Assembly: GCA_016704435.1 (NCBI GenBank)
Contig: JADJAB010000018.1
Location: forward strand, 3,436-67,435
Direction of reading: 5' to 3'
Length of the DNA: 64,000 nucleotides
Source: Rhodobacter sp.
GTDB lineage: Bacteria > Pseudomonadota > Alphaproteobacteria > Rhodobacterales > Rhodobacteraceae
Below are positions 1 to 64,000 of the stretch, piece by piece. Within the stretch, counting starts at the first letter, position 1. The number at the start of each line of letters is the position of its first letter. Made by a program: the position numbers and the translations under genes. The notes below the pieces were generated by a model. That model was not told the DNA's origin and searched no databases. It saw nothing but the letters and a program-made list of their open reading frames with translations.

Positions 1-30
1 GGTTTTTGATGTCAGGCCGGGCAGCCTTCG

Positions 31-774
31 TCAACTTTTTTCGGTGGGGTCGGTGGAGCGCCGCATGGAATGACCGTCGAGTTCGAAGCGGTAAGCGTTG
101 TGGACCAGGCGGTCGAGGATGGCATCGGCGAATGTGGGTTCGTCGATGACGTCGCCATGCGGTAACCGGGAGCTGGCTGGTGATCAGGATCGAGCCTCGC
201 TCGTGGCGGTCCTCGACGATTTCCATGAGGTCCCGTCGCTGACCGGCGGTCAGGACGATCCGGACCCCAGTCGTCCAGTATGAGCAAGTCCACTTTCACG
301 AGGGATCGGAACAGGCGTGAAAGCGTCCGTCGCCATGGGCCAGTTCGAGATCGGCGAACAGACGGGGCAACCGCTGGTAGATGACAGTGCAGTTGTCGCG
401 GCAGGCTTTTTGCCCCAGCGCGCAGGCGATCCAGGTCTTTCCGACGCCGCAGGGACCGGTGATCATCAGGTTGCGGGCGTCTTTGATCCAGCGGCTGGTG
501 GCGAGTTGCTGGAACAGGGCCCGGTCCAGTTTACGCGGTGTGCGGAAGTCGACATCCTCAATAGCCGCCCCGATGTGGCGCAGTTTTGCCGCTCGCATGC
601 GGGTCTGGAACCGCCGGGTGTCGCGACTGGCGACTTCGCGGTCGACCAGAAGGCCGAGCCATTCGGCGTGGCTCAGCTCCACGGTGGCGTCTTGCGCCTG
701 CAAGTCGATGAATGCCTCGGCCATGCCGTCGAGCTTCATCTGGCGGAGCAGGTCCAGGTGGGGTGGGTCAACAT
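31..774 (-). pseudogene. istB: IS21 helper ATPase IstB with about 4 single-base indels (probably sequencing errors)
   Basis: Joining frames gives MLTHPTLDLLRQMKL...Walker A GPCGVGKT...LLILDDWG...ITSQLP...ADAILDRLVHNAYRFEL. ORF track pieces are 296-820 and 12-299. Confidence 0.88.
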
Positions 775-785
775 CGTTTGTCCTT

Positions 786-2315
786 TCAATGGAAGTAACC
801 GGGGCCGCGGATATTGCCATGCTGGATCGCGGGCCCGTCTGCGGCCGGTTCGGGCCGTTTGCGATGGAGGTTGTTCTTCAGGATCGAATTGACCGAGGAA
901 TAGGACCGCGCCCCGATCATGAGCGCCCGCTCGCAGGCTGCTTCCAGCGCCTCGGGGCCGTGCGGTTTGGCCAGGCGCATGATGCCGAGGCAGGAGCGGA
1001 ACCCCTGCTCGGGGTGGCTGCGGTCGCGCAGGATTACCTCAACCAGCGTCGCGGTATTGGGCCCGATCTTCGCAGCCCAGTTCTTCAGCCGCTCGGGCGA
1101 CCATTCGGAGTGGCGCTGATGGCTGGCCGGCATGTGATCGGCGATGGTGGTGTGCTTGCGATTGGACGAGGTCCTGGCGTGGGCGGCGACACGTTTGCCG
1201 TGGTGGAAAATCTCGACCGTCCGCGCCGTGAGTCGGACCCAGACCTTCTCCCGCAGCAGGCTGTGCGGGGCCGAGTAGTAATGCTTGTCCACCTCGACGT
1301 GGTAATCGAGGCCGACAGTGCACTGCTTCCATTCAGAGAAAACGTAGGGCTCCGCGGGCAAGGACCGCAGGGCGGATCGCTCGACCTGATTGAACAGGTC
1401 CCGGCGGCTGGCGCCGAGATGCCGGGTCACCCGGTCGTTCAGCCGGTCAAGGAGGACGCGGATGGCGGCGTTCAATTCCGCCAACGAGAAGAACCGCTGG
1501 TTGCGCAGGCGCGCCGCGATCCAGCGCTCTGCGATCTGGACGGCGACTTCCACCTTCGCCTTTGTCGCGGGCTTGCGCGGTCGGGCCGGCACGACTGCCG
1601 TGCCGTAATGCGCGGCCATGTCGGCGTAGGTCCGGTTCACTGCCGGTTCATAAAAGCAGGCCTTGGTCACGCCGGACTTCAGGTTGTCGCATACCACCTG
1701 CGCCGGGACGCCGCCGAAGTAGCTGAAAGCCCGGCAATGCGCGCCGATCCAGTCTGACAGGCTCTGGCTCCAGCTTGCCTCGGCATAGGTCAGGTTCGAG
1801 GCCCCCAGCGTGGCCACGAACAACTGCGCCTGACGAACCTCGCCAGTTGCCGCGTCAATGACGGCCAGCATGGTGCCGGCGTAATCAACGAAGACCCGTT
1901 CACCGGCAACATGGTGCTGGCGCATCACTGGCGTCAGGCGCCCTGTCCAGCGGCGGTGGAGATCGCAGAACCGGCTGTATCCATAGCCTTCCGGATGAAC
2001 GGCGCGGTATTCCTCCCACAGCAGGGACAGCGTCACGCCCGGGCGCTTGAGCTCGCGGTGGATCGCCGGCCAATCCGGTTGCGCCTCGACAAGCCGGATG
2101 GCGCCACCGATCGGATGAAACAGCAGCGCTTCCAACGCGGCGTCCGTCATCTCCGCTGCAAGCGGCCACGTGAGCGCGGCCCGTTCAATCCGCTTCAGAT
2201 ACTCACTGGCGGTGCTCTGCCCGACACCAAGGCTCGTCGCGATCTTCCGGGTCGACAATCCGCTGGCGTGAAGCCGCAGCGCTTCTCTGATCTTCCGCAT
2301 CGTCAGTCTCTTCAT
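786..2315 (-). CDS. istA: IS21 DDE transposase IstA
   Basis: 509-aa ORF with an N-terminal HTH, VFVDYAG, VVCDNLKSGV and KAKVEVAVQ motifs, and a GYFH C-terminus. Confidence 0.95.
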   Translation of the reverse strand: MKRLTMRKIREALRLHASGLSTRKIATSLGVGQSTASEYLKRIERAALTWPLAAEMTDAALEALLFHPIGGAIRLVEAQPDWPAIHRELKRPGVTLSLLWEEYRAVHPEGYGYSRFCDLHRRWTGRLTPVMRQHHVAGERVFVDYAGTMLAVIDAATGEVRQAQLFVATLGASNLTYAEASWSQSLSDWIGAHCRAFSYFGGVPAQVVCDNLKSGVTKACFYEPAVNRTYADMAAHYGTAVVPARPRKPATKAKVEVAVQIAERWIAARLRNQRFFSLAELNAAIRVLLDRLNDRVTRHLGASRRDLFNQVERSALRSLPAEPYVFSEWKQCTVGLDYHVEVDKHYYSAPHSLLREKVWVRLTARTVEIFHHGKRVAAHARTSSNRKHTTIADHMPASHQRHSEWSPERLKNWAAKIGPNTATLVEVILRDRSHPEQGFRSCLGIMRLAKPHGPEALEAACERALMIGARSYSSVNSILKNNLHRKRPEPAADGPAIQHGNIRGPGYFH

Positions 2316-2395
2316 GGGGCCGCCTGCTCTGTTTGAAAGAGCAAGCGTAGCCCGCCGCAGGACTGCCCAGCAGCGTCAGAACCTCACCCCGAAAG

Positions 2396-2490
2396 GGTGA
2401 CCGGATACCCCGGAATCGGTGACCGGATCAGATTGGAATCCCCGACCGGATCAAATCGGAATCCCCGACCGGATCACCCCGGAATGCGCA
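2396..2490. repeat. IS21 left-end array of transposase-binding repeats
   Basis: Four repeats of (t/c)gaccggat-N-ggaatc, for example ccgaccggatcaaatcggaatc and ccgaccggatcaccccggaat. Confidence 0.85.
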
Positions 2491-2586
2491 AATCACGCGG
2501 GCCGACCGCCCTCAAGCAGATCAATGGGTCCTGACCCTAGGGTATTTCTATAAATCAACCAACCGACGTGATCTGGCGGTAGTGTC

Positions 2587-3475
2587 TCAGTTTGAATTAT
2601 CTTTTTTCCGGTAGGGTCCGCGCGGCTTGGGTGCGGGTGCAGCGGCGTCAATGATCCCGACCAGCCAAGTCATGTCGTGCAGCGTCTTTGTTACGCCAGC
2701 GGCCATTGCCGGGGTCATCTTGAGCGTCTTGTGCATCCGCACGAAGTTATAATGCACGAAGTAGAGCGACAGCATGTGCAGGTGGTTTTGCAGCTTGCTG
2801 AAACCGTTGGTCAGGCGCGTGAAGCGGCGCATACCCATGCGCATGGTCAGGTTCTGGCGTTCCACATGCGACGTGCTGACCATTTCCTTAACCGGGTAGC
2901 CGCTTATCAGTTCTTTCCGCGCGCCGGTGCATTCGGCGGGGCTATACTTGCGCTCGTGTCCCTTAGCGCCCGTAGCATCGCCATACAGCTTGATCAGCAT
3001 GGCATAGTCCACATCGCCGCCGAACGCGCCTTCAACCGCTTCAAGGTAAGCCTTGTGCCCGTCCGTAGTCAGTTGGACGCGGTTTGCCAGACGGGCGCGC
3101 AGATCGTCCATGAACTCGATTGCGGTTGCGCCCGAACGGTCGCCGACCTCAAAAGACAGGATCATCTTGCTATCGCGGTCAATGGCGGTCCACGTCCACA
3201 CGTCGCCTGCACCAACCGGAGCGGATTTGGCGGTCGCCACATTCTTGTCTTTGCTGTAACAGAACGACCAGATTTCATCGCACTGGACCTGTTGCGCTTT
3301 CACATCGCGCACCGTCACGTCATGGTATGCAGCGCAAGCCTTGCCAGCGTCCTCAAGCAGCTTGGTCACTGTGTTGATCGAAACACCCGTGATGCGGCTA
3401 ATCGAACGCGTGGACGAACCCCTCAACGAGCATGTTGGAGGATGGTGACGCGGTTTTGATGTCTAGCTTGTTCAT
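2587..3475 (-). CDS. IS1-family DDE transposase (apparent indels in the first ~20 codons)
   Basis: QCDEIWSF, WTWTAID, QLTTDGHKAY and STSHVERQNLTMR motifs. The reconstructed start is MNKLDIKTRVTILNMLVEGSS at 3475. The stop codon lies inside the left IR. Confidence 0.85.
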
Positions 3476-3594
3476 GTTGATGAGATATGAACTTTATGCT
3501 TAGCGTCATATAATCACACATCGCCTTTCTGCTTGCACATAATTTCATGCAAACATGCTTGCTGTGTTCGTATAGCAAGCAGGAGTCCGCGAAG

Positions 3595-4644
3595 ATGGAT
3601 GACGACTTTCACTCTCGTGGTGGAGCGGCTCGCGCCATGCGGCTTTCCCCAGAAGAACGCAGTGCCATTGCCCGCAAGGCGGCTCTAGCGAGACACGGTA
3701 AGAAAATGCCTCATGCAGTAGCGGAGGGCACTCTGATTGTCGGAGACTTGCGCATCCCTTGCGCCGTCCTTGACGATGACCACGGCAACATGCGCGTCCT
3801 GACTCAGGAAGGCTTCCTAAACGCTATTGGTCGGGCGGGAAAAGCGAAGGGTGGAGAAGGCGCAGGGGTCGACGGGAAAGCCGCTTTCCTACGCGCAAAG
3901 AATCTAGAACCCTTCATTTCCAATGACTTGATAGTGTCGACAACTCCCATAGAGTTCGTGCCACTGCGCGGCCCTGGCTATCAAGGTCGCGCCTTTGGCT
4001 ACAAGGCATCCCTGCTACCTGATGTTTGCTGGGTGTATCAGGATGCAATGATCGCGCAAAAATTGCTGCCCAGCCAACGGCACATCGGCGAAGCATCGCG
4101 CGCCTTCCTGAAGGGGCTGACCAATCACGCTATTGAGGATTTGGTCGACCTTGCCACCGGATTCGGCGATCTTCGCAAGCGGCGCGCAATTGACCTGATC
4201 ATTGAGAAATACGTCTCCGCTGAACGTCTGCCTTACATGCAAATGTTTGATTTGGATTTCTACCGTAACGTCTACCGCTTGAATGGGTGGGCATTTGACC
4301 CGGAAAAATCCGCGCGACCCGGCGTTATCGGCCACTATACCAACGACATTTACGACCGCCTCGCGCCGGGAGTAAAGGATGCTCTACACTCAAAAGTGAA
4401 ACGGAACTCTAAGGGCCGACCTACGGAGAAGCTGACACAATACATGACGAAGGACGAAGGGAAATTGCGCCTGAAGGAACTGCTTGGCGGGGTCAAACTT
4501 CTCATGACTCAGTCACCAGACTGGCAGCACTTCAAGGTGCTACTGGACCAATACTACCCACGCTTCGGTGACACCATGCAGTTGCCCCTAGGGCACAACA
4601 TTTATGCACTGCCTCGGCCTAGCCAGAATGACCCCACCGTTTAG
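3595..4644 (+). CDS. P63C-domain protein (phage-associated) with an N-terminal basic helical motif
   Basis: AGGAG RBS at 3581. 349 aa. The C-terminal half has FDLDFYRNVYRLNGW...RPGVIGHYTNDIYDRLAPGV...KLTQY, characteristic of P63C. The CAVLDD...RVLTQEG segment is typical of these proteins. Confidence 0.72.
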   Translation: MDDDFHSRGGAARAMRLSPEERSAIARKAALARHGKKMPHAVAEGTLIVGDLRIPCAVLDDDHGNMRVLTQEGFLNAIGRAGKAKGGEGAGVDGKAAFLRAKNLEPFISNDLIVSTTPIEFVPLRGPGYQGRAFGYKASLLPDVCWVYQDAMIAQKLLPSQRHIGEASRAFLKGLTNHAIEDLVDLATGFGDLRKRRAIDLIIEKYVSAERLPYMQMFDLDFYRNVYRLNGWAFDPEKSARPGVIGHYTNDIYDRLAPGVKDALHSKVKRNSKGRPTEKLTQYMTKDEGKLRLKELLGGVKLLMTQSPDWQHFKVLLDQYYPRFGDTMQLPLGHNIYALPRPSQNDPTV

Positions 4645-4855
4645 CCGCCGCCTTCTTCGCAATCTCGGCCCGTCGCTCTGGCGTCATGCTTGCAGCGCGG
4701 GCCTTTCCGCCCTTCTTGCCCATAGCCTGAGCGGCCTTGTCCTTGCCGTCATCCTCCGGCGCGTCCTCGACCTCACCCGTGGCGATCTTGCCTATCAGCA
4801 CCGCCAGCCCCACCGCGTCGGCGGGGCGCTTTTCTCCGTTTGGTCCTTTAGGCAT
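4619..4855 (-). CDS. small basic hypothetical protein (78 aa, KGG-like motif), IS passenger
   Basis: GGAGG RBS upstream. MPKGPNGEKRPADAVGLAV...GKKGGKARAASMTPERRAEIAKKAAAKRW. This type of protein is seen next to IS1/IS1595 transposases. Confidence 0.75.
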   Translation of the reverse strand: MPKGPNGEKRPADAVGLAVLIGKIATGEVEDAPEDDGKDKAAQAMGKKGGKARAASMTPERRAEIAKKAAAKRWGHSG

Positions 4856-5005
4856 GGTGTCCTCCGTATGCTTACCGTCTAGCATATAGGAAGCGCGGGG
4901 CGATTGCGACACCTGTCAACCCCGCCCATTTTCAAACTGAGACACTACCGAGCAGCGAGGTCGCCAGTGGTGCTTCAGGGGCAGCCGAAGGTCTAATGCG
5001 GGCGG

Positions 5006-6901
5006 CCCAAGTTCGACAGTTAGCGGTAGGTTTTTGGGCCTGAGGGTTGCCTCGCTTGAGTGATTTCAATGGGTTGCGGGGTGCGCCGGTCGGGTTTGGG
5101 CGAAATCGTGTTGTAACACGCCATGATGTAAATTGCGTTGCGATACAGGCGAAAGCCGATGTATCGTTCGTCCAATGTATACGCGCATCTCAGAATCCGG
5201 CGGTCGTCGCTACCTGCAACTCGTCGAGGGGCATCGCGACGAGCTTGGGAAGGTGCGCATCAGGGTCGTCGCCAATTTGGGCCGGCTCGACAAACTCAGT
5301 CCCGGCCAGCTCGACCCTTTGATCAACGGCCTCAATCGCGCGGTAGGACGGCTCGAAAATACCGCTTCAGACATTGCCTATGAATCTTCGCTCTCCTACG
5401 GCGACGTCTTCGCCCTCCACGAACTCTGGAAGGACCTCGGCTTTGACCGCGCCCTCAGCCGTGCTTTGCGCTCGGGCCGGCGCGAGATCGATGCCGAGGC
5501 GCTGATCCGCGCCATGGTGTTCAACCGCCTCTGCGCTCCGGATAGCAAGCTGGGCTGTCTCCGTTGGCTGGAAACGGTAGCCATGCCCGCGATGCCCGAG
5601 GGCGTGACCCATCAGCATTTGCTGCGCGCCATGGATGCGCTGATGGATCATGCCGAGGTCGTGGAGATCGAACTTGCCCGTCAGATCCGCCCCCTCGTGG
5701 ATCAGGATCTGGCGATTGTCTTCTATGACCTGACGACGGTGCGCATCCATGGCGAGGGGGAGGTTGACGACGACCTGCGCGCCTTTGGGTTGAACAAGGA
5801 GACTGGCGGCATCGCCCGGCAGTTCGTGCTCGGTGTCGTGCAAACCGCCGAAGGGCTGCCGCTCATGCACACCGTTCACCCGGGCAACATGGCAGAGACC
5901 AAGACCATGCAGGCCATGCTGAAAACCGTGCTGCAGCGCTTTCCGGTGCAGCGCGTCATTCTGGTGGCCGATCGGGGGCTGCTGAGCTTTGAGAACATTG
6001 GCGAACTCACCGCGCTTGCCGATCAGGGCGGTCGCAAGCTTGAGTTCATCCTCGCCGTGCCGGCGCGGCGCTACGGCGAACTGGCTGAGACCTTCCGGGG
6101 GCTGTCTTTCTCCGAGGAGGGCCTGACCGAAGCCACCTTCGCTGGCCATCGGCTGATCGTGGCCCATGATCCGGCCCGCGCCGCCCTGCAATCCGCCCGG
6201 CGGCGGGCGCGGATCGCGGAACTGGACGCCATGGCCGAGAAGCTGGTGACACGGCTCGACGCCCAGGATGCCGGAGAGACCGCCCGGGGCCGCCGTGCCT
6301 CAGACCGGGGCGCCTACAGTCGCTTTGCCCGCGCCGTCGCCGAGGCCGAACTGACCCGCTTCCTCAAAGCCGATTACACCGCTGACCGGTTCTCCTGGGC
6401 GCTCGATGATGATGCTATTGCCGCCGCGGAACTCTTCGACGGCAAACTTGCCCTCCTGACCAACGCGCCCGACCTCACCCCCGCCGAGGCCGTCACCCGG
6501 TACAAGTCTCTCGCGGATATCGAACGTGGATTCCGAGTCCTTAAATCCGATATCGAGATAGCGCCGGTCCATCACCGTCTGCCGGATCGCATCCGCGCCC
6601 ACGCCTTGATCTGCTTCCTCGCCCTCGTGCTCTACCGCGTCATGCGCATGCGCCTGAAGGCAAAGGGACACACCGCGAGCCCGCGCACCGCGCTTGATCT
6701 GCTCGCCCGCATTCAGAAACACACCGCCCATGCCGGGAACCGATCCTTGCATGGCATCAGCAAAACCACTCCGGATCAACTCGATCTCTTTGACGCCATG
6801 AACCTGCCCAAACCTGCCCTCTGACGACCGTTGTTGTCATATTTTTGGCCATCCAGCCATAACAATAACAATCGCTTACGCGATTAACTGATGAACTTGG
6901 G
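5006..6901 (+). mobile_element. IS1634-family insertion sequence
   Basis: 17-bp IRs with 2 mismatches, CCCAAGTTCGACAGTTA (5006-5022) and TAACTGATGAACTTGGG (6885-6901), around one transposase ORF. Confidence 0.88.
5175..6824 (+). CDS. IS1634-family DDE transposase
   Basis: MYTRISESGGRRYLQLVE start, with FYDLTT, LVADRG and YKSLADIERGFRVLKS...RIRAHALICFLAL motifs. Confidence 0.93.
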   Translation: MYTRISESGGRRYLQLVEGHRDELGKVRIRVVANLGRLDKLSPGQLDPLINGLNRAVGRLENTASDIAYESSLSYGDVFALHELWKDLGFDRALSRALRSGRREIDAEALIRAMVFNRLCAPDSKLGCLRWLETVAMPAMPEGVTHQHLLRAMDALMDHAEVVEIELARQIRPLVDQDLAIVFYDLTTVRIHGEGEVDDDLRAFGLNKETGGIARQFVLGVVQTAEGLPLMHTVHPGNMAETKTMQAMLKTVLQRFPVQRVILVADRGLLSFENIGELTALADQGGRKLEFILAVPARRYGELAETFRGLSFSEEGLTEATFAGHRLIVAHDPARAALQSARRRARIAELDAMAEKLVTRLDAQDAGETARGRRASDRGAYSRFARAVAEAELTRFLKADYTADRFSWALDDDAIAAAELFDGKLALLTNAPDLTPAEAVTRYKSLADIERGFRVLKSDIEIAPVHHRLPDRIRAHALICFLALVLYRVMRMRLKAKGHTASPRTALDLLARIQKHTAHAGNRSLHGISKTTPDQLDLFDAMNLPKPAL

Positions 6902-6967
6902 TTGGCCAGATCATGACCGTTCAGTTTTTCCGGCATCACCACGTCGGAAAAGAATCAGATCAGGCCG
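6902..6967 (-). pseudogene. remnant of a response-regulator receiver domain
   Basis: With one indel the minus strand reads DLIL(S)DVVMPEKLNGHDLA, resembling the receiver phospho-Asp motif. It is cut by IS1634 on one side and the IS6 end on the other. Confidence 0.45.
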
Positions 6968-7141
6968 GGCTCTGTCAGAAAACGGCCTGAGCGGACCAGA
7001 GGTGCCGCCGAGCTTGGGAACATGACCAAACCCAGCCTTTTCCGCTATTTCAGGAAGTCGTCGGAGATCATCCGCTTGGCGGTGATGCCGTACGTTCTGT
7101 TCCCGCCGTGACTGTCAAACTGGAGAACTTGCCATGCAAAA
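6968..7141 (+). mobile_element. IS6-family remnant (left IR plus transposase N-terminus), truncated by IS5
   Basis: GGCTCTGTCAGAAAAC end at 6968. 7022-7111 encodes MTKPSLFRYFRKSSEIIRLAVMPYVLFP, matching the typical IS6 start (...IIRLAVMxYVRFPLS). Confidence 0.7.
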
Positions 7142-8118
7142 GGCGTTGTTGCAGAACTCTGACTGCCAAGGATTCACATGGTGAATCCATGCGGTCAGAC
7201 AAGCCACATGAGCAAGCCATCACCCGCCCGCTACCGCACCACGAACTGGTCCGGCTACAACGTGGCGCCAGGGAAGCGCGGGTCGTTGTTGATCCGTTGC
7301 CCGGCAACGCATGCCTGCATGCGTGAGAGGGTGGCTGGACAATGACATGACCTGGCTTGCGCCGCATGACGGCGGCCCCGGTCGACCTGCGGTGTTTTCC
7401 GATGCCGCGATCCGGTTTTGCCTGACGATCAAGGTCCTGTTCAAACTGCCGCTCAGGCAGACGACAGGCATGGTGGCCAGCATGCCGGGTTTGGCGAACC
7501 TCGATTGGACGGTGCCGGACTATTCGACCTTGTGTCGGCGGCAGAAAACACCGGCCGTCCAGATCCCTTGCAGGCGCGCCAACGGCCCTCTCAATCTGCT
7601 GGTGGACAGCACCGGGATCAAGTTCCTCGGCGGTGGCGCCCTCTCGTGGTTTGCCAGCAAACCGTGAGAGGGGGCGCAAGGTCCATCTGGCCATGGACAC
7701 GGCCACGTCGGACATCCGGGCGGTAGAGTTCACCTCCAGCAGCGATGGCGACAGCCCGGTCTTGCCTGAACTGCTGGATCAGAGCCCGGAGGGCGAAGTG
7801 ATCGGCACGGTGACCGCTGATGGCGCCTATGACACCGCGTCGCCGCCACACGGCCATCATCGACCACCGGGCCACCGCAATCATCCCCATCCGCAAGAAC
7901 GGCCGGCCCTCGGAAAGAAGATTGCCCGGCGGCAACGGCCAGGGAACGAAACGCTACGGGCCACAAGGCACCATGGCCGGGCATCCCGGAAACGCTGGAC
8001 CGGATATCACGTATGAAGTCGGATCGAGGCACTCGGCACCGCCGAGAACCTGCGCGTGAGCTAAACCCAAAGGGAAAAGGCGAAGTCACTCCTCAGGCTG
8101 CAGTTGCGCAACAATGCC
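7142..8118 (+). mobile_element. IS5-family (IS903-like) element, degenerate transposase, copy 1
   Basis: Ends GGCGTTGTTGCAGAACT and imperfect AGTTGCGCAACAATGCC. Frameshifted pieces read MSKPSPARYRTTNWSGYN, LPLRQTTG...PDYSTLCRRQK, LLVDSTGIKF, RKVHLAMD and VTADGAYDT. Confidence 0.9.
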
Positions 8119-8146
8119 CTTCGTGGGGGCCAGCCATGGTTTTCCG

Positions 8147-8178
8147 GGGAGGCCTGCATTTTGACCATGCGGCCTCCC
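8147..8178 (-). terminator. hairpin downstream of etfA copy 1
   Basis: GGGAGGCC-(GCAT..ATGC)-GGCCTCCC stem 10 nt after the etfA stop. The identical hairpin lies at 15685-15716. No clear U-tract. Confidence 0.55.
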
Positions 8179-8188
8179 TCGGTTGGTT

Positions 8189-9142
8189 TCAGAAGTGGTT
8201 TTGCAGTTCTTCGGCGATCTCGAACATGTCGCCGACGATGCCGTAGCGGGCGATGCTGAAGATCGAGGCTTCGGGGTCGGTGTTCACCGCCACGATGGTC
8301 TCGACATGCTTCATGCCCCACTGGTGCTGGACCGAGCCCGAGACGCCCATCGCGATATAGAGCTTGCAACTCGCCGCAAGCTGGCCCGACTGGCCGACCT
8401 GCCGCGCCTTGGGCAGCCAGCCGTTGTCGGCGATGGGCCGCGAGCAGCCGAGCGTGGCGCCCATGCCGCCGGCCAGTTCCAGGAACTGCTCGACATTGCT
8501 CTCGTCGCCAACGCCGCGCCCGATCGACAGGATGAATTCCGAGCCGGGAATGTCGATGCCGCCGGCATCGGCGGGCGGCTTCCAGCCCTCATGCGTGGTG
8601 GCGATATCAGCGGCCGGGGCTGCCATCTCGGTCACCTTGGGCGAACCCGAACCGGCGGCCGGCTCGAACACGTTGGTGCGGATGGTCAAGAGCACCGTCT
8701 CCTTGCCGGGGAAGTCGAGGTCGACCAGCACCTTCTCGGCATAGCCGGCACGGGTGGCGACCAGCGCGCCGTCCTCAAGCCGCAGCGCCTGCACATCGGT
8801 GGCCAGGCCGCAGCCCAGCTTGACCGCGGCAGCCGGCGCGAACGACCAGGCATCGACACCGTGCGCGGTGGCGATCAGCGCGGGCTTGCGCGCCTCGGCC
8901 AGCGCCAGGATCACCGCCTCGGTCAGGTCGGGCTGGAAGTCGTCGCTCGCCTTGATGGCGATCACCTCGTCCACCCCCTCGACCGAGAGCGCGCCGACAA
9001 GCGCCTGCGGATCGGCGGCGATCAGGGCAACCGCCAGCGTGTCGCCCGCCAGCTTGACGCTGCGTGCGGCGGCGATGGCCTCCAGCGACGCCGGGTGCAG
9101 TTCACCCGCGCGCTGTCCGGCAATGACAAGAAGTTCAGCCAT
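8189..9142 (-). CDS. etfA: electron transfer flavoprotein alpha subunit, TMADH-type (copy 1)
   Basis: 317 aa with GCSRPIAD, RQVGQSG and GVSGSVQH FAD motifs. It closely follows my recollection of Methylophilus methylotrophus ETF alpha (VDFPGK..VLLTIR, SIGRG). Confidence 0.95.
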   Translation of the reverse strand: MAELLVIAGQRAGELHPASLEAIAAARSVKLAGDTLAVALIAADPQALVGALSVEGVDEVIAIKASDDFQPDLTEAVILALAEARKPALIATAHGVDAWSFAPAAAVKLGCGLATDVQALRLEDGALVATRAGYAEKVLVDLDFPGKETVLLTIRTNVFEPAAGSGSPKVTEMAAPAADIATTHEGWKPPADAGGIDIPGSEFILSIGRGVGDESNVEQFLELAGGMGATLGCSRPIADNGWLPKARQVGQSGQLAASCKLYIAMGVSGSVQHQWGMKHVETIVAVNTDPEASIFSIARYGIVGDMFEIAEELQNHF

Positions 9143-9145
9143 GGA

Positions 9146-9931
9146 TCACATCCCCCGCAATTCTTTGATGATTTCGGCCAGACGGGCCGCCTGCTCGGCC
9201 GCCGATCCGGTGATCAGCTCGGCCTTGCCGCGCTCGGGCGCATACATCTTGCGCACCCGCGCAACCGGGGCGATGTCGGCCGCCGACAGCCCCAGATCGT
9301 CCAGAGACAGCTCGTCCACCGGCTTTTGCTTGGCCTGCTTGATGCCGCGCAGCGAGGCATAGCGCGGCTGGTTGATGCCCAGCTGGATCGACAAAACCGC
9401 CGGGCAGCGGATCGTCATGATCTCTTCCAGCCCGCCCTCCAACTCGCGCCGCAGCGTCGCGGTCTTGGCCCCCGGCGTGTAATCAAGGTTGCACACCACC
9501 GCGGCATGCGGCCAGCCCAGCAGGCCAGCCAACGCCATGCCGGTGACCGCCGAGCCGAAATCGGCCGATTGCGCGCCGGTAAAAACCATGTCCGGCTGTT
9601 CACGTTCCACCAGCCTGGCCAGAACCCGCGCAACCGCCACGCCATCGGCTTCGGCCAGCGCATCATCCCAGACCCGGATGCCGCGGTCGGCCCCCTTGGC
9701 CAGCGCGGTGCGCAGCGCATCATCGGCATCCTCGTCGCCGACGATGGCGATCACCACCTCGGCGGCGTCGCCTGCAGCCTCCTTGATCAGCATCGCCTCT
9801 TCGACCGAAAAGTGATCGAATTCGTTGAGATCCTTCTCGAAGAAATCCGCGTCGACATCGCGCCCGTCGGCGCGCATCTCGAACTCGTCATCAAGAAAAG
9901 CGGCCTGCTTGACCGCCACCAGTATCTTCAT
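9146..9931 (-). CDS. etfB: electron transfer flavoprotein beta subunit, TMADH-type (copy 1)
   Basis: MKILVAVKQ...ALAKGADR...RRELEGG...IQLGINQPRYASLRGIKQA, matching the methylotroph ETF beta type. Confidence 0.95.
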   Translation of the reverse strand: MKILVAVKQAAFLDDEFEMRADGRDVDADFFEKDLNEFDHFSVEEAMLIKEAAGDAAEVVIAIVGDEDADDALRTALAKGADRGIRVWDDALAEADGVAVARVLARLVEREQPDMVFTGAQSADFGSAVTGMALAGLLGWPHAAVVCNLDYTPGAKTATLRRELEGGLEEIMTIRCPAVLSIQLGINQPRYASLRGIKQAKQKPVDELSLDDLGLSAADIAPVARVRKMYAPERGKAELITGSAAEQAARLAEIIKELRGM

Positions 9932-10000
9932 CTCTGCTGCTCCATTTCCAGATCCTGTATCAATGCCGAACGCGCCAGATGCGCCGCGGCCGCATGGCGG
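9928..10000 (-). pseudogene. 3' remnant of an LRV/HEAT-repeat gene
   Basis: Reads RHAAAAHLARSALIQDLEMEQQR*, compared with the LRV protein C-terminus RFAAATRLARALLTHDQEWSS* (17469-). Its stop overlaps the etfB ATG (ATGA). Confidence 0.6.
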
Positions 10001-10001
10001 T

Positions 10002-10042
10002 GCCGTGCCCGGGGGGGGTCACCCTTGCGTTCCGGGCACGGC
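10002..10042 (-). terminator. GC-rich hairpin downstream of the GcvT-like gene
   Basis: Perfect 11-bp stem GCCGTGCCCGG / CCGGGCACGGC. No U-tract. Confidence 0.5.
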
Positions 10043-10068
10043 GGGATTGGCGAGCTGACGACGCCTGC

Positions 10069-11166
10069 CTACATGCGCATGCGCTTTTTCTCTTTGTCGT
10101 AGAACGGAAGGTCTTCGACCGTGACGTCCACGGCATCCGCGGCATTGCCGAGTTTCAGCTTGGTCCCTTCGGCGATGCCCGGGCGGATGTGGACCAGCGC
10201 GAGCGACCGTCCAAGACGGTGGGAATATTCAGAGCTGGTGACCGCCCCGACTTTCTCGCCCTTCAGAAAGAGGTCCGTGCCCCCCTCGATGATGCCTTTG
10301 CTGGAGGTGCAGGAAATACCGGTCAGCCTGACCTTTTCCTTGCCTTCCTTCTTCAGCACGGCCTCCCGGCCGAGGTAGGCGGGTTTCTTGCGGGAGATCG
10401 CCCAGCCCAGCCCCATCTCCCACGGCGTGACCTTGTCGTCCATGTCGAAGGGATAGAACAGCAGCCCGGCCTCCATTCGGCCCTTGTTCAGGCAGGTGAA
10501 AGAGCAAGGAACAACGCCATCCTCTTCGCCGGCCTTGAGGATGCTGTTCCACAGACCAACCGCATCCTTGCGATCAACAAAGATCTCATAGCCGCGCTCG
10601 CCCGAATAGCCGGTACGCGACACGATCGCCTTGTGGCCAAACAGCTCGGTCTGGATCAGCCCGAAAAATTCCACAGCTGCCACGTCCGCAGGGCAGTTCG
10701 CATCAAGCAGCTTCACCGCCTTGGGGCCCTGCAGCGACAGGGTGTGCAGCTCGTCGTCCTTCTCCAGCTTGACGTTCTTGCCTTTTGCCGCAAGGGCCAG
10801 ACGCTCATCGCCAGTGCCGGTGCCGTAGACGAAGAGATACTTGTCGTCTTCGACGCGATAGATGATGACGTCGTCACAGATCGTGCCTTCGTCGGTCAGG
10901 ATCGGGCAATAGGCCGATTTGCCCTTGGTGACCTTGCTCATGTCACGGGGCGAGACCATGTCGATGACGGCCGAAGCGTCAGGCCCCTTGACCCAGATCT
11001 TCTTGAGACCGGTAAGGTCGAACAGCCCGGCCGCTTCGCGCATGGCGTCCAGTTGGTTGTCGGCTGAGTTGGTATAGCTCCACGGCACGTCCATGTCGTT
11101 CCATGGTCCAAGCCCGGCGCCCAGGCCGCGGTGAATGTCCTCGAGTGCGGATGTTCGTTTGGCCAT
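10069..11166 (-). CDS. stand-alone GcvT-like aminomethyltransferase (THF-binding)
   Basis: 365 aa with GLFDLT, EGTICDDVIIYR, SRTGYSGERGYEI, RMEAG and LPFYD C-terminal motifs. No gcvH or gcvP nearby. Confidence 0.9.
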   Translation of the reverse strand: MAKRTSALEDIHRGLGAGLGPWNDMDVPWSYTNSADNQLDAMREAAGLFDLTGLKKIWVKGPDASAVIDMVSPRDMSKVTKGKSAYCPILTDEGTICDDVIIYRVEDDKYLFVYGTGTGDERLALAAKGKNVKLEKDDELHTLSLQGPKAVKLLDANCPADVAAVEFFGLIQTELFGHKAIVSRTGYSGERGYEIFVDRKDAVGLWNSILKAGEEDGVVPCSFTCLNKGRMEAGLLFYPFDMDDKVTPWEMGLGWAISRKKPAYLGREAVLKKEGKEKVRLTGISCTSSKGIIEGGTDLFLKGEKVGAVTSSEYSHRLGRSLALVHIRPGIAEGTKLKLGNAADAVDVTVEDLPFYDKEKKRMRM

Positions 11167-11404
11167 TCCCCTGTCCTTTCAATAGTGTCTCGGGGTTGAT
11201 CGCGCAAAGCCCGCGCGCGCCCCTTTGGTTGAACGTGAGTTTCGAACCGGGCCGCGATCGTGAACCCATCGCGGGCGGATGCCGTGGCGAGCAATCTTTA
11301 CAATCCTCGCCACGGTGTTGATGCGGAGCGGCGGCTATTGACGAACCGGCCGGGCTGCTGCCCGAACCATGGCCATCAAGCGCGATCCGGATCGCCCTTC
11401 AGGC

Positions 11405-13675
<2,271 letters not shown>

Positions 13676-14602
13676 TCAGAACAAAGGAAATTGCCATTAA
13701 GCAACGACACGACCGTTCATGCTTTCGAACATGGACAGCTTATCATCAATACTGGCTAGCTTCCCCGAAACATCCATCCTTGGGGGATTGAGGCTGAACT
13801 TATCCCAACCGTCAAAGAAACCCCGCATGGAGGATTTGAGCTTTCCGACCTCCCTTAACTTGACCCTAGGTACACCAAAATCAAGTTACAACGAAAAGAT
13901 GGCCCTGCGGCACCTTGTCTCGGGTGTCATCATATTTTTAATATTATCATTACCTTAACGTCCTTTCTGTTCTGCCAGGATTGCATCCCGAAGCGCTCGC
14001 CAGATAGAGGTGACTTGCCTTGACCGCTCCTGATTCGCATTTCCGAAATCCGTCTCTTTTCCAGATACCAAAGATCACTCCAAGACCCATTCAGCGACAT
14101 CAGGCGATCAAAAGGAATCGGAATTGGCGCATGGATGCAGGCATCCACTCCGATTCCGGCCGGTCGCCTTCCGCACCGCCGCCGCTGGCTATCGTTTGCG
14201 ATACAGGATCGCGTATTGCGCCCCTGAATCTCCGACGATCTTGTCGCGACCCTGGTGGGGCCACGTTCCTTCCCATTTCCCGTCCCCAGCAGCTGATTTG
14301 GAGACCGGGTTGTCACTAGACAGTGCGATGTGTTCTGCCCATGTCCTTTTTCCCCTTGAGGGTAACAAATGGCCAGATTCCCGCACTGCCTTATGAGTCG
14401 CCCATGTTTCATAAAAGTCAACAAATTTTCACGTCGCGGGCTTGGGACGGCAGAAATATGCGAAAAGCGCCGGCTCCGGAGCAAAGATCGAGGCGGCATG
14501 GCTCTGGCCCCGGATGCTGTCCGGACAAGCAGACGGGGCGCCTGATGCAACCGACCGTCCTTCGAATACCTGGCAGCTTTCAACGAGATCATCACGCCAC
14601 TC

Positions 14603-15279
14603 TCAATCGGAAGCCACCTTCCGGGAAATACCCGCGCTTTCGCCCCGCGGGCGCCGCCGGCTGAACCTTGCGATTGAACCAAGTGCGTCCAACGCTCCAG
14701 CGGATAGGATTATCGCCGTTCCGACCAGCTTCTCGCCGCCATAAGGCTCGCCGGCCCACAACGACGCGCTGACTGAGGCTGCAATCACTTCGAACATCAA
14801 CAGAAGCGACACCCGACCCGGATCAAGGCGTTGCGCGCCCCAGACCATTGCCCAGGTGATCGGAATCAAGATGAAAAGAGCCGCAGCCGTGGCAAAGGGA
14901 ACCACCGCAAGCAGCTGGTCGGCGTCAGGTGCGGGATATACCGGATTGACCACTATGAAGATTGCCGCGATTCCTGCGCCGAAGACGAAACTCAGCCAGG
15001 TCTTCTCGACCTCGTAGCTTCCCTTGACCTTGTGGGCGAAGGTCGCACCGACCGCAAAGGTGATGCCGGAGCCAAGCCCCATCCACTCGCCCAGCCCGGC
15101 GGCGCGAGGCAGATTGCTGCAATGCAGAGCACCACGACGCTTGCCCAGTCGCCGCGAAATCCGAACGCATCGATCGTCCGCAGCGGAATCCACCAGCAGC
15201 CCCAGGCGGCTGCCGACGCGACCACGACCGCTGACGCATGCAGGTTCGACGATGGGCTGGTCATCAGTTGCGCAGTCAT
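14603..15279 (-). pseudogene. DMT/EamA-family transporter, frameshifted and apparently internally shortened
   Basis: The N-part (VVVASAAAWGCWWIPLR) and C-part (WGAQRLDPGRVSLLLMFEVIAASVSA..LWAGE) are in different frames. Together they give ~225 aa against ~300 expected. Confidence 0.7.
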
Positions 15280-15282
15280 GGT

Positions 15283-15657
15283 TCACCGTCGCTGGTGTTC
15301 GTGGTGCAGAATGGACCGCGTGCCGGCCGAACGACGCCCGGCGCGGAATGGCCCCCCGGCCACGGGCAAGGGCGTTTTCCAATCGAAGATCGGCATTTTA
15401 TGGGCTGTGACATCCACCAACTGCGTGTCGCCCTTCAGCACCGTCGTGATCTTCTTGACCACTGCCAGCGCGTCGGGTCCCTTGATCCAGACGGTCTTGA
15501 ACCCGAGAGGGCGGGGAGGCCGGCGGCCCGGCGGCCGGGGCCGGGCCCCCCCGCCGCGGGGCGGGGAGCCCGGGGCCCGGGCCGGGCGGCGCCCCGGTCC
15601 GGGGGGGGCGCCGAATGCGCGGTGTTCGGTCTCAAGTTCGGATACACCTTTGCCCAT
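15283..15657 (-). pseudogene. second GcvT-like gene with a corrupted GC-only tract and a large internal deletion
   Basis: MGKGVSELETEHRAFGA and GFKTVWIKGPDA align to the N-terminus of the 10069-11166 protein. VDVTAHKMPIFD aligns to its C-terminus (VDVTVEDLPFYD). The middle ~250 aa are missing. Confidence 0.72.
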
Positions 15658-15684
15658 CTCACCGTCCCTTCTGTCGGGATTGAT

Positions 15685-15716
15685 GGGAGGCCTGCATTTT
15701 GACCATGCGGCCTCCC
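15685..15716 (-). terminator. hairpin downstream of etfA copy 2
   Basis: Identical to 8147-8178. Confidence 0.55.
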
Positions 15717-15726
15717 TCGGTTGGTT

Positions 15727-16680
15727 TCAGAAGTGGTTTTGGAGTTCTTCGGCGATTTCGAACATGTCGCCGACGATGCCGTAGCGGGCGATGCTGAAGA
15801 TCGAGGCCTCGGGGTCGGTGTTCACCGCCACGATGTTCTCGACATGCTTCATGCCCCATTGATGCTGGACCGAGCGCGAGACGCCCATCGCGATGTAAAG
15901 CTTGCAATTGGCCGCAAGCTGACCCGACTGGCCGACCTGGCGCGCCTTGGGCAGCCAGCCGTTGTCGGCGATGGGGCGCGAGCAGCCAAGCGTGGCGCCC
16001 ATGCCGCCGGCCAGTTCCAGGAACTGCTCGACATTGCTCTCATCGCCAACGCCGCGCCCGATCGACAGGATGAATTCCGAGCCGGGAATGTCGATGCCGC
16101 CGGCATCGGCGGGCGGCTTCCAGCCCTCATGCGTGGTGGCGATATCGGCGGCAGGGGCTGCCATCGCGGTCACCTTGGGCGCGCCCGAGCCGGCGGCCGG
16201 CTCGAACACGTTGGTGCGGATGGTCAGGAGCACGGTGGCCTTGCCGGGAAAGTCGAGGTCGACCAGCACCTTCTCGGCATAGCCGGCACGGGTGGCGACC
16301 AGCGCGCCGTCCTCAAGCCGCAGCGCCTGCACGTCGGTGGCCAGGCCACAGCCCAGTTTCACCGCGGCGGCCGGCGCGAACGACCAGGCATCGACGCCGT
16401 GCGCGGTGGCGATCAGCGCGGGCTTGCGCGCCGCGACCAGGGCGGTGATCACCGCCTCGGTCAGGTCGGGCTGGAAGTCGTCGCTCGCCTTGATGGCGAT
16501 CACCTCGTCCACCCCCTCGACCGAGAGCGCGCCGACAAGCGCCTGCGGATCGGCGGCGATCAGGACAACCGCCAGCGTGTCGCCCGCCTGCTTGACGCCG
16601 CGTGCGGCGGCGATGGCCTCCAGCGACGACGGGCGCAGCTCGCCCTCGCGCTGCCCGGCAATGACAAGAAGTTCGGCCAT
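15727..16680 (-). CDS. etfA: ETF alpha subunit (copy 2); G-to-R change in the FAD motif
   Basis: Near-identical paralog of 8189-9142. GVSRSVQH instead of GVSGSVQH, from a single base at 15876. Confidence 0.92.
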   Translation of the reverse strand: MAELLVIAGQREGELRPSSLEAIAAARGVKQAGDTLAVVLIAADPQALVGALSVEGVDEVIAIKASDDFQPDLTEAVITALVAARKPALIATAHGVDAWSFAPAAAVKLGCGLATDVQALRLEDGALVATRAGYAEKVLVDLDFPGKATVLLTIRTNVFEPAAGSGAPKVTAMAAPAADIATTHEGWKPPADAGGIDIPGSEFILSIGRGVGDESNVEQFLELAGGMGATLGCSRPIADNGWLPKARQVGQSGQLAANCKLYIAMGVSRSVQHQWGMKHVENIVAVNTDPEASIFSIARYGIVGDMFEIAEELQNHF

Positions 16681-16682
16681 GG

Positions 16683-17467
16683 TCACATTCCCCGCAATTC
16701 TTTGATGATTTCGGCCAGACGCGCCGCCTGTTCGGCCGCCGATCCGGTGATCAGCTCGGCCTTGCCGCGCTCGGGCGCATACATCTTGCGCACCCGCGCA
16801 ACCGGGGCGACGTCGGCCGCCGACAGTCCCAGATCGTCCAGCGACAGCTCGTCCACCGGCTTTTGCTTGGCCTGCTTGATGCCGCGCAGCGAGGCATAGC
16901 GCGGCTGGTTGATGCCAAGCTGGATCGACAAAACCGCCGGGCAGCGGATCGTCATGATCTCTTCCAGCCCGCCCTCCAGCTCGCGCCGCAGCGTCGCGGT
17001 CTTGGCCCCGGCGTGTAATCAAGGTTGCACACCACCGCGGCATGCGGCCAGCCCAGCAGTCCGGCCAGCGCCATGCCGGTGACCGCCGAGCCGAAATCGG
17101 CCGATTGCGCGCCGGTGAAGACCATGTCGGGCTGTTCACGCTCCACCAGCTTGGCCAGAACCCGCGCAACCGCCACGCCATCGGCTTCGGCCAGCGCATC
17201 ATCCCAGACCCGGATGCCGCGGTCGGCCCCCTTGGCCAGCGCGGTGCGCAGCGCATCATCGGCATCCTCGTCGCCGACGATGGCGATCACCACCTCGGCC
17301 GCGTCGCCCGCCGCCTCCTTGATCAGCATCGCCTCTTCGACCGAGAAGTGGTCGAATTCGTTGAGATCCTTCTCGAAGAAATCCGCGTCAACGTCGCGAC
17401 CGTCGTCGCGCATCTCGAATTCGTCATCAAGAAAGGCGACCTGCTTGACCGCCACCAGTATCTTCAT
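16683..17467 (-). CDS. etfB: ETF beta subunit (copy 2), one frameshift in a C-run
   Basis: Paralog of 9146-9931. It has 4 C at 17006-17009 where copy 1 has 5 C (9469-9473). Confidence 0.88.
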
Positions 17468-17468
17468 C

Positions 17469-18875
17469 TCAGCTGCTCCATTCCTGGTCATGTGTCAGTA
17501 AGGCGCGCGCAAGCCGTGTTGCGGCGGCAAAGCGCACCTGCGGCTCGGGATCGTCCAGCAGACGCTCCACCAACGGCAGCGCCAGGCCGCGATGCCCCGC
17601 GAGGATCGCGCGGTTCAACGGATACGGATCCTCGGCCAGATGCCCGAGAACGCCCGGCGGCGCGGCGCGGTTGAAGGCGACAGAGCGGCGCACATCCTTG
17701 TCCGGATGGCGGGCGATCACGTCCAGTTGTGCTGCGGGGGTGCGCGGATTGCGCCCCAGCGCGCCCAGCACGTCGCGATCTTCATCACCCGTCAGACGGG
17801 CGATGGCCGTGTCGGGTGCATCTTCACGCAGGGCCACTCCGGCGCGCACCCAGGGCTGCGGATCGGTGGCAAGCGCCACCAGCAGATCCGGCGGGCAAGC
17901 CGGATTGCGGGCCACGCTGCGCCGCACCTCCGTCTCTGGATCGGCCGCCAGCTGGCCTAGCAGGGCGCGCGGCAGGTCGGGATTGCGGGCGATCCAGCGC
18001 CGCACCCAGACATCCGGGTCGGTCGTCAGCCGTTCCATCAGAGACGACGAAAGCCGACTGCGCCTGGCAAACAGACGACGGACCCTGGCTGAAGGGTCGC
18101 CGGCCTCGTCGAGACAGTCGCCCGAGACGGCCGGATTGCGGACCGCCGCCGCACGCACTCGCTCATCTGGGTCGGCCAGCAGGTTCAGAAGCGCCGCCTC
18201 AGCGATGGCGGGGTTTGCGGCGCGTTTGCGGCGGATCAGCGGATCGGTCGCCGCCTCGGCCTCGGCAAGGATGTCGGGCGGGCAATTCGGGTGCGCCGCC
18301 ACCTCGGCGCGCACCCAGACATCGTCCGCGTTCCAAAGGTGGCGCAGGGTCGGCGCATTGGCCTGCGGTGCTGCGGCGGCGTTGCGCGCAATCTGGGCGT
18401 CATCTTCTGCCGCCAGCCGCGCGATCACCGCAGCGGGCGCATGGGCATTGCCCGAGACCGTGCGGCGCACCTCGACCGATCCGTCCTTTGCCAGCCGCGA
18501 CAGGATCGCGGCATCCGCCTGCGGATGGGCGGCGATGTAGCGGCGCAGGCGGTCATCCGGGCCGCCGCGCAGCAGACGGCCAAGGGCGGTGGTCGGTGTG
18601 GCCGGGTTCTTCACCAGCCGCAGCGCCAGCGGTGCCGAGGCCCCGCGCGACAGCCGGTCGAGCAGATCGGGCGGCGCATAGGGGGCAGAGGCCACGATCA
18701 GCCGCAGGCGCGGGGTTGCCAGGATGACCGGTTCCAGTTCCGACCGTGCCATGGCCCCGGCATGGGCATAGGCCCCAAGCGCCGCGTAGGGATCGCCGGC
18801 CTTCACGAGCCGGTCGATCAACGCGCTGGCGGCAGTCTCAGGCTCCATTTGCCGGTTTTCCGCCAAGCAGTTCAT
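17469..18875 (-). CDS. LRV/HEAT-like repeat solenoid protein (468 aa)
   Basis: About 16 repeats of ~24 aa, consensus VRxxVARNPxxPxxLLxxLAxDPD. ATGA overlap with the upstream Fe-S gene and a 1-nt gap to etfB. Confidence 0.85.
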   Translation of the reverse strand: MNCLAENRQMEPETAASALIDRLVKAGDPYAALGAYAHAGAMARSELEPVILATPRLRLIVASAPYAPPDLLDRLSRGASAPLALRLVKNPATPTTALGRLLRGGPDDRLRRYIAAHPQADAAILSRLAKDGSVEVRRTVSGNAHAPAAVIARLAAEDDAQIARNAAAAPQANAPTLRHLWNADDVWVRAEVAAHPNCPPDILAEAEAATDPLIRRKRAANPAIAEAALLNLLADPDERVRAAAVRNPAVSGDCLDEAGDPSARVRRLFARRSRLSSSLMERLTTDPDVWVRRWIARNPDLPRALLGQLAADPETEVRRSVARNPACPPDLLVALATDPQPWVRAGVALREDAPDTAIARLTGDEDRDVLGALGRNPRTPAAQLDVIARHPDKDVRRSVAFNRAAPPGVLGHLAEDPYPLNRAILAGHRGLALPLVERLLDDPEPQVRFAAATRLARALLTHDQEWSS

Positions 18876-21031
18876 GCCGTCGCTACCGGTTCGGTCGCAT
18901 CGGCATCTTCACCCAGGGACGGCGTGTTATGGGCCAGTCCCATGGCTTCCTGAACCAGTTCGATCAGTTCCATCACCTTGAACCTGCCTTCGTTTCCGGT
19001 GCCCTTGACGCCGTCTTCCATCATGTTCAGGCATTTCGGGCAGTTGACGACCAGCACGTCCAGCCCGGCGATCTCGGCCGCCTCGGCGGCGCGCAATTCA
19101 GCCGGCTTCTTCATTTCCGGGGGATCGGCCAGCCAGATCCGGCCACCACCCGCACCGCAGCAGAACGAGTTGTCGCGGCTGCGGCGCAGTTCCACCAGAT
19201 TGACGCCCAGCCGTTCCAGCACCTGACGCGGCGGCTCCGTCCCGTCGTTGATCCGGCCAAGGTGGCAAGGGTCATGATAGGTCACACGATACTTCAGGCT
19301 GACCGGCGTTGGCACGGTGCCCTCGCGGATCAGCCGCTCCAGCATCGCGCTTGCATGCTCGATCTGGTAGGTGCCGCCGAACTCGGGATATTCGTTCTTG
19401 ATGGTGTTGTAGGTGTGCGGATCGGTGGTGACGATCGACTTGAAGTCGCAGCTGTTCATCAACTCGATATTGGCCTCGGCCAGCGACTGGAACAGACCTT
19501 CTTCGCCAACGCGGCGGACGTCGTTGCCGGCGGTCTGCTCGTCCTCATAGAGGATGCCGAAGTCGATCCCGGCCGCATGCAGGATGCGGGCAAAGGCGAT
19601 CGTCACCTTTTGCGAGCGCGGATCGAATGAGGCGTAGTCACCGACATACCACAGCACGTCCACCGGCTCGGTCCGCGCGTCCTTGACCTCGAAGTCCAGA
19701 TCCTTGGTCCAGCGCGGCCGCTTGCGCTTGGACTCGCCCAGCGAGTTGCCGGATTTCTGCAGGCTCTTCAGCGTCGATTGCAACATCGGGTCGAACTCGC
19801 CCGCTTCCAGCAGCGCCCGGCGCATCTGCACGATCATCGGCAAGTGTTCGATCCCCACCGGGCAGATCTCGACGCAGGCGGCACAGGTCCGGCAGGACCA
19901 GACCGTTTCCGGACGGATCATGTTGACGCCGTCGCCAGAAATGGTGATCGGTCCTTCGGGCATGCTGGCGTGCGACAGCGTGTCGTTGGCCAACTCACGC
20001 AGGCTCAGCACCAGATCGCGCGGCGACAGCGGGTAGCCGGCGGCATTGGCCGGGCAGGCCTCATGGCAGCGCCCGCATTTGGTGCAGGCATCGACGTTGA
20101 CCATGTATTTGTCGGTGAAATCGGTAAGCAGGGAAAAGCCGATCCGCTCGCCCTCGACATCGGCCGTCGGCATGCGCCGCTTGGCCTCGGGGTCGCGCGC
20201 CATCAACGAGCCCATCGCGGTGAAGATGTGCTTCACCTTGGTGTAGGGAACCAGCGAGATGAACAGCAGCGCCAGCATCCCGTGGAACCACCACAGGCTC
20301 ATGCGCAGTTCCGCCGCCCCGTCAGGACCAAGGCCCAGCGCCTTCATCAGATAGGCGGTCGCGGTGCCCACCGGCGCGAACCAGCGGTAATCCCAGACCG
20401 ACGGGTCGCCCTGAAGCCAGACCACGCGCGACGCTTCCAGCAGATAGCCGGTGAACGCAATCGTGATCAGCGTCCAGAGAAAGGCCCAATCCTCGCGCCG
20501 ATAGCCCGAGCGGTCATAGTCCGGGTCGCCGGGCGAGCGGTCGGGGCGGGTATAGTCAAGCCGGGGCAATGCCAGCCATTTGCGCCGATACATCATGTAG
20601 AGCAGCCCGCCGATCAGCGCGACGCCCGCCAGATCCATCACCGTCCCGAAGGCCAAATAGAACCAGCCATACCAGAAGTGGATGCCAAACGGGCCCAGGA
20701 TGTCCTGGTCCAGCGTGATGGTGCTGGTACCGATGAAGAGCAGCGCAAAGCCGAAGAACAGCCAGCTGTGGCTGATGCCCGCCGCCCGCGCGCGCCGTTT
20801 GATGGTGCGATGGGACAGCACCGTCGTCACCATCTGACTGAGCCGCGGCCAGAATGGCGACCAGGCACCCGAGCGCACACCGCGACGGTATTTGCGGATA
20901 TGCGTCCAGACCCCGTAGAGGAAAACACCGATCGCCAGAAATCCGACTATGTAGAAGCTGACGATCATCCAGGTCGGGAAATCCTGAAACAGGATACGTG
21001 TCACGTCCTTTGGGTTGTGTTCGGGAAACAT
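18872..21031 (-). CDS. membrane-bound Fe-S oxidoreductase, FadF/YwjF/EMO type (NarI-like TM domain, two 4Fe-4S, two CCG domains)
   Basis: N-terminal TM helices, CTKCGRCHEACP and CRTCAACVEICP, YHDPCHLGR, CCGAGGG and NCPKC. Confidence 0.88.
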   Translation of the reverse strand: MFPEHNPKDVTRILFQDFPTWMIVSFYIVGFLAIGVFLYGVWTHIRKYRRGVRSGAWSPFWPRLSQMVTTVLSHRTIKRRARAAGISHSWLFFGFALLFIGTSTITLDQDILGPFGIHFWYGWFYLAFGTVMDLAGVALIGGLLYMMYRRKWLALPRLDYTRPDRSPGDPDYDRSGYRREDWAFLWTLITIAFTGYLLEASRVVWLQGDPSVWDYRWFAPVGTATAYLMKALGLGPDGAAELRMSLWWFHGMLALLFISLVPYTKVKHIFTAMGSLMARDPEAKRRMPTADVEGERIGFSLLTDFTDKYMVNVDACTKCGRCHEACPANAAGYPLSPRDLVLSLRELANDTLSHASMPEGPITISGDGVNMIRPETVWSCRTCAACVEICPVGIEHLPMIVQMRRALLEAGEFDPMLQSTLKSLQKSGNSLGESKRKRPRWTKDLDFEVKDARTEPVDVLWYVGDYASFDPRSQKVTIAFARILHAAGIDFGILYEDEQTAGNDVRRVGEEGLFQSLAEANIELMNSCDFKSIVTTDPHTYNTIKNEYPEFGGTYQIEHASAMLERLIREGTVPTPVSLKYRVTYHDPCHLGRINDGTEPPRQVLERLGVNLVELRRSRDNSFCCGAGGGRIWLADPPEMKKPAELRAAEAAEIAGLDVLVVNCPKCLNMMEDGVKGTGNEGRFKVMELIELVQEAMGLAHNTPSLGEDADATEPVATA

Positions 21032-21130
21032 CCGGAGCGTTCCTTTGCGTTTATATCGGCGCCGTACTGGCACCGGATGTCAGGGAAATGGCGGCCAGGC
21101 ACTCTCTCGCATGGCCGCCAGAGTGTCAGA

Positions 21131-23344
<2,214 letters not shown>

Positions 23345-23372
23345 TTATCGCCGAGTCTGGCGGCGTGTCGTG

Positions 23373-23945
23373 TCAGCTATTCGTTGCGGTCGGATCCTGC
23401 GTGGCGAGCAGAAGCGCCGCGCCAAGAAACTTGCGCATGTCGTCGAAGACGGCCGGCTTCTCGCCGCGCCAGCGGTCGTGCAGCCGGAAGGGCGCGGAGG
23501 CGCCGTTGGCCGCAGCATCAAGGCAGGCGGCCGCTTCGCGCGCAAAATTCAACGTCCGGCGGCGCATGTTGGCCTGATAGGTGTCCCAATGCTTGGCCTC
23601 CATCCGCAGATGGAACAGCGAACTGCGGGCACGCCGGGCAATGGTCATGCCCTCGACCCAGTCCGGCACTGCGCCCCACAAACGAAGGGCATGGGCATAG
23701 CGCCGCCGCGCCAGGGCCTCGTTCCCGGTCAGCCGTGCCGCCATCCCGGCATTGGCAAGGCTGGTCGCATAGCGCGGATCGCTGCGCGAAAGCCGCAACA
23801 TCGCCAACCACCAGGCGCGCCGCCACAGGCGCGCGGCGCGGTGGCTGTCGCCGTTGCGCAGCGCGGCATGCGCCTGCTCCTGCAGCCGTTCCCAGCCCAG
23901 GTCACAGCCACGCCACCCCGCAGCACGCGCTGCGGCAAGCCCCAT
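23373..23945 (-). CDS. conserved hypothetical TPR-like protein (start uncertain: 23945, 23981 or 23993)
   Basis: Helical segments RAARLWRRAW, DPRYATSLANAG and ARRRYAHALRLW. It sits between the ABC ATPase and tmd on the same strand. Confidence 0.65.
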   Translation of the reverse strand: MGLAAARAAGWRGCDLGWERLQEQAHAALRNGDSHRAARLWRRAWWLAMLRLSRSDPRYATSLANAGMAARLTGNEALARRRYAHALRLWGAVPDWVEGMTIARRARSSLFHLRMEAKHWDTYQANMRRRTLNFAREAAACLDAAANGASAPFRLHDRWRGEKPAVFDDMRKFLGAALLLATQDPTATNS

Positions 23946-23952
23946 ATCGGGC

Positions 23953-24658
23953 TCAGGCGCCAAGATAAGCACGTCGGACATGGTCGTTCTCATGAAGATC
24001 CCTCGCTTTCCCCTCAAGCACGAGGTCACCGGTTTCGAGCACATAGGCGTGGTCCGCCAGTTCCAGCGCCAGCTCGGCGTTCTGTTCCACCAGGATCACC
24101 GCAACGCCCTGCTTGCTGATTTCCTCGATGATCACCGCGATCTCTTCGACGATGACCGGGGCGAGGCCCATCGACGGCTCGTCAAGCAGCAGCAGTCTGG
24201 GCTTGGCCATCAGCGCGCGGCCGATCGCCAGCATCTGCTGCTCGCCGCCGGACATGGTCTTGGCAAACTGGGTGCGCCGTTCGCGCAGGCGGGGGAAGCG
24301 CTGAAACACTGCCTCCAGATCGGCGGCAACCTGCACCTTGTCGCGCCGCAGGAAGGCACCGGTGCGCAGATTTTCCTCAACGGTAAGGTCGGGGAATACC
24401 CGCCGCCCTTCGGGCATGGGCGATGCCGCGGGCGACAATTTTCTCGGGCGGCAGCCGGTCGATCCGCTGACCATCAAACCAGATCTCGCCGCCTGACAGT
24501 TTCGCAAGACCCGAGATCGCGCGCAGCGTCGTGGTCTTGCCGGCGCCATTGCCGCCGATGATCGTGACGATCCCGCTTGCCGGGGCCTGCAGCGTGATAT
24601 TCCGGATCGCCGAAACCTTCTGGTAGTTTACCGATGCGTCCTTGACCTCAAGCAACAT
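23953..24658 (-). CDS. HAAT-family ABC ATPase (LivF-like), frameshift near 24415
   Basis: GGNGAGKTT, MSGGEQQMLAIGRALM and LLLLDEPS motifs, split over two frames. Confidence 0.9.
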
Positions 24659-25442
24659 GGCGCGCACCTCCAAGATAGGCCTCGATCACCTTGGGATCGT
24701 TGCGGATATCCTTTGGCGCGCCTTCGACCAGAAGCTGGCCGAAGTTCATCACCGTGATCCGGTCGCACAGGCCCATGATCGCCTGCATGTCATGTTCGAC
24801 CAGAAGGATGGTGACACCACGGTCACGGACCTTGAACATCAGGTCCATCATCTGCCTGGTCTCTTCGGGGTTCATGCCGGTGAAGGGTTCGTCCAGCAGC
24901 AGCATGTCGGGTTCGGCCGCCAGTGCCACGGCCATGCCAAGCGCCCGTTGGTGCCCATGCGAAAGCTCGGCCGCCAGTTCGTGCGCGCGCAGTTGCAGGC
25001 CAAAGAAGGCCAGCGTTTCGCGTGCCTTCGCCTCGTTCTCACGGGCGGCCTTCGCCCCGGTGCCCAGGATCGCGCCCAGCAGCGTGGGGCGTTGGTGCAT
25101 GTAGCGACCGACCATGACGTTTTGCAGCAGTGAGAACTCCTGAAACAGGGTCGAGTGCTGGAAGGTCCGCACCAGCCCCCGCGCCGCCACCTGGGGCATG
25201 GTCAGCCCCGAGATGTCCTGCCCCTTGTAGAGCACCCGCCCCTCGGTCGGCGTGTAGTAGCCGCTGACAACGTTGAACGTTGTGGTCTTGCCGGCACCAT
25301 TGGGGCCGATCAGCCCGTGGATGGTGCCGGGCTGGACCGAGAAGCTGAGGTTGTTGATCGCCGTCAGCCCGCCGAAGCGCATCGTCAGGCCGTTGACCTC
25401 CAGCAGCGGTCGCGCGCCGGCATTTGTCCGGTCATCCTTCAT
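24648..25442 (-). CDS. HAAT-family ABC ATPase (LivG-like)
   Basis: FGGLTAI, GPNGAGKTT, LLLDEP and VEHDM motifs. Confidence 0.93.
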   Translation of the reverse strand: MKDDRTNAGARPLLEVNGLTMRFGGLTAINNLSFSVQPGTIHGLIGPNGAGKTTTFNVVSGYYTPTEGRVLYKGQDISGLTMPQVAARGLVRTFQHSTLFQEFSLLQNVMVGRYMHQRPTLLGAILGTGAKAARENEAKARETLAFFGLQLRAHELAAELSHGHQRALGMAVALAAEPDMLLLDEPFTGMNPEETRQMMDLMFKVRDRGVTILLVEHDMQAIMGLCDRITVMNFGQLLVEGAPKDIRNDPKVIEAYLGGARHVA

Positions 25443-26434
25443 TTGTTGCCCCCTTGGTCTTGGACACCACAGGAACGGCGGGCTTGCGCCCGAAGATCGC
25501 GCCGGATCTCGGCACCAGGCTTTCAAGGCCCTTTGGCAGGAACAGGACCGATGCAATCAGGATCAGGCCGTAGATCAGCGGCCGGACCTGATCCATCCCC
25601 AGTTCGCGCAAGACAACGTCGTTGAGGATCGTCAACACGATCACGCCCAGGATCGGGCCGTAGAACGTGACCGTACCCCCGACGATCGCCCAGGTCAGAA
25701 CAAAGACCATCTCTTCGACATTGAAGCGGTTGGGATTGACGGTTCCGATGTAATGCGCCAGCAGCCCGCCCGACAAACCGGCAAAGCAAGAGGCGATGAC
25801 AAAGGCCAGCGTGCGGTAATGGCGCGCCTTGACCCCCCACCGACTCAGCCAGCTTGTCCTGCCAATGGACGGCGTGGAAGATCAGCCCCACCGGCGAGCG
25901 TTCAACCCGCCATATGATCCAAAGCGAGACCGCGACCACAATCAGCGCCAGGAAGTAATAGTTGACCGGTTCGAAGAAATCGATCTTCAGCCCGCCGATC
26001 TCGATGGTGTCAAAGCCCGGTATCAGCTTGATCCCCTTCGGGCCACCGAACGGGTCGCGGAACTTGATCCAGATCAGGCGCATGATTTCGCCTGCTGCAA
26101 AGGAGCCGATCAGGAAATAGAACCCCTTCATCCGAAACAGCGGAAAGCTGAGAATAAGGGCGAAAACCCCGGCCACTGCGGCCCCTGACAGCATTGCCAG
26201 CGGCACGGGGAAGCCCGCACTCTTGGTCAGAAGCGCGCTGGCGTAGGCGCCGACGCCCATGATGACGACATGCGCCAGCGACCACTCGCCGGTCAGCGTC
26301 AGCAGCCGGTAGCTGGACACCACCAGGACGTTGATGGTCAGAAAGACCAGCACCTCTTGCTGCGAATAGCTCAGAACAAAGGGCAGCACGACCAGCGCGG
26401 CTGCAAGCAGGATCCATGCGATTATCTTCAGCAT
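25432..26434 (-). CDS. HAAT-family ABC permease (LivM-like), frameshift near 25835
   Basis: Hydrophobic protein with GEWSLAH, GGPKGI and AIVGGTVTFYGPILG. The indel lies in a C6 run. Confidence 0.88.
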
Positions 26435-26448
26435 CCGCCTGCCCCCCC

Positions 26449-27318
26449 CTACGCCCGCTCACGGGTGCCGAAAAGCCCGGTGGGCTTCACGATCAGCACC
26501 AGCAGCATCAGCGTCAGCCCGACGATGTCAGCCATCACGCCGTCGACGAACGTCGTGACGAACGTGTGGACAAAGGCGTAGACGACCGCCGCCACCACGG
26601 CCCCCTCAAGGCTGCCGACACCACCGACGATGATGATGATGAAGGCGGTGACGATGACCGAATGGCCCATGTAGGGATAGGTTCGCACCAGTGGCGCGGT
26701 CAGCGCGCCGGCCACACCCGCCAGCGCCGCGCCGATGAACATCGCGATCCGCGCCGTCTGGTTGATCGAGATGCCCTGCAGCGCCGCCGCTTCAGGATCC
26801 TGGGCGCTGGCCCGCAAGGCCCAGCCGAACCGGGTCTTCTTCAGGAACAGCCAGAGGGCGAAAAGCAGCCCGATCGTCGCCACGATCACATAGAGCCGCT
26901 GGAGCGGCAGGCTGACGCGGTCGGAGAACTGGATGATCTCCTGCGTCGAGGGCGGGATGTTCTCCATCCGCACACCGAAGATCAGCGCCGCCGATGCCTG
27001 AAGCACCAGAAGAAAACCGATCGACGCGACGAGACCGCCAAGCGGGTTGTCTCGGAGCGGCCGGAAGAGCGCCCACTCCATCAGGATGCCGACGAGGCCG
27101 ACGAACACCAGACCGGCGGCAACGGCGACCAGGAAGGGCATGTTCCAGTCACCGTAAACGGCTACCACCGCATAGGCGCCCAGCATGTAAAGCTCGCCAT
27201 GGGCGAAGTTGATCACCCCCATGACGCCGAAGATCAGGACCAGACCGACCGCGACCAGCGCCATGTAGCTGGCCGCATAGGTAGCGTTCAGAATCGTCTG
27301 GGCAAAAAGATCCACCAT
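26449..27318 (-). CDS. HAAT-family ABC permease (LivH-like)
   Basis: GLVLIFGVMGVINFAHGE, ALRASAQDPEAA and IIVGGVGS motifs. Confidence 0.93.
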   Translation of the reverse strand: MVDLFAQTILNATYAASYMALVAVGLVLIFGVMGVINFAHGELYMLGAYAVVAVYGDWNMPFLVAVAAGLVFVGLVGILMEWALFRPLRDNPLGGLVASIGFLLVLQASAALIFGVRMENIPPSTQEIIQFSDRVSLPLQRLYVIVATIGLLFALWLFLKKTRFGWALRASAQDPEAAALQGISINQTARIAMFIGAALAGVAGALTAPLVRTYPYMGHSVIVTAFIIIIVGGVGSLEGAVVAAVVYAFVHTFVTTFVDGVMADIVGLTLMLLVLIVKPTGLFGTRERA

Positions 27319-27405
27319 CAGGCGCCCCCCCCCCGTTTGGCGGAAAAGCGGCCGCTCCGGTGGCGGCACCGGACCGAAGCGGCTGTTGACCTGCGAGCCT
27401 GGGGA

Positions 27406-28710
27406 TCAGGCACGCTGGTAGTACATCGGGCCGAGGGCATCCATGTGCTTGATCAGAAGGTCGCCATGCTTGTCGTACCACTCGGGGATGCTCTTGAAAT
27501 CCTTGATGACCGCCTTGCCGTCTTCGATCACCACCACCGGCCAGTTGCCGACCAGAGCGTTGTCGATCCCGAACAACTCCTTGCCCCACCAGTCGGCTTC
27601 ACCGAAGGCATGCAGACCCTTGCCGCCCTCCTTCATCGCCGCCAGGACGTCGCCGGGTTCCACCGACCCCGCCTTCTCGGCCGCCGCCTTCCACAGATCC
27701 ATGACCGAGGCGTATTCCCACGACACGGCACCCCATTGGTTGGGATGGCGCTTGCTGTACTCGGCGTAGAACTCGTTCGGCTTCTGGAAGTTGATGAAAT
27801 CGGCATTGAGCCCCGGATCGTCGAAATCGGGGAACTGGAAGAGGAACCCTTCCATGAACTCCTTCGACGTCTTGGCGACGATCTGGTCGTAGAAATCGGC
27901 CGTGCAGGAGATGATCTGCCCCTTGTAACCCTGCTGGAACAGCTGTTCACAGATCGGATGGACGTAGTCTGAATAGCAGGTGTCAAGGCAGATGATCTGC
28001 GGATTGCTTGACATCAGCCGGGTAACGATCGGCGCGAAGTCGGTCGTTGCCGGATCGAAGAACAGGGTGTCGTCAAGCATCTCGATGCCGGCCGCCTCGA
28101 ACGCGGCGAGATAGGTCGCGACCGACGGCAGGCCAAGCGCATCCTCCTGCGCGCACATCACCGCGGTTTTCAGCTCGGGCTTGTTCTCGGCCAGCCACTG
28201 GATGCCGGTGACGTTGTAGATCGGGTGCACCTCGCACGGGGCCAGCAGCGTTGCCGTTTCGGGCGACAGGTCCGACGGCAGCAGCGTCGTGCACAGCATC
28301 CCCTCGCGCTCAGCCAGTTGCTGGACACCGGGCCACGGATCCCCGCCCAGCATCATGATCATCTTGACGCCGTCTTCTTTGATCAGCTTGGTCGCGCCGG
28401 CGCGCCTTGCCCGCATCGTATTCGTCGTCATAGGGGAACGGAATTCGACCATATGGGCCTCGCCGGCGATATTGACGCCGCCGGCCGCATTGACCCACTC
28501 GGCCCAGATGAGGCAGCCGTCGAGACCGGGCTTGCCCCAGGCGGCGACTTCGCCGGTCAGCGGCGCGAGAAAGCCGATCTTCACGGTCTTGTCGGCGGCG
28601 CGGGCAGCGCGCGGTACCAGCGATGTCGCCGCCGCCGTTCCCGCAAGCGCGGCCGCTCCGCGCAACACCCTGCGTCGGGTCAGACCATTCTTGAACATGT
28701 TCGCAAGCAT
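27406..28710 (-). CDS. HAAT-family substrate-binding protein with Tat signal
   Basis: GGAGG RBS, TRRRVL twin-arginine leader and KIGFLAPLTG. Two compensating indels near 28400-28445 scramble YDDEYD. Confidence 0.9.
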   Translation of the reverse strand: MLANMFKNGLTRRRVLRGAAALAGTAAATSLVPRAARAADKTVKIGFLAPLTGEVAAWGKPGLDGCLIWAEWVNAAGGVNIAGEAHMVEFRSPMTTNTMRARRAGATKLIKEDGVKMIMMLGGDPWPGVQQLAEREGMLCTTLLPSDLSPETATLLAPCEVHPIYNVTGIQWLAENKPELKTAVMCAQEDALGLPSVATYLAAFEAAGIEMLDDTLFFDPATTDFAPIVTRLMSSNPQIICLDTCYSDYVHPICEQLFQQGYKGQIISCTADFYDQIVAKTSKEFMEGFLFQFPDFDDPGLNADFINFQKPNEFYAEYSKRHPNQWGAVSWEYASVMDLWKAAAEKAGSVEPGDVLAAMKEGGKGLHAFGEADWWGKELFGIDNALVGNWPVVVIEDGKAVIKDFKSIPEWYDKHGDLLIKHMDALGPMYYQRA

Positions 28711-28750
28711 TTCATCTCCTCCCTCTTCTGCAGTCCGGTTAGTCCGGATG

Positions 28751-28786
28751 ACCAGTTTGAACCAATTCGCGACCAAATTAGACCAA
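28751..28786. promoter_or_regulatory. candidate FadR/GntR operator array (four phased half-sites)
   Basis: ACCAG/ACCAA at 28751, 28761, 28772 and 28782. A further AATTGGTCTA at 28911. Located between the divergent ABC operon and the regulator. Confidence 0.5.
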
Positions 28787-28989
28787 GATCAAACTCCACA
28801 GCCTGAACCCCGCCATTGGCAGATGGCTCAATGCCCAATGTAGCGCCAGATTTCGCCAATCTCAACACAAACGACATAAAGTTGCTAAGTTTGGCTTGAT
28901 GGCGAAATATAATTGGTCTATTTTGGGTGAAATTGATACAAGCGAAAATGAATCAAGTGTTGATTTCAGAGGCTTGGGAGATCGCACCA

Positions 28990-29892
28990 ATGACCAATCA
29001 TCCCGCACCGTTCCCGCGGACGACCCGATTTCGGACCGATTGCAGGCCACTTCCCAGCCAGTTCGGCCGCGATTCCGGCCTCACGCGGACTTCGATCGCG
29101 CGCGGCCTCGGGGGCAGACCATCGCCAGATCGGCCGATTCCCCCGCCATGGGACGCGGACGGCGAAATACCCAAGCCGGTCTCGGCCAGGACGCGGCAAC
29201 TGGCCGACCGCCTGTTCGCCGAGATCGTCAGCGGTGCACACAGTTTCGGAACCCGCCTCCCGGCTGAGCGCCTGCTGTCCGAGCAGCACGGCCTGTCGCG
29301 CAACACGGTCCGTCAGGCGCTGGGGTTGCTAGAGCAATTCGGGGTCGTCCAGCGCCGCATCGGCAGCGGCTCGGTGGTCCGCTACCGGCCCGAGCCGCAG
29401 GCCGATCCGCCCCCGGCTCTCGCGCCGAGGCTGCCCAACGCGCTGGACCTCAGTGAGCTCGGCGACATCACCAGCCCTCTGGAGCTAGGCGTCGTCCGCT
29501 CGATCATCGAGCCCGAGATTGCCCGCCTTGCCGTGCTCAACATGACCTCACGCGACATCCAGAGAATCAAGGACACACAGTCCGAGATCGACCAGGTCAC
29601 GGTCGACGGCGAAAGGTTCTCGGCGCTCGATGATTCTTTCCGGATGCAGCTTGCCGAGGGCACGCACAACCCGCTCCTCGTGGCGATCTATACGATGATC
29701 AATCGCGTCAGCAATGACGCCGGCTGGTCGGTGCAGCGGCGTCGGCGGCTGACGCCCGCACGGATCAGGGAATACAAGCTGCAGAACCTGTCACTCTGCG
29801 AGGCGATTGAAAGCCGCGACATCGATTCGGCCGTTGAATTCATGCGGTTGTTGCTGGCCGAGTTCCATCAGGACCTGATGCGCGGCGCGTGA
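28990..29892 (+). CDS. GntR/FadR-family transcriptional regulator (start uncertain)
   Basis: wHTH LPAERLLSEQHGLSRNTVRQAL plus a C-terminal FCD domain (LAEGTHNPLL). Confidence 0.88.
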   Translation: MTNHPAPFPRTTRFRTDCRPLPSQFGRDSGLTRTSIARGLGGRPSPDRPIPPPWDADGEIPKPVSARTRQLADRLFAEIVSGAHSFGTRLPAERLLSEQHGLSRNTVRQALGLLEQFGVVQRRIGSGSVVRYRPEPQADPPPALAPRLPNALDLSELGDITSPLELGVVRSIIEPEIARLAVLNMTSRDIQRIKDTQSEIDQVTVDGERFSALDDSFRMQLAEGTHNPLLVAIYTMINRVSNDAGWSVQRRRRLTPARIREYKLQNLSLCEAIESRDIDSAVEFMRLLLAEFHQDLMRGA

Positions 29893-31178
29893 TCCTCGAA
29901 TGTAGACGCGCCGCTGGCCTGCCGGTCCAAACGCTGGTCCCACATCTGACCGCAGGCCCGCATGTGACTCAGCAGCAGGTCGCCGTGCTTCTCCCACCAG
30001 CCGAGGATCGAGCGGATTTCGACGATCCGGGCGCGCCCGTCCTGAATGCGCACCACCGGCCAGGAGCCGACCAGCGCGTGGTCGATACCGAACAGCTCGC
30101 GCCCCCACCACCGCGCCTCGCCGAACACATTGCGACCGACCCCGCCCAGCTTCATCGCCGACAGGACAACCGTCGGCTCGACGGTCTGGATGCGCTCAAC
30201 GGCCTTGCGCCACATCTCGAGAATGGCGCAATATTGCCACGACACCGCGCTCCACTCGCCCGGAAAGCGGCGATTGAATTCGGCGTAGAACTCGGCCGGG
30301 CGCGGGAAGTCCACGCTGGTATCGCTCAGCGCCGGATCGTCAAAGTCCGGGAACTGGAAGATGAAACCCTCCATGAACTCGCGGCTGGTGCGCTCGATCA
30401 GCGCTGGATAGTTGTCGCAGGTGCAAGACAGGATCTGCCCCTTGAAGCCTTTGCGGTAGGCGGCTTCGGTCAGGGCGTGGACGAAGGGCTCATAGGCGGT
30501 GTCCCAGCAAAGGATGTCGGGCTCGGCGCTCAGCAGCGCATCGACCATGGCATCAGGATCCTCCGGCGCGCCGGTATAGAGTAGCTCCTTCACGACGGTC
30601 ATCCCCGCCGCCGCAAATGCAGCCCGATAGGTGGCAAGCGAGGGCAGCCCCAGCGCGTCGCGTTGCGCGCACAGCGCCACGCGACGCAGTTCGGGCCGGT
30701 TCTCGGACAACCAGTCGACGCCCGTCACGACATAGATCGGATGCACCTCGCAGGGTGCGATAAGGTAGGGGGTGTCCGGCGACAGGTCACTTGGCAGCAG
30801 AGTGGTCGCCAGGATCCGCGACCGGGTCAGGAAATCGCTGATCGCCGGAACGGGATCACCGCCCAGCATGAGAATCATCTTGACCCCCTGCTCCAGCACC
30901 AGGTGCTTGGCACCCAGCAAAGCGCAGGCTGGGTCATACTGGTCGTCATAGGCGACAATCTCGACCCGACGGCGTTGGTCGCCGATCCGCAGGCCACCCT
31001 CGGCATTAAGCCGATCGGCCCAGATCCGGCACCCCTCAAAACCCGGACGCCCCCAGGCCGAAGCGGCACCCGTCAGCGGCGCCAGCACGCCGACCTTGAC
31101 CGCCTCGCGCGCGCGCATGGCATACTTGGGAAGGCTCGCGGAAACCGCGAGATCGGCGCCAAAGGAATAGATGCTCAT
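29868..31178 (-). CDS. substrate-binding-protein paralog without a signal peptide
   Basis: GAGG RBS. Paralog of 27406-28710 (shared APCEVHPIY, CAQxDALGLPS and FMEGFxFQFPDFDDP). The N-terminus MSIYSFGADLAVSASLPKY has no Tat or Sec features. Confidence 0.85.
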   Translation of the reverse strand: MSIYSFGADLAVSASLPKYAMRAREAVKVGVLAPLTGAASAWGRPGFEGCRIWADRLNAEGGLRIGDQRRRVEIVAYDDQYDPACALLGAKHLVLEQGVKMILMLGGDPVPAISDFLTRSRILATTLLPSDLSPDTPYLIAPCEVHPIYVVTGVDWLSENRPELRRVALCAQRDALGLPSLATYRAAFAAAGMTVVKELLYTGAPEDPDAMVDALLSAEPDILCWDTAYEPFVHALTEAAYRKGFKGQILSCTCDNYPALIERTSREFMEGFIFQFPDFDDPALSDTSVDFPRPAEFYAEFNRRFPGEWSAVSWQYCAILEMWRKAVERIQTVEPTVVLSAMKLGGVGRNVFGEARWWGRELFGIDHALVGSWPVVRIQDGRARIVEIRSILGWWEKHGDLLLSHMRACGQMWDQRLDRQASGASTFEDHAPRIRS

Positions 31179-31333
31179 GATATCCTCGTGGTATCGATGG
31201 CGCGGGGTGTGGTTGTGGCAGGCTCGGCCATCAACATCGTTCGGTTGCCGGCTTCGGAATAGGGGACGGTCGCAGGTGCGCATGAACGCCTGCCGGCGTC
31301 GTGTCAACTGGCAGTTTGGACGGGACTATTGCA

Positions 31334-31363
31334 GGCTCTGTCGCAAACTTTGCTTCTTGACGC
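31334..31363 (-). mobile_element. probable IS6 right-end remnant
   Basis: GGCTCTGTCGCAAAC, sharing 9 terminal bases with the IS6 end at 6968. It abuts IS5 copy 2. Confidence 0.5.
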
Positions 31364-32336
31364 GGCGTTGTTGCAGAACTGCCGCGTCAAGCGTGACTTC
31401 GCCTTTCCCTTTGGGTTTAGCTCACGCGCAGGATCTCGGCGGTGCCGAGTGCCTCGATCCGACTTCATACGTGATATCCGGTCCAGCGTTTCCGGAATGC
31501 CCGGCCATGGTGCCTTGTGGCCCGTAGCGTTTCGTTCCTGGCCGTTGCCGCCGGGCAATCTTCTTTCCAGGGCCGGCCGTTCTTGCGGATGGGGATGATT
31601 GCGGTGGCCCGGTGGTCGATGATGGCCGTGTGGCAGCGACGGGTGTCATAGGCGCCATCAGCGGTCACCGTGCCGATCACTTCGCCCTCCGGGATCTGAT
31701 CCAGCAGTTCCGGCAAGACCGGGCTGTCACCGTCGCTGCTGGAGGTGAATTCCACCGCCCGGATGTCCGACGTGGCCGTGTCCATGGCCAGATGCACCTT
31801 GCGCCCCCTCTCACGGTTTGCTGGCAAACCACGAGAGGGCGCCACCGCCGAGGAACTTGATCCCGGTGCTGTCCACCAGCAGATTGAGAGGGCCGTTGGC
31901 GCGCCTGCAAGGGATCTGGACGGCCGGTGTTTTCTGCCGCCGACACAAGGTCGAATAGTCCGGCACCGTCCAATCGAGGTTCGCCAAACCCGGCATGCTG
32001 GCCACCATGCCTGTCGTCTGCCTGAGCGGCAGTTTGAACAGGACCTTGATCGTCAGGCAAAACCGGATCGCGGCATCGGAAAACACCGCAGGGCGGCCAG
32101 GGCTCCCGTCATGCGGCGCAAGCCAGGTCATGTCATTGTCCAGCCACCCTCTCACGCATGCAGGCATGCGTTGCCGGGCAACGGATCAACAGCGACCCGC
32201 GCTTCCCTGGCGCCACGTTGTAGCCGGACCAGTTCGTCGTGCGGAAGCGGGTAGGTGATGGCTTGCTCATCCACCCCGTCTAACCGCATGGATTCACCAT
32301 GTGAATCCTTGGCAGTCAGAGTTCTGCAACAACGCC
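31364..32336 (-). mobile_element. IS5-family (IS903-like) element, degenerate, copy 2 (inverted relative to copy 1)
   Basis: Perfect 17-bp IRs GGCGTTGTTGCAGAACT / AGTTCTGCAACAACGCC. The interior is nearly identical to 7142-8118, including shared frameshifts. Confidence 0.92.
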
Positions 32337-32450
32337 CAACAAACCCAAGAACTCTCGTCATGACCGAGGGACGAATGGGGGGCAGGGCACACTGGATCTA
32401 CAAGATGAACCCCGTCACCCGTTCTTGCGCCAGAGCCCCGCCAAACCAAG

Positions 32451-32486
32451 GGACTTGCGCCGGCAGGCGCGCAATTGCTTCACCGC
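32451..32486. repeat. intergenic repeat family B, copy 1
   Basis: GGACTTGCG...GCGCAATTGCTTCACCGC, also at 60869-60904 (reverse) and 61085-61117. Confidence 0.7.
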
Positions 32487-32508
32487 ACAAACCCGGCGCG
32501 CCGCCCGA

Positions 32509-34023
32509 TCAGAACCCCACGTCCGGCCCACCGTCGCCCTGCCAGGCCCGCGCAAGGTTGCCGAAGCGGGTAAAGCGGCCCTCGAACGACAGTTCCACCG
32601 TGCCGATCGGCCCGTGGCGCTGCTTGCCGATGATCACCTCGGCCTTGCCGTGGCATTGCTCCATCATCTGCTGCCAGGCAGCCATCTTGTCCATCTCGTG
32701 ATCCGCCGGCTTTTCCCGTTCGCGGTAGTATTCCTCGCGGAACACGAACATCACCACATCGGCATCCTGCTCGATCGACCCGGATTCGCGCAGGTCGCTC
32801 AGCTGCGGCCGCTTGTCCTCGCGGCTTTCCACGGCGCGGCTCAGCTGACTCAGCGCGATCACCGGGATGTTCAACTCCTTGGCGATCGCCTTCAGCCCCT
32901 GGGTGATCTCGCTGACTTCCTGCACCCGGTTGGCTTCCGACGATTTGGCGGTGCCCTTCAGCAACTGCAGGTAGTCGATCACCAGCACATCCAGCCCATG
33001 GGTCCGCTTCAGCCGCCGCGCCCGTGCTGCGACCTGGCTGATCGGCAGCGCCGGCGTGTCGTCGATGTAGAGCGGGCAGGTCTCCAGCTGCTTGGCGGCA
33101 TCGACGAAACGGCGGAATTCGCCTTCGGTCATATCGCCGCGACGAATTTGTTCCGATGGCACTTCGGAGGCCTCGGACAGCACGCGGGCCGCCAGCTGCT
33201 CGGCACTCATCTCCAGAGAGAAGAATCCCACGCAGCCGCCTTCGACTGCGCCTTCGCTGCCGTCGGGCTTGCGGCCGCGGCGGTAGGCCTTGGCGATGTT
33301 GAAGGCAATGTTGGTCGCCAGCGAGGTCTTTCCCATCGACGGCCGCCCGGCCAGGATCAGTAGGTCGCTTTCGTGCAACCCGCCCAGCTTCTTGTCCAGG
33401 TCGGCCAGCCCGGTCGCGATGCCCGCCAGCCCGCCGCCGCGCTGATAGGCCGCGTTTGCCACATTAACCGCGTCCGTCACTGCCTTGAGAAAGCTCTGAA
33501 ATCCGCGCTCGGCAACGCCCTGCTCGCCCAAGCGGTAGAGCCGCTGCTCGGCTTCGGTGATCTGTTCGCGCGGCTCGGATTCCATGTCCACCTTGGCGGC
33601 GCGATCGGAAATGTCGCGCCCCAGCTGGATCAGTTCGCGCCGCACCGCGAGATCGTAGATCATCTGCGCATAGTCGCGCGCCGCGAAAGAGGAAATCGCC
33701 GATCCGGCAAGCCTCACCAGATAGGCCGGGCCGCCCAGATCCCTGAGCCCGGAGTCGTCCTCCATGAAGGCTTTCAGCGTGACCGGCGAGGCAAGCGCGT
33801 TCTTCTGGATGCGGGCTGAAGCGATCTCGAAGATGCGGGCATGGACAGGATCGAAGAAATGCTCGGATCTCACCAGAGCCGCAATCCGGTCATAGATGTC
33901 GTTATTGACCAGAATGGCTCCCAGAAGCTGTTGTTCTGCCTCGATATTATTGGGCAGCGCTTCGGCCCCGCCGCCGTCTTGCGTGGCCGGAACCGTTGGC
34001 CGCAGTGTTGCAATCTCACTCAT
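32509..34023 (-). CDS. dnaB: replicative DNA helicase
   Basis: PNNIEAEQQLLG, GRPSMGKT, IDYLQL, LSQLSR and DLRESGSIEQDADVVMF motifs. Confidence 0.98.
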   Translation of the reverse strand: MSEIATLRPTVPATQDGGGAEALPNNIEAEQQLLGAILVNNDIYDRIAALVRSEHFFDPVHARIFEIASARIQKNALASPVTLKAFMEDDSGLRDLGGPAYLVRLAGSAISSFAARDYAQMIYDLAVRRELIQLGRDISDRAAKVDMESEPREQITEAEQRLYRLGEQGVAERGFQSFLKAVTDAVNVANAAYQRGGGLAGIATGLADLDKKLGGLHESDLLILAGRPSMGKTSLATNIAFNIAKAYRRGRKPDGSEGAVEGGCVGFFSLEMSAEQLAARVLSEASEVPSEQIRRGDMTEGEFRRFVDAAKQLETCPLYIDDTPALPISQVAARARRLKRTHGLDVLVIDYLQLLKGTAKSSEANRVQEVSEITQGLKAIAKELNIPVIALSQLSRAVESREDKRPQLSDLRESGSIEQDADVVMFVFREEYYREREKPADHEMDKMAAWQQMMEQCHGKAEVIIGKQRHGPIGTVELSFEGRFTRFGNLARAWQGDGGPDVGF

Positions 34024-34103
34024 CTGATACCCCCAAGGCACACTCCCGAGAACCCCGGTTCCCTATGGCAAAGCCGGGTGCGGGCTGGCAAGTCTGATAG
34101 GTC

Positions 34104-34112
34104 TGTGGATAA
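34104..34112 (-). promoter_or_regulatory. DnaA box upstream of dnaB
   Basis: TGTGGATAA is a perfect reverse complement of TTATCCACA. A weaker TTATCCATG lies at 34224. Confidence 0.5.
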
Positions 34113-34266
34113 GGCCTGTATGGCGCCAAGGATAACCGAAAGCCGCGCAAGACGCTACAATGCAATGTGGCGATGGCCGGGCGAGCAGCTAGATGTAGGT
34201 CGGTTCAGAGCCGCGAATCGCAGTTATCCATGGGCAGTCCACAGGATTATTCCCCCTGACGTAGGG

Positions 34267-34946
34267 TCAAGCCTTGGCCCGCGCCGCCTGCCATGCGCGG
34301 GGATCGGTCAGGAACGCCTCCACCTCGGCCAGGGTACGCGCATCAAAGGCGGCACTGGCGCGGGCCTCGGCCAGCACGTCCCACCAGGTGCACAGATGAT
34401 GCAATGCCACGCCATGCGCGGCCAGACGCTCGGTCGTTTCAGGAAGATGCCGTAGGAGAAGATCACCGCGGTGTGGCCGCAGGTGGCGCCAGTCTCGCGG
34501 ATGGCATCGACGAAGCTGAGCTTCGAGCCGCCGTCGGTGGTCAGATCCTCGACCAGCAGCACGCGCTGGCCTTCGGTCATCGCACCTTCGATGCGGGCGT
34601 TGCGGCCGTAGCCTTTCGGCTTCTTGCGCACATAGGTCATCGGCAGGGCCAGCCGTTCGGCCACCAAAGCGGCGAAGGGAATGCCGGCGGTCTCGCCCCC
34701 GGCGATGTTGTCGAAGGCCTCGAACCCCGCCTCGCGCAGCACGGTGACCGACAGGAAATCCATCAGGACCGAGCGGATGCGCGGATAGCTGATCAGCTTG
34801 CGGCAGTCGATATAGGTCGGGCTGGGCAGGCCGGAGGCCAGGGTGAACGGCGTTTCGGCGTTGAAATGCACCGCCTTGATCTCCAGCAAGGCGCGGGCGG
34901 TCAGGCGACTGATTTCCTCTTTGGGCGGAAAGCTGGCGGCGATCAT
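34267..34946 (-). CDS. pyrE: orotate phosphoribosyltransferase (one-base indel near 34443)
   Basis: [15 protein letters not shown] and [10 protein letters not shown] motifs. Adding one C restores the conserved tail [19 protein letters not shown]. Confidence 0.95.
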
Positions 34947-34963
34947 GAGAGGCTCCTCAGGCG

Positions 34964-35047
34964 CTTCATCTTGGTCCAAATACTCCCGCCGGAGGCACGC
35001 ACGGCCGGATGCGGACGCTCCGCGGGGAGTATTTCTGCCAAGATGAA
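34964..35047. repeat. intergenic repeat family A, inverted pair
   Basis: CTTCATCTTGGTCCAAATACTCCCGCCGGAGGCA ... GGGGAGTATTTCTGCCAAGATGAA. Confidence 0.8.
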
Positions 35048-35048
35048 A

Positions 35049-36089
35049 TCAGCTTTCCACATGCCAATGCACGGGAAAGCCGGGGTTGAAGACGGTGACG
35101 GGGCCTGCCTCGGTAAAGATCTTGTCCGGGAAGGCGTGGGGCTGATCGCGTTTCACCAGCCGCAGGCGGGTCTCGTTGACGGGCAGGCGGTAGAAGGCGG
35201 GGCCGTTGAGCGACGCAAAAGCCTCCAGCCGGTCCAGCGCGCCCTCTTGCTCGAAGACATGCGCCAGAAGGGCCATGGTGTTGGTTGCCGTGAAACAGCC
35301 CGCGCAGCCGCAGGCATGCTCCTTCAGCGCATCCACATGCGGCGCCGAATCCGTGCCCAGGAAATAGCAGCCCTTGCCCGAAACCGCCGCACGGCGCAGG
35401 GCAAGGCGGTGCTTTTCGCGCTTGGCCACGGGCAGGCAGTAGTAATGCGGCTTGATGCCGCCGACCAGGATGTGGTTGCGGTTGATGATCAGGTGATGCG
35501 TGGTGATCGTGGCGCCGAGGTTCGGCCCGCCGGCGGCGGCGTAGTCGGCGCCCTCCCTGGTCGTGATATGCTCCATCACCACGCGCAGCTCGGGCAGCCG
35601 GCGGCGCAACGGATCAAGCACGGTGTCGATGAACACCGCCTCGCGGTCGAAGATGTCGACCTCTGCCGCCGTCACCTCGCCATGGGTGCAAAGCGGCAGG
35701 CCGATCTCGGCCATCTTTTCCAGCACCGGCATCACGCCGGTCAGATCGCGCACGCCGGATTGCGAATTCGTGGTGGCGCCGGCGGGGTATAGCTTTACCG
35801 CCTTGACCAGCCCGGAGGCCGCCGCCGCCGCCACATCGGCCGGATCGGTGCCTTCGGTCAGGTAAAGCGTCATCAGCGGCTCGAACGCGGCACCCTCGGG
35901 CAGGGCGGCCAGGATGCGGTCGCGGTAGGCGGCGGCCTGTTCGCCCGTCACCACCGGCGGCACCAGATTGGGCATGATGATCGCGCGGGCGAAATGGCGC
36001 GAGGTTTCCGGCAGGACACCCTTCAGCATCGCGCCGTCGCGCAGATGCAGGTGCCAGTCGTCGGGGCGGCGGAGGGTGATCTCTTGCAT
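35049..36089 (-). CDS. pyrC: dihydroorotase (class II)
   Basis: [36 protein letters not shown] and LGTDSAPH motifs. Confidence 0.98.
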
Positions 36090-36227
36090 GGCTTCGCCCT
36101 AGCGCATCCGCAGGCGCGGTGCCAGTGGCCAGTTGGCCTTGCGGTGGCAGCTGGCGAGGGCTGGCATTCCCCCCTTTGCGGGCAGGCCCCGATGCGTCAC
36201 AAGGAAGCAATGCCATCGGAGACCGCT

Positions 36228-36638
36228 ATGAACCACACCCTTCTTTCCCCTCTTCTTGCCCTGCTGCTGTCCAGCCTTCCCGCCACCGCGCAAGAGGTTG
36301 ATTGCGCCAATGCCATGTCGCAGAGCGACATGAACCTCTGCGCCCATGACGATTGGCAGGCACAGGACGCGGCTCTGAACGATGCCTATGCCAAGGCGGT
36401 CCTGATGCTGGAGGAATGGGATGCCAACCTGCCGCAGGCCGAGCGTGGCGCGGTTCAGGCGCTGAAAGAGGGCCAGCGCGCCTGGGTCACCTTTCGCGAC
36501 AAGGCCTGCGAGGCCGAAGGCTATGCCATGCGTGGCGGCAGCGCCGAGGGGTTTCTTGTCTATGGCTGCATGGCGCGGCTGACCGAAGACCGCGCCCGAC
36601 AGCTTTCCTGGATGATCGAGGCCTACGGCAGCTTCTGA
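36228..36638 (+). CDS. LprI/DUF1311-family secreted protein
   Basis: Signal peptide, then DCANAMSQSDMNLCA, QRAWVTFRDKAC and a terminal C-x-ARLT. Confidence 0.85.
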   Translation: MNHTLLSPLLALLLSSLPATAQEVDCANAMSQSDMNLCAHDDWQAQDAALNDAYAKAVLMLEEWDANLPQAERGAVQALKEGQRAWVTFRDKACEAEGYAMRGGSAEGFLVYGCMARLTEDRARQLSWMIEAYGSF

Positions 36639-36644
36639 CGGCGG

Positions 36645-37562
36645 TCAGCTCTCGGCCCCGGTCAGTTCCGCCAGTCGGGCCGCAAAGCGCGGCGCTTTCA
36701 TCCGCCGGGTGACCGAGCGGCAGATCCGCAGTTCCAGATCCGGGCGTTTCTGCGCGGCTGCGGCATTGAGGATGGATTTCAGATAGAAGGCATAGGACCG
36801 CCGCGACCGCCAGTGCCGGGCAAAGCCCGCAGCGGTCAGCGTGCCGGCCATCGCGTCTTCCAGCACCTTGTCCAGAATGCCCGCACCGGCCAGCGCGCGT
36901 TCCGTCACCTCGCCGGTGCGGCGCGCCTTCAGGGGCGTCACCCAGGGGTTGCGGAACAGCGCGGCGTGCATCGCGTCAACCGGGTTCAGCGGGTCATGCA
37001 CCAGCCAGACATGGGCGGCCCCCTCGGTCATGTCGGGCGCATAGCCATAGCGCGAGGTGAAGTCGAAGCGCCGCGCCGCCATGTGGCGCCGGTCCCATCC
37101 CGCCACTTCGGGGTCAAGCGTCGCGCGCGGCGCCACCGCCAGCACCCGCGCGCCCGGCGCGGCCACGGCATAGGCGCAGGCGGCACAGCCCGCCGCCCCT
37201 GCGCCATGAAACAGCACCTGGTCGAAATCGTCGAAGAAAGCGTCATCCACCAGCCGGTCGAAATAGCCCCAGACCGCGCGGTCGCGCCACCAGGTCTCGC
37301 CCTCGGCAATCAGCGTCAGCAGCGACCAGCCGCGCGCCTTGCACATGGCATAGGCTGCCGGCAGCTGGTCGTCGCGGGCGCGGATCGTCTCGGCCCGCTC
37401 GAAGGTCACCAGAAGGTTCGGCCGGTCCTCGGCGAAAAACGCCCAGTGGCGGGCGCCGACCCGTTCCAGATACCCGTCATCCTCGGCGATGGCATCCATG
37501 GCGGTCAGCCACTCCTGCCCCTCGGGAAGGGGCGGGGCGGCAAGTGCGGTGGTTTCGGCCAT
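36645..37562 (-). CDS. conserved hypothetical protein, alpha/beta-hydrolase-like
   Basis: LLVTFE, FHGAGAAGCAAC (nucleophile-elbow-like, no Ser) and RYGYAPDM. Typical gene near pyrC in this family. Confidence 0.7.
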   Translation of the reverse strand: MAETTALAAPPLPEGQEWLTAMDAIAEDDGYLERVGARHWAFFAEDRPNLLVTFERAETIRARDDQLPAAYAMCKARGWSLLTLIAEGETWWRDRAVWGYFDRLVDDAFFDDFDQVLFHGAGAAGCAACAYAVAAPGARVLAVAPRATLDPEVAGWDRRHMAARRFDFTSRYGYAPDMTEGAAHVWLVHDPLNPVDAMHAALFRNPWVTPLKARRTGEVTERALAGAGILDKVLEDAMAGTLTAAGFARHWRSRRSYAFYLKSILNAAAAQKRPDLELRICRSVTRRMKAPRFAARLAELTGAES

Positions 37563-37727
37563 GACGAAAGGCCCCCTCGGCATGGGTTGCGGAACAGAGG
37601 CGGCCATTGTCGCGCGATCAAGGCCGCGCGGCAAGGAACGAGGACGCGATTTCCCCTCCCGGCGCGGCAACAGTCTGTTGCGAAAGCTTCACACCTCGCC
37701 CTTGCGCCCGATCATGGCGCCCCGCAC

Positions 37728-38762
37728 TTACGCCCTGTCCGGCTGCCCGGCGCCATGCGCCCAGACCAGCCGGGCCTCCGTGGCGGTCAGCAGCCTGGTC
37801 GGCGGACACATCAGAAGCCGCCCGAAAAAGGCGCGCCAGGGTTCTTCGGTCATCAGATGCCGGAAGCGGTCCTTGCGCCATTGCACGGCCCGGTCATGCA
37901 GCGGCCCCAGCACCGGATCGGCGCGCAGGCCTTCACGCAAGGTCCGGCTGTCCAGCGCAAGGATCGTCCGGTCCTCGATATCGCAGAAGTTCCGCTCCAC
38001 CCAATAGCCGACATCCGCCACCGAGGCCTCGCGGTTCGCCCGCCCGCGGTCGGCCTTGACCAGAAAGCCCTCGATCGAGCCAAGCGCGTAATGGTTCAGC
38101 TGCACCATCCCGTAGTGATCCTGCCCGAGGTCCGAGAATATCCGCGTGGTCAGGAACGCCGGGGCCAGATCGACGCCCGAGCCTGAGACCCATCGCTGCC
38201 CCGCCATCCGGTCGCGGTCGGGCGCGCGCGGGCGGTGAACGCCCAGCTTGCCGTAGCTGCCGTCGTTGCGGAAAAGGGTCTTGAACAGCATCGCCCGCCA
38301 CGGCCAGTTCAGCACTGCGGGTGCCGCGCGGGTGAAGGTCGCGGTTACCGGGCGGTCGGCGCATTCGACCACGCCGGCATTGCCGAACAGCCGCCAGGTC
38401 AGCGGAATGGCGGTGGCGCGGGGCAGGGCGGCCAGCAGCGCCTGCACCGTGCGGTCGCCGACATGGACGTTGACGAATTCGTCGACGTCGGCAAACAGCA
38501 CCCAATCGGCCGCCTTGACCAGCGGATGCCGGTCCGCCGCCTTCAGGGCCGCCCATTGCGGGCCTGCCTCATGCGGCCCGTCGTTGCGGACATGGGTCAG
38601 CCAGCCCATTGCCTGCAGCCGGTCCAGCAGCAGGTCGGTGCCATCGGTGCAATCATTGGAAAACACAAGGAAGTCCGTGAACCCGCAAGCCCGGTGATGG
38701 GCCAGCCATTCCAGCACGAACGCGCCCTCGTTCTTCACCGTCATCACTGCCAGAACCCGCAT
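37728..38762 (-). CDS. glycosyltransferase family 2 (Glyco_tranf_2_4 type)
   Basis: TVKNEGAFVLEWLAHH, SNDCTDGT, DVDEF, LGVHRP and QLNHYA motifs. TGA/ATG overlap with the upstream gene. Confidence 0.9.
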   Translation of the reverse strand: MRVLAVMTVKNEGAFVLEWLAHHRACGFTDFLVFSNDCTDGTDLLLDRLQAMGWLTHVRNDGPHEAGPQWAALKAADRHPLVKAADWVLFADVDEFVNVHVGDRTVQALLAALPRATAIPLTWRLFGNAGVVECADRPVTATFTRAAPAVLNWPWRAMLFKTLFRNDGSYGKLGVHRPRAPDRDRMAGQRWVSGSGVDLAPAFLTTRIFSDLGQDHYGMVQLNHYALGSIEGFLVKADRGRANREASVADVGYWVERNFCDIEDRTILALDSRTLREGLRADPVLGPLHDRAVQWRKDRFRHLMTEEPWRAFFGRLLMCPPTRLLTATEARLVWAHGAGQPDRA

Positions 38763-39709
38763 CACGCCGCCCCCTCGCCGATCACCGCCCACAGCGCCGC
38801 CATCCCCGGATCGGCCCGCAGGGCCGCGATCCGCGCCCGGTGCCAGGTCACCGCCCTTGCGTGCAACTCCGCCAGCGCCGCCTCCGCCATCATCAACGCC
38901 CGCCAGTCAGCCGCCGCGGCATCATAGCGCCGGATCGCGTGGCATTCGACCTCTGCCAGATCGAACCGCCGCCAATAGTCCAGCCCGATATCCTCGCCGA
39001 CATGGTTCACCCGGCCGCGGTCGCGCTTGACCAGAAAGCTTTCGGCAGAGCGCAGCGCGTAATGGTTGACCTGCGCCACGTCATAGCGCGCCCGGACCAT
39101 CATCGGCTGGCCGTCCCGCGCCGGGCGCCCGCCCGGCGCCTCTCGCAGATAGGGCGCGGCACCCTCGGGCGGCAACGGCGCATGCACCCCGATCCGCCCC
39201 ACGCCGCCGGGGTCGTGCAGCAGCGACTTGGCGAAGACCGGCTTGCCGATCCCCCGCCGCGCCCCGCATTCGGCCAGCACGAATTGCGCGCCGACCGGCC
39301 GGTCCTCATAGCTTGCCCGCCCCGCCGGGCCGAACACCCGCCAGGGCACCGAGATCACCTCCACCCCCGGCGACCCCGCCGCCACCAGAGCGCGGGCCGA
39401 GCCATCGCCGACATGCACCACCAGAAACTCGTCGGCATCGCAAACCCACAGCCATTCCGCCGCCGCCACCTCCGGCCGCTTGCGCGCCTGCCGGAACGCC
39501 GCGCGCTGGATCGACGTCCCCGCCTTCATCGTCGCATGATGCCGCGCCAGCCCCAGCGCCTGCAGCCGCAGCACCATGGCATCGGTGCCATCGGCGCAAT
39601 CGTTGGTGCAGATCACCAGATCGTCGAACCCCAGCGCCTTGTGATGCGCCACCCATTCCAGCACGAACGCGCCTTCGTTCTTCATCGTGGTCAAGACCGC
39701 GAAGGTCAT
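38762..39709 (-). CDS. glycosyltransferase family 2 (Glyco_tranf_2_4 type)
   Basis: TTMKNEG, TNDCADGT, DADEF, NHYALRSAESFLVKRDRG motifs. Confidence 0.9.
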   Translation of the reverse strand: MTFAVLTTMKNEGAFVLEWVAHHKALGFDDLVICTNDCADGTDAMVLRLQALGLARHHATMKAGTSIQRAAFRQARKRPEVAAAEWLWVCDADEFLVVHVGDGSARALVAAGSPGVEVISVPWRVFGPAGRASYEDRPVGAQFVLAECGARRGIGKPVFAKSLLHDPGGVGRIGVHAPLPPEGAAPYLREAPGGRPARDGQPMMVRARYDVAQVNHYALRSAESFLVKRDRGRVNHVGEDIGLDYWRRFDLAEVECHAIRRYDAAAADWRALMMAEAALAELHARAVTWHRARIAALRADPGMAALWAVIGEGAA

Positions 39710-39714
39710 GGCCG

Positions 39715-39736
39715 CTTCATCTCGGCAGAAATACTC
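39715..39736. repeat. intergenic repeat family A, partial copy
   Basis: CTTCATCTCGGCAGAAATACTC. Confidence 0.65.
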
Positions 39737-39754
39737 AGTTCCGCGGTCGGCATC

Positions 39755-42001
39755 TCAATGCTCCGCATCCCCGTCGAACTCGACGGTAAAGAAGAAATCC
39801 GCCGGCACCTCGCGCTCGTGCAGATCAGGCGGAATGACCGAGGGCCCGGCATTGAACACGGCAGAGCCGAAATGCTGCTGCATCCGGCACAGGCGCTCCA
39901 TCCGTGCCCCGGTCAACTCGTCATAGAAGCGCTGGTAGTTCTCGGTCCCGCGCAGCTCCGCAATCTTTTCCCGGTGACAGGCCACCGAATGGGCATGCGC
40001 GGCGGCAATCTCCGGGTCCGCCATCAGCCGGTCGAATTCGGCCCGCAGGGCAGGGATCATCCGCTGGATCGAGCGGTCCTCGGCGAAATTGTGGTTCATC
40101 CGGAACCAGTAGTTCAGCCCCTGGTCACGATCGACATGGTTCACCCGGCCGCGGTCGCGCTTGACCAGAAAGGACTCGGCGCTGCGCACCGCGTAGTGGT
40201 TCAACTGCACCCAGTCATAGCCATATGTCTCGAATGTCGAACGCCAGCCATTGCGGAACATCTCTTTCGGCATCGGCTTGCCGGACCCGTTCAGCCAGCG
40301 CACCTGATCCCACAGGTCCGGCTTCAACCCCTTCGGCCGATGCACGCCCAGCTTCTTGTAGATCTCGATATTGCGGAACAGCGTCTTGAAGCCCCAGGCC
40401 TGATGCGGCTTCCTGACCACTTCCGGCGCGCAGGAGGTGAACTGGTCCAGCAGGAATTCATCAGCATAGTCATGCACTTCGTTGTTGCCGAACAGCCGCC
40501 AGGTCAGCGCGATCATGTTGGCGCCGGGCATCATTGCCTCCATCGCCGCATAGAGCGCTGTCAGCGTGCCGTCGCCGATCTTGATGTCGATGAACTCATC
40601 CACATCCATGCAGATGCCCCAGGCGCAGTCGCGCATGATCGGCTCGTCCTCCGCCGCTTGCAGGGCGGCATGCTGCGGCTTCAGGTCCATTTCGCGGAAC
40701 GGGTTTTCGCGCCACTGGCACAGGCCCTTGCGCTCCAGCATCTGCAACATGGTGTCGGTGCCGTCCGTGCAGTCGTTGGTGTAGATCAGGAAATCCTCCA
40801 CCCCGATGGCGCGGTGATAGGCGATCCATTCCAGGATGAACGGGCCTTCGTTCTTCATCGTGGTGACGATTGCCGTCCGCCCTGCCTGGTGTGCGTGCGC
40901 GCTGGCGGGCCTGGCCTTCGAGGCCGGCGGCCGCACCGGCTTTGCGCCCAGCACCTCGGCCAGCGCCACCAGCCCCTCATCCTCGATCAGCGCGGTCTTG
41001 GGCGCCAGGGTAGAGGCGGTATCGCCCTGCACCCGCAGCGCCATGGCACGGTAGAAGGGCAGGGCAAGCTTTGGATTCGTATAGGAAATCCGTGTCTGCC
41101 TCCAGGTCTTCTCCAGCCCCAGAACCGCCGGGGCACAGGCCCAGCGGGCCGAGCCGCGGCTGGCATCGAACGGCCGGCAGACATGATCGCCGAAGGACAC
41201 CTCGCGCCCCGGCCGCACCCGCCACGGATAGACGCGCCGGCCCGCCAGCATCACGATGCCGCTTTCCTGCGCCAGATCAAACACATCGGCGTCGTTCTTG
41301 ACACGAACCGGCAGGATGTCGCAGGCCTCCAGCGACAGCACCGCGCGGGCCTGCGACAGATGCCGCCACTTCATCCATTCGTAAAGGATCGCCTCGCCCA
41401 GTGGCGCCAGCCATTCATCCGGTCCGGGCACCTCCATCCGGTCCTTGCCCGGCGCGTCCGGTGCCAGATAGGGATGCGTCTCCGGCCCCTGATCCGGCCT
41501 GCCCGAGGGCAGTGCCAGCGCCACCACCCGGCACCGAACCCGGCCTTCCAGTGCGGCGAGCAGATCGGCCTCGAATCCCGGCCCCGCGGCCGGCGCGCGG
41601 TTCACCACCAGCGCTGCCCCGGCCCCATGGTGCTGCGCGTGGTAAAGGATGCCTTCCGCCACCTGCGCCGCCGTTTCGGCCACCCGCATCAGCATCAGCA
41701 CGTTGCGGCCGGCAAACTCCGCCGCCTGCGCCCCGGCCACCGGCACCACCAGCGCGCCACCATCCGCCAGCGGCAGTCGGAAATCGCCCGCACGCCCCGG
41801 CAGCACCACCATCAGGCCACCGGAAACCTCGCGCAGTTCCGCCACGCCCTGCGTCGCCACCGCCGCCGCATCGCAACTGCCGCCGAAGAACAGCCGCACC
41901 CGGCCGTCATCGCAGAGCAGCCCGTCGAGAAACCGGGGCAGCCCCGCCACCCCCGTCAGCCTCGACGGCACGCCGCCCTGATGTTCACCGCTGAAGCCCA
42001 T
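39755..42001 (-). CDS. two-domain glycosyltransferase (degenerate GT-like N-half plus GT2 C-half)
   Basis: The C-half has TTMKNEG, TNDCTDGT, MDVDEF and NHYAVRSAESFLVKRDRG. The N-half is 400+ aa with AEGILYHAQHHG. Confidence 0.85.
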   Translation of the reverse strand: MGFSGEHQGGVPSRLTGVAGLPRFLDGLLCDDGRVRLFFGGSCDAAAVATQGVAELREVSGGLMVVLPGRAGDFRLPLADGGALVVPVAGAQAAEFAGRNVLMLMRVAETAAQVAEGILYHAQHHGAGAALVVNRAPAAGPGFEADLLAALEGRVRCRVVALALPSGRPDQGPETHPYLAPDAPGKDRMEVPGPDEWLAPLGEAILYEWMKWRHLSQARAVLSLEACDILPVRVKNDADVFDLAQESGIVMLAGRRVYPWRVRPGREVSFGDHVCRPFDASRGSARWACAPAVLGLEKTWRQTRISYTNPKLALPFYRAMALRVQGDTASTLAPKTALIEDEGLVALAEVLGAKPVRPPASKARPASAHAHQAGRTAIVTTMKNEGPFILEWIAYHRAIGVEDFLIYTNDCTDGTDTMLQMLERKGLCQWRENPFREMDLKPQHAALQAAEDEPIMRDCAWGICMDVDEFIDIKIGDGTLTALYAAMEAMMPGANMIALTWRLFGNNEVHDYADEFLLDQFTSCAPEVVRKPHQAWGFKTLFRNIEIYKKLGVHRPKGLKPDLWDQVRWLNGSGKPMPKEMFRNGWRSTFETYGYDWVQLNHYAVRSAESFLVKRDRGRVNHVDRDQGLNYWFRMNHNFAEDRSIQRMIPALRAEFDRLMADPEIAAAHAHSVACHREKIAELRGTENYQRFYDELTGARMERLCRMQQHFGSAVFNAGPSVIPPDLHEREVPADFFFTVEFDGDAEH

Positions 42002-42197
42002 GACGATCTTCCGCCGTCCCCTTTGACCCTTGCTAGCACGAAGCCCGCGCCCTGCCCACCGCCGCCCCGCCGGGCCGCCGCAAAGTGTTGCCCGTCCGAC
42101 TCGCCCCGGACCCGACGCAAGAAACCCCCCTTCGCGGCAGCATCCTGACCGGCTAATGTTGCCGGAACGGAAACGAACCCCGCAGGTGGACGCAGAC

Positions 42198-43070
42198 ATG
42201 ACCCCGGAATATCAGGTTGCCGCCCTTTGGATCGGTGGCCGGCTCAGCTATCTGGAACAGCTTTGCCTGATCTCCTTCGTCCACGCCGGCCAGCACATCC
42301 GGCTTTACACCTATGAGGACATCCCCAACGTCCCCCCCGGTGTCGAGGTCGCCGACGCATCCGAGATCATGCCCCGGCGCACGCCGGTGGTCCACAAGGT
42401 CTCGGGCAGCCCTGCGCCGCAGGCCGACGCCTTCCGCTACCGGATGCTGGCGCAACTGGACCGCACGATCTGGGCCGATACCGACGCCTATTGCGTGAAA
42501 CCCTTCACCACGGCGAACGGCCATTTCCACGGCTGGGAAACGGAAAAGACCATCAACAACGGCGTGCTCGGGCTGCCGCAGGACAGCGAGACGCTGCGCC
42601 TGCTGATCGAACTGACCTCGGACCCGTATCGCATCCCGCCCTACCTGACCCGCGTGCAGACGAGTGAGTTGGAAGCAGCCGCAGCGCGCGGCGAGCCGAT
42701 GCACGCCGGCGAGATGCCCTGGGGGGTTTGGGGGCCGAAGGCGTTGACCCATTTTCTGCATGTCACCGGCGATGAACGCCATTCGCTGCCGCCGGTCGCA
42801 CTCTATCCGTTGCATTTCCGCGACCGGCGGCTGCTGCTGCGCCCGAACTGGGACGGCTCCGAATGCATTACGGACGAAACCTTCTCGATCCACTTCTATG
42901 GCCGCCGGATGCGTCGCCGGCTGGTGACCCATGAAAACGGCATCCCGCGCCCGCGCAGCCTGTTCGGCCAATTGCTGAAGCGCCACGGCATCGACCCGCG
43001 TCTGGCGCCGATTCCGCTGAAACCCGGCGATCCGGGCTTTGGCAGCGATGATGACGACGACGAGGATTGA
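42198..43070 (+). CDS. DXD-motif glycosyltransferase (GT32-like)
   Basis: ALWIGGRLSYLEQLCLISF, ADAFRY, WADTD, INNGVLGLP and WGPKALT motifs. Confidence 0.85.
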   Translation: MTPEYQVAALWIGGRLSYLEQLCLISFVHAGQHIRLYTYEDIPNVPPGVEVADASEIMPRRTPVVHKVSGSPAPQADAFRYRMLAQLDRTIWADTDAYCVKPFTTANGHFHGWETEKTINNGVLGLPQDSETLRLLIELTSDPYRIPPYLTRVQTSELEAAAARGEPMHAGEMPWGVWGPKALTHFLHVTGDERHSLPPVALYPLHFRDRRLLLRPNWDGSECITDETFSIHFYGRRMRRRLVTHENGIPRPRSLFGQLLKRHGIDPRLAPIPLKPGDPGFGSDDDDDED

Positions 43071-43280
43071 TCCGATTCGGCGGCAGTCAGGGTCGCGCCG
43101 GCGGTTTTCCTGCCCGACGGTTGCCATACGCATGCCAGACGTTTGCCAGCCTATCGTTTTCGCTGCGGCAGGCAGACGGATCGCGGCTGATCCATGACCG
43201 GGTGGAATGGTTGACAGCGCGCGCGCAGCTGTCCGGACGGTGCAGATGCGCGGGGCTGGCGAACCCCGCGCGCGCCAAGT

Positions 43281-43320
43281 CTTCTGGAAAAGATCTGCAA
43301 ATTCCTTCGAAGGAATTCGA
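43281..43320. repeat. intergenic palindromic repeat family C, copy 1
   Basis: Perfect palindrome AATTCCTTCGAAGGAATT (43300-43317). A related copy lies at 56757-56800. Confidence 0.65.
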
Positions 43321-43334
43321 CCCCGGCGCAGCCC

Positions 43335-44555
43335 TCAGAAGAACGCCTGCAACCCGGTGATCGCCCGGCCCAGGATCAGCGCATGCACGTCATGCGTGCC
43401 CTCATAGGTGTTCACAGTCTCCAGGTTCACCATGTGGCGCATGATCTGGAAGTCTTCCTGGATGCCGTTGCCGCCATGCATGTCGCGCGCCCAGCGGGCC
43501 GCCTCCAGCGCCTTGCCGCAGTTGTTGCGCTTGATGATCGAGATCATCTCGGGCGCCGCATTCGCCTCGTCCATCAGCCTTCCCACCCGCAGGCAGGCCT
43601 GCAGTCCCAGGCTGATTTCGGTCATCATATTGGCCAGCTTCAGCTGGAAAAGCTGTGTCTGTGCAATGGGTTTGCCGAACTGCTTGCGGTCCAGCCCATA
43701 GCCTCGCGCCGCCTGCATGCAGAACTCCGCCGACCCCATAACCCCCCAGGCAATGCCATAGCGCGCCCGGTTCAAACAGCCGAACGGACCCTTCAGCCCC
43801 TCGACATGCGGCAGCAGCGCGTCCTCGCCGACTTCCACATTGTCCATCACGATCTCGCCGGTGATCGAGGCCCTGAGCGACAGTTTGCCCCCCACTTTCG
43901 GCGCCGACAGTCCCTTTGTGCCCTTGTCCAGCACGAAGCCCTTGATCTTGCCGCCATGCGCCTCCGACTTGGCCCAGACCACGAAGACATCCGCGATCGG
44001 TGCGTTCGAGATCCACATCTTGGCGCCGTTCAGCACATATCCAGAAGCGGTCTTCTTCGCCGTGGTCTTCATGCCCGCCGGGTCCGACCCCGCGTCCGGC
44101 TCGGTCAGGCCGAAACAACCGATCCACTGACCGGACGCCAGCTTCGGCAGGTATTTTTTGCGTTGTTCTTCCGTGCCATAGGCATAGATCGGATACATCA
44201 CCAGGCTGGACTGCACGCTCATCATGCTGCGATAGCCCGAGTCGACCCGCTCCACCTCGCGCGCCACCAGGCCGTAGGCGACATAGGACGCGCCAAGCCC
44301 GCCGTATTCCTCGGGCACGGTCACGCCCAGAAGCCCCATCTCGCCCATCTCGGCAAAGATGCCGGGGTCGGTCTTTTCCTCGCGGTAGGCGGCAATCACG
44401 CGCGGCTGCAGCTTTTCCTGCGCATAGGCCCGCGCGCCGTCGCGCAGCATCCGCTCTTCCTCGGTCAGCTGGTCGTTCAGCCGGAACGGGTCTTCCCAGT
44501 CAAAACGGCCCAGATCGGGGGCATCCTTGGCTTTCAGCTTGGGCCTGTCAGTCAT
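43335..44555 (-). CDS. gcdH: glutaryl-CoA dehydrogenase
   Basis: [38 protein letters not shown] and [17 protein letters not shown] motifs. Confidence 0.93.
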
Positions 44556-44665
44556 GGCGGAATTCCTTTGCGTTCGCGGTGGCAACCAATTCTTCAGCAT
44601 CCTTGCATGAAATCGCCAAATCCCCTATCGAAACGGCGTAAGGAAAATATGAGGAAACCTCATAA

Positions 44666-45577
44666 ATGCTTCCCCGCCGCTACCTGCCCTCGATCCCCTC
44701 TCTGCTGGCCCTCGAGGCGCTGGACCGCCTCGGCACCGCCTCTTCCGCCGCAGCAGAGCTGTCGCTGACACAAGGCGCGATATCCAAGCAATTACAAGTG
44801 CTTGAAGGCCAGCTTGGGGTTTCCTTGCTGATCCGCGAAGGCAAGCGGCTGATCCTGACCCCCGCCGCCCGGGATTTCGTCTTGCAGGCCCGCAACGCCT
44901 TAAAAACGCTTACAGACGCCTCACTCACCTTGCGCGCCAATCCCAGGGGCGGGGCGCTGAACCTGGCTATATTGCCCGCCTTCGGGATGCATTGGCTGGC
45001 GCCCCGTCTCGCCGCCTTTTCGCGCGCCCATCCGGAGGTGACGATCAACCTGTCCACCCGGCTGCGCCCGTTCGATTTCGCCGCCACCGCCTTTGACGCC
45101 GCCATCCACTATGGCCGCCAGGATTGGCCCGGCGTTTCATATCTGAAACTCATGGATGAAGAGATCATGGCCGTTGCCGCGCCCCGGCTTCTGCCCAAAC
45201 CCCTGCCCAGCGCCGCCGCAGTCCTCGACCACCCGCTGATGCAGCTGGAAAGCCGCACCGGCGACTGGTCGCGCTGGCTGGCCCGTCACGGCCATCTCGG
45301 CCTGCGCCCCCCGGCCATGCTCTTCGACCAGTTCGCCACCATGGCCCAGGCGGCGGTGCACGGGCTTGGCCTTGCGCTGCTGCCAGGGTTCCTGATCGGC
45401 GACGATCTGGCTTCCGGCCGGCTGATCCCGGCCTTCGGCCCGCCCGTCCGTGCGCTGGGCAGCTATTACCTGGTCTGGCCGCAGCACCGCCCGGAACGCG
45501 CGCCGCTGGCCTCGTTCCGCGCCTGGCTGACGGATCAGGCAGTGGACCTTGGTCGCAAGAACGGATCGCCCGCTTGA
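44666..45577 (+). CDS. LysR-family regulator (GcvA-like), divergent from gcdH
   Basis: HTH LSLTQGAISKQ and WLAPRL motifs. Confidence 0.92.
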   Translation: MLPRRYLPSIPSLLALEALDRLGTASSAAAELSLTQGAISKQLQVLEGQLGVSLLIREGKRLILTPAARDFVLQARNALKTLTDASLTLRANPRGGALNLAILPAFGMHWLAPRLAAFSRAHPEVTINLSTRLRPFDFAATAFDAAIHYGRQDWPGVSYLKLMDEEIMAVAAPRLLPKPLPSAAAVLDHPLMQLESRTGDWSRWLARHGHLGLRPPAMLFDQFATMAQAAVHGLGLALLPGFLIGDDLASGRLIPAFGPPVRALGSYYLVWPQHRPERAPLASFRAWLTDQAVDLGRKNGSPA

Positions 45578-45625
45578 CCCGCACGCCCTCGCGCCGCAGC
45601 ATCGGCGGACCATGAAGGACACGCC

Positions 45626-46537
45626 ATGACCGCACTGCCCGACACGATCGACGCTGTCGAAACCCTGCTTGCCGGGCAGGATTACCTCGCTTCCCGCGCC
45701 CTTGCCACGGTGGTCTTCCTGTCGCTCAAACTCGGCCGGCCGCTGTTTCTGGAAGGCGAGGCCGGCGTCGGGAAGACCGAAATCGCCAAGGCCATCGCCG
45801 CGGCATTGGGTCGCCGCCTGATCCGCCTGCAATGCTACGAAGGCCTCGACGCCGCCTCGGCCGTGGCCGAATGGAACTTTGCTGCGCAGATGATCGCCAT
45901 CCGCACCGCCGAAGCGCAAGGCGGCGCCGACCGCGACGCTCTGAAATCCGAGCTTTTCACCGAAGACTACCTGATCGCGCGCCCGCTTCTGGAAGCCATG
46001 CGTCCGCAACCGGGCGGCGCCCCGGTTCTTCTGATCGACGAACTTGACCGCACCGATGAGCCGTTCGAAGCCTTCCTGCTCGAAGCCCTCTCCGACTTCC
46101 AGGTCACCATCCCCGAGCTTGGCACGATCCGCGCCCCCGAACCCCCGATCGTCATCCTGACTTCGAACCGCACCCGCGAGGTGCATGACGCGCTGAAACG
46201 CCGCTGCCTCTACCATTGGGTCGACTACCCCGCCTTTGCCCGCGAACTGGCCATCCTGAAGGCCCGCGCGCCCGAAGCGCAAGACCAGCTCTCACGCGAA
46301 GTCGTCGCCTTCGTCCAGCGCCTGCGGCACGAAGACCTGTTCAAGAAACCCGGTGTCGCGGAAACCATCGACTGGGCCAAATGCCTGCTTGCCCTCGACG
46401 TGATCGCGCTTTCCCCCGAAGTCATCTCCGACACCCTTGGCGCGATCCTGAAATACCAGGACGACATCCAGAGGATCGAAGGCGCGGAAGCCGGGCGCCT
46501 CTTGGAAGAGGTCAGGCGCGACCTCACCCCGGCATGA
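45626..46537 (+). CDS. MoxR-family AAA+ ATPase (CoxD-like)
   Basis: LEGEAGVGKT, LQCYEGLD, LLIDELDR and LKRRCLYHW motifs. Confidence 0.92.
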   Translation: MTALPDTIDAVETLLAGQDYLASRALATVVFLSLKLGRPLFLEGEAGVGKTEIAKAIAAALGRRLIRLQCYEGLDAASAVAEWNFAAQMIAIRTAEAQGGADRDALKSELFTEDYLIARPLLEAMRPQPGGAPVLLIDELDRTDEPFEAFLLEALSDFQVTIPELGTIRAPEPPIVILTSNRTREVHDALKRRCLYHWVDYPAFARELAILKARAPEAQDQLSREVVAFVQRLRHEDLFKKPGVAETIDWAKCLLALDVIALSPEVISDTLGAILKYQDDIQRIEGAEAGRLLEEVRRDLTPA

Positions 46538-46539
46538 TG

Positions 46540-46593
46540 CTTCATCTTGGCGGAAATACTCCACAGGGGGTCCGGGGGGTGTGAAACCCCCCG
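46540..46593. repeat. intergenic repeat family A copy plus hairpin
   Basis: CTTCATCTTGGCGGAAATACTCC followed by the stem CCGGGGGG-TGTGAAA-CCCCCCGG. Confidence 0.75.
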
Positions 46594-46602
46594 GTTGCAA
46601 CA

Positions 46603-47853
46603 ATGGCCGAATACGCCGATCTCAGCCTTCCCGAAGACGGCAAACTGGCCGAGAACATCGCCCATTTCGCCCGTGCCCTGCGCAAGGCGGGCCTGCCGGT
46701 CGGCCCCGGCCGCACTCTGGACGCCGTCCGCGCCGTCGCCGCCGCCGGCTTCGACCGGCGCGAGGATTTCTTCCACACCTTGCAGGCCGTCTTCGTCTCG
46801 CGCCCCGAAGAACGCCTGGTCTTCGCCCAGATCTTTCGTCTCTTCTGGCGCGACCCGCGCTATCTTGACCATATGATGAGCCTGCTGTTGCCGCAGATCA
46901 GCGGCGTACAGGAGGACCGCGCCGCGCAGGCGGCCGAAAAACGCGCCGCCGAGGCGCTGCTGGACGGCCAGTTGCCACCGCCGCCCGAGGACACCGAAGA
47001 GGCCGCGAAGATCGAGGTCGACGCCACTTCCACCATGTCCACCGAGGAACGGCTGAAAACGCTGGACTTCGAGCAGATGTCCACCCGGGAAATCGACGAG
47101 GCCAAGCGGATGCTCGCCCGGCTTGCCCTTCCGGTGAAACCGCTGGTTACCCGCCGCACCCGCGCCGCCAGCCTTGGCACCGGCATCGACAGTCGCCGCA
47201 CTCTGCGCGAGGCTTTGCGCCGCGGCGGCGAGATCGCCCGGCTTGCGCGGAAAAAGCCCGTCACCCGCTGGCCCAACCTGATCGTCCTGTGCGACATTTC
47301 CGGCTCGATGTCGGATTACTCCCGCATGGTGCTGCACTTCGTCCATGCCGTCGCCAACCGCAAGGGTCAGGGCTGGGCGCGCGTCCACGCCTTCACCTTC
47401 GGCACGCGGCTGACCAACATCACACGCCATCTGCGCGCCCGCGATGTCGATGCGGCGCTGAAGGCTGCTGGCGCCGAGGCGCAGGACTGGTCCGGCGGCA
47501 CACGGATCGGCGCCAGCCTTCATGCCTTCAATCGCGACTGGTCGCGCCGGGTGCTGGGGCAGGGGGCGGTGGTGCTGCTGATCACCGATGGCCTCGACCG
47601 TGACGATACCGGGCAGTTGTCGCGGGAAATCGACCGGCTGCACCTGTCGTGCCGCCGGTTGATCTGGCTGAACCCGCTCTTGCGCTGGACCGGCTTCGCG
47701 CCAAAAGCCGCCGGCATCCGCGCCATGCTGCCGCATGTCGACAGCTTTCGCGCCGGCCATTCCATCGCCTCGCTGGAGGCGCTGGGCCGGGCGATCTCGG
47801 ACCCCGGCGATGGCGGCGAGAAGGCCCGACTGATGGCGCTGATCGCGGATTGA
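46603..47853 (+). CDS. VWA-domain protein (CoxE-like)
   Basis: LCDISGSM MIDAS, FTFGTRLT, WSGGTRIG and ITDGLD motifs. Confidence 0.92.
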   Translation: MAEYADLSLPEDGKLAENIAHFARALRKAGLPVGPGRTLDAVRAVAAAGFDRREDFFHTLQAVFVSRPEERLVFAQIFRLFWRDPRYLDHMMSLLLPQISGVQEDRAAQAAEKRAAEALLDGQLPPPPEDTEEAAKIEVDATSTMSTEERLKTLDFEQMSTREIDEAKRMLARLALPVKPLVTRRTRAASLGTGIDSRRTLREALRRGGEIARLARKKPVTRWPNLIVLCDISGSMSDYSRMVLHFVHAVANRKGQGWARVHAFTFGTRLTNITRHLRARDVDAALKAAGAEAQDWSGGTRIGASLHAFNRDWSRRVLGQGAVVLLITDGLDRDDTGQLSREIDRLHLSCRRLIWLNPLLRWTGFAPKAAGIRAMLPHVDSFRAGHSIASLEALGRAISDPGDGGEKARLMALIAD

Positions 47854-48011
47854 GCGTCCGGTGACGCCCCGCGTCGGCGGAACCCCACCCGGTTTTCGGC
47901 GTTGATATGGCATAACGACCGCCCGATCCCCTAGTGTCGTGGCAATCGTGACGGCGGCAGGGGCGGGAATCGGCCCGCCCCGGGACCGTCGCGCAAAGAA
48001 AAGGACCTGGA

Positions 48012-50060
48012 ATGCGCAAGCTTCTGACCTGCTCGACCGCCCTTTCGCTGGCGCTGTCATCCTTCCACACGCTTCCTGCCCAGGCCCAGACGCTGGCCGA
48101 AGACGGCTCGGTCATGGGTCCGGACGGAAGCGTCCTCTGCGTGCCGACGGCCGAAGCGGCCTGCGATCTGGAGGCGATCACAAAGGCGTTGCAAGCCGTC
48201 GCCGCGCAGGAAGAAGCCGAAGCCGCGGCCGCCGCCGCCGCCGAGGAAGCCGCAAGGGCCGAGGCTCAGGCTGCCGCAGATGTCGCCGCGGCCGCCGCTG
48301 CCGAGGAAGCCGCAAAGGCCGAGGCTCAGGCTGCCGCTGATGCCGCCGCGGCCGCCGCTGCCGAGGAAGCCGCAAAGGCCGAGGCGGAGGCTCAGGCCGC
48401 TGCCGTTGCTGCCGCCGAGGAAGCCGCGAATGCCGAGGCCGAAGCTCAGGCCGCTGCCGCTGACGCCGCCGCTGAGGAAGCCGCAAAGGCCGAGGCGGAG
48501 GCTCAGGCTGCTGCCGTTGCTGCCGCCGAGGAAGCCGCGAAGGCCGAGGCCGAGGCTGCTGCTGACGCCGCTGCCGCTGCCGAGGAAGCTGCGAAGGCCG
48601 AGGCCGAGGCTCAGGCTGCCGCCAACGCTGCCGCAGCGGAGGAAGCTGCGAAGGCCGAAGCTCAGGCTGCTGCTGACGCCGCTGCCGCCGAGGAAGCCGC
48701 GAAGGCCGAGGCCGAGGCCGAGGCTCAGGCCGCCGAGGAACCGACCGCAACGGAAGAGGCCGTCCCGGAGGAAACCGTCGCCGAGGTGCCGGTCGAGGTG
48801 GCCGAGCCTGTAGCCGAGCCTGTAGCCGAGCCTGTGGACGTGCCGGAAGTGAGCGCGGAAGCAGCGGAAAGCCTGGCCGGCATCCTTGGCACGCCTTCGG
48901 TCAGCGAAGAGATCGCCGACGGCGCGGCCGCCGACGATACCGCCGAAGCGACGGCTGAAGAGGTCCCGGTGGTTCCTGTCGCCGCCGCGGCAGCCGAGGA
49001 AGCCGCAGGCGAGACGACCAAGGCAACCTCGGACGCGGCTTTCGCCGAACCTGTCGCGGTGATCGAGGAAATCGTCTCGGAAGAAACCGCGCGCTCGTCG
49101 GACGAGGAATTCGCCGCCGCCCCCGTCGCGGTCTCGAACGGCAAGAAATCCGGCCTTTCGGACCTTGAAAAGGTCGGCCTGCTGGCGCTTGGCGCACTGG
49201 TTGTCGGCGCAATCATCAACGAGGGCAAGAAGGACGAACGCCGGGTCGTGTCGAACTCCGGCGACCGGGTGGTGGTGGAAAATCCCGACGGCAGCTATGT
49301 CGTCTACAAGGACGATGACGCCATCCTGCGCCGCCCCGGTGTGCGCACGGTGACCGAAACCTACAGCGACGGCTCCACCCGCACCGTGGTGCAGCGCGCC
49401 GACGGCACCGAAGTGGTGACGATCCGCGATGCCTCGGGCCGGGTGCTGCGCCGCGCGCATTATGACCGCAACGGCAACGAGATGGTGCTGATCGACGACC
49501 TCTACCCCGAAGAGCGCATCGACATCACCGAATTGCCGGCACCGCGTCCGGGCCGGGTGACGATCTCGACCGCCGACGGCGATGCGGCGCTGAAGGCCGA
49601 GATGGCGGCGCTGGAGGCCGAAAGCCTGGGCCGCAAGTTCAGTCTGCGCCAGATCCGCGAGATCCGCGAAGTACGCGCGCTGTCGGCGACGATCGAGGTG
49701 GACAGCATCACCTTCGACACCGGATCGGCCGCGATCAAGGCGACCGAGGCGCGCAAGCTGGCCGATATCGGCCGGTTGATGGAGGAACTGCTGGCGGCGA
49801 ACCCGGCCGAGGTCTTCCTGGTCGAGGGCCATACAGATGCGGTCGGGTCAGCCGCTTCGAATCTGTCGTTGTCCGACCGAAGGGCGGAATCCCTGGCGCT
49901 GGCTCTGACCGAATATTTCGGCATCCCACCCGAGAATCTGGTGATCCAGGGCTATGGCGAATCAGAGCTGAAGGTGGAAAGCGCCGGCGACGAGCGTGCA
50001 AACCGGCGCGTGGTGGTGCGGCTGATCACGCCCCTGATGCGGGTGGCCGATCTGCGCTGA
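48012..50060 (+). CDS. OmpA-family periplasmic protein with a long Ala/Glu/Lys repeat linker
   Basis: Signal peptide, tandem EEAAKAEAQAAA repeats and a C-terminal OmpA domain (VEGHTDAVG, LSDRRA, GYGE, NRRV). Confidence 0.9.
   Translation: MRKLLTCSTALSLALSSFHTLPAQAQTLAEDGSVMGPDGSVLCVPTAEAACDLEAITKALQAVAAQEEAEAAAAAAAEEAARAEAQAAADVAAAAAAEEAAKAEAQAAADAAAAAAAEEAAKAEAEAQAAAVAAAEEAANAEAEAQAAAADAAAEEAAKAEAEAQAAAVAAAEEAAKAEAEAAADAAAAAEEAAKAEAEAQAAANAAAAEEAAKAEAQAAADAAAAEEAAKAEAEAEAQAAEEPTATEEAVPEETVAEVPVEVAEPVAEPVAEPVDVPEVSAEAAESLAGILGTPSVSEEIADGAAADDTAEATAEEVPVVPVAAAAAEEAAGETTKATSDAAFAEPVAVIEEIVSEETARSSDEEFAAAPVAVSNGKKSGLSDLEKVGLLALGALVVGAIINEGKKDERRVVSNSGDRVVVENPDGSYVVYKDDDAILRRPGVRTVTETYSDGSTRTVVQRADGTEVVTIRDASGRVLRRAHYDRNGNEMVLIDDLYPEERIDITELPAPRPGRVTISTADGDAALKAEMAALEAESLGRKFSLRQIREIREVRALSATIEVDSITFDTGSAAIKATEARKLADIGRLMEELLAANPAEVFLVEGHTDAVGSAASNLSLSDRRAESLALALTEYFGIPPENLVIQGYGESELKVESAGDERANRRVVVRLITPLMRVADLR
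48215..48735 (+). repeat. intragenic tandem repeats (~9 units, AAAAEEAAKAEA(E)AQA)
   Basis: Repeated gccgaggaagccgcaaaggccgagg units. A 12-bp EPVA repeat x3 lies near 48804-48836. Confidence 0.9.
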
Positions 50061-50326
50061 ACTGACCTTGATCAATGCGGCGTGGGGGCGGCGCGTCAAG
50101 GATCGCGTCAGGGATGCCGCCCCTTCCCTGGCGGTGCCCCTGATCCGGCGAAACTCTCCGTCGTTCGCCGGGCCCATGGCCCGGTCCGAAGCCCTGCCTT
50201 CGTGGCGGTGCCCTGATCTTCTTTCCGTGGTTTTGCGGCCCTGGGTCACCTCACCCTGGCGTTCGACCTTTTGCGCTGGCCGAAGGGCCGCCCGCGCGGC
50301 ATCATCCGCAGGCAGGAGGATTTGCG

Positions 50327-51315
<989 letters not shown>

Positions 51316-51316
<1 letters not shown>

Positions 51317-52089
51317 TGGGGTTCGGCCCGGCCCCGCAGTCTGCGGCGGAAGGCGCGACCCTGGCGAATTCGGCGCCGCGGCGAGACAGGCGGCTGCGCG
51401 CGGCCGCTGTGGCCGAGGTGACGCTGGCCTGGTCGGGGCGGGTGGATGCTCTGGAGGATGCCGCCGACACCCGGTTGGCGGCGGCGCCGGGCGCCGTTCC
51501 GGCCGGGCAGCGGCTTGCCGTGACGGCGGCCTTTGCCGGGCGGGTGAACCTTGGGGCAACGCGGCCGGGGATGATGCGGATCGACGTGGCGGCGATCAGC
51601 GCGCCGAACCGGGTGCATCCGGCGATCACGCTGGCAACCTTGCCTCCGCTGATGCGGGTGGCGCCGGGCTCGCTGTGCGGGACGGCGAAGATCATCTTCC
51701 CTGTCGTGCCTGAGTCAGAGAGGCGGGCGGACGGCACGGCGGGGGCGGCGGGGGCGGCGGCGAAGGTGCTGATCCTGACCGGCTCGGTCGGGCCAGACCT
51801 GCACGATGCCGCGCGCAAGGCGCTGCGCCGGGACGGCGGGCAGGTCCTGCGCTTTGGCATGCCGGTCGATCCGCGCAACCTGCCGTTCCCTGGCCGGCAG
51901 ACCGACCGGCGCCCGGTGATCGGCCGGCCCGGATGTGCCAGCGGCCCGGCGCTGACCGGTGCCGGCCGGGTGCCGGAGCGGCTGGCCTGGGGCCTGGAGG
52001 GGATGGCTGACGACATCTCGGCCACAGGCATGGCCGGGTTGCTGAAGAAGACCGCGATCCGCCCGCAACCGCGCAGGCCCCGGCCATGA
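51316..52089 (+). pseudogene. degenerate molybdopterin-binding (MoeA/CoxI-like) protein, in-frame but eroded
   Basis: MGFGPAP..AEGATLA start, then AFAGRVNL, ITLATLP, VLILTGS, RFGMPVDP and GRPGCA. 257 aa with in-frame gaps and changed conserved residues. Confidence 0.65.
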
Positions 52090-53048
52090 CGCGCCGTTGG
52101 CTTGCCGCATTGGCCGCGCTTGCGCTGGCCGCGCCGCCCCTCGCAGCCGACCCGCCGCCGCTGTCGGGGCAGAGCGACCCCGCCTTCCAGGCCGCACGCG
52201 ACCTGTGGCTGGACGGCAAGGAGGCCGAGGCATTGCCGGCGCTGGCCGGGCTGGCCGCAGGCGGGAATGCGGCAGCGCAGGTGCTGCTGGGCCTGATCGA
52301 CACCACGCCGCAGTATCAGGGGCCCTGGTTGTCCGCCCAGCCGCGGGCCGAGCGGATCGCACTTCTGCGCGCGCCGGGCGGGCTTTCGGGGCGGAACTGG
52401 ATGCGCGAGGCCGCACTGACCGAGCCGCTGGCCCAGGCCTGGCTGCGGCTGTGGGATGGCGACGCCGATGTGCAGGTGATGCTCGATTTCGCCGCGATGG
52501 ACGAGGTGCATGCCGCCCATGTCGCGGCCAAGCGGCTGGCCCGGCGCGACCGCAAGGGTTTTGGCGCGGTGGCGGATGATCCGGACTTCCCCGCCTTCGC
52601 GCGGGCGCTTGCCATCCGCGACTGGCAGACCGGCGATCCGGCGCGGGCAGAGGCCGCGCTGGCGGCCTTGCCTGGCGCCGATCCGGGCCGCGCGCTGCTG
52701 GGCCGCCACGATCCGGCGCCCGATGCGCTGCTGGACCTTGCCGCCAGCGATCCGGCGCTGGGTCTTCTGGACCTGCACCTGCGCGTGGTCTGCCCCGGCC
52801 CCGATGGCCGCGCCGAGCGGCTGGCCACGGCGTTGAAGATGATCGGCGGCTGGTGGGGGCTTGCCGACCTCGGTCCGCCCGCCGAGACGCTGGTGGACCG
52901 GCAGACCTGGGTAGCCTCGGCGCAAGGCATCACGGCCTTCATCAACGTCCTGCCGGACATCGCCCCGACGGCGGACCCGCCCGGCGACGACCTCTGCCTG
53001 GGCCATCTGGCCGGTCTCTCGACGATCCGGCGGCAGGGCGGCGAATGA
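52086..53048 (+). CDS. hypothetical secreted protein
   Basis: Signal peptide MTRRWLAALAALALAAPPLAA. ATGA overlap with the upstream gene. Codon usage is gene-like. Confidence 0.65.
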   Translation: MTRRWLAALAALALAAPPLAADPPPLSGQSDPAFQAARDLWLDGKEAEALPALAGLAAGGNAAAQVLLGLIDTTPQYQGPWLSAQPRAERIALLRAPGGLSGRNWMREAALTEPLAQAWLRLWDGDADVQVMLDFAAMDEVHAAHVAAKRLARRDRKGFGAVADDPDFPAFARALAIRDWQTGDPARAEAALAALPGADPGRALLGRHDPAPDALLDLAASDPALGLLDLHLRVVCPGPDGRAERLATALKMIGGWWGLADLGPPAETLVDRQTWVASAQGITAFINVLPDIAPTADPPGDDLCLGHLAGLSTIRRQGGE

Positions 53049-53105
53049 AGAAGGGGGCCGCAAGGCACCCTTTGTCCAGGCACCGCCGGAGACGGGCCAG
53101 GCCGC

Positions 53106-53648
53106 CTAGCGCGGCCCGATCATCATCACCATCTGGCGGCCTTCCAGCCGTGGCATCGACTCGACCTTGCCATTCTCGCCCACATCGGCGGCGACCCGGT
53201 TCAGCAACTCCAGCCCCAGTTCCTGGTGCGCCATCTCGCGCCCCCGGAACCGCAGCGTGACCTTGACCTTGTCACCTTCGCCCAGGAACTTCAGCACCGA
53301 GCGCATCTTCACGTCATAATCATGCGTGTCGGTGCCGGGGCGGAACTTGATTTCCTTGATCTCGATGACCTTCTGCTTCTTGCGGGCCTCGGCCTCTTTC
53401 TTCTGGGTCTCGTACTTGAACTTGCCGAAGTCCATGATCTTGCAGACCGGTGGCTCGGCATTGGGCGAGATCTCGACAAGGTCCAGCCCCGCCTCTTCTG
53501 CCATCTGCATGGCGCGGGCAGGGGTCACGACCCCGACGTTCTCGCCATCGGCGCCGATCAGGCGGATTTCATTGGAACGGATGCGGTCATTGATGCGCGG
53601 GCCGGAATCGCGGTTAGGCGGCGGCGCATTGTGCGGTCTGCGGGCTAT
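53106..53648 (-). CDS. infC: translation initiation factor IF-3, ATA start codon
   Basis: [10 protein letters not shown]...PRINDRIR...[26 protein letters not shown]...EIKFRP. In-frame ATA at 53648 after GAAGGGA. Confidence 0.95.
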
Positions 53649-53874
53649 GGTGATGGTCCCTTCGGCTGTTGATGGAATGGCGCGCGCAATCTACGCGCAA
53701 GGGCGGGCCGGTTCAACCCCGGCAAAGCTGTCCCGGCAAAAGCGGCAGGCGAGCCTTGCGGGAAAGCGCCAAGCGGCGGGCTGGCATGGGAATTCGGGCC
53801 AGAGTCCCTTTTCATTCCGCCGCTTCAGTGCCATATCGCATTCATCCGGTTCTCTGCCGGCAAGGGAGAATGAC

Positions 53875-54369
53875 ATGAACAAGAACGTTATCATTGGTGC
53901 CGTGGTGGTTCTTCTTGCCGCTGGCGGCTACTATCAGTTCAGCTACAAGCCGGCGCAGGAAGCTGCGGCCATGGTAGAGGCTGCCAAGGTGAAGGCCGAG
54001 GCCGATGCCAAGGCCGCCGAAGAGGCCGCCGCTGCCGCAAAGGCCGCCGAGGAAGAGCTCGCGAAAGCCGCTGAAGCTACCGCTGCCGCTGTGACCGAAG
54101 GTGCAGCCGCTACCGTCGAAGCTGCCGGCGATGCAGTTGCCGACACCACCGCTGCCGCGGGCGATGCCGCGACCGGAGCGACGGAGGGCGCCATGGCCGC
54201 GCTGGACCCGGCCAACTTCAACGCCGATGCCGTTGTCGCGCTGATCGACGGCTCGACGCTGGATGACGCGATCAAAGGCACGCTGAAGACCGCGGTCGAG
54301 GCTGCCAAGGCCAATCCGGCGCTGGTCGCCGACACCATTGCGCAGGTCAAGGCCGCACTGGGCATGTGA
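53875..54369 (+). CDS. Ala-rich membrane-anchored hypothetical protein
   Basis: AGGGAG RBS, N-terminal TM helix and conserved-looking tail LDPANFNADAVVALIDGS. Confidence 0.75.
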   Translation: MNKNVIIGAVVVLLAAGGYYQFSYKPAQEAAAMVEAAKVKAEADAKAAEEAAAAAKAAEEELAKAAEATAAAVTEGAAATVEAAGDAVADTTAAAGDAATGATEGAMAALDPANFNADAVVALIDGSTLDDAIKGTLKTAVEAAKANPALVADTIAQVKAALGM

Positions 54370-54462
54370 TCGCGCCGCGCGGCTGGGTGAAGAACCTTCC
54401 GCAAGGCATTGAATCAAGGGGTCGCGGGGGAAAACCTCTGCGGCCCCTTTGGGTTCTGCGGG

Positions 54463-54969
54463 TCAGGCCAGACGCCCTTCGCTGTCGATCACCCGCAACG
54501 CCCCGTCCCACTGCCACAGCACCAGATTGCGCGCGCCGGGTTTCACGCCTCTGGCGAACGAGGGCACGATCATCCCCACCCAGCCCGTGCCGATCAGCCG
54601 CTCTGCCAGAAGCTGCCCGGCCGAGGCCCCATCCTCGCGCGCCCGGATCCGCCAGTCGTCGGCCGACAGAACCGCCGGATCAATGCCAAGCGCGTCCAGC
54701 GCAGCCGCATCGCAGCCATCCAGCACCGGGCCGAGGTCCGCCTCATAGGCGACCAGGGTGACCGGCTCGAACGGGCGGCCGGCCTGATTGGCCTCTGCAA
54801 TCGCGCCCTCGGGCGTCAACGCGGTATAAAGCGCCGACGTGCCCTTGCGGTTGAACCGCCCGCCATGCCGACGCGCGCCTTCGCCCGACAGCGGCTGGCG
54901 CATCCACAAGGGGTTCAGCGCGCGGTAAAGCACGCCCTGAAAGCGCGGCTCGGCGGCAAGCTCAGGCAA
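54463..54969 (-). CDS. RES-domain toxin
   Basis: LYRA, GGRFN..G..ALYTA, AIAE and GMIVPS (R-E-S residues). Overlaps the antitoxin stop. Confidence 0.88.
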   Translation of the reverse strand: MPELAAEPRFQGVLYRALNPLWMRQPLSGEGARRHGGRFNRKGTSALYTALTPEGAIAEANQAGRPFEPVTLVAYEADLGPVLDGCDAAALDALGIDPAVLSADDWRIRAREDGASAGQLLAERLIGTGWVGMIVPSFARGVKPGARNLVLWQWDGALRVIDSEGRLA

Positions 54970-55312
54970 AGCCGCCCGCGTCGATCTCGTCGATATACTC
55001 CATCACCGCCTCGGCCTGGCCATCCTGCACCAGCCGCGCCGCCGTCATGCCGCCAAAGCCGGGCAGCGGTTCCGAGCGATACCAGGCATAGGCCACCAAG
55101 GCCGAGCCGAAGCGCGGCGTCAGCCGGTTCACCACCTCGATCATCTCGCGCAGGCGGGTCTGGGTGCGGGCCGACCCCAGCCGGTCCTTGCGCGCAATCG
55201 CATCGCGCCCCAGACCGGCGGTGCGGGCGATCTCGTCCTGCGTGGTCAGCAGTTCCTCGGCCAGAAGGCGCGGCGAGAACAGCGATTTCTCGGTGAAAGC
55301 GGCGATGTTCAT
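54962..55312 (-). CDS. Xre/MbcA/ParS-type antitoxin
   Basis: N-terminal HTH (TQDEIARTAGLG) and C-terminal AYAWYRSEPLPGFGGMTAARLV. Confidence 0.88.
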   Translation of the reverse strand: MNIAAFTEKSLFSPRLLAEELLTTQDEIARTAGLGRDAIARKDRLGSARTQTRLREMIEVVNRLTPRFGSALVAYAWYRSEPLPGFGGMTAARLVQDGQAEAVMEYIDEIDAGGFA

Positions 55313-55388
55313 TGCGGGTCTCCACAAATACTGACGGTAATATACGTCAATCCGTGTGGGTTTTCAAGGCTGGCGATTCGCCCTTGCG

Positions 55389-56225
55389 TCAGATGCCGTC
55401 GCCGACGAACGCCTTTTCGACGACAAATTCCTTCGGATCGGAATTCGCCCCCTCGCGCAGGCCGAAGCCTTCGAGAATCGCCTTGACATCGACGTTGAAG
55501 GCCAGCGATCCGCAGACCATGGCGCGGTCATCGACCGGGTTCATCTGGCGAAGGCCCAGATCGGCAAAGACCTTTCCGCTGGCCAGGTTGTCCGTCACCC
55601 GACCCATATGGGGGGAAGCCTCGCGCGTGGTCGTCGGATAATACAGCAGCTTTCCCGCCACCATCTCGCCGATCAGCGGGTCGTTCTGCAGCCCCTCGAC
55701 CAGCTGTCGGCCATATTCCAGCTCCGCCACCTCGCGGCAGGTGTGCATCATGATGACCTGGTCGAACTTCTCATAGACCTCCGGGTCGCGCATCAGCGAG
55801 GCAAAGGGCGCCAGTCCGGTGCCGGTGGCCAGGAACCAGATGCGCTTGCCCGGCATCAGCGCATCCACCACCAGCGTGCCCACGGGCTTGGGCCGCAGGA
55901 TGATCTCGTCGCCCACCTTGATATGCTGCAAACGGCTGGTCAGCGGGCCATCCGGCACCTTGATCGAATAGAACTCCAGCTCTTCGTCCCAGGACGGCGA
56001 GGCGATGGAATAGGCCCTGAGCAGCGGCTTGCCCTTGTCATCCATCAGCCCGATCATCACGAATTCGCCCGAGCGGAAGCGCAAGCTTTGCGGCCGCGTC
56101 ACCCGGAACGAAAACAGCCGGTCGGTCCAATGGGTGACCTCCTTGACCACCTGCGCATCCGGCAGATGCGGTTTCGCGGGGCGCGTGTTCACTTCGGGGG
56201 CATTCATCGCGGCAAGCTCCGTCAT
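55389..56225 (-). CDS. fpr: ferredoxin-NADP+ reductase
   Basis: HWTDRLFSF, RAYSIAS, GPLTSRL, TGTGLAPF and FVVEKAFV motifs. Confidence 0.95.
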   Translation of the reverse strand: MTELAAMNAPEVNTRPAKPHLPDAQVVKEVTHWTDRLFSFRVTRPQSLRFRSGEFVMIGLMDDKGKPLLRAYSIASPSWDEELEFYSIKVPDGPLTSRLQHIKVGDEIILRPKPVGTLVVDALMPGKRIWFLATGTGLAPFASLMRDPEVYEKFDQVIMMHTCREVAELEYGRQLVEGLQNDPLIGEMVAGKLLYYPTTTREASPHMGRVTDNLASGKVFADLGLRQMNPVDDRAMVCGSLAFNVDVKAILEGFGLREGANSDPKEFVVEKAFVGDGI

Positions 56226-56331
56226 GGCCATCGGCCCTTCCTAGACGACTGGGCCGCAGAGGAAAACCCGTTCCCGCTGCGGCGGATGTTCATATGTGTG
56301 CATACAAGAACTGCGCCGCCGCGTCCAGCGA

Positions 56332-56736
56332 TCAGGCGCGCAGCCGGGCCTGGTAGTCATGCACGCGCCAGTCGGCACGCGCTTTCCACTGCTCCCAGGG
56401 CTGGCGGGCGGCGATCTCGTCGGGGATCTCGGCGCCGTCGAACCCGACACGGCGCAGCATCGCATACTGGTCTGCGATCACCGGCCCAAGGGCCAGCAAC
56501 TGCCCGGCATATCCCAGCATCCGCAGCCGCCGCGCGATGGTGAAGGCGCGGCCGTCGCTGAAGGCCGGAAAGGCCACCCGGATCAGCGCCAGCTTCCCCA
56601 GAACGCCCTGCAGCGCCTCGGGGTCGTCGGTCTGCGCCAGATCCACGGCAGTATCTTCCGGTCCAAGATCGGCCAAAGCCCTGATCTCGCGGGCGGGGGC
56701 GGCGGCAAAGCCGGTGTCAGTGACGATCACGCTCAT
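56332..56736 (-). CDS. DUF934-family protein
   Basis: FPAFSDGRAFTIARRLR and DQYAMLRRVGFD motifs, within the cys operon. Confidence 0.9.
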   Translation of the reverse strand: MSVIVTDTGFAAAPAREIRALADLGPEDTAVDLAQTDDPEALQGVLGKLALIRVAFPAFSDGRAFTIARRLRMLGYAGQLLALGPVIADQYAMLRRVGFDGAEIPDEIAARQPWEQWKARADWRVHDYQARLRA

Positions 56737-56756
56737 CCCCGGCCTCCTCTCCGCAT

Positions 56757-56800
56757 CGAAATCCGTTCGAACGAATTTGCGAATTCCTTCGAAGAAATCT
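56757..56800. repeat. intergenic palindromic repeat family C, copy 2
   Basis: TCGAAATCCGTTCGAACGAATTTGCGAATTCCTTCGAAGAAATCT. Confidence 0.65.
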
Positions 56801-56809
56801 GGCTCCTGT

Positions 56810-57559
56810 TCATGCCGCGCTCTCCTTCTGTGGTCTCACGGCCTTGCCGTCGATGAAATGGATGCCGCATTCGGTTTTCGCCTGCCCGCGCCAGCGTCCG
56901 GCGCGCGGGTCTTCCCCAGGCGCAACGGGGCTGGTGCAGGGCGTGCAGCCGATCGAGGGGTAGCCCTTGGCCACCAGAGGGTGACGGGGCAGGCGGTTAT
57001 TGACGATGTAATCGGCAATATCCTCGCGGCCCCAATGCGCCAAGGGGTTCACCTTGATGCGGAAATCGTCTTCGTTCTCGAAGAAGTCCAGCGCGCCGCG
57101 GTCGGCATTCTGAAACCGTTTCCGCCCGGTGATCCAGCCGTCAAAACCCGCCAGCGCACGTTCCAGCGGCTCGATCTTGCGGACCGCGCAGCAGGCATCG
57201 GTGTTGAACTGGTGCAGCGTGTTGTCGGGGTCTTCAAAAGCCACCTTCGGCTGGGTCGCCCGGATGGTGCGGACGTCGCACAGGTGCAGGGACTCGGCCA
57301 GTTGGCGCTGATAGTCCAGCGTTTCGGCAAACAGCATGCGGGTATCGATGAACAGCACCGGGGTTTCAGGGGCCATCACCGAGACCAGATGCAGCAGAAC
57401 CACCGATTCCGCCCCGAACGAGCTGACCAGCGCCACCCGCCCCAGATCGGCGTCCTTCAGGGCATGTTCCAGCACCGCAGTGGCCGAATGATGGCGATAG
57501 CGCGCGTTCAGCGCGGCCACGCGATCCGCCACGGGGCCGGAATGCAGGTCACGCGGCAT
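56810..57559 (-). CDS. cysH: (P)APS reductase
   Basis: SSFGAES, CCAVRK, ITGRKRFQ, GYPSIGC and KTECGIH motifs. Confidence 0.95.
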   Translation of the reverse strand: MPRDLHSGPVADRVAALNARYRHHSATAVLEHALKDADLGRVALVSSFGAESVVLLHLVSVMAPETPVLFIDTRMLFAETLDYQRQLAESLHLCDVRTIRATQPKVAFEDPDNTLHQFNTDACCAVRKIEPLERALAGFDGWITGRKRFQNADRGALDFFENEDDFRIKVNPLAHWGREDIADYIVNNRLPRHPLVAKGYPSIGCTPCTSPVAPGEDPRAGRWRGQAKTECGIHFIDGKAVRPQKESAA

Positions 57560-59216
57560 CGCGCGCCGCCTCGCCATAAAGCGCGTGCTTGAAAGGCTCC
57601 ATCCCGACGCGCCTGAACGCCTGCAGGAAGGTTTCCTCGACCGACAGCCGCAAGCCCAGATAGGCCCGCAAGATACGCTCCACCGCGCCCGTCACCTGAT
57701 CATAGGCAAAACCGGGACCAGTCTTGTCGCCGACCACCGCATCTTCGGTGCCGTCGCCGCCCAGGGTGATCTGGTAGTTCTCCACCCCGGCACGGTCCAG
57801 ACCCAGGATGCCGATATGGCCGACATGATGGTGCCCGCAGGCGTTGATGCAGCCCGAGATCTTGATCTTCAGCGGCCCGACTTCTTCCTCCAGCCCGACC
57901 TCGCGCAGCCGCAGCGCGATTTCCTGCGCCACCGGGATCGAGCGGGCCGTGGCCAGCGCGCAGTAATCCATCCCCGGGCAGGCGATGATGTCGCTGACCA
58001 GGCCGACATTCGCCGTCGCCAGCCCGGCCTGCATCAGTGCTGCATGCAGGGTGGGCAGGTCGGACTTGTGGACATGCGGCAGGATGACATTCTGCTCATG
58101 GCTGATGCGGATTTCGTTGTGGCCATAACGTTCCGCAAGATCGGCGATCAGCCGCATCTGTTCGGCCGTGGCATCGCCGGGTGTCGTGCCATGCGCCTTC
58201 AGGCTGATGGTGACGATGGCATGGGCTGCGTCGCGGTGGGCGGCAAGGTTGGTGTCGGCCCAGGCACGGAAGGTCGGGTCGGCCTTGTGAAACGCGTCAA
58301 ACGCCCCGACAGGCGCATCGCGCAAGACGGGTGCCGCAAAGGCCGCGCGGATGTCGTCCAACAGCCGCTGATCCGCCCCGCCGAACTGGCTGCGCAGCTC
58401 AGCAAACCGCTCTTCGATCATCCGGGAAATCTCTGCCTTCCCAGTCTCATGCAGGGTGATCTTGATGCGTGCCTTGTACTTGTTGTCGCGCCGCCCCAGC
58501 GTGTTGTAGACGCTGAGAACCGCCTCGACATAGGGCAAGAGATCGGCCACCGGCAGGAACTCTCGCACCACCATCCCCACCATCGGCGTGCGGCCAAGCC
58601 CGCCGCCGACCAGAACGGTGAAGCCCGGCTCGCCAGCCGCATTCCGCACCATCCGCAGCCCGATGTCATGCGCTCCGGTCACCGCGCGGTCATTCGGCGC
58701 CCCGGTGATGGCGATCTTGAACTTGCGCGGCAGGAACTGGAATTCGGGGTGGTCGGTGGACCATTGGCGGAGGAGTTCGGCGTAAGGACGCGGGTCTTCG
58801 ATCTCATCCGCCGCAGCGCCGGCGAAATGATCTGCCGTGACGTTCCTCACGCAATTGCCGGAGGTCTGGATCGCGTGCATCCCCACATCGGCCAGAAGGC
58901 CCAGAATGGCCGGCACATCGGGCAGATTCGGCCAGTTGAACTGGATGTTCTGCCGGGTGGTGAAATGGCCGTAGCCCTTGTCATGGGTCTCGGCGATATG
59001 GGCCAGCTGCCGCATCTGGCGCGGATTGATCGTGCCGTAAGGAATGGCGACACGCAGCATGTAGGCGTGCAGTTGCAGGTAAAGCCCGTTCATCAGGCGC
59101 AAGGGGCGGAACTCTTCCTCGGTCAAGCTGCCATCCAGCCGCCGCTCCACCTGGTCCGAGAACTGGGCCACGCGGGCGCGGACGAATGCGTCGTCGAAGT
59201 CGGTATAGTCATACAT
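57549..59216 (-). CDS. cysI: sulfite reductase hemoprotein (ferredoxin-dependent type)
   Basis: RLMNGLYLQLHAYMLR, TTRQNIQ, TSGNCVRN, LPRKFKI, ACPGMDYC and SGCINACG motifs. Confidence 0.93.
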   Translation of the reverse strand: MYDYTDFDDAFVRARVAQFSDQVERRLDGSLTEEEFRPLRLMNGLYLQLHAYMLRVAIPYGTINPRQMRQLAHIAETHDKGYGHFTTRQNIQFNWPNLPDVPAILGLLADVGMHAIQTSGNCVRNVTADHFAGAAADEIEDPRPYAELLRQWSTDHPEFQFLPRKFKIAITGAPNDRAVTGAHDIGLRMVRNAAGEPGFTVLVGGGLGRTPMVGMVVREFLPVADLLPYVEAVLSVYNTLGRRDNKYKARIKITLHETGKAEISRMIEERFAELRSQFGGADQRLLDDIRAAFAAPVLRDAPVGAFDAFHKADPTFRAWADTNLAAHRDAAHAIVTISLKAHGTTPGDATAEQMRLIADLAERYGHNEIRISHEQNVILPHVHKSDLPTLHAALMQAGLATANVGLVSDIIACPGMDYCALATARSIPVAQEIALRLREVGLEEEVGPLKIKISGCINACGHHHVGHIGILGLDRAGVENYQITLGGDGTEDAVVGDKTGPGFAYDQVTGAVERILRAYLGLRLSVEETFLQAFRRVGMEPFKHALYGEAARDAA

Positions 59217-59517
59217 TGCGGTAGTCCGCCTGCTTGCCATGGGCATAGTTGGAGGGGCCACGGGTGCGGAACGCCTCGCGGAAATGGGTGGGCTCTGGGC
59301 CCTTCGGGCCGGGTCTTGCGTCCGCCAGATAGGCCCCGACGACGACCAGCTTCTGCGCATTGGCGTGCAGTAGCCGCATCTGGGCATGCGCCTCGTCCTC
59401 GATCAGCTCGGCCTCGTGGTGATGCGGGGTCCAGCGATCATCGGCGGCAAGGTAGACCACATCGCCCGCGCGCAGGGCATTGGCGGTGACGACCTTGGGG
59501 GTGAATGCACGGCTCAT
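59209..59517 (-). CDS. DUF2849-family protein
   Basis: VTANALRAGDVVYL and HFREAFRTRGPS motifs, in the cys operon. Confidence 0.9.
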   Translation of the reverse strand: MSRAFTPKVVTANALRAGDVVYLAADDRWTPHHHEAELIEDEAHAQMRLLHANAQKLVVVGAYLADARPGPKGPEPTHFREAFRTRGPSNYAHGKQADYRNV

Positions 59518-60266
59518 GCTTGCGCCTCCTTCAGCGGGCCCAGGGCAGGGGCGGCCGCGCGTGGGGCAAGGCCGTATAGCAGGATGGCGGGGCCGGTGGC
59601 ATCGGCCACGATGGCGGGCAGGGTGGCAAGTGAGGCGGCCAGAATGCGCTGATCGGCGCGGGAAGCGTTTTCAACCACGGTCACCGGCGTGGCCGGGTCG
59701 GCACCATGCATCATCAGCCGGCCCTGCAGGAAACGTGCGGATTTCTTGCCCATGTAGATCGCGGCGACCTCGCCGCTGCGGGCCAGGCCCTTCCAGTCCT
59801 GCTCGGCAAAGCCCTCCATCACATGGCCCGTGAGGATTCGCAGACCTGCGTTCCGACCCCGCCGTGTCAGGCTTTGGCCGATGGCGGCAGCGGCCGCCGA
59901 GGCCGTTGTCAGCCCCGGCAGGACGGCAAACGCCAGCCCCGCAGCCTCCAGCGCTGCGATTTCCTCATCCAGCCGCCCGAAGACGCCGCAGTCGCCGCCC
60001 TTCAACCGCACCACGCGGGCGCCGGTCCGCGCTTGCGCAACCAGAAGCGCATTGATCGCGGCTTGCGTGGTGGTCGGGCCGAACCCCTCCTTGCCGACAT
60101 CGACGCGCCGCACATGGTCCGGGATCAGCGCCAGCACCTCGTCCCCGACCAGCCGGTCGTGCAGGACGACTTCGGCCTCTTGCAGGGCTCTGGCGGCACC
60201 CAAGGTCAGGTGATCGGCCGCACCGGGGCCGGCACCAACGAACAGAACGGGAGAGGGCAGGGTCAT
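59514..60266 (-). CDS. cysG: uroporphyrinogen-III C-methyltransferase (CysG/CobA SUMT domain)
   Basis: VGAGPG, HDRLV, VGKEG, RLKGGD..VFGR and YMG motifs. Confidence 0.9.
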   Translation of the reverse strand: MTLPSPVLFVGAGPGAADHLTLGAARALQEAEVVLHDRLVGDEVLALIPDHVRRVDVGKEGFGPTTTQAAINALLVAQARTGARVVRLKGGDCGVFGRLDEEIAALEAAGLAFAVLPGLTTASAAAAAIGQSLTRRGRNAGLRILTGHVMEGFAEQDWKGLARSGEVAAIYMGKKSARFLQGRLMMHGADPATPVTVVENASRADQRILAASLATLPAIVADATGPAILLYGLAPRAAAPALGPLKEAQA

Positions 60267-60400
60267 GGCAGGGCCTTTCGCTTGTGCGGAATATAGGACA
60301 TTTTCCCGGATATTCGCCAGATACCCTTGCGGATAAGGACAAATGCTCCGATGCTGCGCCGAGCAGGAACAACGGTTCCGCAAATGAAGGATTTTCAGGA

Positions 60401-60862
60401 ATGGCCGCCGCGCTGGACGAACTCGACCGGAAAATTCTGTCCGAACTGCAAAAGGACGCCGAGCAATCGCTTGATGAAATTGCCCGCCGGGTGGGTTCGT
60501 CCAAGACCCCGGTCTGGAACCGCATCCGCAAGATGAAAGACCAGGGCGTCATCACCCGCACCACCGCGATCCTCGACCCCGAGGCGCTGGGGCTGGAGGC
60601 CTGCTTCTTCGTGCTGATCCGCACTTCGGAGCACGAGGCCGAATGGCAGCGCAAGTTCCTGAAGGCCCTCAAGGAACGCCCCGAAGTGATGGAAGCGCAC
60701 CGTCTGGCCGGCGACATCGATTATATCCTGAAGGTCCGGGTGAAGAACGCCCGCGCCTACGACACCTTCTACCAGGCGCTGATCTCGGAAGTGCGCATCT
60801 ACAACGTGACGGCCCTTCTGAGCATGGAAGAGATCAAGTCGACCACAACCCTTCCGCTCTGA
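60401..60862 (+). CDS. Lrp/AsnC-family regulator, divergent from the cys operon
   Basis: LDELDRKIL..LQKDA, WNRIRKM and HRLAGDIDYILKV motifs. Confidence 0.92.
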   Translation: MAAALDELDRKILSELQKDAEQSLDEIARRVGSSKTPVWNRIRKMKDQGVITRTTAILDPEALGLEACFFVLIRTSEHEAEWQRKFLKALKERPEVMEAHRLAGDIDYILKVRVKNARAYDTFYQALISEVRIYNVTALLSMEEIKSTTTLPL

Positions 60863-60868
60863 CCCCGA

Positions 60869-61117
60869 GCGGCGCAGCAATTGCGCGGCTTGCGCCGCAA
60901 GTCCTTCTTCTCGGCTCTGGCGTGCCGCCAACCGCCTCGGGCGTTGCCTCCGGCGGGAGTACTTCGACCAAGATGAAGTCCGAAACCCTTTGTCCTGGCT
61001 GATGCATCCCGGGGAGTTTGAGGGGCGGCGCCCCTCATCAGCCACGTCTGGATGCGGGTGCCACCGGCGGGGAACAAAAGACGCCTTGCGGCGGTAGCCG
61101 CGCAATTGCTTCACCGC
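60869..61117. repeat. cluster of intergenic repeats (family B at 60869-60904 and 61085-61117, family A at 60945-60978)
   Basis: Copies of GCGCAATTGCTTCACCGC and TGCCTCCGGCGGGAGTACTTCGACCAAGATGAAG between the convergent lrp and P450 genes. Confidence 0.75.
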
Positions 61118-62292
61118 GCGACCATCAGGCGGCCGACGCCGTGGAAATGATAGACGTCGGCATAGGTGGGCGGTTCGCTCAGGCGCAGGCCGGGACAGCG
61201 CTGGAACAGGATCGGCAAGGCGATCTGCAGTTCCAGCCGTGCCAGCGGCGCACCGACGCAAAAGTGCAGTCCGGCGCCGAACGTCGCCAGCGGCATTGCC
61301 GGGCGCTCGGGGCGGAAGGTCGCGGGCCTTTCCCATTGGCCGGGATCGCGGTTGGCTGCGGCCAGCAACAGCCCCACCCTGTCGCCGCGACGAAAACTCT
61401 GGCCCATCACCTCGACGTCCTCATAGGCCCAGCGCGTGAACATGTGCAGCGCCGGGTCGAAGCGCAGGATCTCTTCCACCGTCCGCTCTATCTGCGCGAT
61501 CCCCAGCGCTTCGGGCGGTGTTCGATGCTCCAGCAGCGCCTTCACGCCATTGCCGAACGTATGCACTGTCGCCTCGTGCCCGGCGTTCAGGAGCAGGATA
61601 CAGGTCGAGATCAGTTCATCGCTCGACAGGCGCTCGCCTTTCTCCTCGGCGGCGATCAGGTGGGTGATCAGGTCATCCGCCGGCCGCGCCCGCCGCTCTT
61701 CGACATAGCCGCGCAGGAAGGCCGCGAAAGCCAGCGCGGCGGCCGCGGCGCGGTCTTCGGTCTCGCGCGTGCGGTTGGCCATGTACATGCCGACCATGGC
61801 GTTCGACCAGCGCAGGAGATCGGGCGCCATCTCCTCGGGCACGCCTAGAAGGCGGGCGATGATGCGTACTGGCAGCGGGGCGGCAAAGGCGGCCAGCAGG
61901 TCGAACGGGCCGTCAGGAAACCCCGCCGCCAGATCTTCGGCCAGGACTGCGATCTCGGGCGCCAGCGCCGCGATCCGGCGCGAGGTGAAGGCGCGCAGAA
62001 CCAGGCTGCGAAGGCGGGTATGGCGGGGCGGCTCCAGCTCCAGCATGGAATGCGCCTCGATGGCATGGAAGGGCGCCAGATGCGCCGGCAGTTCGGGCGC
62101 CAGTTCGGCCGGCACCTCGCGGCCGAAGCGGCGGTCGCGGAAGATCGCGTTCACGGCGGCAAAGCTGCCGGTGCAGGTCAGCCCGTAGTCGCGCCAATGG
62201 AAGAATGGCCCGGCCTTGCGGACACGTTCGTAGAACGGATAGGGGTTCTGGACGAAGCCCGGATCGGTCGGCGATTGCGACAGACCCTTCAC
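61111..62292 (-). CDS. cytochrome P450
   Basis: GTG start overlapping the EamA stop. AGHEAT, EILR and FGAGLHFCVG motifs. 393 aa. Confidence 0.93.
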   Translation of the reverse strand: MKGLSQSPTDPGFVQNPYPFYERVRKAGPFFHWRDYGLTCTGSFAAVNAIFRDRRFGREVPAELAPELPAHLAPFHAIEAHSMLELEPPRHTRLRSLVLRAFTSRRIAALAPEIAVLAEDLAAGFPDGPFDLLAAFAAPLPVRIIARLLGVPEEMAPDLLRWSNAMVGMYMANRTRETEDRAAAAALAFAAFLRGYVEERRARPADDLITHLIAAEEKGERLSSDELISTCILLLNAGHEATVHTFGNGVKALLEHRTPPEALGIAQIERTVEEILRFDPALHMFTRWAYEDVEVMGQSFRRGDRVGLLLAAANRDPGQWERPATFRPERPAMPLATFGAGLHFCVGAPLARLELQIALPILFQRCPGLRLSEPPTYADVYHFHGVGRLMVAR

Positions 62293-63241
62293 CTGCGCCC
62301 TCCGAAGGGCAGCGGCAGGATGCCTTGCGCCACCAGCACGCCCAGGCCCACCACCGTTGCCGCCAGCGCCTGCGACCAGTCCCATGCCTGGCCCAGAGCG
62401 AACAGGATCAGCATCACGTAGAAGGGTGCGGCATTGATATGCAGCGCCGACAGGCCGATCCCCAGCCGCTCGACCGACATGATCCACATCACCTGGCTGA
62501 CCCCCAGCGCGCCGACGCTGAGCAGCAGCATTGCCCCCACCTCGGCCCAGCCCCAGCCGGCAAATTGCGGCGCCGGGCCGCCCAGGCCCCATTGCAGCCC
62601 CGAAGCCGCCAGCACGGCCACCGCTGCCCCCGTCAGCGTCACCGCCGTGCGGCCCAGCGGCGTCTCGCGCGGAAAGGCCGTGACCGTCAGCCGCGACCCC
62701 AGGGCAAAGGCCACGACCGAGGCAAAGCACAAAAGCGCCCCGAGCCCCAGATTCATCCCGCCCGCGCCAAGGTCCAGCGCCATCACTCCTCCCGCCAACG
62801 AGAGCAACAGCCCGAGGATCAGCGCCAGCGTCAGCCTGCGCCCGTCCAGCATCACCTCAAGCGTGATGCCGACAACCGGCAAGGTCGAAGCGATCACCGC
62901 CGCCGTCACCGCCCCGCCGCGCGCCTGTCCCAGGATCAGGAACCAGGCCCCCAGCCCGATCAGGCTGCCGACCGCGATGCCCCTGGGCCAGTTCACGGCT
63001 TGCAGCGGTGCAATCCCCTCGCGCAGCACCCAGAATGGTACCAGCGCGCCAGCGGCCAGCGCCATGCGCAGCGCGGCCAGCTGGTCGCCAGGCAGAAGCG
63101 GGATCAGCCGGTCCGCCGCCGGCAGCCCCGACGCCCAGATCAACATCGAGATCATGCAGATCAGATTGGCCGCCAGCAGGCCGTTGGCGGGGCGCGCGGG
63201 CAGGGGGGCAGCGGCGGCAGGGGGGTGGAAGACAGGCTCAT
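62289..63241 (-). CDS. EamA/DMT-family transporter (probable indel in the first ~15 codons)
   Basis: Ten-TM pattern with LIWASG. The ATG at 63241 with an AGGAAGG RBS is out of frame by one base across a C-run. Confidence 0.85.
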
Positions 63242-63317
63242 CCCGCCTTCCTGCCCCACCAGACCCGTCCGGTCTGGCCCAGCCGCGACACCCCAAGGTC
63301 GCCGGGGGGCCGGGGAC

Positions 63318-64000
63318 TCAGGCCGACAGTGCCGCGATGATGGCGCCGAAATCGACGGCCTTCAGGCTGGCACCGCCCACCAGCGCACCATCGACATGCG
63401 CCACGGCAAAGATCTCGGCCGCGTTCGAGGGCTTGACCGAGCCGCCGTACAGAAGCCGCATCCCCGCAGCCTCGGCCCCGAACCTGCGTGTCAGCGTGGC
63501 GCGAATGGCTGCATGAACCTCGGCAATCTCGCCCAGGGTCGGCGTCCGGCCGGTGCCGATGGCCCAGACCGGCTCATAGGCGATGACGCAATTCTCCGCA
63601 CTCGCCTCTTCGGGCACCGATCCGGCCAGTTGCGCCCGCACGACGTCCAGCGTCTTGCCGGCGTCGCGCTGCGCCTCGGTCTCGCCAACGCAGATCACTG
63701 CAACCAGCCCCGCGCCCCAGGCCGCTTGCGCCTTTGCTGCAACCAGCGCATCGGCTTCGCCATGGTCTGCGCGACGTTCGGAATGACCCAGGATCACATG
63801 GCTGGCCCCGGCATCGGCCAGCATCGCGGCCGAGATGTCGCCGGTATGGGCGCCGGCCGCCTTCGGGTGGCAATCCTGCCCGCCCACCTTCAGGGCGCTT
63901 CCCTTGGCGGTCCAGGCCATCTGCGCGATCAGGGTCGCCGGCGGGCACAGAAGCACCTCGCAGCCCGGCGCCGGATGCGCTGCCAGCAACGCCTTCACCT
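63318..64000 (-). CDS. tpiA: triosephosphate isomerase (5' end outside the window)
   Basis: [32 protein letters not shown] and LVGGASL motifs. Confidence 0.97.

Follow-up and report, generated by a model that had tools for sequence, protein, structure and literature searches.

A probable dedicated ETF:quinone oxidoreductase of the EtfD/FadF/DgcB type encoded with trimethylamine dehydrogenase in Rhodobacter sp. and other Proteobacteria

The window considered here, a stretch of 64,000 nt from contig JADJAB010000018.1 of Rhodobacter sp. (GCA_016704435.1), carries on its reverse strand the gene for a trimethylamine dehydrogenase (TMADH; tmd), followed by genes for a putative membrane haem-b/Fe-S protein (here called the Fe-S protein), an LRV/HEAT-repeat protein, and the ETF subunits (etfB and etfA) (Table 1). 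The Fe-S gene had been predicted to lie between tmd and etfBA. Both do flank it, but the LRV-repeat gene intervenes on the downstream side, its start overlapping the Fe-S gene stop. No conserved cysteine cluster was found in the LRV-repeat protein. The open reading frame of the Fe-S protein spans 18872..21073 on the reverse strand, with a likely ATG start at 21031 preceded by AAGGAA.

Table 1. Features of the locus and domains of the Fe-S protein (positions within the window)
Feature	Position	Strand	Remarks
Second etfB-etfA copy, intact	8189..9931	-	etfB 9146-9931, etfA 8189-9142; 95-97% identical to copy 1
GcvT-like aminomethyltransferase (folate-binding)	10069..11166	-	
Second TMADH-family gene	11405..13663	-	~65% identical to tmd, 81% to Hyphomicrobium zavarzinii paralogue
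etfA copy 1, W3A1-type ETF alpha	15727..16680	-	
etfB copy 1, W3A1-type ETF beta	16683..17470	-	broken by 1-nt deletion near 17005-17006
LRV/HEAT-repeat protein, 468 aa	17469..18875	-	between Fe-S gene and etfB
EtfD/FadF-type membrane haem-b/Fe-S protein	18872..21031	-	719 aa
Fe-S protein, second CCG domain, C589/C624/C625/C664/C667	19019..19285	-	Pfam, EtfD alignment
Fe-S protein, first CCG domain, cysteine-free	19397..19669	-	EtfD alignment
Fe-S protein, HdrC-like domain, two cubane [4Fe-4S] motifs	19802..20119	-	Pfam, EtfD alignment
Fe-S protein, N-terminal membrane domain, residues 1-300	20132..21031	-	alignment, relatives, AlphaFold2
tmd, trimethylamine dehydrogenase, 732 aa	21131..23329	-	1290 bits, full length, W3A1 TMADH 1DJN/2TMD
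Conserved hypothetical, upstream context	23391-23918	-	
Branched-chain-type ABC transporter genes	23953-28788	-	
GntR/FCD regulator	28900-29892	+	
Second binding protein	29868-31325	-	
Acyl-CoA dehydrogenase	43335-44624		

Judged by sequence, the ETF linked to tmd is of the W3A1 type and not the housekeeping type, its alpha subunit matching W3A1 ETF at E 1e-102 and the housekeeping ETF of Paracoccus at 4e-29. Farther along the same strand, the second TMADH-family gene probably encodes a dimethylamine dehydrogenase. The frameshift in the first etfB copy comes from a single-base deletion at ~17005. It is missing from the 97%-identical second copy and, in four DNA runs as well as RNA runs (none of them identical to the window), from related strains. 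With the frame intact in both places, the idea that the module is dead was rejected, and the frameshift is either a sequencing error or a strain-specific mutation.

The Fe-S protein begins with five predicted transmembrane helices (residues 20-49, 82-115, 123-149, 179-205, and 236-259 in an AlphaFold2 model with pLDDT 81). A Pfam 4Fe-4S dicluster domain follows at residues 308-394, with the two 4Fe-4S motifs of the original prediction, C316-x2-C319-x2-C322-x3-C326-P and C380-x2-C383-x2-C386-x3-C390-P; both are of the form CxxCxxCxxxCP, with cysteines invariant among relatives. The two predicted CCG domains are likewise present as two stretches matching PF02754 (E 2.5e-22), but the first has lost its cysteines, and because of this the protein probably carries one noncubane cluster and not two. 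The cysteines of the second, C589, C624, C625, C664, and C667, occupy the ligand positions of the D2 noncubane [4Fe-4S] cluster of EtfD. No ETF_QO domain (PF05187) was found in the Fe-S protein with Pfam or NCBIfam, nor in any ORF scanned in the window.

The FadF/EMO-type architecture proposed from the sequence was borne out in the structural comparisons, where the best PDB match by both sequence and fold is EtfD of M. smegmatis (9OJN). The sequence match has an E-value of 8.6e-72, and Foldseek aligned the model with 9OJN over the whole chain (E 3.9e-34, TM-score 0.78/0.76, 751 aligned columns). The N-terminal domain aligns with the EtfD cytochrome-b domain, H88 and H268 falling on the haem ligands His78 and His241 (both invariant in 57 relatives), F95 and F257 on the quinone-pocket residues Phe85 and Phe230, and R150 and R321 on Arg137 and Arg306. 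The cysteines of the two CxxCxxCxxxCP motifs correspond to those of clusters D4 and D3, respectively, while C589, C624, C625, C664, C667, and H539 correspond to Cys637, 672, 673, 709, 712, and His583. Thus all of the EtfD ligands for the haem, D2, D3, and D4 are kept, and they are invariant across the 57 relatives except that a Methylophilus/Hyphomicrobium/Methylophaga subclade has Asp at the position of C667. The ligands of D1 are a different matter: Cys503, 538, 581, and 584 are replaced by D465, T500, D537, and T540, and this holds throughout the clade. By its predicted helices, cubane motifs, CCG ligands, modelled fold, and linkage to ETF, the protein can be placed in the EtfD/FadF/DgcB/EMO-type family.

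Several other identities were considered. The membrane domain, which aligns with the EtfD cytochrome-b domain, had been described as NarI-like, but a relation to NarI is weakly supported by sequence: Nitrate_red_gam (PF02665) scores 17.6 bits, below the cutoff of 22.9 (E 0.003, residues 179-281), and Foldseek against NarI 3ir5_C gives an E-value of 0.08 and a TMt of 0.47. Membership in NarI was therefore rejected, with "NarI/HdrE-like fold" retained as a description. The NCBIfam QmoC model also matches, at E 6e-8. NarI binds two haems through four His residues in TM2 and TM5, with a haem close to either face of the membrane. The Fe-S protein has four invariant His residues as well (H74, H88, H250, and H268), but in the AlphaFold2 model H74 lies in a cytoplasmic segment before TM2, outside the helices, and there is no His near the periplasmic ends of TM2 and TM5. 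As modelled, this arrangement argues against dihaem transmembrane electron transfer of the EMO or NarI kind, which was dropped as the leading model.

The similarity to HdrB, HdrC, and HdrD raises the question of a catalytic Hdr-like thiol/disulfide reductase, which might for example help to deal, through thiols, with the formaldehyde that TMADH releases. For catalysis, Hdr depends on a pair of noncubane clusters and on a bridging cysteine that can be displaced, whereas the Fe-S protein lacks cysteines in its first CCG domain and retains H539, the histidine that renders EtfD cluster D2 non-catalytic. A reductase of this sort is highly improbable, and membership in HdrB/HdrD was rejected on the same grounds, with the full cysteine set present only in the second CCG domain and H539 completing its cluster.

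The gene neighborhood is strongly conserved. The Fe-S gene was found in at least 597 species genomes, where it is named generically ("Fe-S oxidoreductase" or "heterodisulfide reductase-related"). Of these, the closest 80 loci were examined, and they are mostly orthologues. Among informative loci, a TMADH-family gene is directly upstream of the Fe-S gene in 70 of 70, with a median gap between the two of 121 nt, and etfBA is downstream in 66 of 67. Most have an LRV-repeat gene between the Fe-S gene and etfBA. Alpha-, beta-, and gammaproteobacteria share the order tmd, Fe-S gene, (LRV-repeat gene), etfB, etfA, so the module is not peculiar to alphaproteobacteria. It is also found on plasmids: seven plasmid records have a TMADH orthologue, and in all six checked directly the Fe-S gene is adjacent. 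In Methylophilus, the genes on either side of the Fe-S gene encode the W3A1 TMADH and the W3A1 ETF that have been crystallised. A haloarchaeal relative of the Fe-S protein adjoins etfBA as well.

This arrangement bears on whether the protein could be a general ETF:quinone oxidoreductase, serving all ETF-linked dehydrogenases and placed near tmd by chance. Both EtfD and FadF work with numerous acyl-CoA dehydrogenases, and an acyl-CoA dehydrogenase gene is present in the window (Table 1). However, a chance position is hard to reconcile with linkage to tmd and a W3A1-type ETF in nearly every locus across three proteobacterial classes. In addition, Paraburkholderia sp. PGU19 has a dgcA-dgcB-etfAB module alongside its tmd module; that dimethylglycine is served there by a DgcB module of its own speaks for a different oxidoreductase in each pathway. 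A general role is accordingly considered unlikely. Less probable still is a membrane subunit that takes electrons straight from TMADH, with ETF acting in parallel or upstream. The position of the Fe-S gene immediately downstream of tmd would fit such a subunit, as would the annotation of DgcAB as a two-subunit dehydrogenase in which DgcB is often called the beta subunit of DgcA. On the other hand, TMADH and ETF form a defined electron-transfer complex (PDB 1O94), etfBA is conserved along with the other two genes in the operon, and EtfD co-immunoprecipitates with EtfB.

Transcripts that appear to join the genes were found among wastewater metatranscriptome contigs, in which some DNA may be included. 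Two contigs bridge the junction of tmd and the Fe-S gene (20914-21358 and 21008-21564), and one bridges that of the Fe-S and LRV-repeat genes (18682-18987).

Taken together, these findings make it likely that the Fe-S protein is an ETF:quinone oxidoreductase dedicated to the pathway of trimethylamine (and probably dimethylamine) dehydrogenase, and that it belongs to the EtfD/FadF/DgcB group as a member made of one polypeptide. The original prediction already had the TMADH-specific ETF delivering its electrons to this protein; the proposal now draws support from synteny in genomes and on plasmids, the W3A1 type of the ETF, the Methylophilus locus, the RNA contigs, and the parallel with dgcAB-etfAB. 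As established for the W3A1 proteins, TMADH would oxidise trimethylamine and reduce the W3A1-type ETF by single electrons. We infer all of the electron-transfer steps after ETF, along with the haem and the quinone, for the Fe-S protein. Reduced ETF would dock on its cytoplasmic HdrB-like domain, where the only noncubane [4Fe-4S] cluster, held by C589, C624, C625, C664, C667, and H539, would take up the electron. The two cubane [4Fe-4S] clusters would then relay it to a single b haem, bound by H88 and H268 close to the cytoplasmic face of the membrane. F95 and F257 would line the pocket in which this haem reduces a quinone, presumably ubiquinone. For the LRV-repeat protein, an accessory or docking role is conceivable.

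The oxidised/semiquinone couple of W3A1 ETF is unusually high (Byron et al., 1989). Its potential, about +150 to +200 mV, exceeds that of ubiquinone, so that under standard conditions the last transfers would run uphill. Besides this, the points counted against a dedicated oxidoreductase include the frameshifted etfB beside the Fe-S gene, the bias of the 80 loci towards orthologues, and the possible presence of DNA among the RNA contigs.

For decades, TMADH and ETF of Methylophilus methylotrophus W3A1 have served as a textbook example of electron transfer between proteins, yet to our knowledge no re-oxidising partner has ever been named for this ETF. No prior description of a link between TMADH and the Fe-S protein was found in the open-access literature. 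The conserved operon now offers one specific candidate for the oxidant of this ETF, encoded in Methylophilus between two crystallised proteins. It would also extend the recently solved EtfD family from Gram-positive beta-oxidation to methylated-amine respiration in ubiquinone-using proteobacteria, and indicates that TMADH and DgcA, both N-demethylating Fe-S flavoproteins, are each accompanied by a separate ETF and a separate membrane oxidoreductase. More tentatively, the tmd-linked proteins could make up a widespread clade of their own within the Proteobacteria, of the EtfD type with one CCG cluster, and be the first members of the family to use ubiquinone and an unusually high-potential ETF semiquinone, with the co-translated LRV partner as a new ETF-docking or gating subunit in place of the EtfD C-terminal tail; this is a possibility that we rate as doubtful.

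Among the known systems, canonical ETF-QO (FAD plus [4Fe-4S], monotopic) has the same proposed job but is unrelated to the Fe-S protein in fold and cofactors. It is used, as Euo, in the nicotine cluster of Agrobacterium S33 with the TMADH homologue Pno and EtfAB. Mycobacterial EtfD (Rv0338c) likewise combines five TM helices, a single b haem, two cubane clusters, and two CCG domains in one polypeptide, and it accepts electrons from ETF, the job proposed here for the tmd-linked protein; it binds EtfB by co-immunoprecipitation and is needed for ETF-dependent beta-oxidation. The two are 28% identical. The mycobacterial subtype has a linear [3Fe-4S] cluster D1, all four cysteines of which are missing from the Fe-S protein, and a disordered C-terminal tail of ~30 kDa, predicted to bind ETF, for which the Fe-S protein has no counterpart. 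EtfD uses menaquinone and works in beta-oxidation, whereas ubiquinone is expected for the tmd-linked protein, with its amine dehydrogenase.

FadF (YwjF) of Bacillus shares the architecture over its whole length, its membrane domain being homologous too, and has the same lack of D1 cysteines, at 28-30% identity; the comparison draws on a B. thuringiensis FadF-like gene beside acyl-CoA dehydrogenase genes (L084) and on a published alignment statement. It differs in its beta-oxidation setting, in belonging to a menaquinone organism, and in that etfBA is not adjacent. EMO of Syntrophus aciditrophicus, an ETF:methylmenaquinone oxidoreductase compared by description only, is a membrane haem/Fe-S protein connecting ETF to the quinone pool, but is reported to be dihaem, with a pmf-driven redox loop, while the Fe-S protein has one haem-ligand pair at membrane positions. 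Since EMO has two haems, DgcB and FadF appear to be closer functional analogues. The authors of the EtfD work note that FadF and DgcB have also lost the D1 cysteines, and infer direct transfer from ETF to D2 for both.

The DgcB module (dgcA-dgcB-etfAB in Pseudomonas aeruginosa, Vibrio natriegens, and Paraburkholderia L082) runs parallel to the tmd module. The Fe-S protein itself is not considered a DgcB: it has no Pfam match to DUF3483, the description given to the DgcB N-terminal domain; Paraburkholderia DgcB aligns only over residues 250-697, the C-terminal 62%, at 34% identity; and its partner is TMADH and not DgcA, which is only ~26% identical to TMADH. The modules also differ in that dgc has etfA before etfB and no LRV gene, while tmd has etfB before etfA. 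The two share, however, the lack of D1 cysteines and an operon logic in which an N-demethylating Fe-S flavoprotein of the OYE/TMADH superfamily is accompanied by an Fe-S protein of the membrane and by an ETF of its own, and dgcAB-etfAB is the closest characterised analogue of the tmd module.

The Fe-S gene encodes a 719-aa EtfD/FadF-type membrane protein, its likely start being an ATG at 21031 just preceded by AAGGAA. The original prediction of a protein with two 4Fe-4S motifs between the trimethylamine dehydrogenase (TMADH) gene tmd and etfBA was borne out by the open reading frame, whose coordinates agree, by Pfam, and by the neighboring genes, with one addition, the gene for an LRV/HEAT-repeat protein (LRV gene) preceding etfB. 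Two CxxCxxCxxxCP motifs (C316/319/322/326 and C380/383/386/390) are found, with a Pfam 4Fe-4S dicluster domain at residues 308-394 and a cysteine-rich CCG domain in two stretches (Pfam, E 2.5e-22). Residues 1-300 have no significant Pfam family, the top match, Nitrate_red_gam (E 0.003), being under its cutoff; NCBIfam gives a QmoC match here (E 6e-8). With 57 relatives as input, AlphaFold2 gave a model (pLDDT 81, pTM 0.79) with five long helices in this membrane domain, whose resemblance to NarI is weak. Over the whole chain the top fold match is M. smegmatis EtfD (9OJN; E 3.9e-34, TM-score 0.78/0.76), followed by HdrB, with NarI first appearing at rank 41.

Features of the methylated-amine cluster and its surroundings in the window
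Feature	Positions	Strand	Remarks
Three transposase/integrase genes (Mu-type/rve, IS1-like, DDE_Tnp_1)	786-6824		border the cluster
Second etfB-etfA copy (repeat)	8147-10018		intact
Stand-alone GcvT-like folate-binding aminomethyltransferase	10069-11166	-	adjoins second TMADH-family gene
Second TMADH-family gene	11405-13663	-	probable dimethylamine dehydrogenase
Adjoining etfB-etfA copy (repeat)	15685-17500
etfB beside Fe-S and LRV genes	16683-17470	-	frame broken near 17005-17006
LRV/HEAT-repeat gene	17469-18875	-	downstream of Fe-S gene, start overlapping its stop; etfB, then etfA follow
Fe-S gene ORF	18872-21073	-
Spacer hairpin	21089-21120	-	in 99-nt tmd/Fe-S spacer
tmd	21131-23329	-	upstream of Fe-S gene; 1290 bits, end to end, to W3A1 enzyme (2TMD/1DJN)
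Small ATPase gene	23953-24549		N-terminal part not in frame; may also be frameshifted
Branched-chain-amino-acid-type ABC transporter, two periplasmic binding proteins, divergent GntR/FCD regulator	23953-31325		upstream of tmd

Among solved structures EtfD likewise ranks first by sequence (9OJN_A, E 8.6e-72), in an alignment that takes in the soluble as well as the membrane parts. Mapping the cofactor ligands listed in the EtfD structure paper shows conservation of both haem-b histidines (H88, H268), of R150 and R321 from among the three haem-propionate arginines, of both quinone-site phenylalanines (F95, F257), of both cubane [4Fe-4S] ligand sets (D3 and D4), and of the ligands of the noncubane [4Fe-4S] cluster D2 (C589, C624, C625, C664, C667, H539), at positions invariant or nearly so among the 57 relatives. 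In the subclade of Hyphomicrobium, Methylophilus and Methylophaga, the equivalent of C667, the last motif cysteine, is an aspartate (CPKD vs CPKC), which implies a different D2 ligand set in the very genus of the model system, that of Methylophilus methylotrophus W3A1, source of the crystallized TMADH and ETF.

All members of the clade have other residues (D465, T500, D537, T540) where EtfD has the four cysteines that bind its linear [3Fe-4S] cluster D1. The two predicted CCG domains therefore hold as a statement about fold, with one CCG cluster expected rather than two. Such loss is also reported in FadF and DgcB, the membrane protein of the dimethylglycine module, where the EtfD authors infer direct donation from ETF to D2; in our alignment the D1 cysteines were likewise absent from a B. 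thuringiensis FadF-like protein, Paraburkholderia DgcB and a haloarchaeal ETF-linked protein, and present in a Streptomyces EtfD-like protein.

Following the EtfD wire minus D1, ETF semiquinone formed by TMADH would pass single electrons to D2, from there to the two cubane clusters and one b haem near the cytoplasmic face, and so to quinone. A dihaem, transmembrane arrangement as described for EMO, which was compared by description rather than sequence, is less likely: in the model H74 precedes TM2 in a cytoplasmic segment, and none of the four invariant histidines is near the periplasmic face. A catalytic role of the Hdr type is unlikely, with one CCG domain empty and the other keeping the histidine that makes D2 non-catalytic. 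The semiquinone couple of W3A1 ETF is reportedly unusually high (Byron et al. 1989), which would make ubiquinone reduction uphill under standard conditions. Speculatively, the LRV protein, a poorly conserved repeat scaffold (453-592 aa across loci, 31-66% identity) with no conserved cysteine cluster, may be a docking subunit or ETF-docking adaptor.

A protein search gave more than 3,800 relatives, the best 120 of which have 60-89% identity, about 715-720 aa and generic names only; the Paracoccus aminovorans protein is a [quoted passage not shown] in RefSeq. Named sources of close relatives include Pontibaca methylaminivorans, Aurantimonas, Methylophaga and Thiohalorhabdus methylotrophus. In a scan with one genome for each species, at least 597 genomes had relatives. 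The best 80 loci, which as closest relatives mostly sample orthologues, are from alpha-, beta- and gammaproteobacteria, including Hyphomicrobium, Methylophilus, Methylotenera, Methylovorus, Methylophaga, Paraburkholderia, Aromatoleum and Steroidobacteraceae. A TMADH-family gene is directly upstream on the same strand in all 70 loci with enough upstream DNA (median gap 121 nt), of TMADH type in 69 and of dimethylamine-dehydrogenase type in one Paracoccus locus. In that locus, from a Paracoccus sp. MAG, the gene matches the second paralogue of the window at 84% and tmd at 64%, so the module can be headed by either enzyme. Of 67 loci with sufficient DNA downstream, 66 have etfB and etfA there and 46 have the LRV gene, which is absent from Steroidobacteraceae-type loci, in between. 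Conversely, seven records in a plasmid collection have a TMADH orthologue (at least 70% identity), with the Fe-S gene adjoining in all six checked directly. Homologous methylated-amine clusters are on large plasmids or chromids in P. aminovorans, Paraburkholderia, Cupriavidus and Azoarcus.

By its end-to-end match, tmd is a true TMADH gene, and the EtfA of the window is far closer to the W3A1 ETF alpha chain (1O94, E 1e-102) than to the Paracoccus housekeeping ETF (1EFP, E 4e-29). Methylophilus sp. QUAN has its Fe-S and LRV genes flanked by genes for a TMADH nearly identical to the crystallized W3A1 protein (1727 bits) and for an ETF alpha chain that differs from the crystallized one at about ten of 319 residues (667 bits), so that the gene for a candidate acceptor lies between those of the two classic model-system partners.

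The window has etfB-etfA twice, as direct repeats at a distance of 7.5 kb (95-97% DNA identity; EtfA 95% identical), with a single Fe-S gene for both. The second copy follows the dimethylamine-dehydrogenase-like and gcvT-like genes. A one-base deletion within a short run of G/C divides the adjoining etfB between two frames. The lost base is there in the second copy, in relatives, in RNA contigs and in four DNA metagenomes, and its absence reflects either an error of sequencing or a mutation specific to the strain. The GcvT-like protein, whose homologue follows etfA in P. aminovorans, may capture released formaldehyde on tetrahydrofolate, and the ABC transporter and regulator probably serve uptake and control for methylated amines.

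The Fe-S gene is present in wastewater metatranscriptomes. Near-identical RNA contigs cross the tmd/Fe-S (20914-21358, 21008-21564) and Fe-S/LRV (18682-18987) junctions, which fits co-transcription, with DNA carry-over possible. The tmd/Fe-S spacer (-37.7 kcal/mol as a whole, z-score -2.0) contains a stable G+C-rich hairpin (GGCGGCCA...UGGCCGCC) followed by AUUUCCC. RNA contig depth, though an unreliable gauge of expression, is lower over the Fe-S gene than over tmd, so the hairpin may be a partial terminator or stabilizer setting the subunit ratio.

No paper linking TMADH to this protein was found in an open-access literature search; an Agrobacterium TMADH homologue uses EtfAB with the canonical ETF-QO instead. 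FadF-like proteins, compared via that of B. thuringiensis rather than B. subtilis FadF, align over the full length at 28-30% identity, and haloarchaeal ETF-linked proteins at 36-39%. Full-length relatives (35-39% identity) directly follow etfB-etfA on a Natrinema halophilum plasmid and four other haloarchaeal plasmids, lacking the D1 cysteines and with no TMADH gene nearby. In operon logic the closest characterized analogue is the dimethylglycine module dgcA-dgcB-etfAB. DgcB has just the C-terminal 62% in common, at 34% identity; in Paraburkholderia an example is plasmid-borne, with the tmd module on another replicon of the same strain. The assignment of the Fe-S protein as a probable ETF-to-quinone link is specific and has good support, and does not amount to a new kind of system.

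Follow-up and report, generated by a model that had tools for sequence, protein, structure and literature searches.

A signal-less paralogue of an ABC transporter binding protein as a candidate cytoplasmic amine sensor for a FadR-type repressor in Rhodobacter sp. and other Alphaproteobacteria

The gene at positions 29868-31178 (minus strand) of the window, the whole 64,000-nt stretch of a Rhodobacter sp. contig analysed here, encodes a 436-aa paralogue of the exported binding protein of a neighbouring ABC transporter. The encoded protein, named SBPcyt, belongs to the Peripla_BP_6 family (Pfam), lacks a signal peptide and is proposed to act as a cytoplasmic ligand sensor. We estimate a probability of roughly 55% that it is a transporter-derived amine sensor subunit for the FadR-type repressor of the transporter operon. 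This is the best reading of SBPcyt, because the gene adjoins an operon encoding the transporter and trimethylamine dehydrogenase (TMADH) and is linked to FadR. A broader proposal falls a little short of even odds: that the pair is an undescribed, widespread alphaproteobacterial bipartite switch, in which a signal-less binding protein would be the detachable sensing subunit of a FadR/GntR repressor with a decayed effector site, and the first transcriptional sensor for intracellular trimethylamine (TMA) or related methylated amines. In the literature searched, and in that literature only, no description was found of a TMA-sensing transcription factor or of an SBPcyt-FadR pair, and no relevant description of a TMADH-associated transporter or regulator or of 'AmiC-like' sensors. 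The current annotation of SBPcyt as 'ABC transporter substrate-binding protein' is probably wrong as to function.

PF13458 (E = 3.5e-44) spans the whole mature domain of SBPcyt, with model positions 2-342 of 343 aligned to residues 70-424 of the 479-aa ORF. This places the protein in the Peripla_BP_6 family, the type I or cluster-4 binding proteins that include the HAAT-family ABC receptors. It shares 52% identity over 402 aa with its donor paralogue, the transporter's own Tat-exported binding protein (27406-28710, minus strand). Direct reading of the sequence locates a Shine-Dalgarno motif, GAGGA (31183-31187, minus strand), 5 nt before the start codon ATG 31178. The AF2 model (pLDDT 88.6, pTM 0.86) displays the two-lobed Venus-flytrap of the type I PBP fold, with residues 1-22 and 430-436 disordered, and Foldseek relates it with a probability of 1.00 to UrtA, LivJ/LivK, aromatic-acid binding proteins and AmiC. 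More than 100 homologues occur in many Alphaproteobacteria, and many of these comprise exactly 436 aa and have an identical N-terminus; carriers of SBPcyt include Tabrizicola soli, Hoeflea sp. TYP-13, Roseovarius mucosus DSM 17069 and Primorskyibacter marinus. SBPcyt departs from the operon arrangement with permease and ATPase genes that marks the binding protein family: it is followed by a convergent fadR and not by livH, which follows only the Tat paralogue.

An IS5-family element located 186 bp upstream of SBPcyt, the frameshifts in LivM and LivF and the missing fadR start codon in the window could be taken as locus erosion, with SBPcyt as a decaying duplicate (pseudogene) of the transporter gene. 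The probability of this reading is negligible, as family-wide conservation effectively refutes it. The ORF is intact in the window and in each of the 41 orthologues; although their identity falls to ~52%, ~100 residues are invariant. SBPcyt shows no indels relative to population contigs and is transcribed in situ, parts of it being covered by metatranscriptome contigs, and independent metagenome assemblies do not contain the neighbouring LivM and LivF frameshifts. Truncation of the 5' end by the insertion sequence was likewise rejected, since the element ends at 31364 and the 436-aa form is found family-wide. As judged from these comparisons, SBPcyt is an ancient, conserved and intact gene in a conserved arrangement, without local truncation.

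The N-terminus of SBPcyt, MSIYSFGADLAVSASLPKYAMRA, contains neither an RR motif nor a hydrophobic core. The Tat paralogue, by contrast, has a signal with TRRRVL, an h-region and cleavage between ARA and AD; its sequence, GLTRRRVLRGAAALAGTAAATSLVPRAARA followed by AD, matches the pattern S/T-R-R-x-F/V-L, h-region and AxA. Eighty alphaproteobacterial loci were surveyed for such signals with a script based on motifs and hydropathy rather than with SignalP. A Tat motif was found in essentially all of the ~72 LivH-linked copies versus 0 of 41 SBPcyt orthologues, FadR-linked or stand-alone, and in neither the SBPcyt of the window nor these 41 orthologues did the script detect an RR motif, a hydrophobic core or a lipobox Cys. 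On these sequence data, the lack of a signal in SBPcyt is far beyond chance. An upstream start with a hidden signal was considered and rejected: the 43 extra in-frame codons to TTG 31307 encode no hydrophobic segment, and in several of the orthologues a stop in frame, 0-5 codons 5' of the start, leaves no room for a signal. The description in the earlier note of a full-length paralogue with its own ribosome-binding site and no export signal is thereby borne out, and no upstream start restoring a signal peptide, as considered in the note, was found.

The N-terminus does retain a remnant of the signal h/c-region (…AVSASLPK…), and Tat hitch-hiking exists for other proteins. Both are in line with an extracytoplasmic SBPcyt that, exported by hitch-hiking or from an unrecognised start, would provide the transporter or a membrane sensor with a second receptor. 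We regard this as very unlikely, given the missing RR motif in every orthologue and the stops just 5' of the start. Moreover, surface positions that are conserved among the exported proteins have become relaxed in SBPcyt, a comparison over the same 30 genomes puts its evolutionary rate at about double that of the exported copy, and no conserved membrane sensor gene was found beside SBPcyt in the surveyed loci.

The link of SBPcyt to FadR is both positional and evolutionary. The fadR ORF ends at 29892 and the SBPcyt ORF at 29868, so that the two genes converge with a 3'-end overlap of exactly 25 nt (29868-29892), as the coordinates confirm for the overlap first seen in the earlier note. The identical overlap occurs in 12 related loci, and in other clades the gene ends abut, -54 to +28 nt apart. 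A FadR homologue is convergent and immediately downstream in 34 of the 41 SBPcyt copies, across several orders, and is found elsewhere in the cluster in 4 more, while ~35 loci without SBPcyt also lack FadR. The pairing is not obligatory, because three SBPcyt-only loci (L052, L054 and L068, with no FadR within 10 kb) and four loci with a FadR homologue but without SBPcyt exist. Mirror-tree analysis gave r = 0.87 for SBPcyt and FadR versus r = 0.53 for the exported copy (SBPtat) and FadR, with a partial r of 0.84 after controlling for SBPtat, correlations that may be due in part to differences in rate and to adjacent genes being transferred together. The suggested co-occurrence of the binding protein paralogue and FadR is thus supported by both adjacency and co-variation.

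FadR itself (29124-29892, plus strand; start placed according to its orthologues) is a FadR-subfamily GntR regulator composed of a GntR wHTH (PF00392, E = 2.2e-14) and an FCD domain (PF07729, E = 2.8e-19; both Pfam). Its sequence matches in the PDB include PdhR, DgoR and CGL2915. In the FCD pocket typical of this subfamily, three conserved His, with or without an Asp/Asn, coordinate a divalent metal (PMC7674646). At the positions named in that source, the FadR of the window displays D-R-Y-L, the His triad being replaced by R/Y/L. The triad is also not kept among 39 linked FadR orthologues, of which 4, 1 and 18 sequences have His at the three respective positions. The first His is absent in 33 of 37 partnered FadRs (those of L017, L019 and L023 keep it), and the partner-less homologues keep D-H-Y-H. 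Outsourced sensing is not proven by a degenerate metal site, because E. coli FadR likewise lacks the triad and yet binds its own effector (PMC7674646).

In the window, the fadR frame stays open upstream as far as ATG 28990 and GTG 28927, and no ATG, GTG or TTG occurs between 28990 and the wHTH, which leaves an open frame for the long Pro/Arg-rich N-terminal extension that had been pointed out earlier. The extension was rejected as a functional domain: in a DNA alignment, protein-level conservation is absent in 90%- and 83%-identical relatives, and the orthologues start ~18 codons before the wHTH with M-x-x-P-x-PPW[DE]. What is conserved before the wHTH is a short N-terminal motif, PPW[DE]xD. 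Positions 29124-29126 read GCC in the window and ATG in near-identical population contigs from three wastewater/sludge metagenome runs (a fourth run had no coverage there), in which one base at 29128 is also missing; together, this ATG and the 1-nt deletion restore a canonical fadR start. On this comparison, the extension is an assembly- or strain-specific oddity outside the system.

At the residue level, 101 alignment columns are ≥ 95% identical in both the SBPcyt and the Tat clade. They are rich in aromatic and acidic residues and include W42, W53, Y81, D108, D131, E144, H146, Y149, W156, D174, D255 and Y257. This common core of ~100 residues points to a common ligand of SBPcyt and the Tat paralogue and is putatively assigned to the pocket; HMMER alignments were too partial for residue mapping onto ligand-bound PDB entries. 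Another 29 positions, including the stretch 202-210, are conserved in the Tat clade and variable in SBPcyt, whereas only five show the reverse. The relaxed positions may be read as a release from permease docking. Because SBPcyt-specific conserved positions number only five, no obvious new conserved docking surface is seen on SBPcyt. Position 225 is W in SBPcyt versus L in the Tat clade, which may alter the specificity of SBPcyt.

A pocket-like core common to SBPcyt and the binding protein of the transporter, combined with few SBPcyt-specific conserved surface positions, would also fit a cytoplasmic protein without a regulatory role. Such a protein could buffer the imported, volatile and membrane-permeant amine or chaperone it to TMADH, or exert feedback on the ABC ATPases, a role reported for the SBP-like C-terminal domain of NrtC, with FadR sensing a metabolite alone and being merely adjacent. 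The three loci with SBPcyt but no adjacent FadR agree with this, as do two (L016 and L018) in which SBPcyt lies on the same strand directly upstream of the transporter operon. We nevertheless consider it unlikely, since SBPcyt is found tail-to-tail with the regulator in most loci of several orders but almost never with catabolic genes, co-varies much more strongly with FadR than with the binding protein of the transporter, and is partnered with FadRs that have mostly lost the canonical effector site.

The operon that the sensor and FadR are proposed to control was delineated from ORFs and locus comparison. Downstream of the Tat-exported binding protein, the LivHMGF-type permease and ATPase genes (23953-27369) encode LivH (26449-27369), LivM (25432-26434), LivG (24648-25556) and LivF (23953-24673), all on the minus strand; LivM and LivF are frameshifted in the window and yield 333 and 240 aa, respectively, with population edits. 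The last mapped gene of this same-strand cluster (21131-23329, minus strand) is a TMADH orthologue, which is transcribed in wastewater metatranscriptomes. Its match to M. methylotrophus TMADH (1DJN/2TMD) is full-length and scores 1290 bits, with residues 5-732 aligned to 2-729. Since the operon contains this orthologue, its ligand is likely trimethylamine or a related methylamine. For SBPcyt, trimethylamine or a closely related methylated amine is accordingly the ligand predicted as most likely from the TMADH context. The ligand may differ between clades, because Roseobacter-type loci have no TMADH within 10 kb.

Two candidate operators were located between fadR and the transporter operon. O1 (28761-28786, minus strand) consists of three TTGGT half-sites (ACCAA on the plus strand) with a spacing of 11 and 10 nt and is positioned 51-76 nt before the start codon of the Tat-SBP gene. 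O2 (28913-28937, plus strand), upstream of fadR, comprises the tandem half-sites TTGGT-N6-TGGGT-N5-TTGAT and corresponds to a conserved block in the 12-locus alignment. O1 and O2 flank a promoter-like site, TTGAGA-17-TACATT (28837-28865, minus strand; consensus scan only), directed toward the transporter operon. No perfect palindromic operator was common to the loci searched; the alignment showed tandem direct TTGGT repeats instead. TTGGT-type pentamers were observed 143 times versus 30 expected, and tandem pairs of them occur 20 times in 27 fadR/transporter intergenic regions versus 0 times in 41 SBPcyt upstream regions. Across the window, the candidate operator repeat has four matches, two of them inside the 466-bp fadR/transporter region. 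The repeats at 10-11 nt spacing are thus kept across loci and specific to this intergenic region.

The following mechanism is proposed for the amine sensor and FadR. Having lost its twin-arginine n-region long ago, SBPcyt would stay in the cytoplasm, where it would retain the ligand pocket of the exported paralogue and bind the substrate once imported, trimethylamine or a closely related methylated amine being the likeliest candidate. It would thereby be the subunit that senses ligand for the neighbouring FadR-type repressor, the FCD effector site of which is degenerate. When ligand is absent, FadR would occupy the tandem TTGGT repeats flanking the divergent promoter and repress the operon of the binding protein, LivHMGF and TMADH, probably along with its own gene. 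Ligand-closed SBPcyt would then bind FadR and take it off the DNA as an anti-repressor; with the opposite polarity, apo-SBPcyt would be a co-repressor. Of the two-protein amine-sensing switch suggested in the earlier note, the conserved linkage (34/41, r = 0.87) and the TMADH context argue for the core, while the FadR extension is not part of it.

Methylated amines (TMA, DMA) are major nitrogen and carbon currencies in marine, wastewater and gut settings, and climate-relevant volatiles. If the proposal is true, the AmiC/NasS strategy of reusing a transporter receptor as a sensor inside the cell would apply beyond RNA-binding antiterminators, to DNA-binding repressors of the very large GntR/FadR family. 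An FCD regulator built for metal-mediated carboxylate binding would have been adapted to a cationic amine by leaving recognition to another protein, and binding protein, repressor and TTGGT-repeat operator would together constitute a ready-made amine biosensor module.

Several known systems resemble the SBPcyt-FadR pair. Like SBPcyt in its AF2 model, AmiC of the Pseudomonas aeruginosa amidase operon is a signal-less protein of the type I (LivJ-like) PBP fold, and this cytoplasmic small-molecule sensor controls a separate regulator, AmiR, by ligand-dependent binding, as is proposed for SBPcyt and FadR. The AmiC structures 1QNL, 1QO0 and 1PEA are among the Foldseek matches of SBPcyt (TM ~0.65-0.77, 18% identity), but at rank 36-45 they are outranked by UrtA, LivJ and aromatic-acid binding proteins. 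No AmiC chain occurs among the sequence matches of SBPcyt (phmmer E ≤ 1e-3, profile E ≤ 1e-5). SBPcyt as an AmiC orthologue was therefore rejected, its similarity being no better than that to generic cluster-4 binding proteins. AmiR, moreover, is an ANTAR RNA-binding antiterminator, whereas the conserved neighbour of SBPcyt is a DNA-binding GntR + FCD protein. The amiC and amiR genes are co-transcribed, whereas SBPcyt and fadR are convergent and overlapping; the ligand of AmiC is an amide, that of SBPcyt likely a methylated amine; and for SBPcyt, unlike AmiC, the neighbouring transporter includes an obvious recent-family paralogue. Of the 'AmiC-like cytoplasmic sensor' that had been suggested, the signal-less type I fold stands, but neither sequence kinship to AmiC nor an adjacent ANTAR partner was found, and 'AmiC-like' is an analogy only: SBPcyt would be a functional analogue, not an orthologue.

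The Rhodococcus nitrile hydratase systems follow the same logic, with a binding protein working with a DNA-binding regulator: NhlC and NhhC are said to be AmiC-type cytoplasmic SBPs proposed to relieve the repressors NhlD and NhhD, respectively, when amide is given. Reportedly, these regulators are not of the GntR/FCD type, and the systems belong to another phylum, lack an adjacent paralogous transporter and have a mechanism that is only partly established. In NasS-NasT of Paracoccus denitrificans and Bradyrhizobium, a cytoplasmic SBP homologue complexes the regulator and dissociates upon sensing the transported substrate (PMC3795266). This system is likewise alphaproteobacterial and, like SBPcyt-FadR with the location predicted for SBPcyt, pairs a cytoplasmic homologue of a transporter SBP with a regulator; unlike SBPcyt, NasS is of a different binding-protein class (NrtA-like), has an ANTAR antiterminator as partner and is co-transcribed with it. 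By analogy, SBPcyt-FadR is plausible as a new variant of the AmiC/NasS-type sensors.

On the regulator side, FadR shares the wHTH and all-helical FCD domain of the GntR repressors DgoR, LldR, NanR and PdhR. It differs from these in its unconserved metal His triad, in the PPW[DE]xD motif before the wHTH, and in its proposed effector, a protein-ligand complex and not a carboxylate. NanR is reported to bind a (GGTATA)3 repeat (PMC8012715), which the repeated GGT-containing half-sites of the candidate operators recall. For cyanobacterial PlmA-PipX-PII, a GntR-family regulator is reported to interact with protein partners (PMC5083789); neither these partners nor the signal is related to those of SBPcyt-FadR.

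The system may be inactive in this assembly or strain, because the canonical fadR start is missing and two genes of the transporter carry frameshifts. Relative to population contigs, the Tat-SBP gene has compensating indels at 28399, 28436 and 28440. The IS5-family insertion sequence (31364-32336, minus strand; Pfam DDE_Tnp_1 and DDE_Tnp_1_5), with perfect terminal inverted repeats of 17 bp, bounds the upstream region of SBPcyt and lies outside the system. Metagenome contigs break ~30 nt inside this element, where depth rises.

SBPcyt, the signal-less Peripla_BP_6 paralogue encoded at 29868-31178 on the minus strand, is a full-length protein of 436 aa (Peripla_BP_6, E = 3.5e-44) that shares 52% identity over 402 aa with the Peripla_BP_6 receptor of the transporter (27406-28710, minus strand), which carries a textbook Tat signal, GLTRRRVLRGAAALAGTAAATSLVPRAARA, with cleavage before AD. 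The gene has its own ribosome-binding site (Shine-Dalgarno GAGGA, 5 nt ahead of the ATG), and the lack of an export signal claimed in the earlier note is borne out: residues 1-22 (MSIYSFGADLAVSASLPKYAMR) contain neither an RR motif nor a hydrophobic core, and resemble a leftover of the h/c-region in the exported paralogue's signal. No upstream start restores a signal, the 43 extra in-frame codons up to a TTG at 31307 being all hydrophilic. In several signal-less relatives, a stop codon interrupts the frame 0-5 codons ahead of the start. Export of SBPcyt through an unconventional route is thus improbable.

Over 100 close homologues turned up in a database search, in Paracoccaceae, Hoeflea, Kiloniellales, Hyphomicrobiales and others; many match SBPcyt in N-terminus and in exact length (436 aa). 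Eighty genome loci with 10-kb flanks were scanned using the proteins of the window, and their binding proteins fall into two clean classes by linkage to livH. Essentially all of the approximately 72 copies followed by livH carry S/T-RR-x-F-L (three borderline Tat calls visibly contain RR), and a Tat motif was found in 0/41 copies not followed by livH. In a neighbor-joining tree, the exported proteins group in a single tight, monophyletic clade and the signal-less ones are spread over several deeper lineages; SBPcyt is the product of an old duplication. No indels separate the SBPcyt gene from approximately 99% identical metagenome contigs, and the possibility that it is a relic can practically be set aside.

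The GntR+FCD (FadR-subfamily) regulator gene, which ends at 29892 and is divergent from the transporter/TMADH (trimethylamine dehydrogenase) operon, overlaps the 3' end of the SBPcyt gene convergently by exactly 25 nt, as noted earlier. Within the clade of the window, 12 loci have this overlap; in other loci the two ends range from 54 nt apart to a 28-nt overlap. The expected co-occurrence of the pair was also found: a convergent FadR homologue lies directly downstream of 34 of the 41 signal-less copies and elsewhere in the cluster of four more, and none was found within 10 kb in L052, L054 and L068. In these three loci, from a Roseovarius-like sublineage, the signal-less paralogue immediately precedes, in the same orientation, the operon of the Tat binding protein and transporter; in L052 an alanine/sodium symporter-like gene lies upstream of the paralogue. 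FadR occurs without SBPcyt in four loci, and approximately 35 transporter loci, mostly from methylotrophs (Methyloceanibacter, Methyloligella, Hyphomicrobium), lack both. A cytoplasmic but non-regulatory SBPcyt, acting as buffer or chaperone or in transporter feedback, is a less likely alternative.

The Pro/Arg-rich N-terminal extension of FadR described in the earlier note can be read as an uninterrupted frame in the window, but is not a protein feature. FadR orthologues start approximately 18 codons ahead of the wHTH, at M-x-x-P-x-PPW[DE]xD, and in relatives of 90% and 83% identity the DNA further upstream can be aligned but runs in other reading frames. Moreover, contigs from four independent wastewater/sludge metagenome runs, approximately 99% identical to the window, have an ATG at 29124-29126 (GCC in the window) and one base fewer at 29128, yielding MNRPIPPPWD…; three runs show this, and coverage is absent there in the fourth. 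Small indels separate the window from this population at 24414, 25833, 26442, 28399-28440 and 29124-29128. Those at 25833 and 24414 coincide exactly with the livM and livF frameshifts, and a 333-aa LivM and a 240-aa LivF are regained once the window is edited to the population sequence; three compensating indels lie in the Tat binding-protein gene (28399-28440). Given the differences in livM, livF, the Tat binding-protein gene and the fadR start, the assembly or the strain is locally damaged, owing to an error of assembly or to genuine decay of the locus. Just ahead of the wHTH (29145-29178), the short motif PPW[DE]xD(G/x)(E/x)I.(K/H)P is kept in orthologues of the window's clade (L001-L019, L049, L053, L061); Roseobacter-type orthologues have another conserved N-terminus, …TSQI(I/L)(A/T)(S/T)HS. 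A docking peptide for SBPcyt at this place would be pure speculation.

Gene calls (ORF list with Pfam, NCBIfam and PDB-sequence searches) place a methylated-amine island on the minus strand of the window. The LivF, LivG, LivM and LivH genes lie between the Tat binding-protein gene and a gene overlapping the livF end (23373-24044), which encodes a conserved 223-aa protein without a Pfam match. Almost every one of the 80 loci, methylotrophs without SBPcyt and FadR included, has a homologue of it (33-72% identity) downstream of the transporter genes, and the protein is a tightly linked, uncharacterised part of the transporter system. A clear TMADH orthologue follows (21131-23329; 1290 bits, full length against 1DJN/2TMD). 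The larger island (8189-21073) includes a 733-aa HdrD/GlpC/DgcB-like Fe-S protein (18872-21073), which follows TMADH in every related locus, two ETF alpha-like genes and one ETF beta-like gene, a TMADH paralogue (11405-13663; approximately 65% identical to the orthologue), possibly a dimethylamine dehydrogenase, and a GcvT-like aminomethyltransferase (10069-11166), all on the minus strand.

The AF2 model of SBPcyt is confident (pLDDT 88.6), with residues 1-22 and 430-436 disordered, and matches UrtA, LivJ/K, aromatic-acid receptors and also AmiC, at 13-21% identity throughout. The exported and SBPcyt clades share 101 alignment columns that are ≥ 95% identical in both and rich in aromatic (Trp, Tyr, Phe) and acidic (Asp, Glu) residues, which a cage around a protonated methylamine would be expected to have, the pocket placement being inferred. 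Conversely, 29 positions, including the contiguous 202-210, are kept in the exported clade and variable in SBPcyt (only five show the reverse), and SBPcyt evolves approximately twice as fast as the exported copy in the same 30 genomes, a pattern that fits release from permease docking. Trp225 (about 30504-30506) is invariant in 42/42 signal-less proteins and Leu in 99% of exported paralogues, a difference that could tune affinity. Pro231 (Asp in the exported clade) and Ala235 (Pro) behave similarly.

The correlation of pairwise distances is r = 0.87 for SBPcyt and FadR (partial r = 0.84), 0.53 for the exported binding protein and FadR and 0.39 for the two binding proteins; as the pairs are not independent, this is no more than suggestive. 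In FCD regulators a metal, through which carboxylates are bound, is normally coordinated by three conserved His residues, in some cases joined by an Asp (PMC7674646). An alignment with DgoR, PdhR and CGL2915 places D-R-Y-L at these positions in the window FadR. Of 39 aligned homologues (37 have an SBPcyt partner), 4, 1 and 18 carry His at the three positions, with L017, L019 and L023 as exceptions to the pattern; partner-less homologues have D-H-Y-H. Since an FCD domain is unlikely to bind an amine, outsourcing recognition of the amine would be chemically sensible.

No perfect palindrome is shared across the intergenic regions, and an alignment of 12 of them revealed a conserved block in which TTGGT half-sites recur every 10-11 nt. 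Across 27 such regions, the pentamer occurs 143 times (30 expected) and tandem pairs 20 times, against none in 41 SBPcyt upstream regions. TTGGT-N6-TTGGT has four matches window-wide, two of them inside the 466-bp fadR/transporter intergenic region, where candidate operators O1 (28761-28786; three ACCAA, 51-76 nt ahead of the Tat binding-protein start) and O2 (28913-28937; TTGGT/TGGGT/TTGAT) flank the sole promoter-like site.

The most economical reading, to which we assign a probability of about 0.55, is that SBPcyt and FadR form a two-protein switch. Imported amine would be bound by SBPcyt in the cytoplasm, SBPcyt would control FadR occupancy of the TTGGT repeats in a ligand-dependent manner, and the altered occupancy would induce the uptake and TMADH operon; we tentatively favour SBPcyt as an anti-repressor. 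AmiC-AmiR and NasS-NasT follow the same logic (PMC3795266). The likeness to AmiC drawn previously does not extend to family membership, as SBPcyt shows no specific sequence kinship with AmiC and its partner is, unlike that of AmiC, of the GntR/FadR type. In the literature searched, neither the pairing of a binding-protein paralogue with a regulator of the GntR/FadR type nor a trimethylamine-responsive transcription factor is described.

Wastewater metatranscriptome contigs, in which DNA carry-over is possible, include several pieces of SBPcyt and strong TMADH coverage (within 29846-31259 and 21000-23487), the former with a 5' leader of 81 nt (to 31259); in these libraries none covers the fadR body or most transporter genes. 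An IS5-family element (31364-32336) with perfect 17-bp terminal inverted repeats (GGCGTTGTTGCAGAACT) lies 186 bp upstream of SBPcyt, with dnaB (32509-34041) as its other neighbour. Its transposase is broken into two ORFs (31811-32167 and 31465-31845), with a DDE domain that ends early (Pfam model positions 32-139 of 200). Raised metagenome depth and broken contigs at the element indicate that it is multi-copy.
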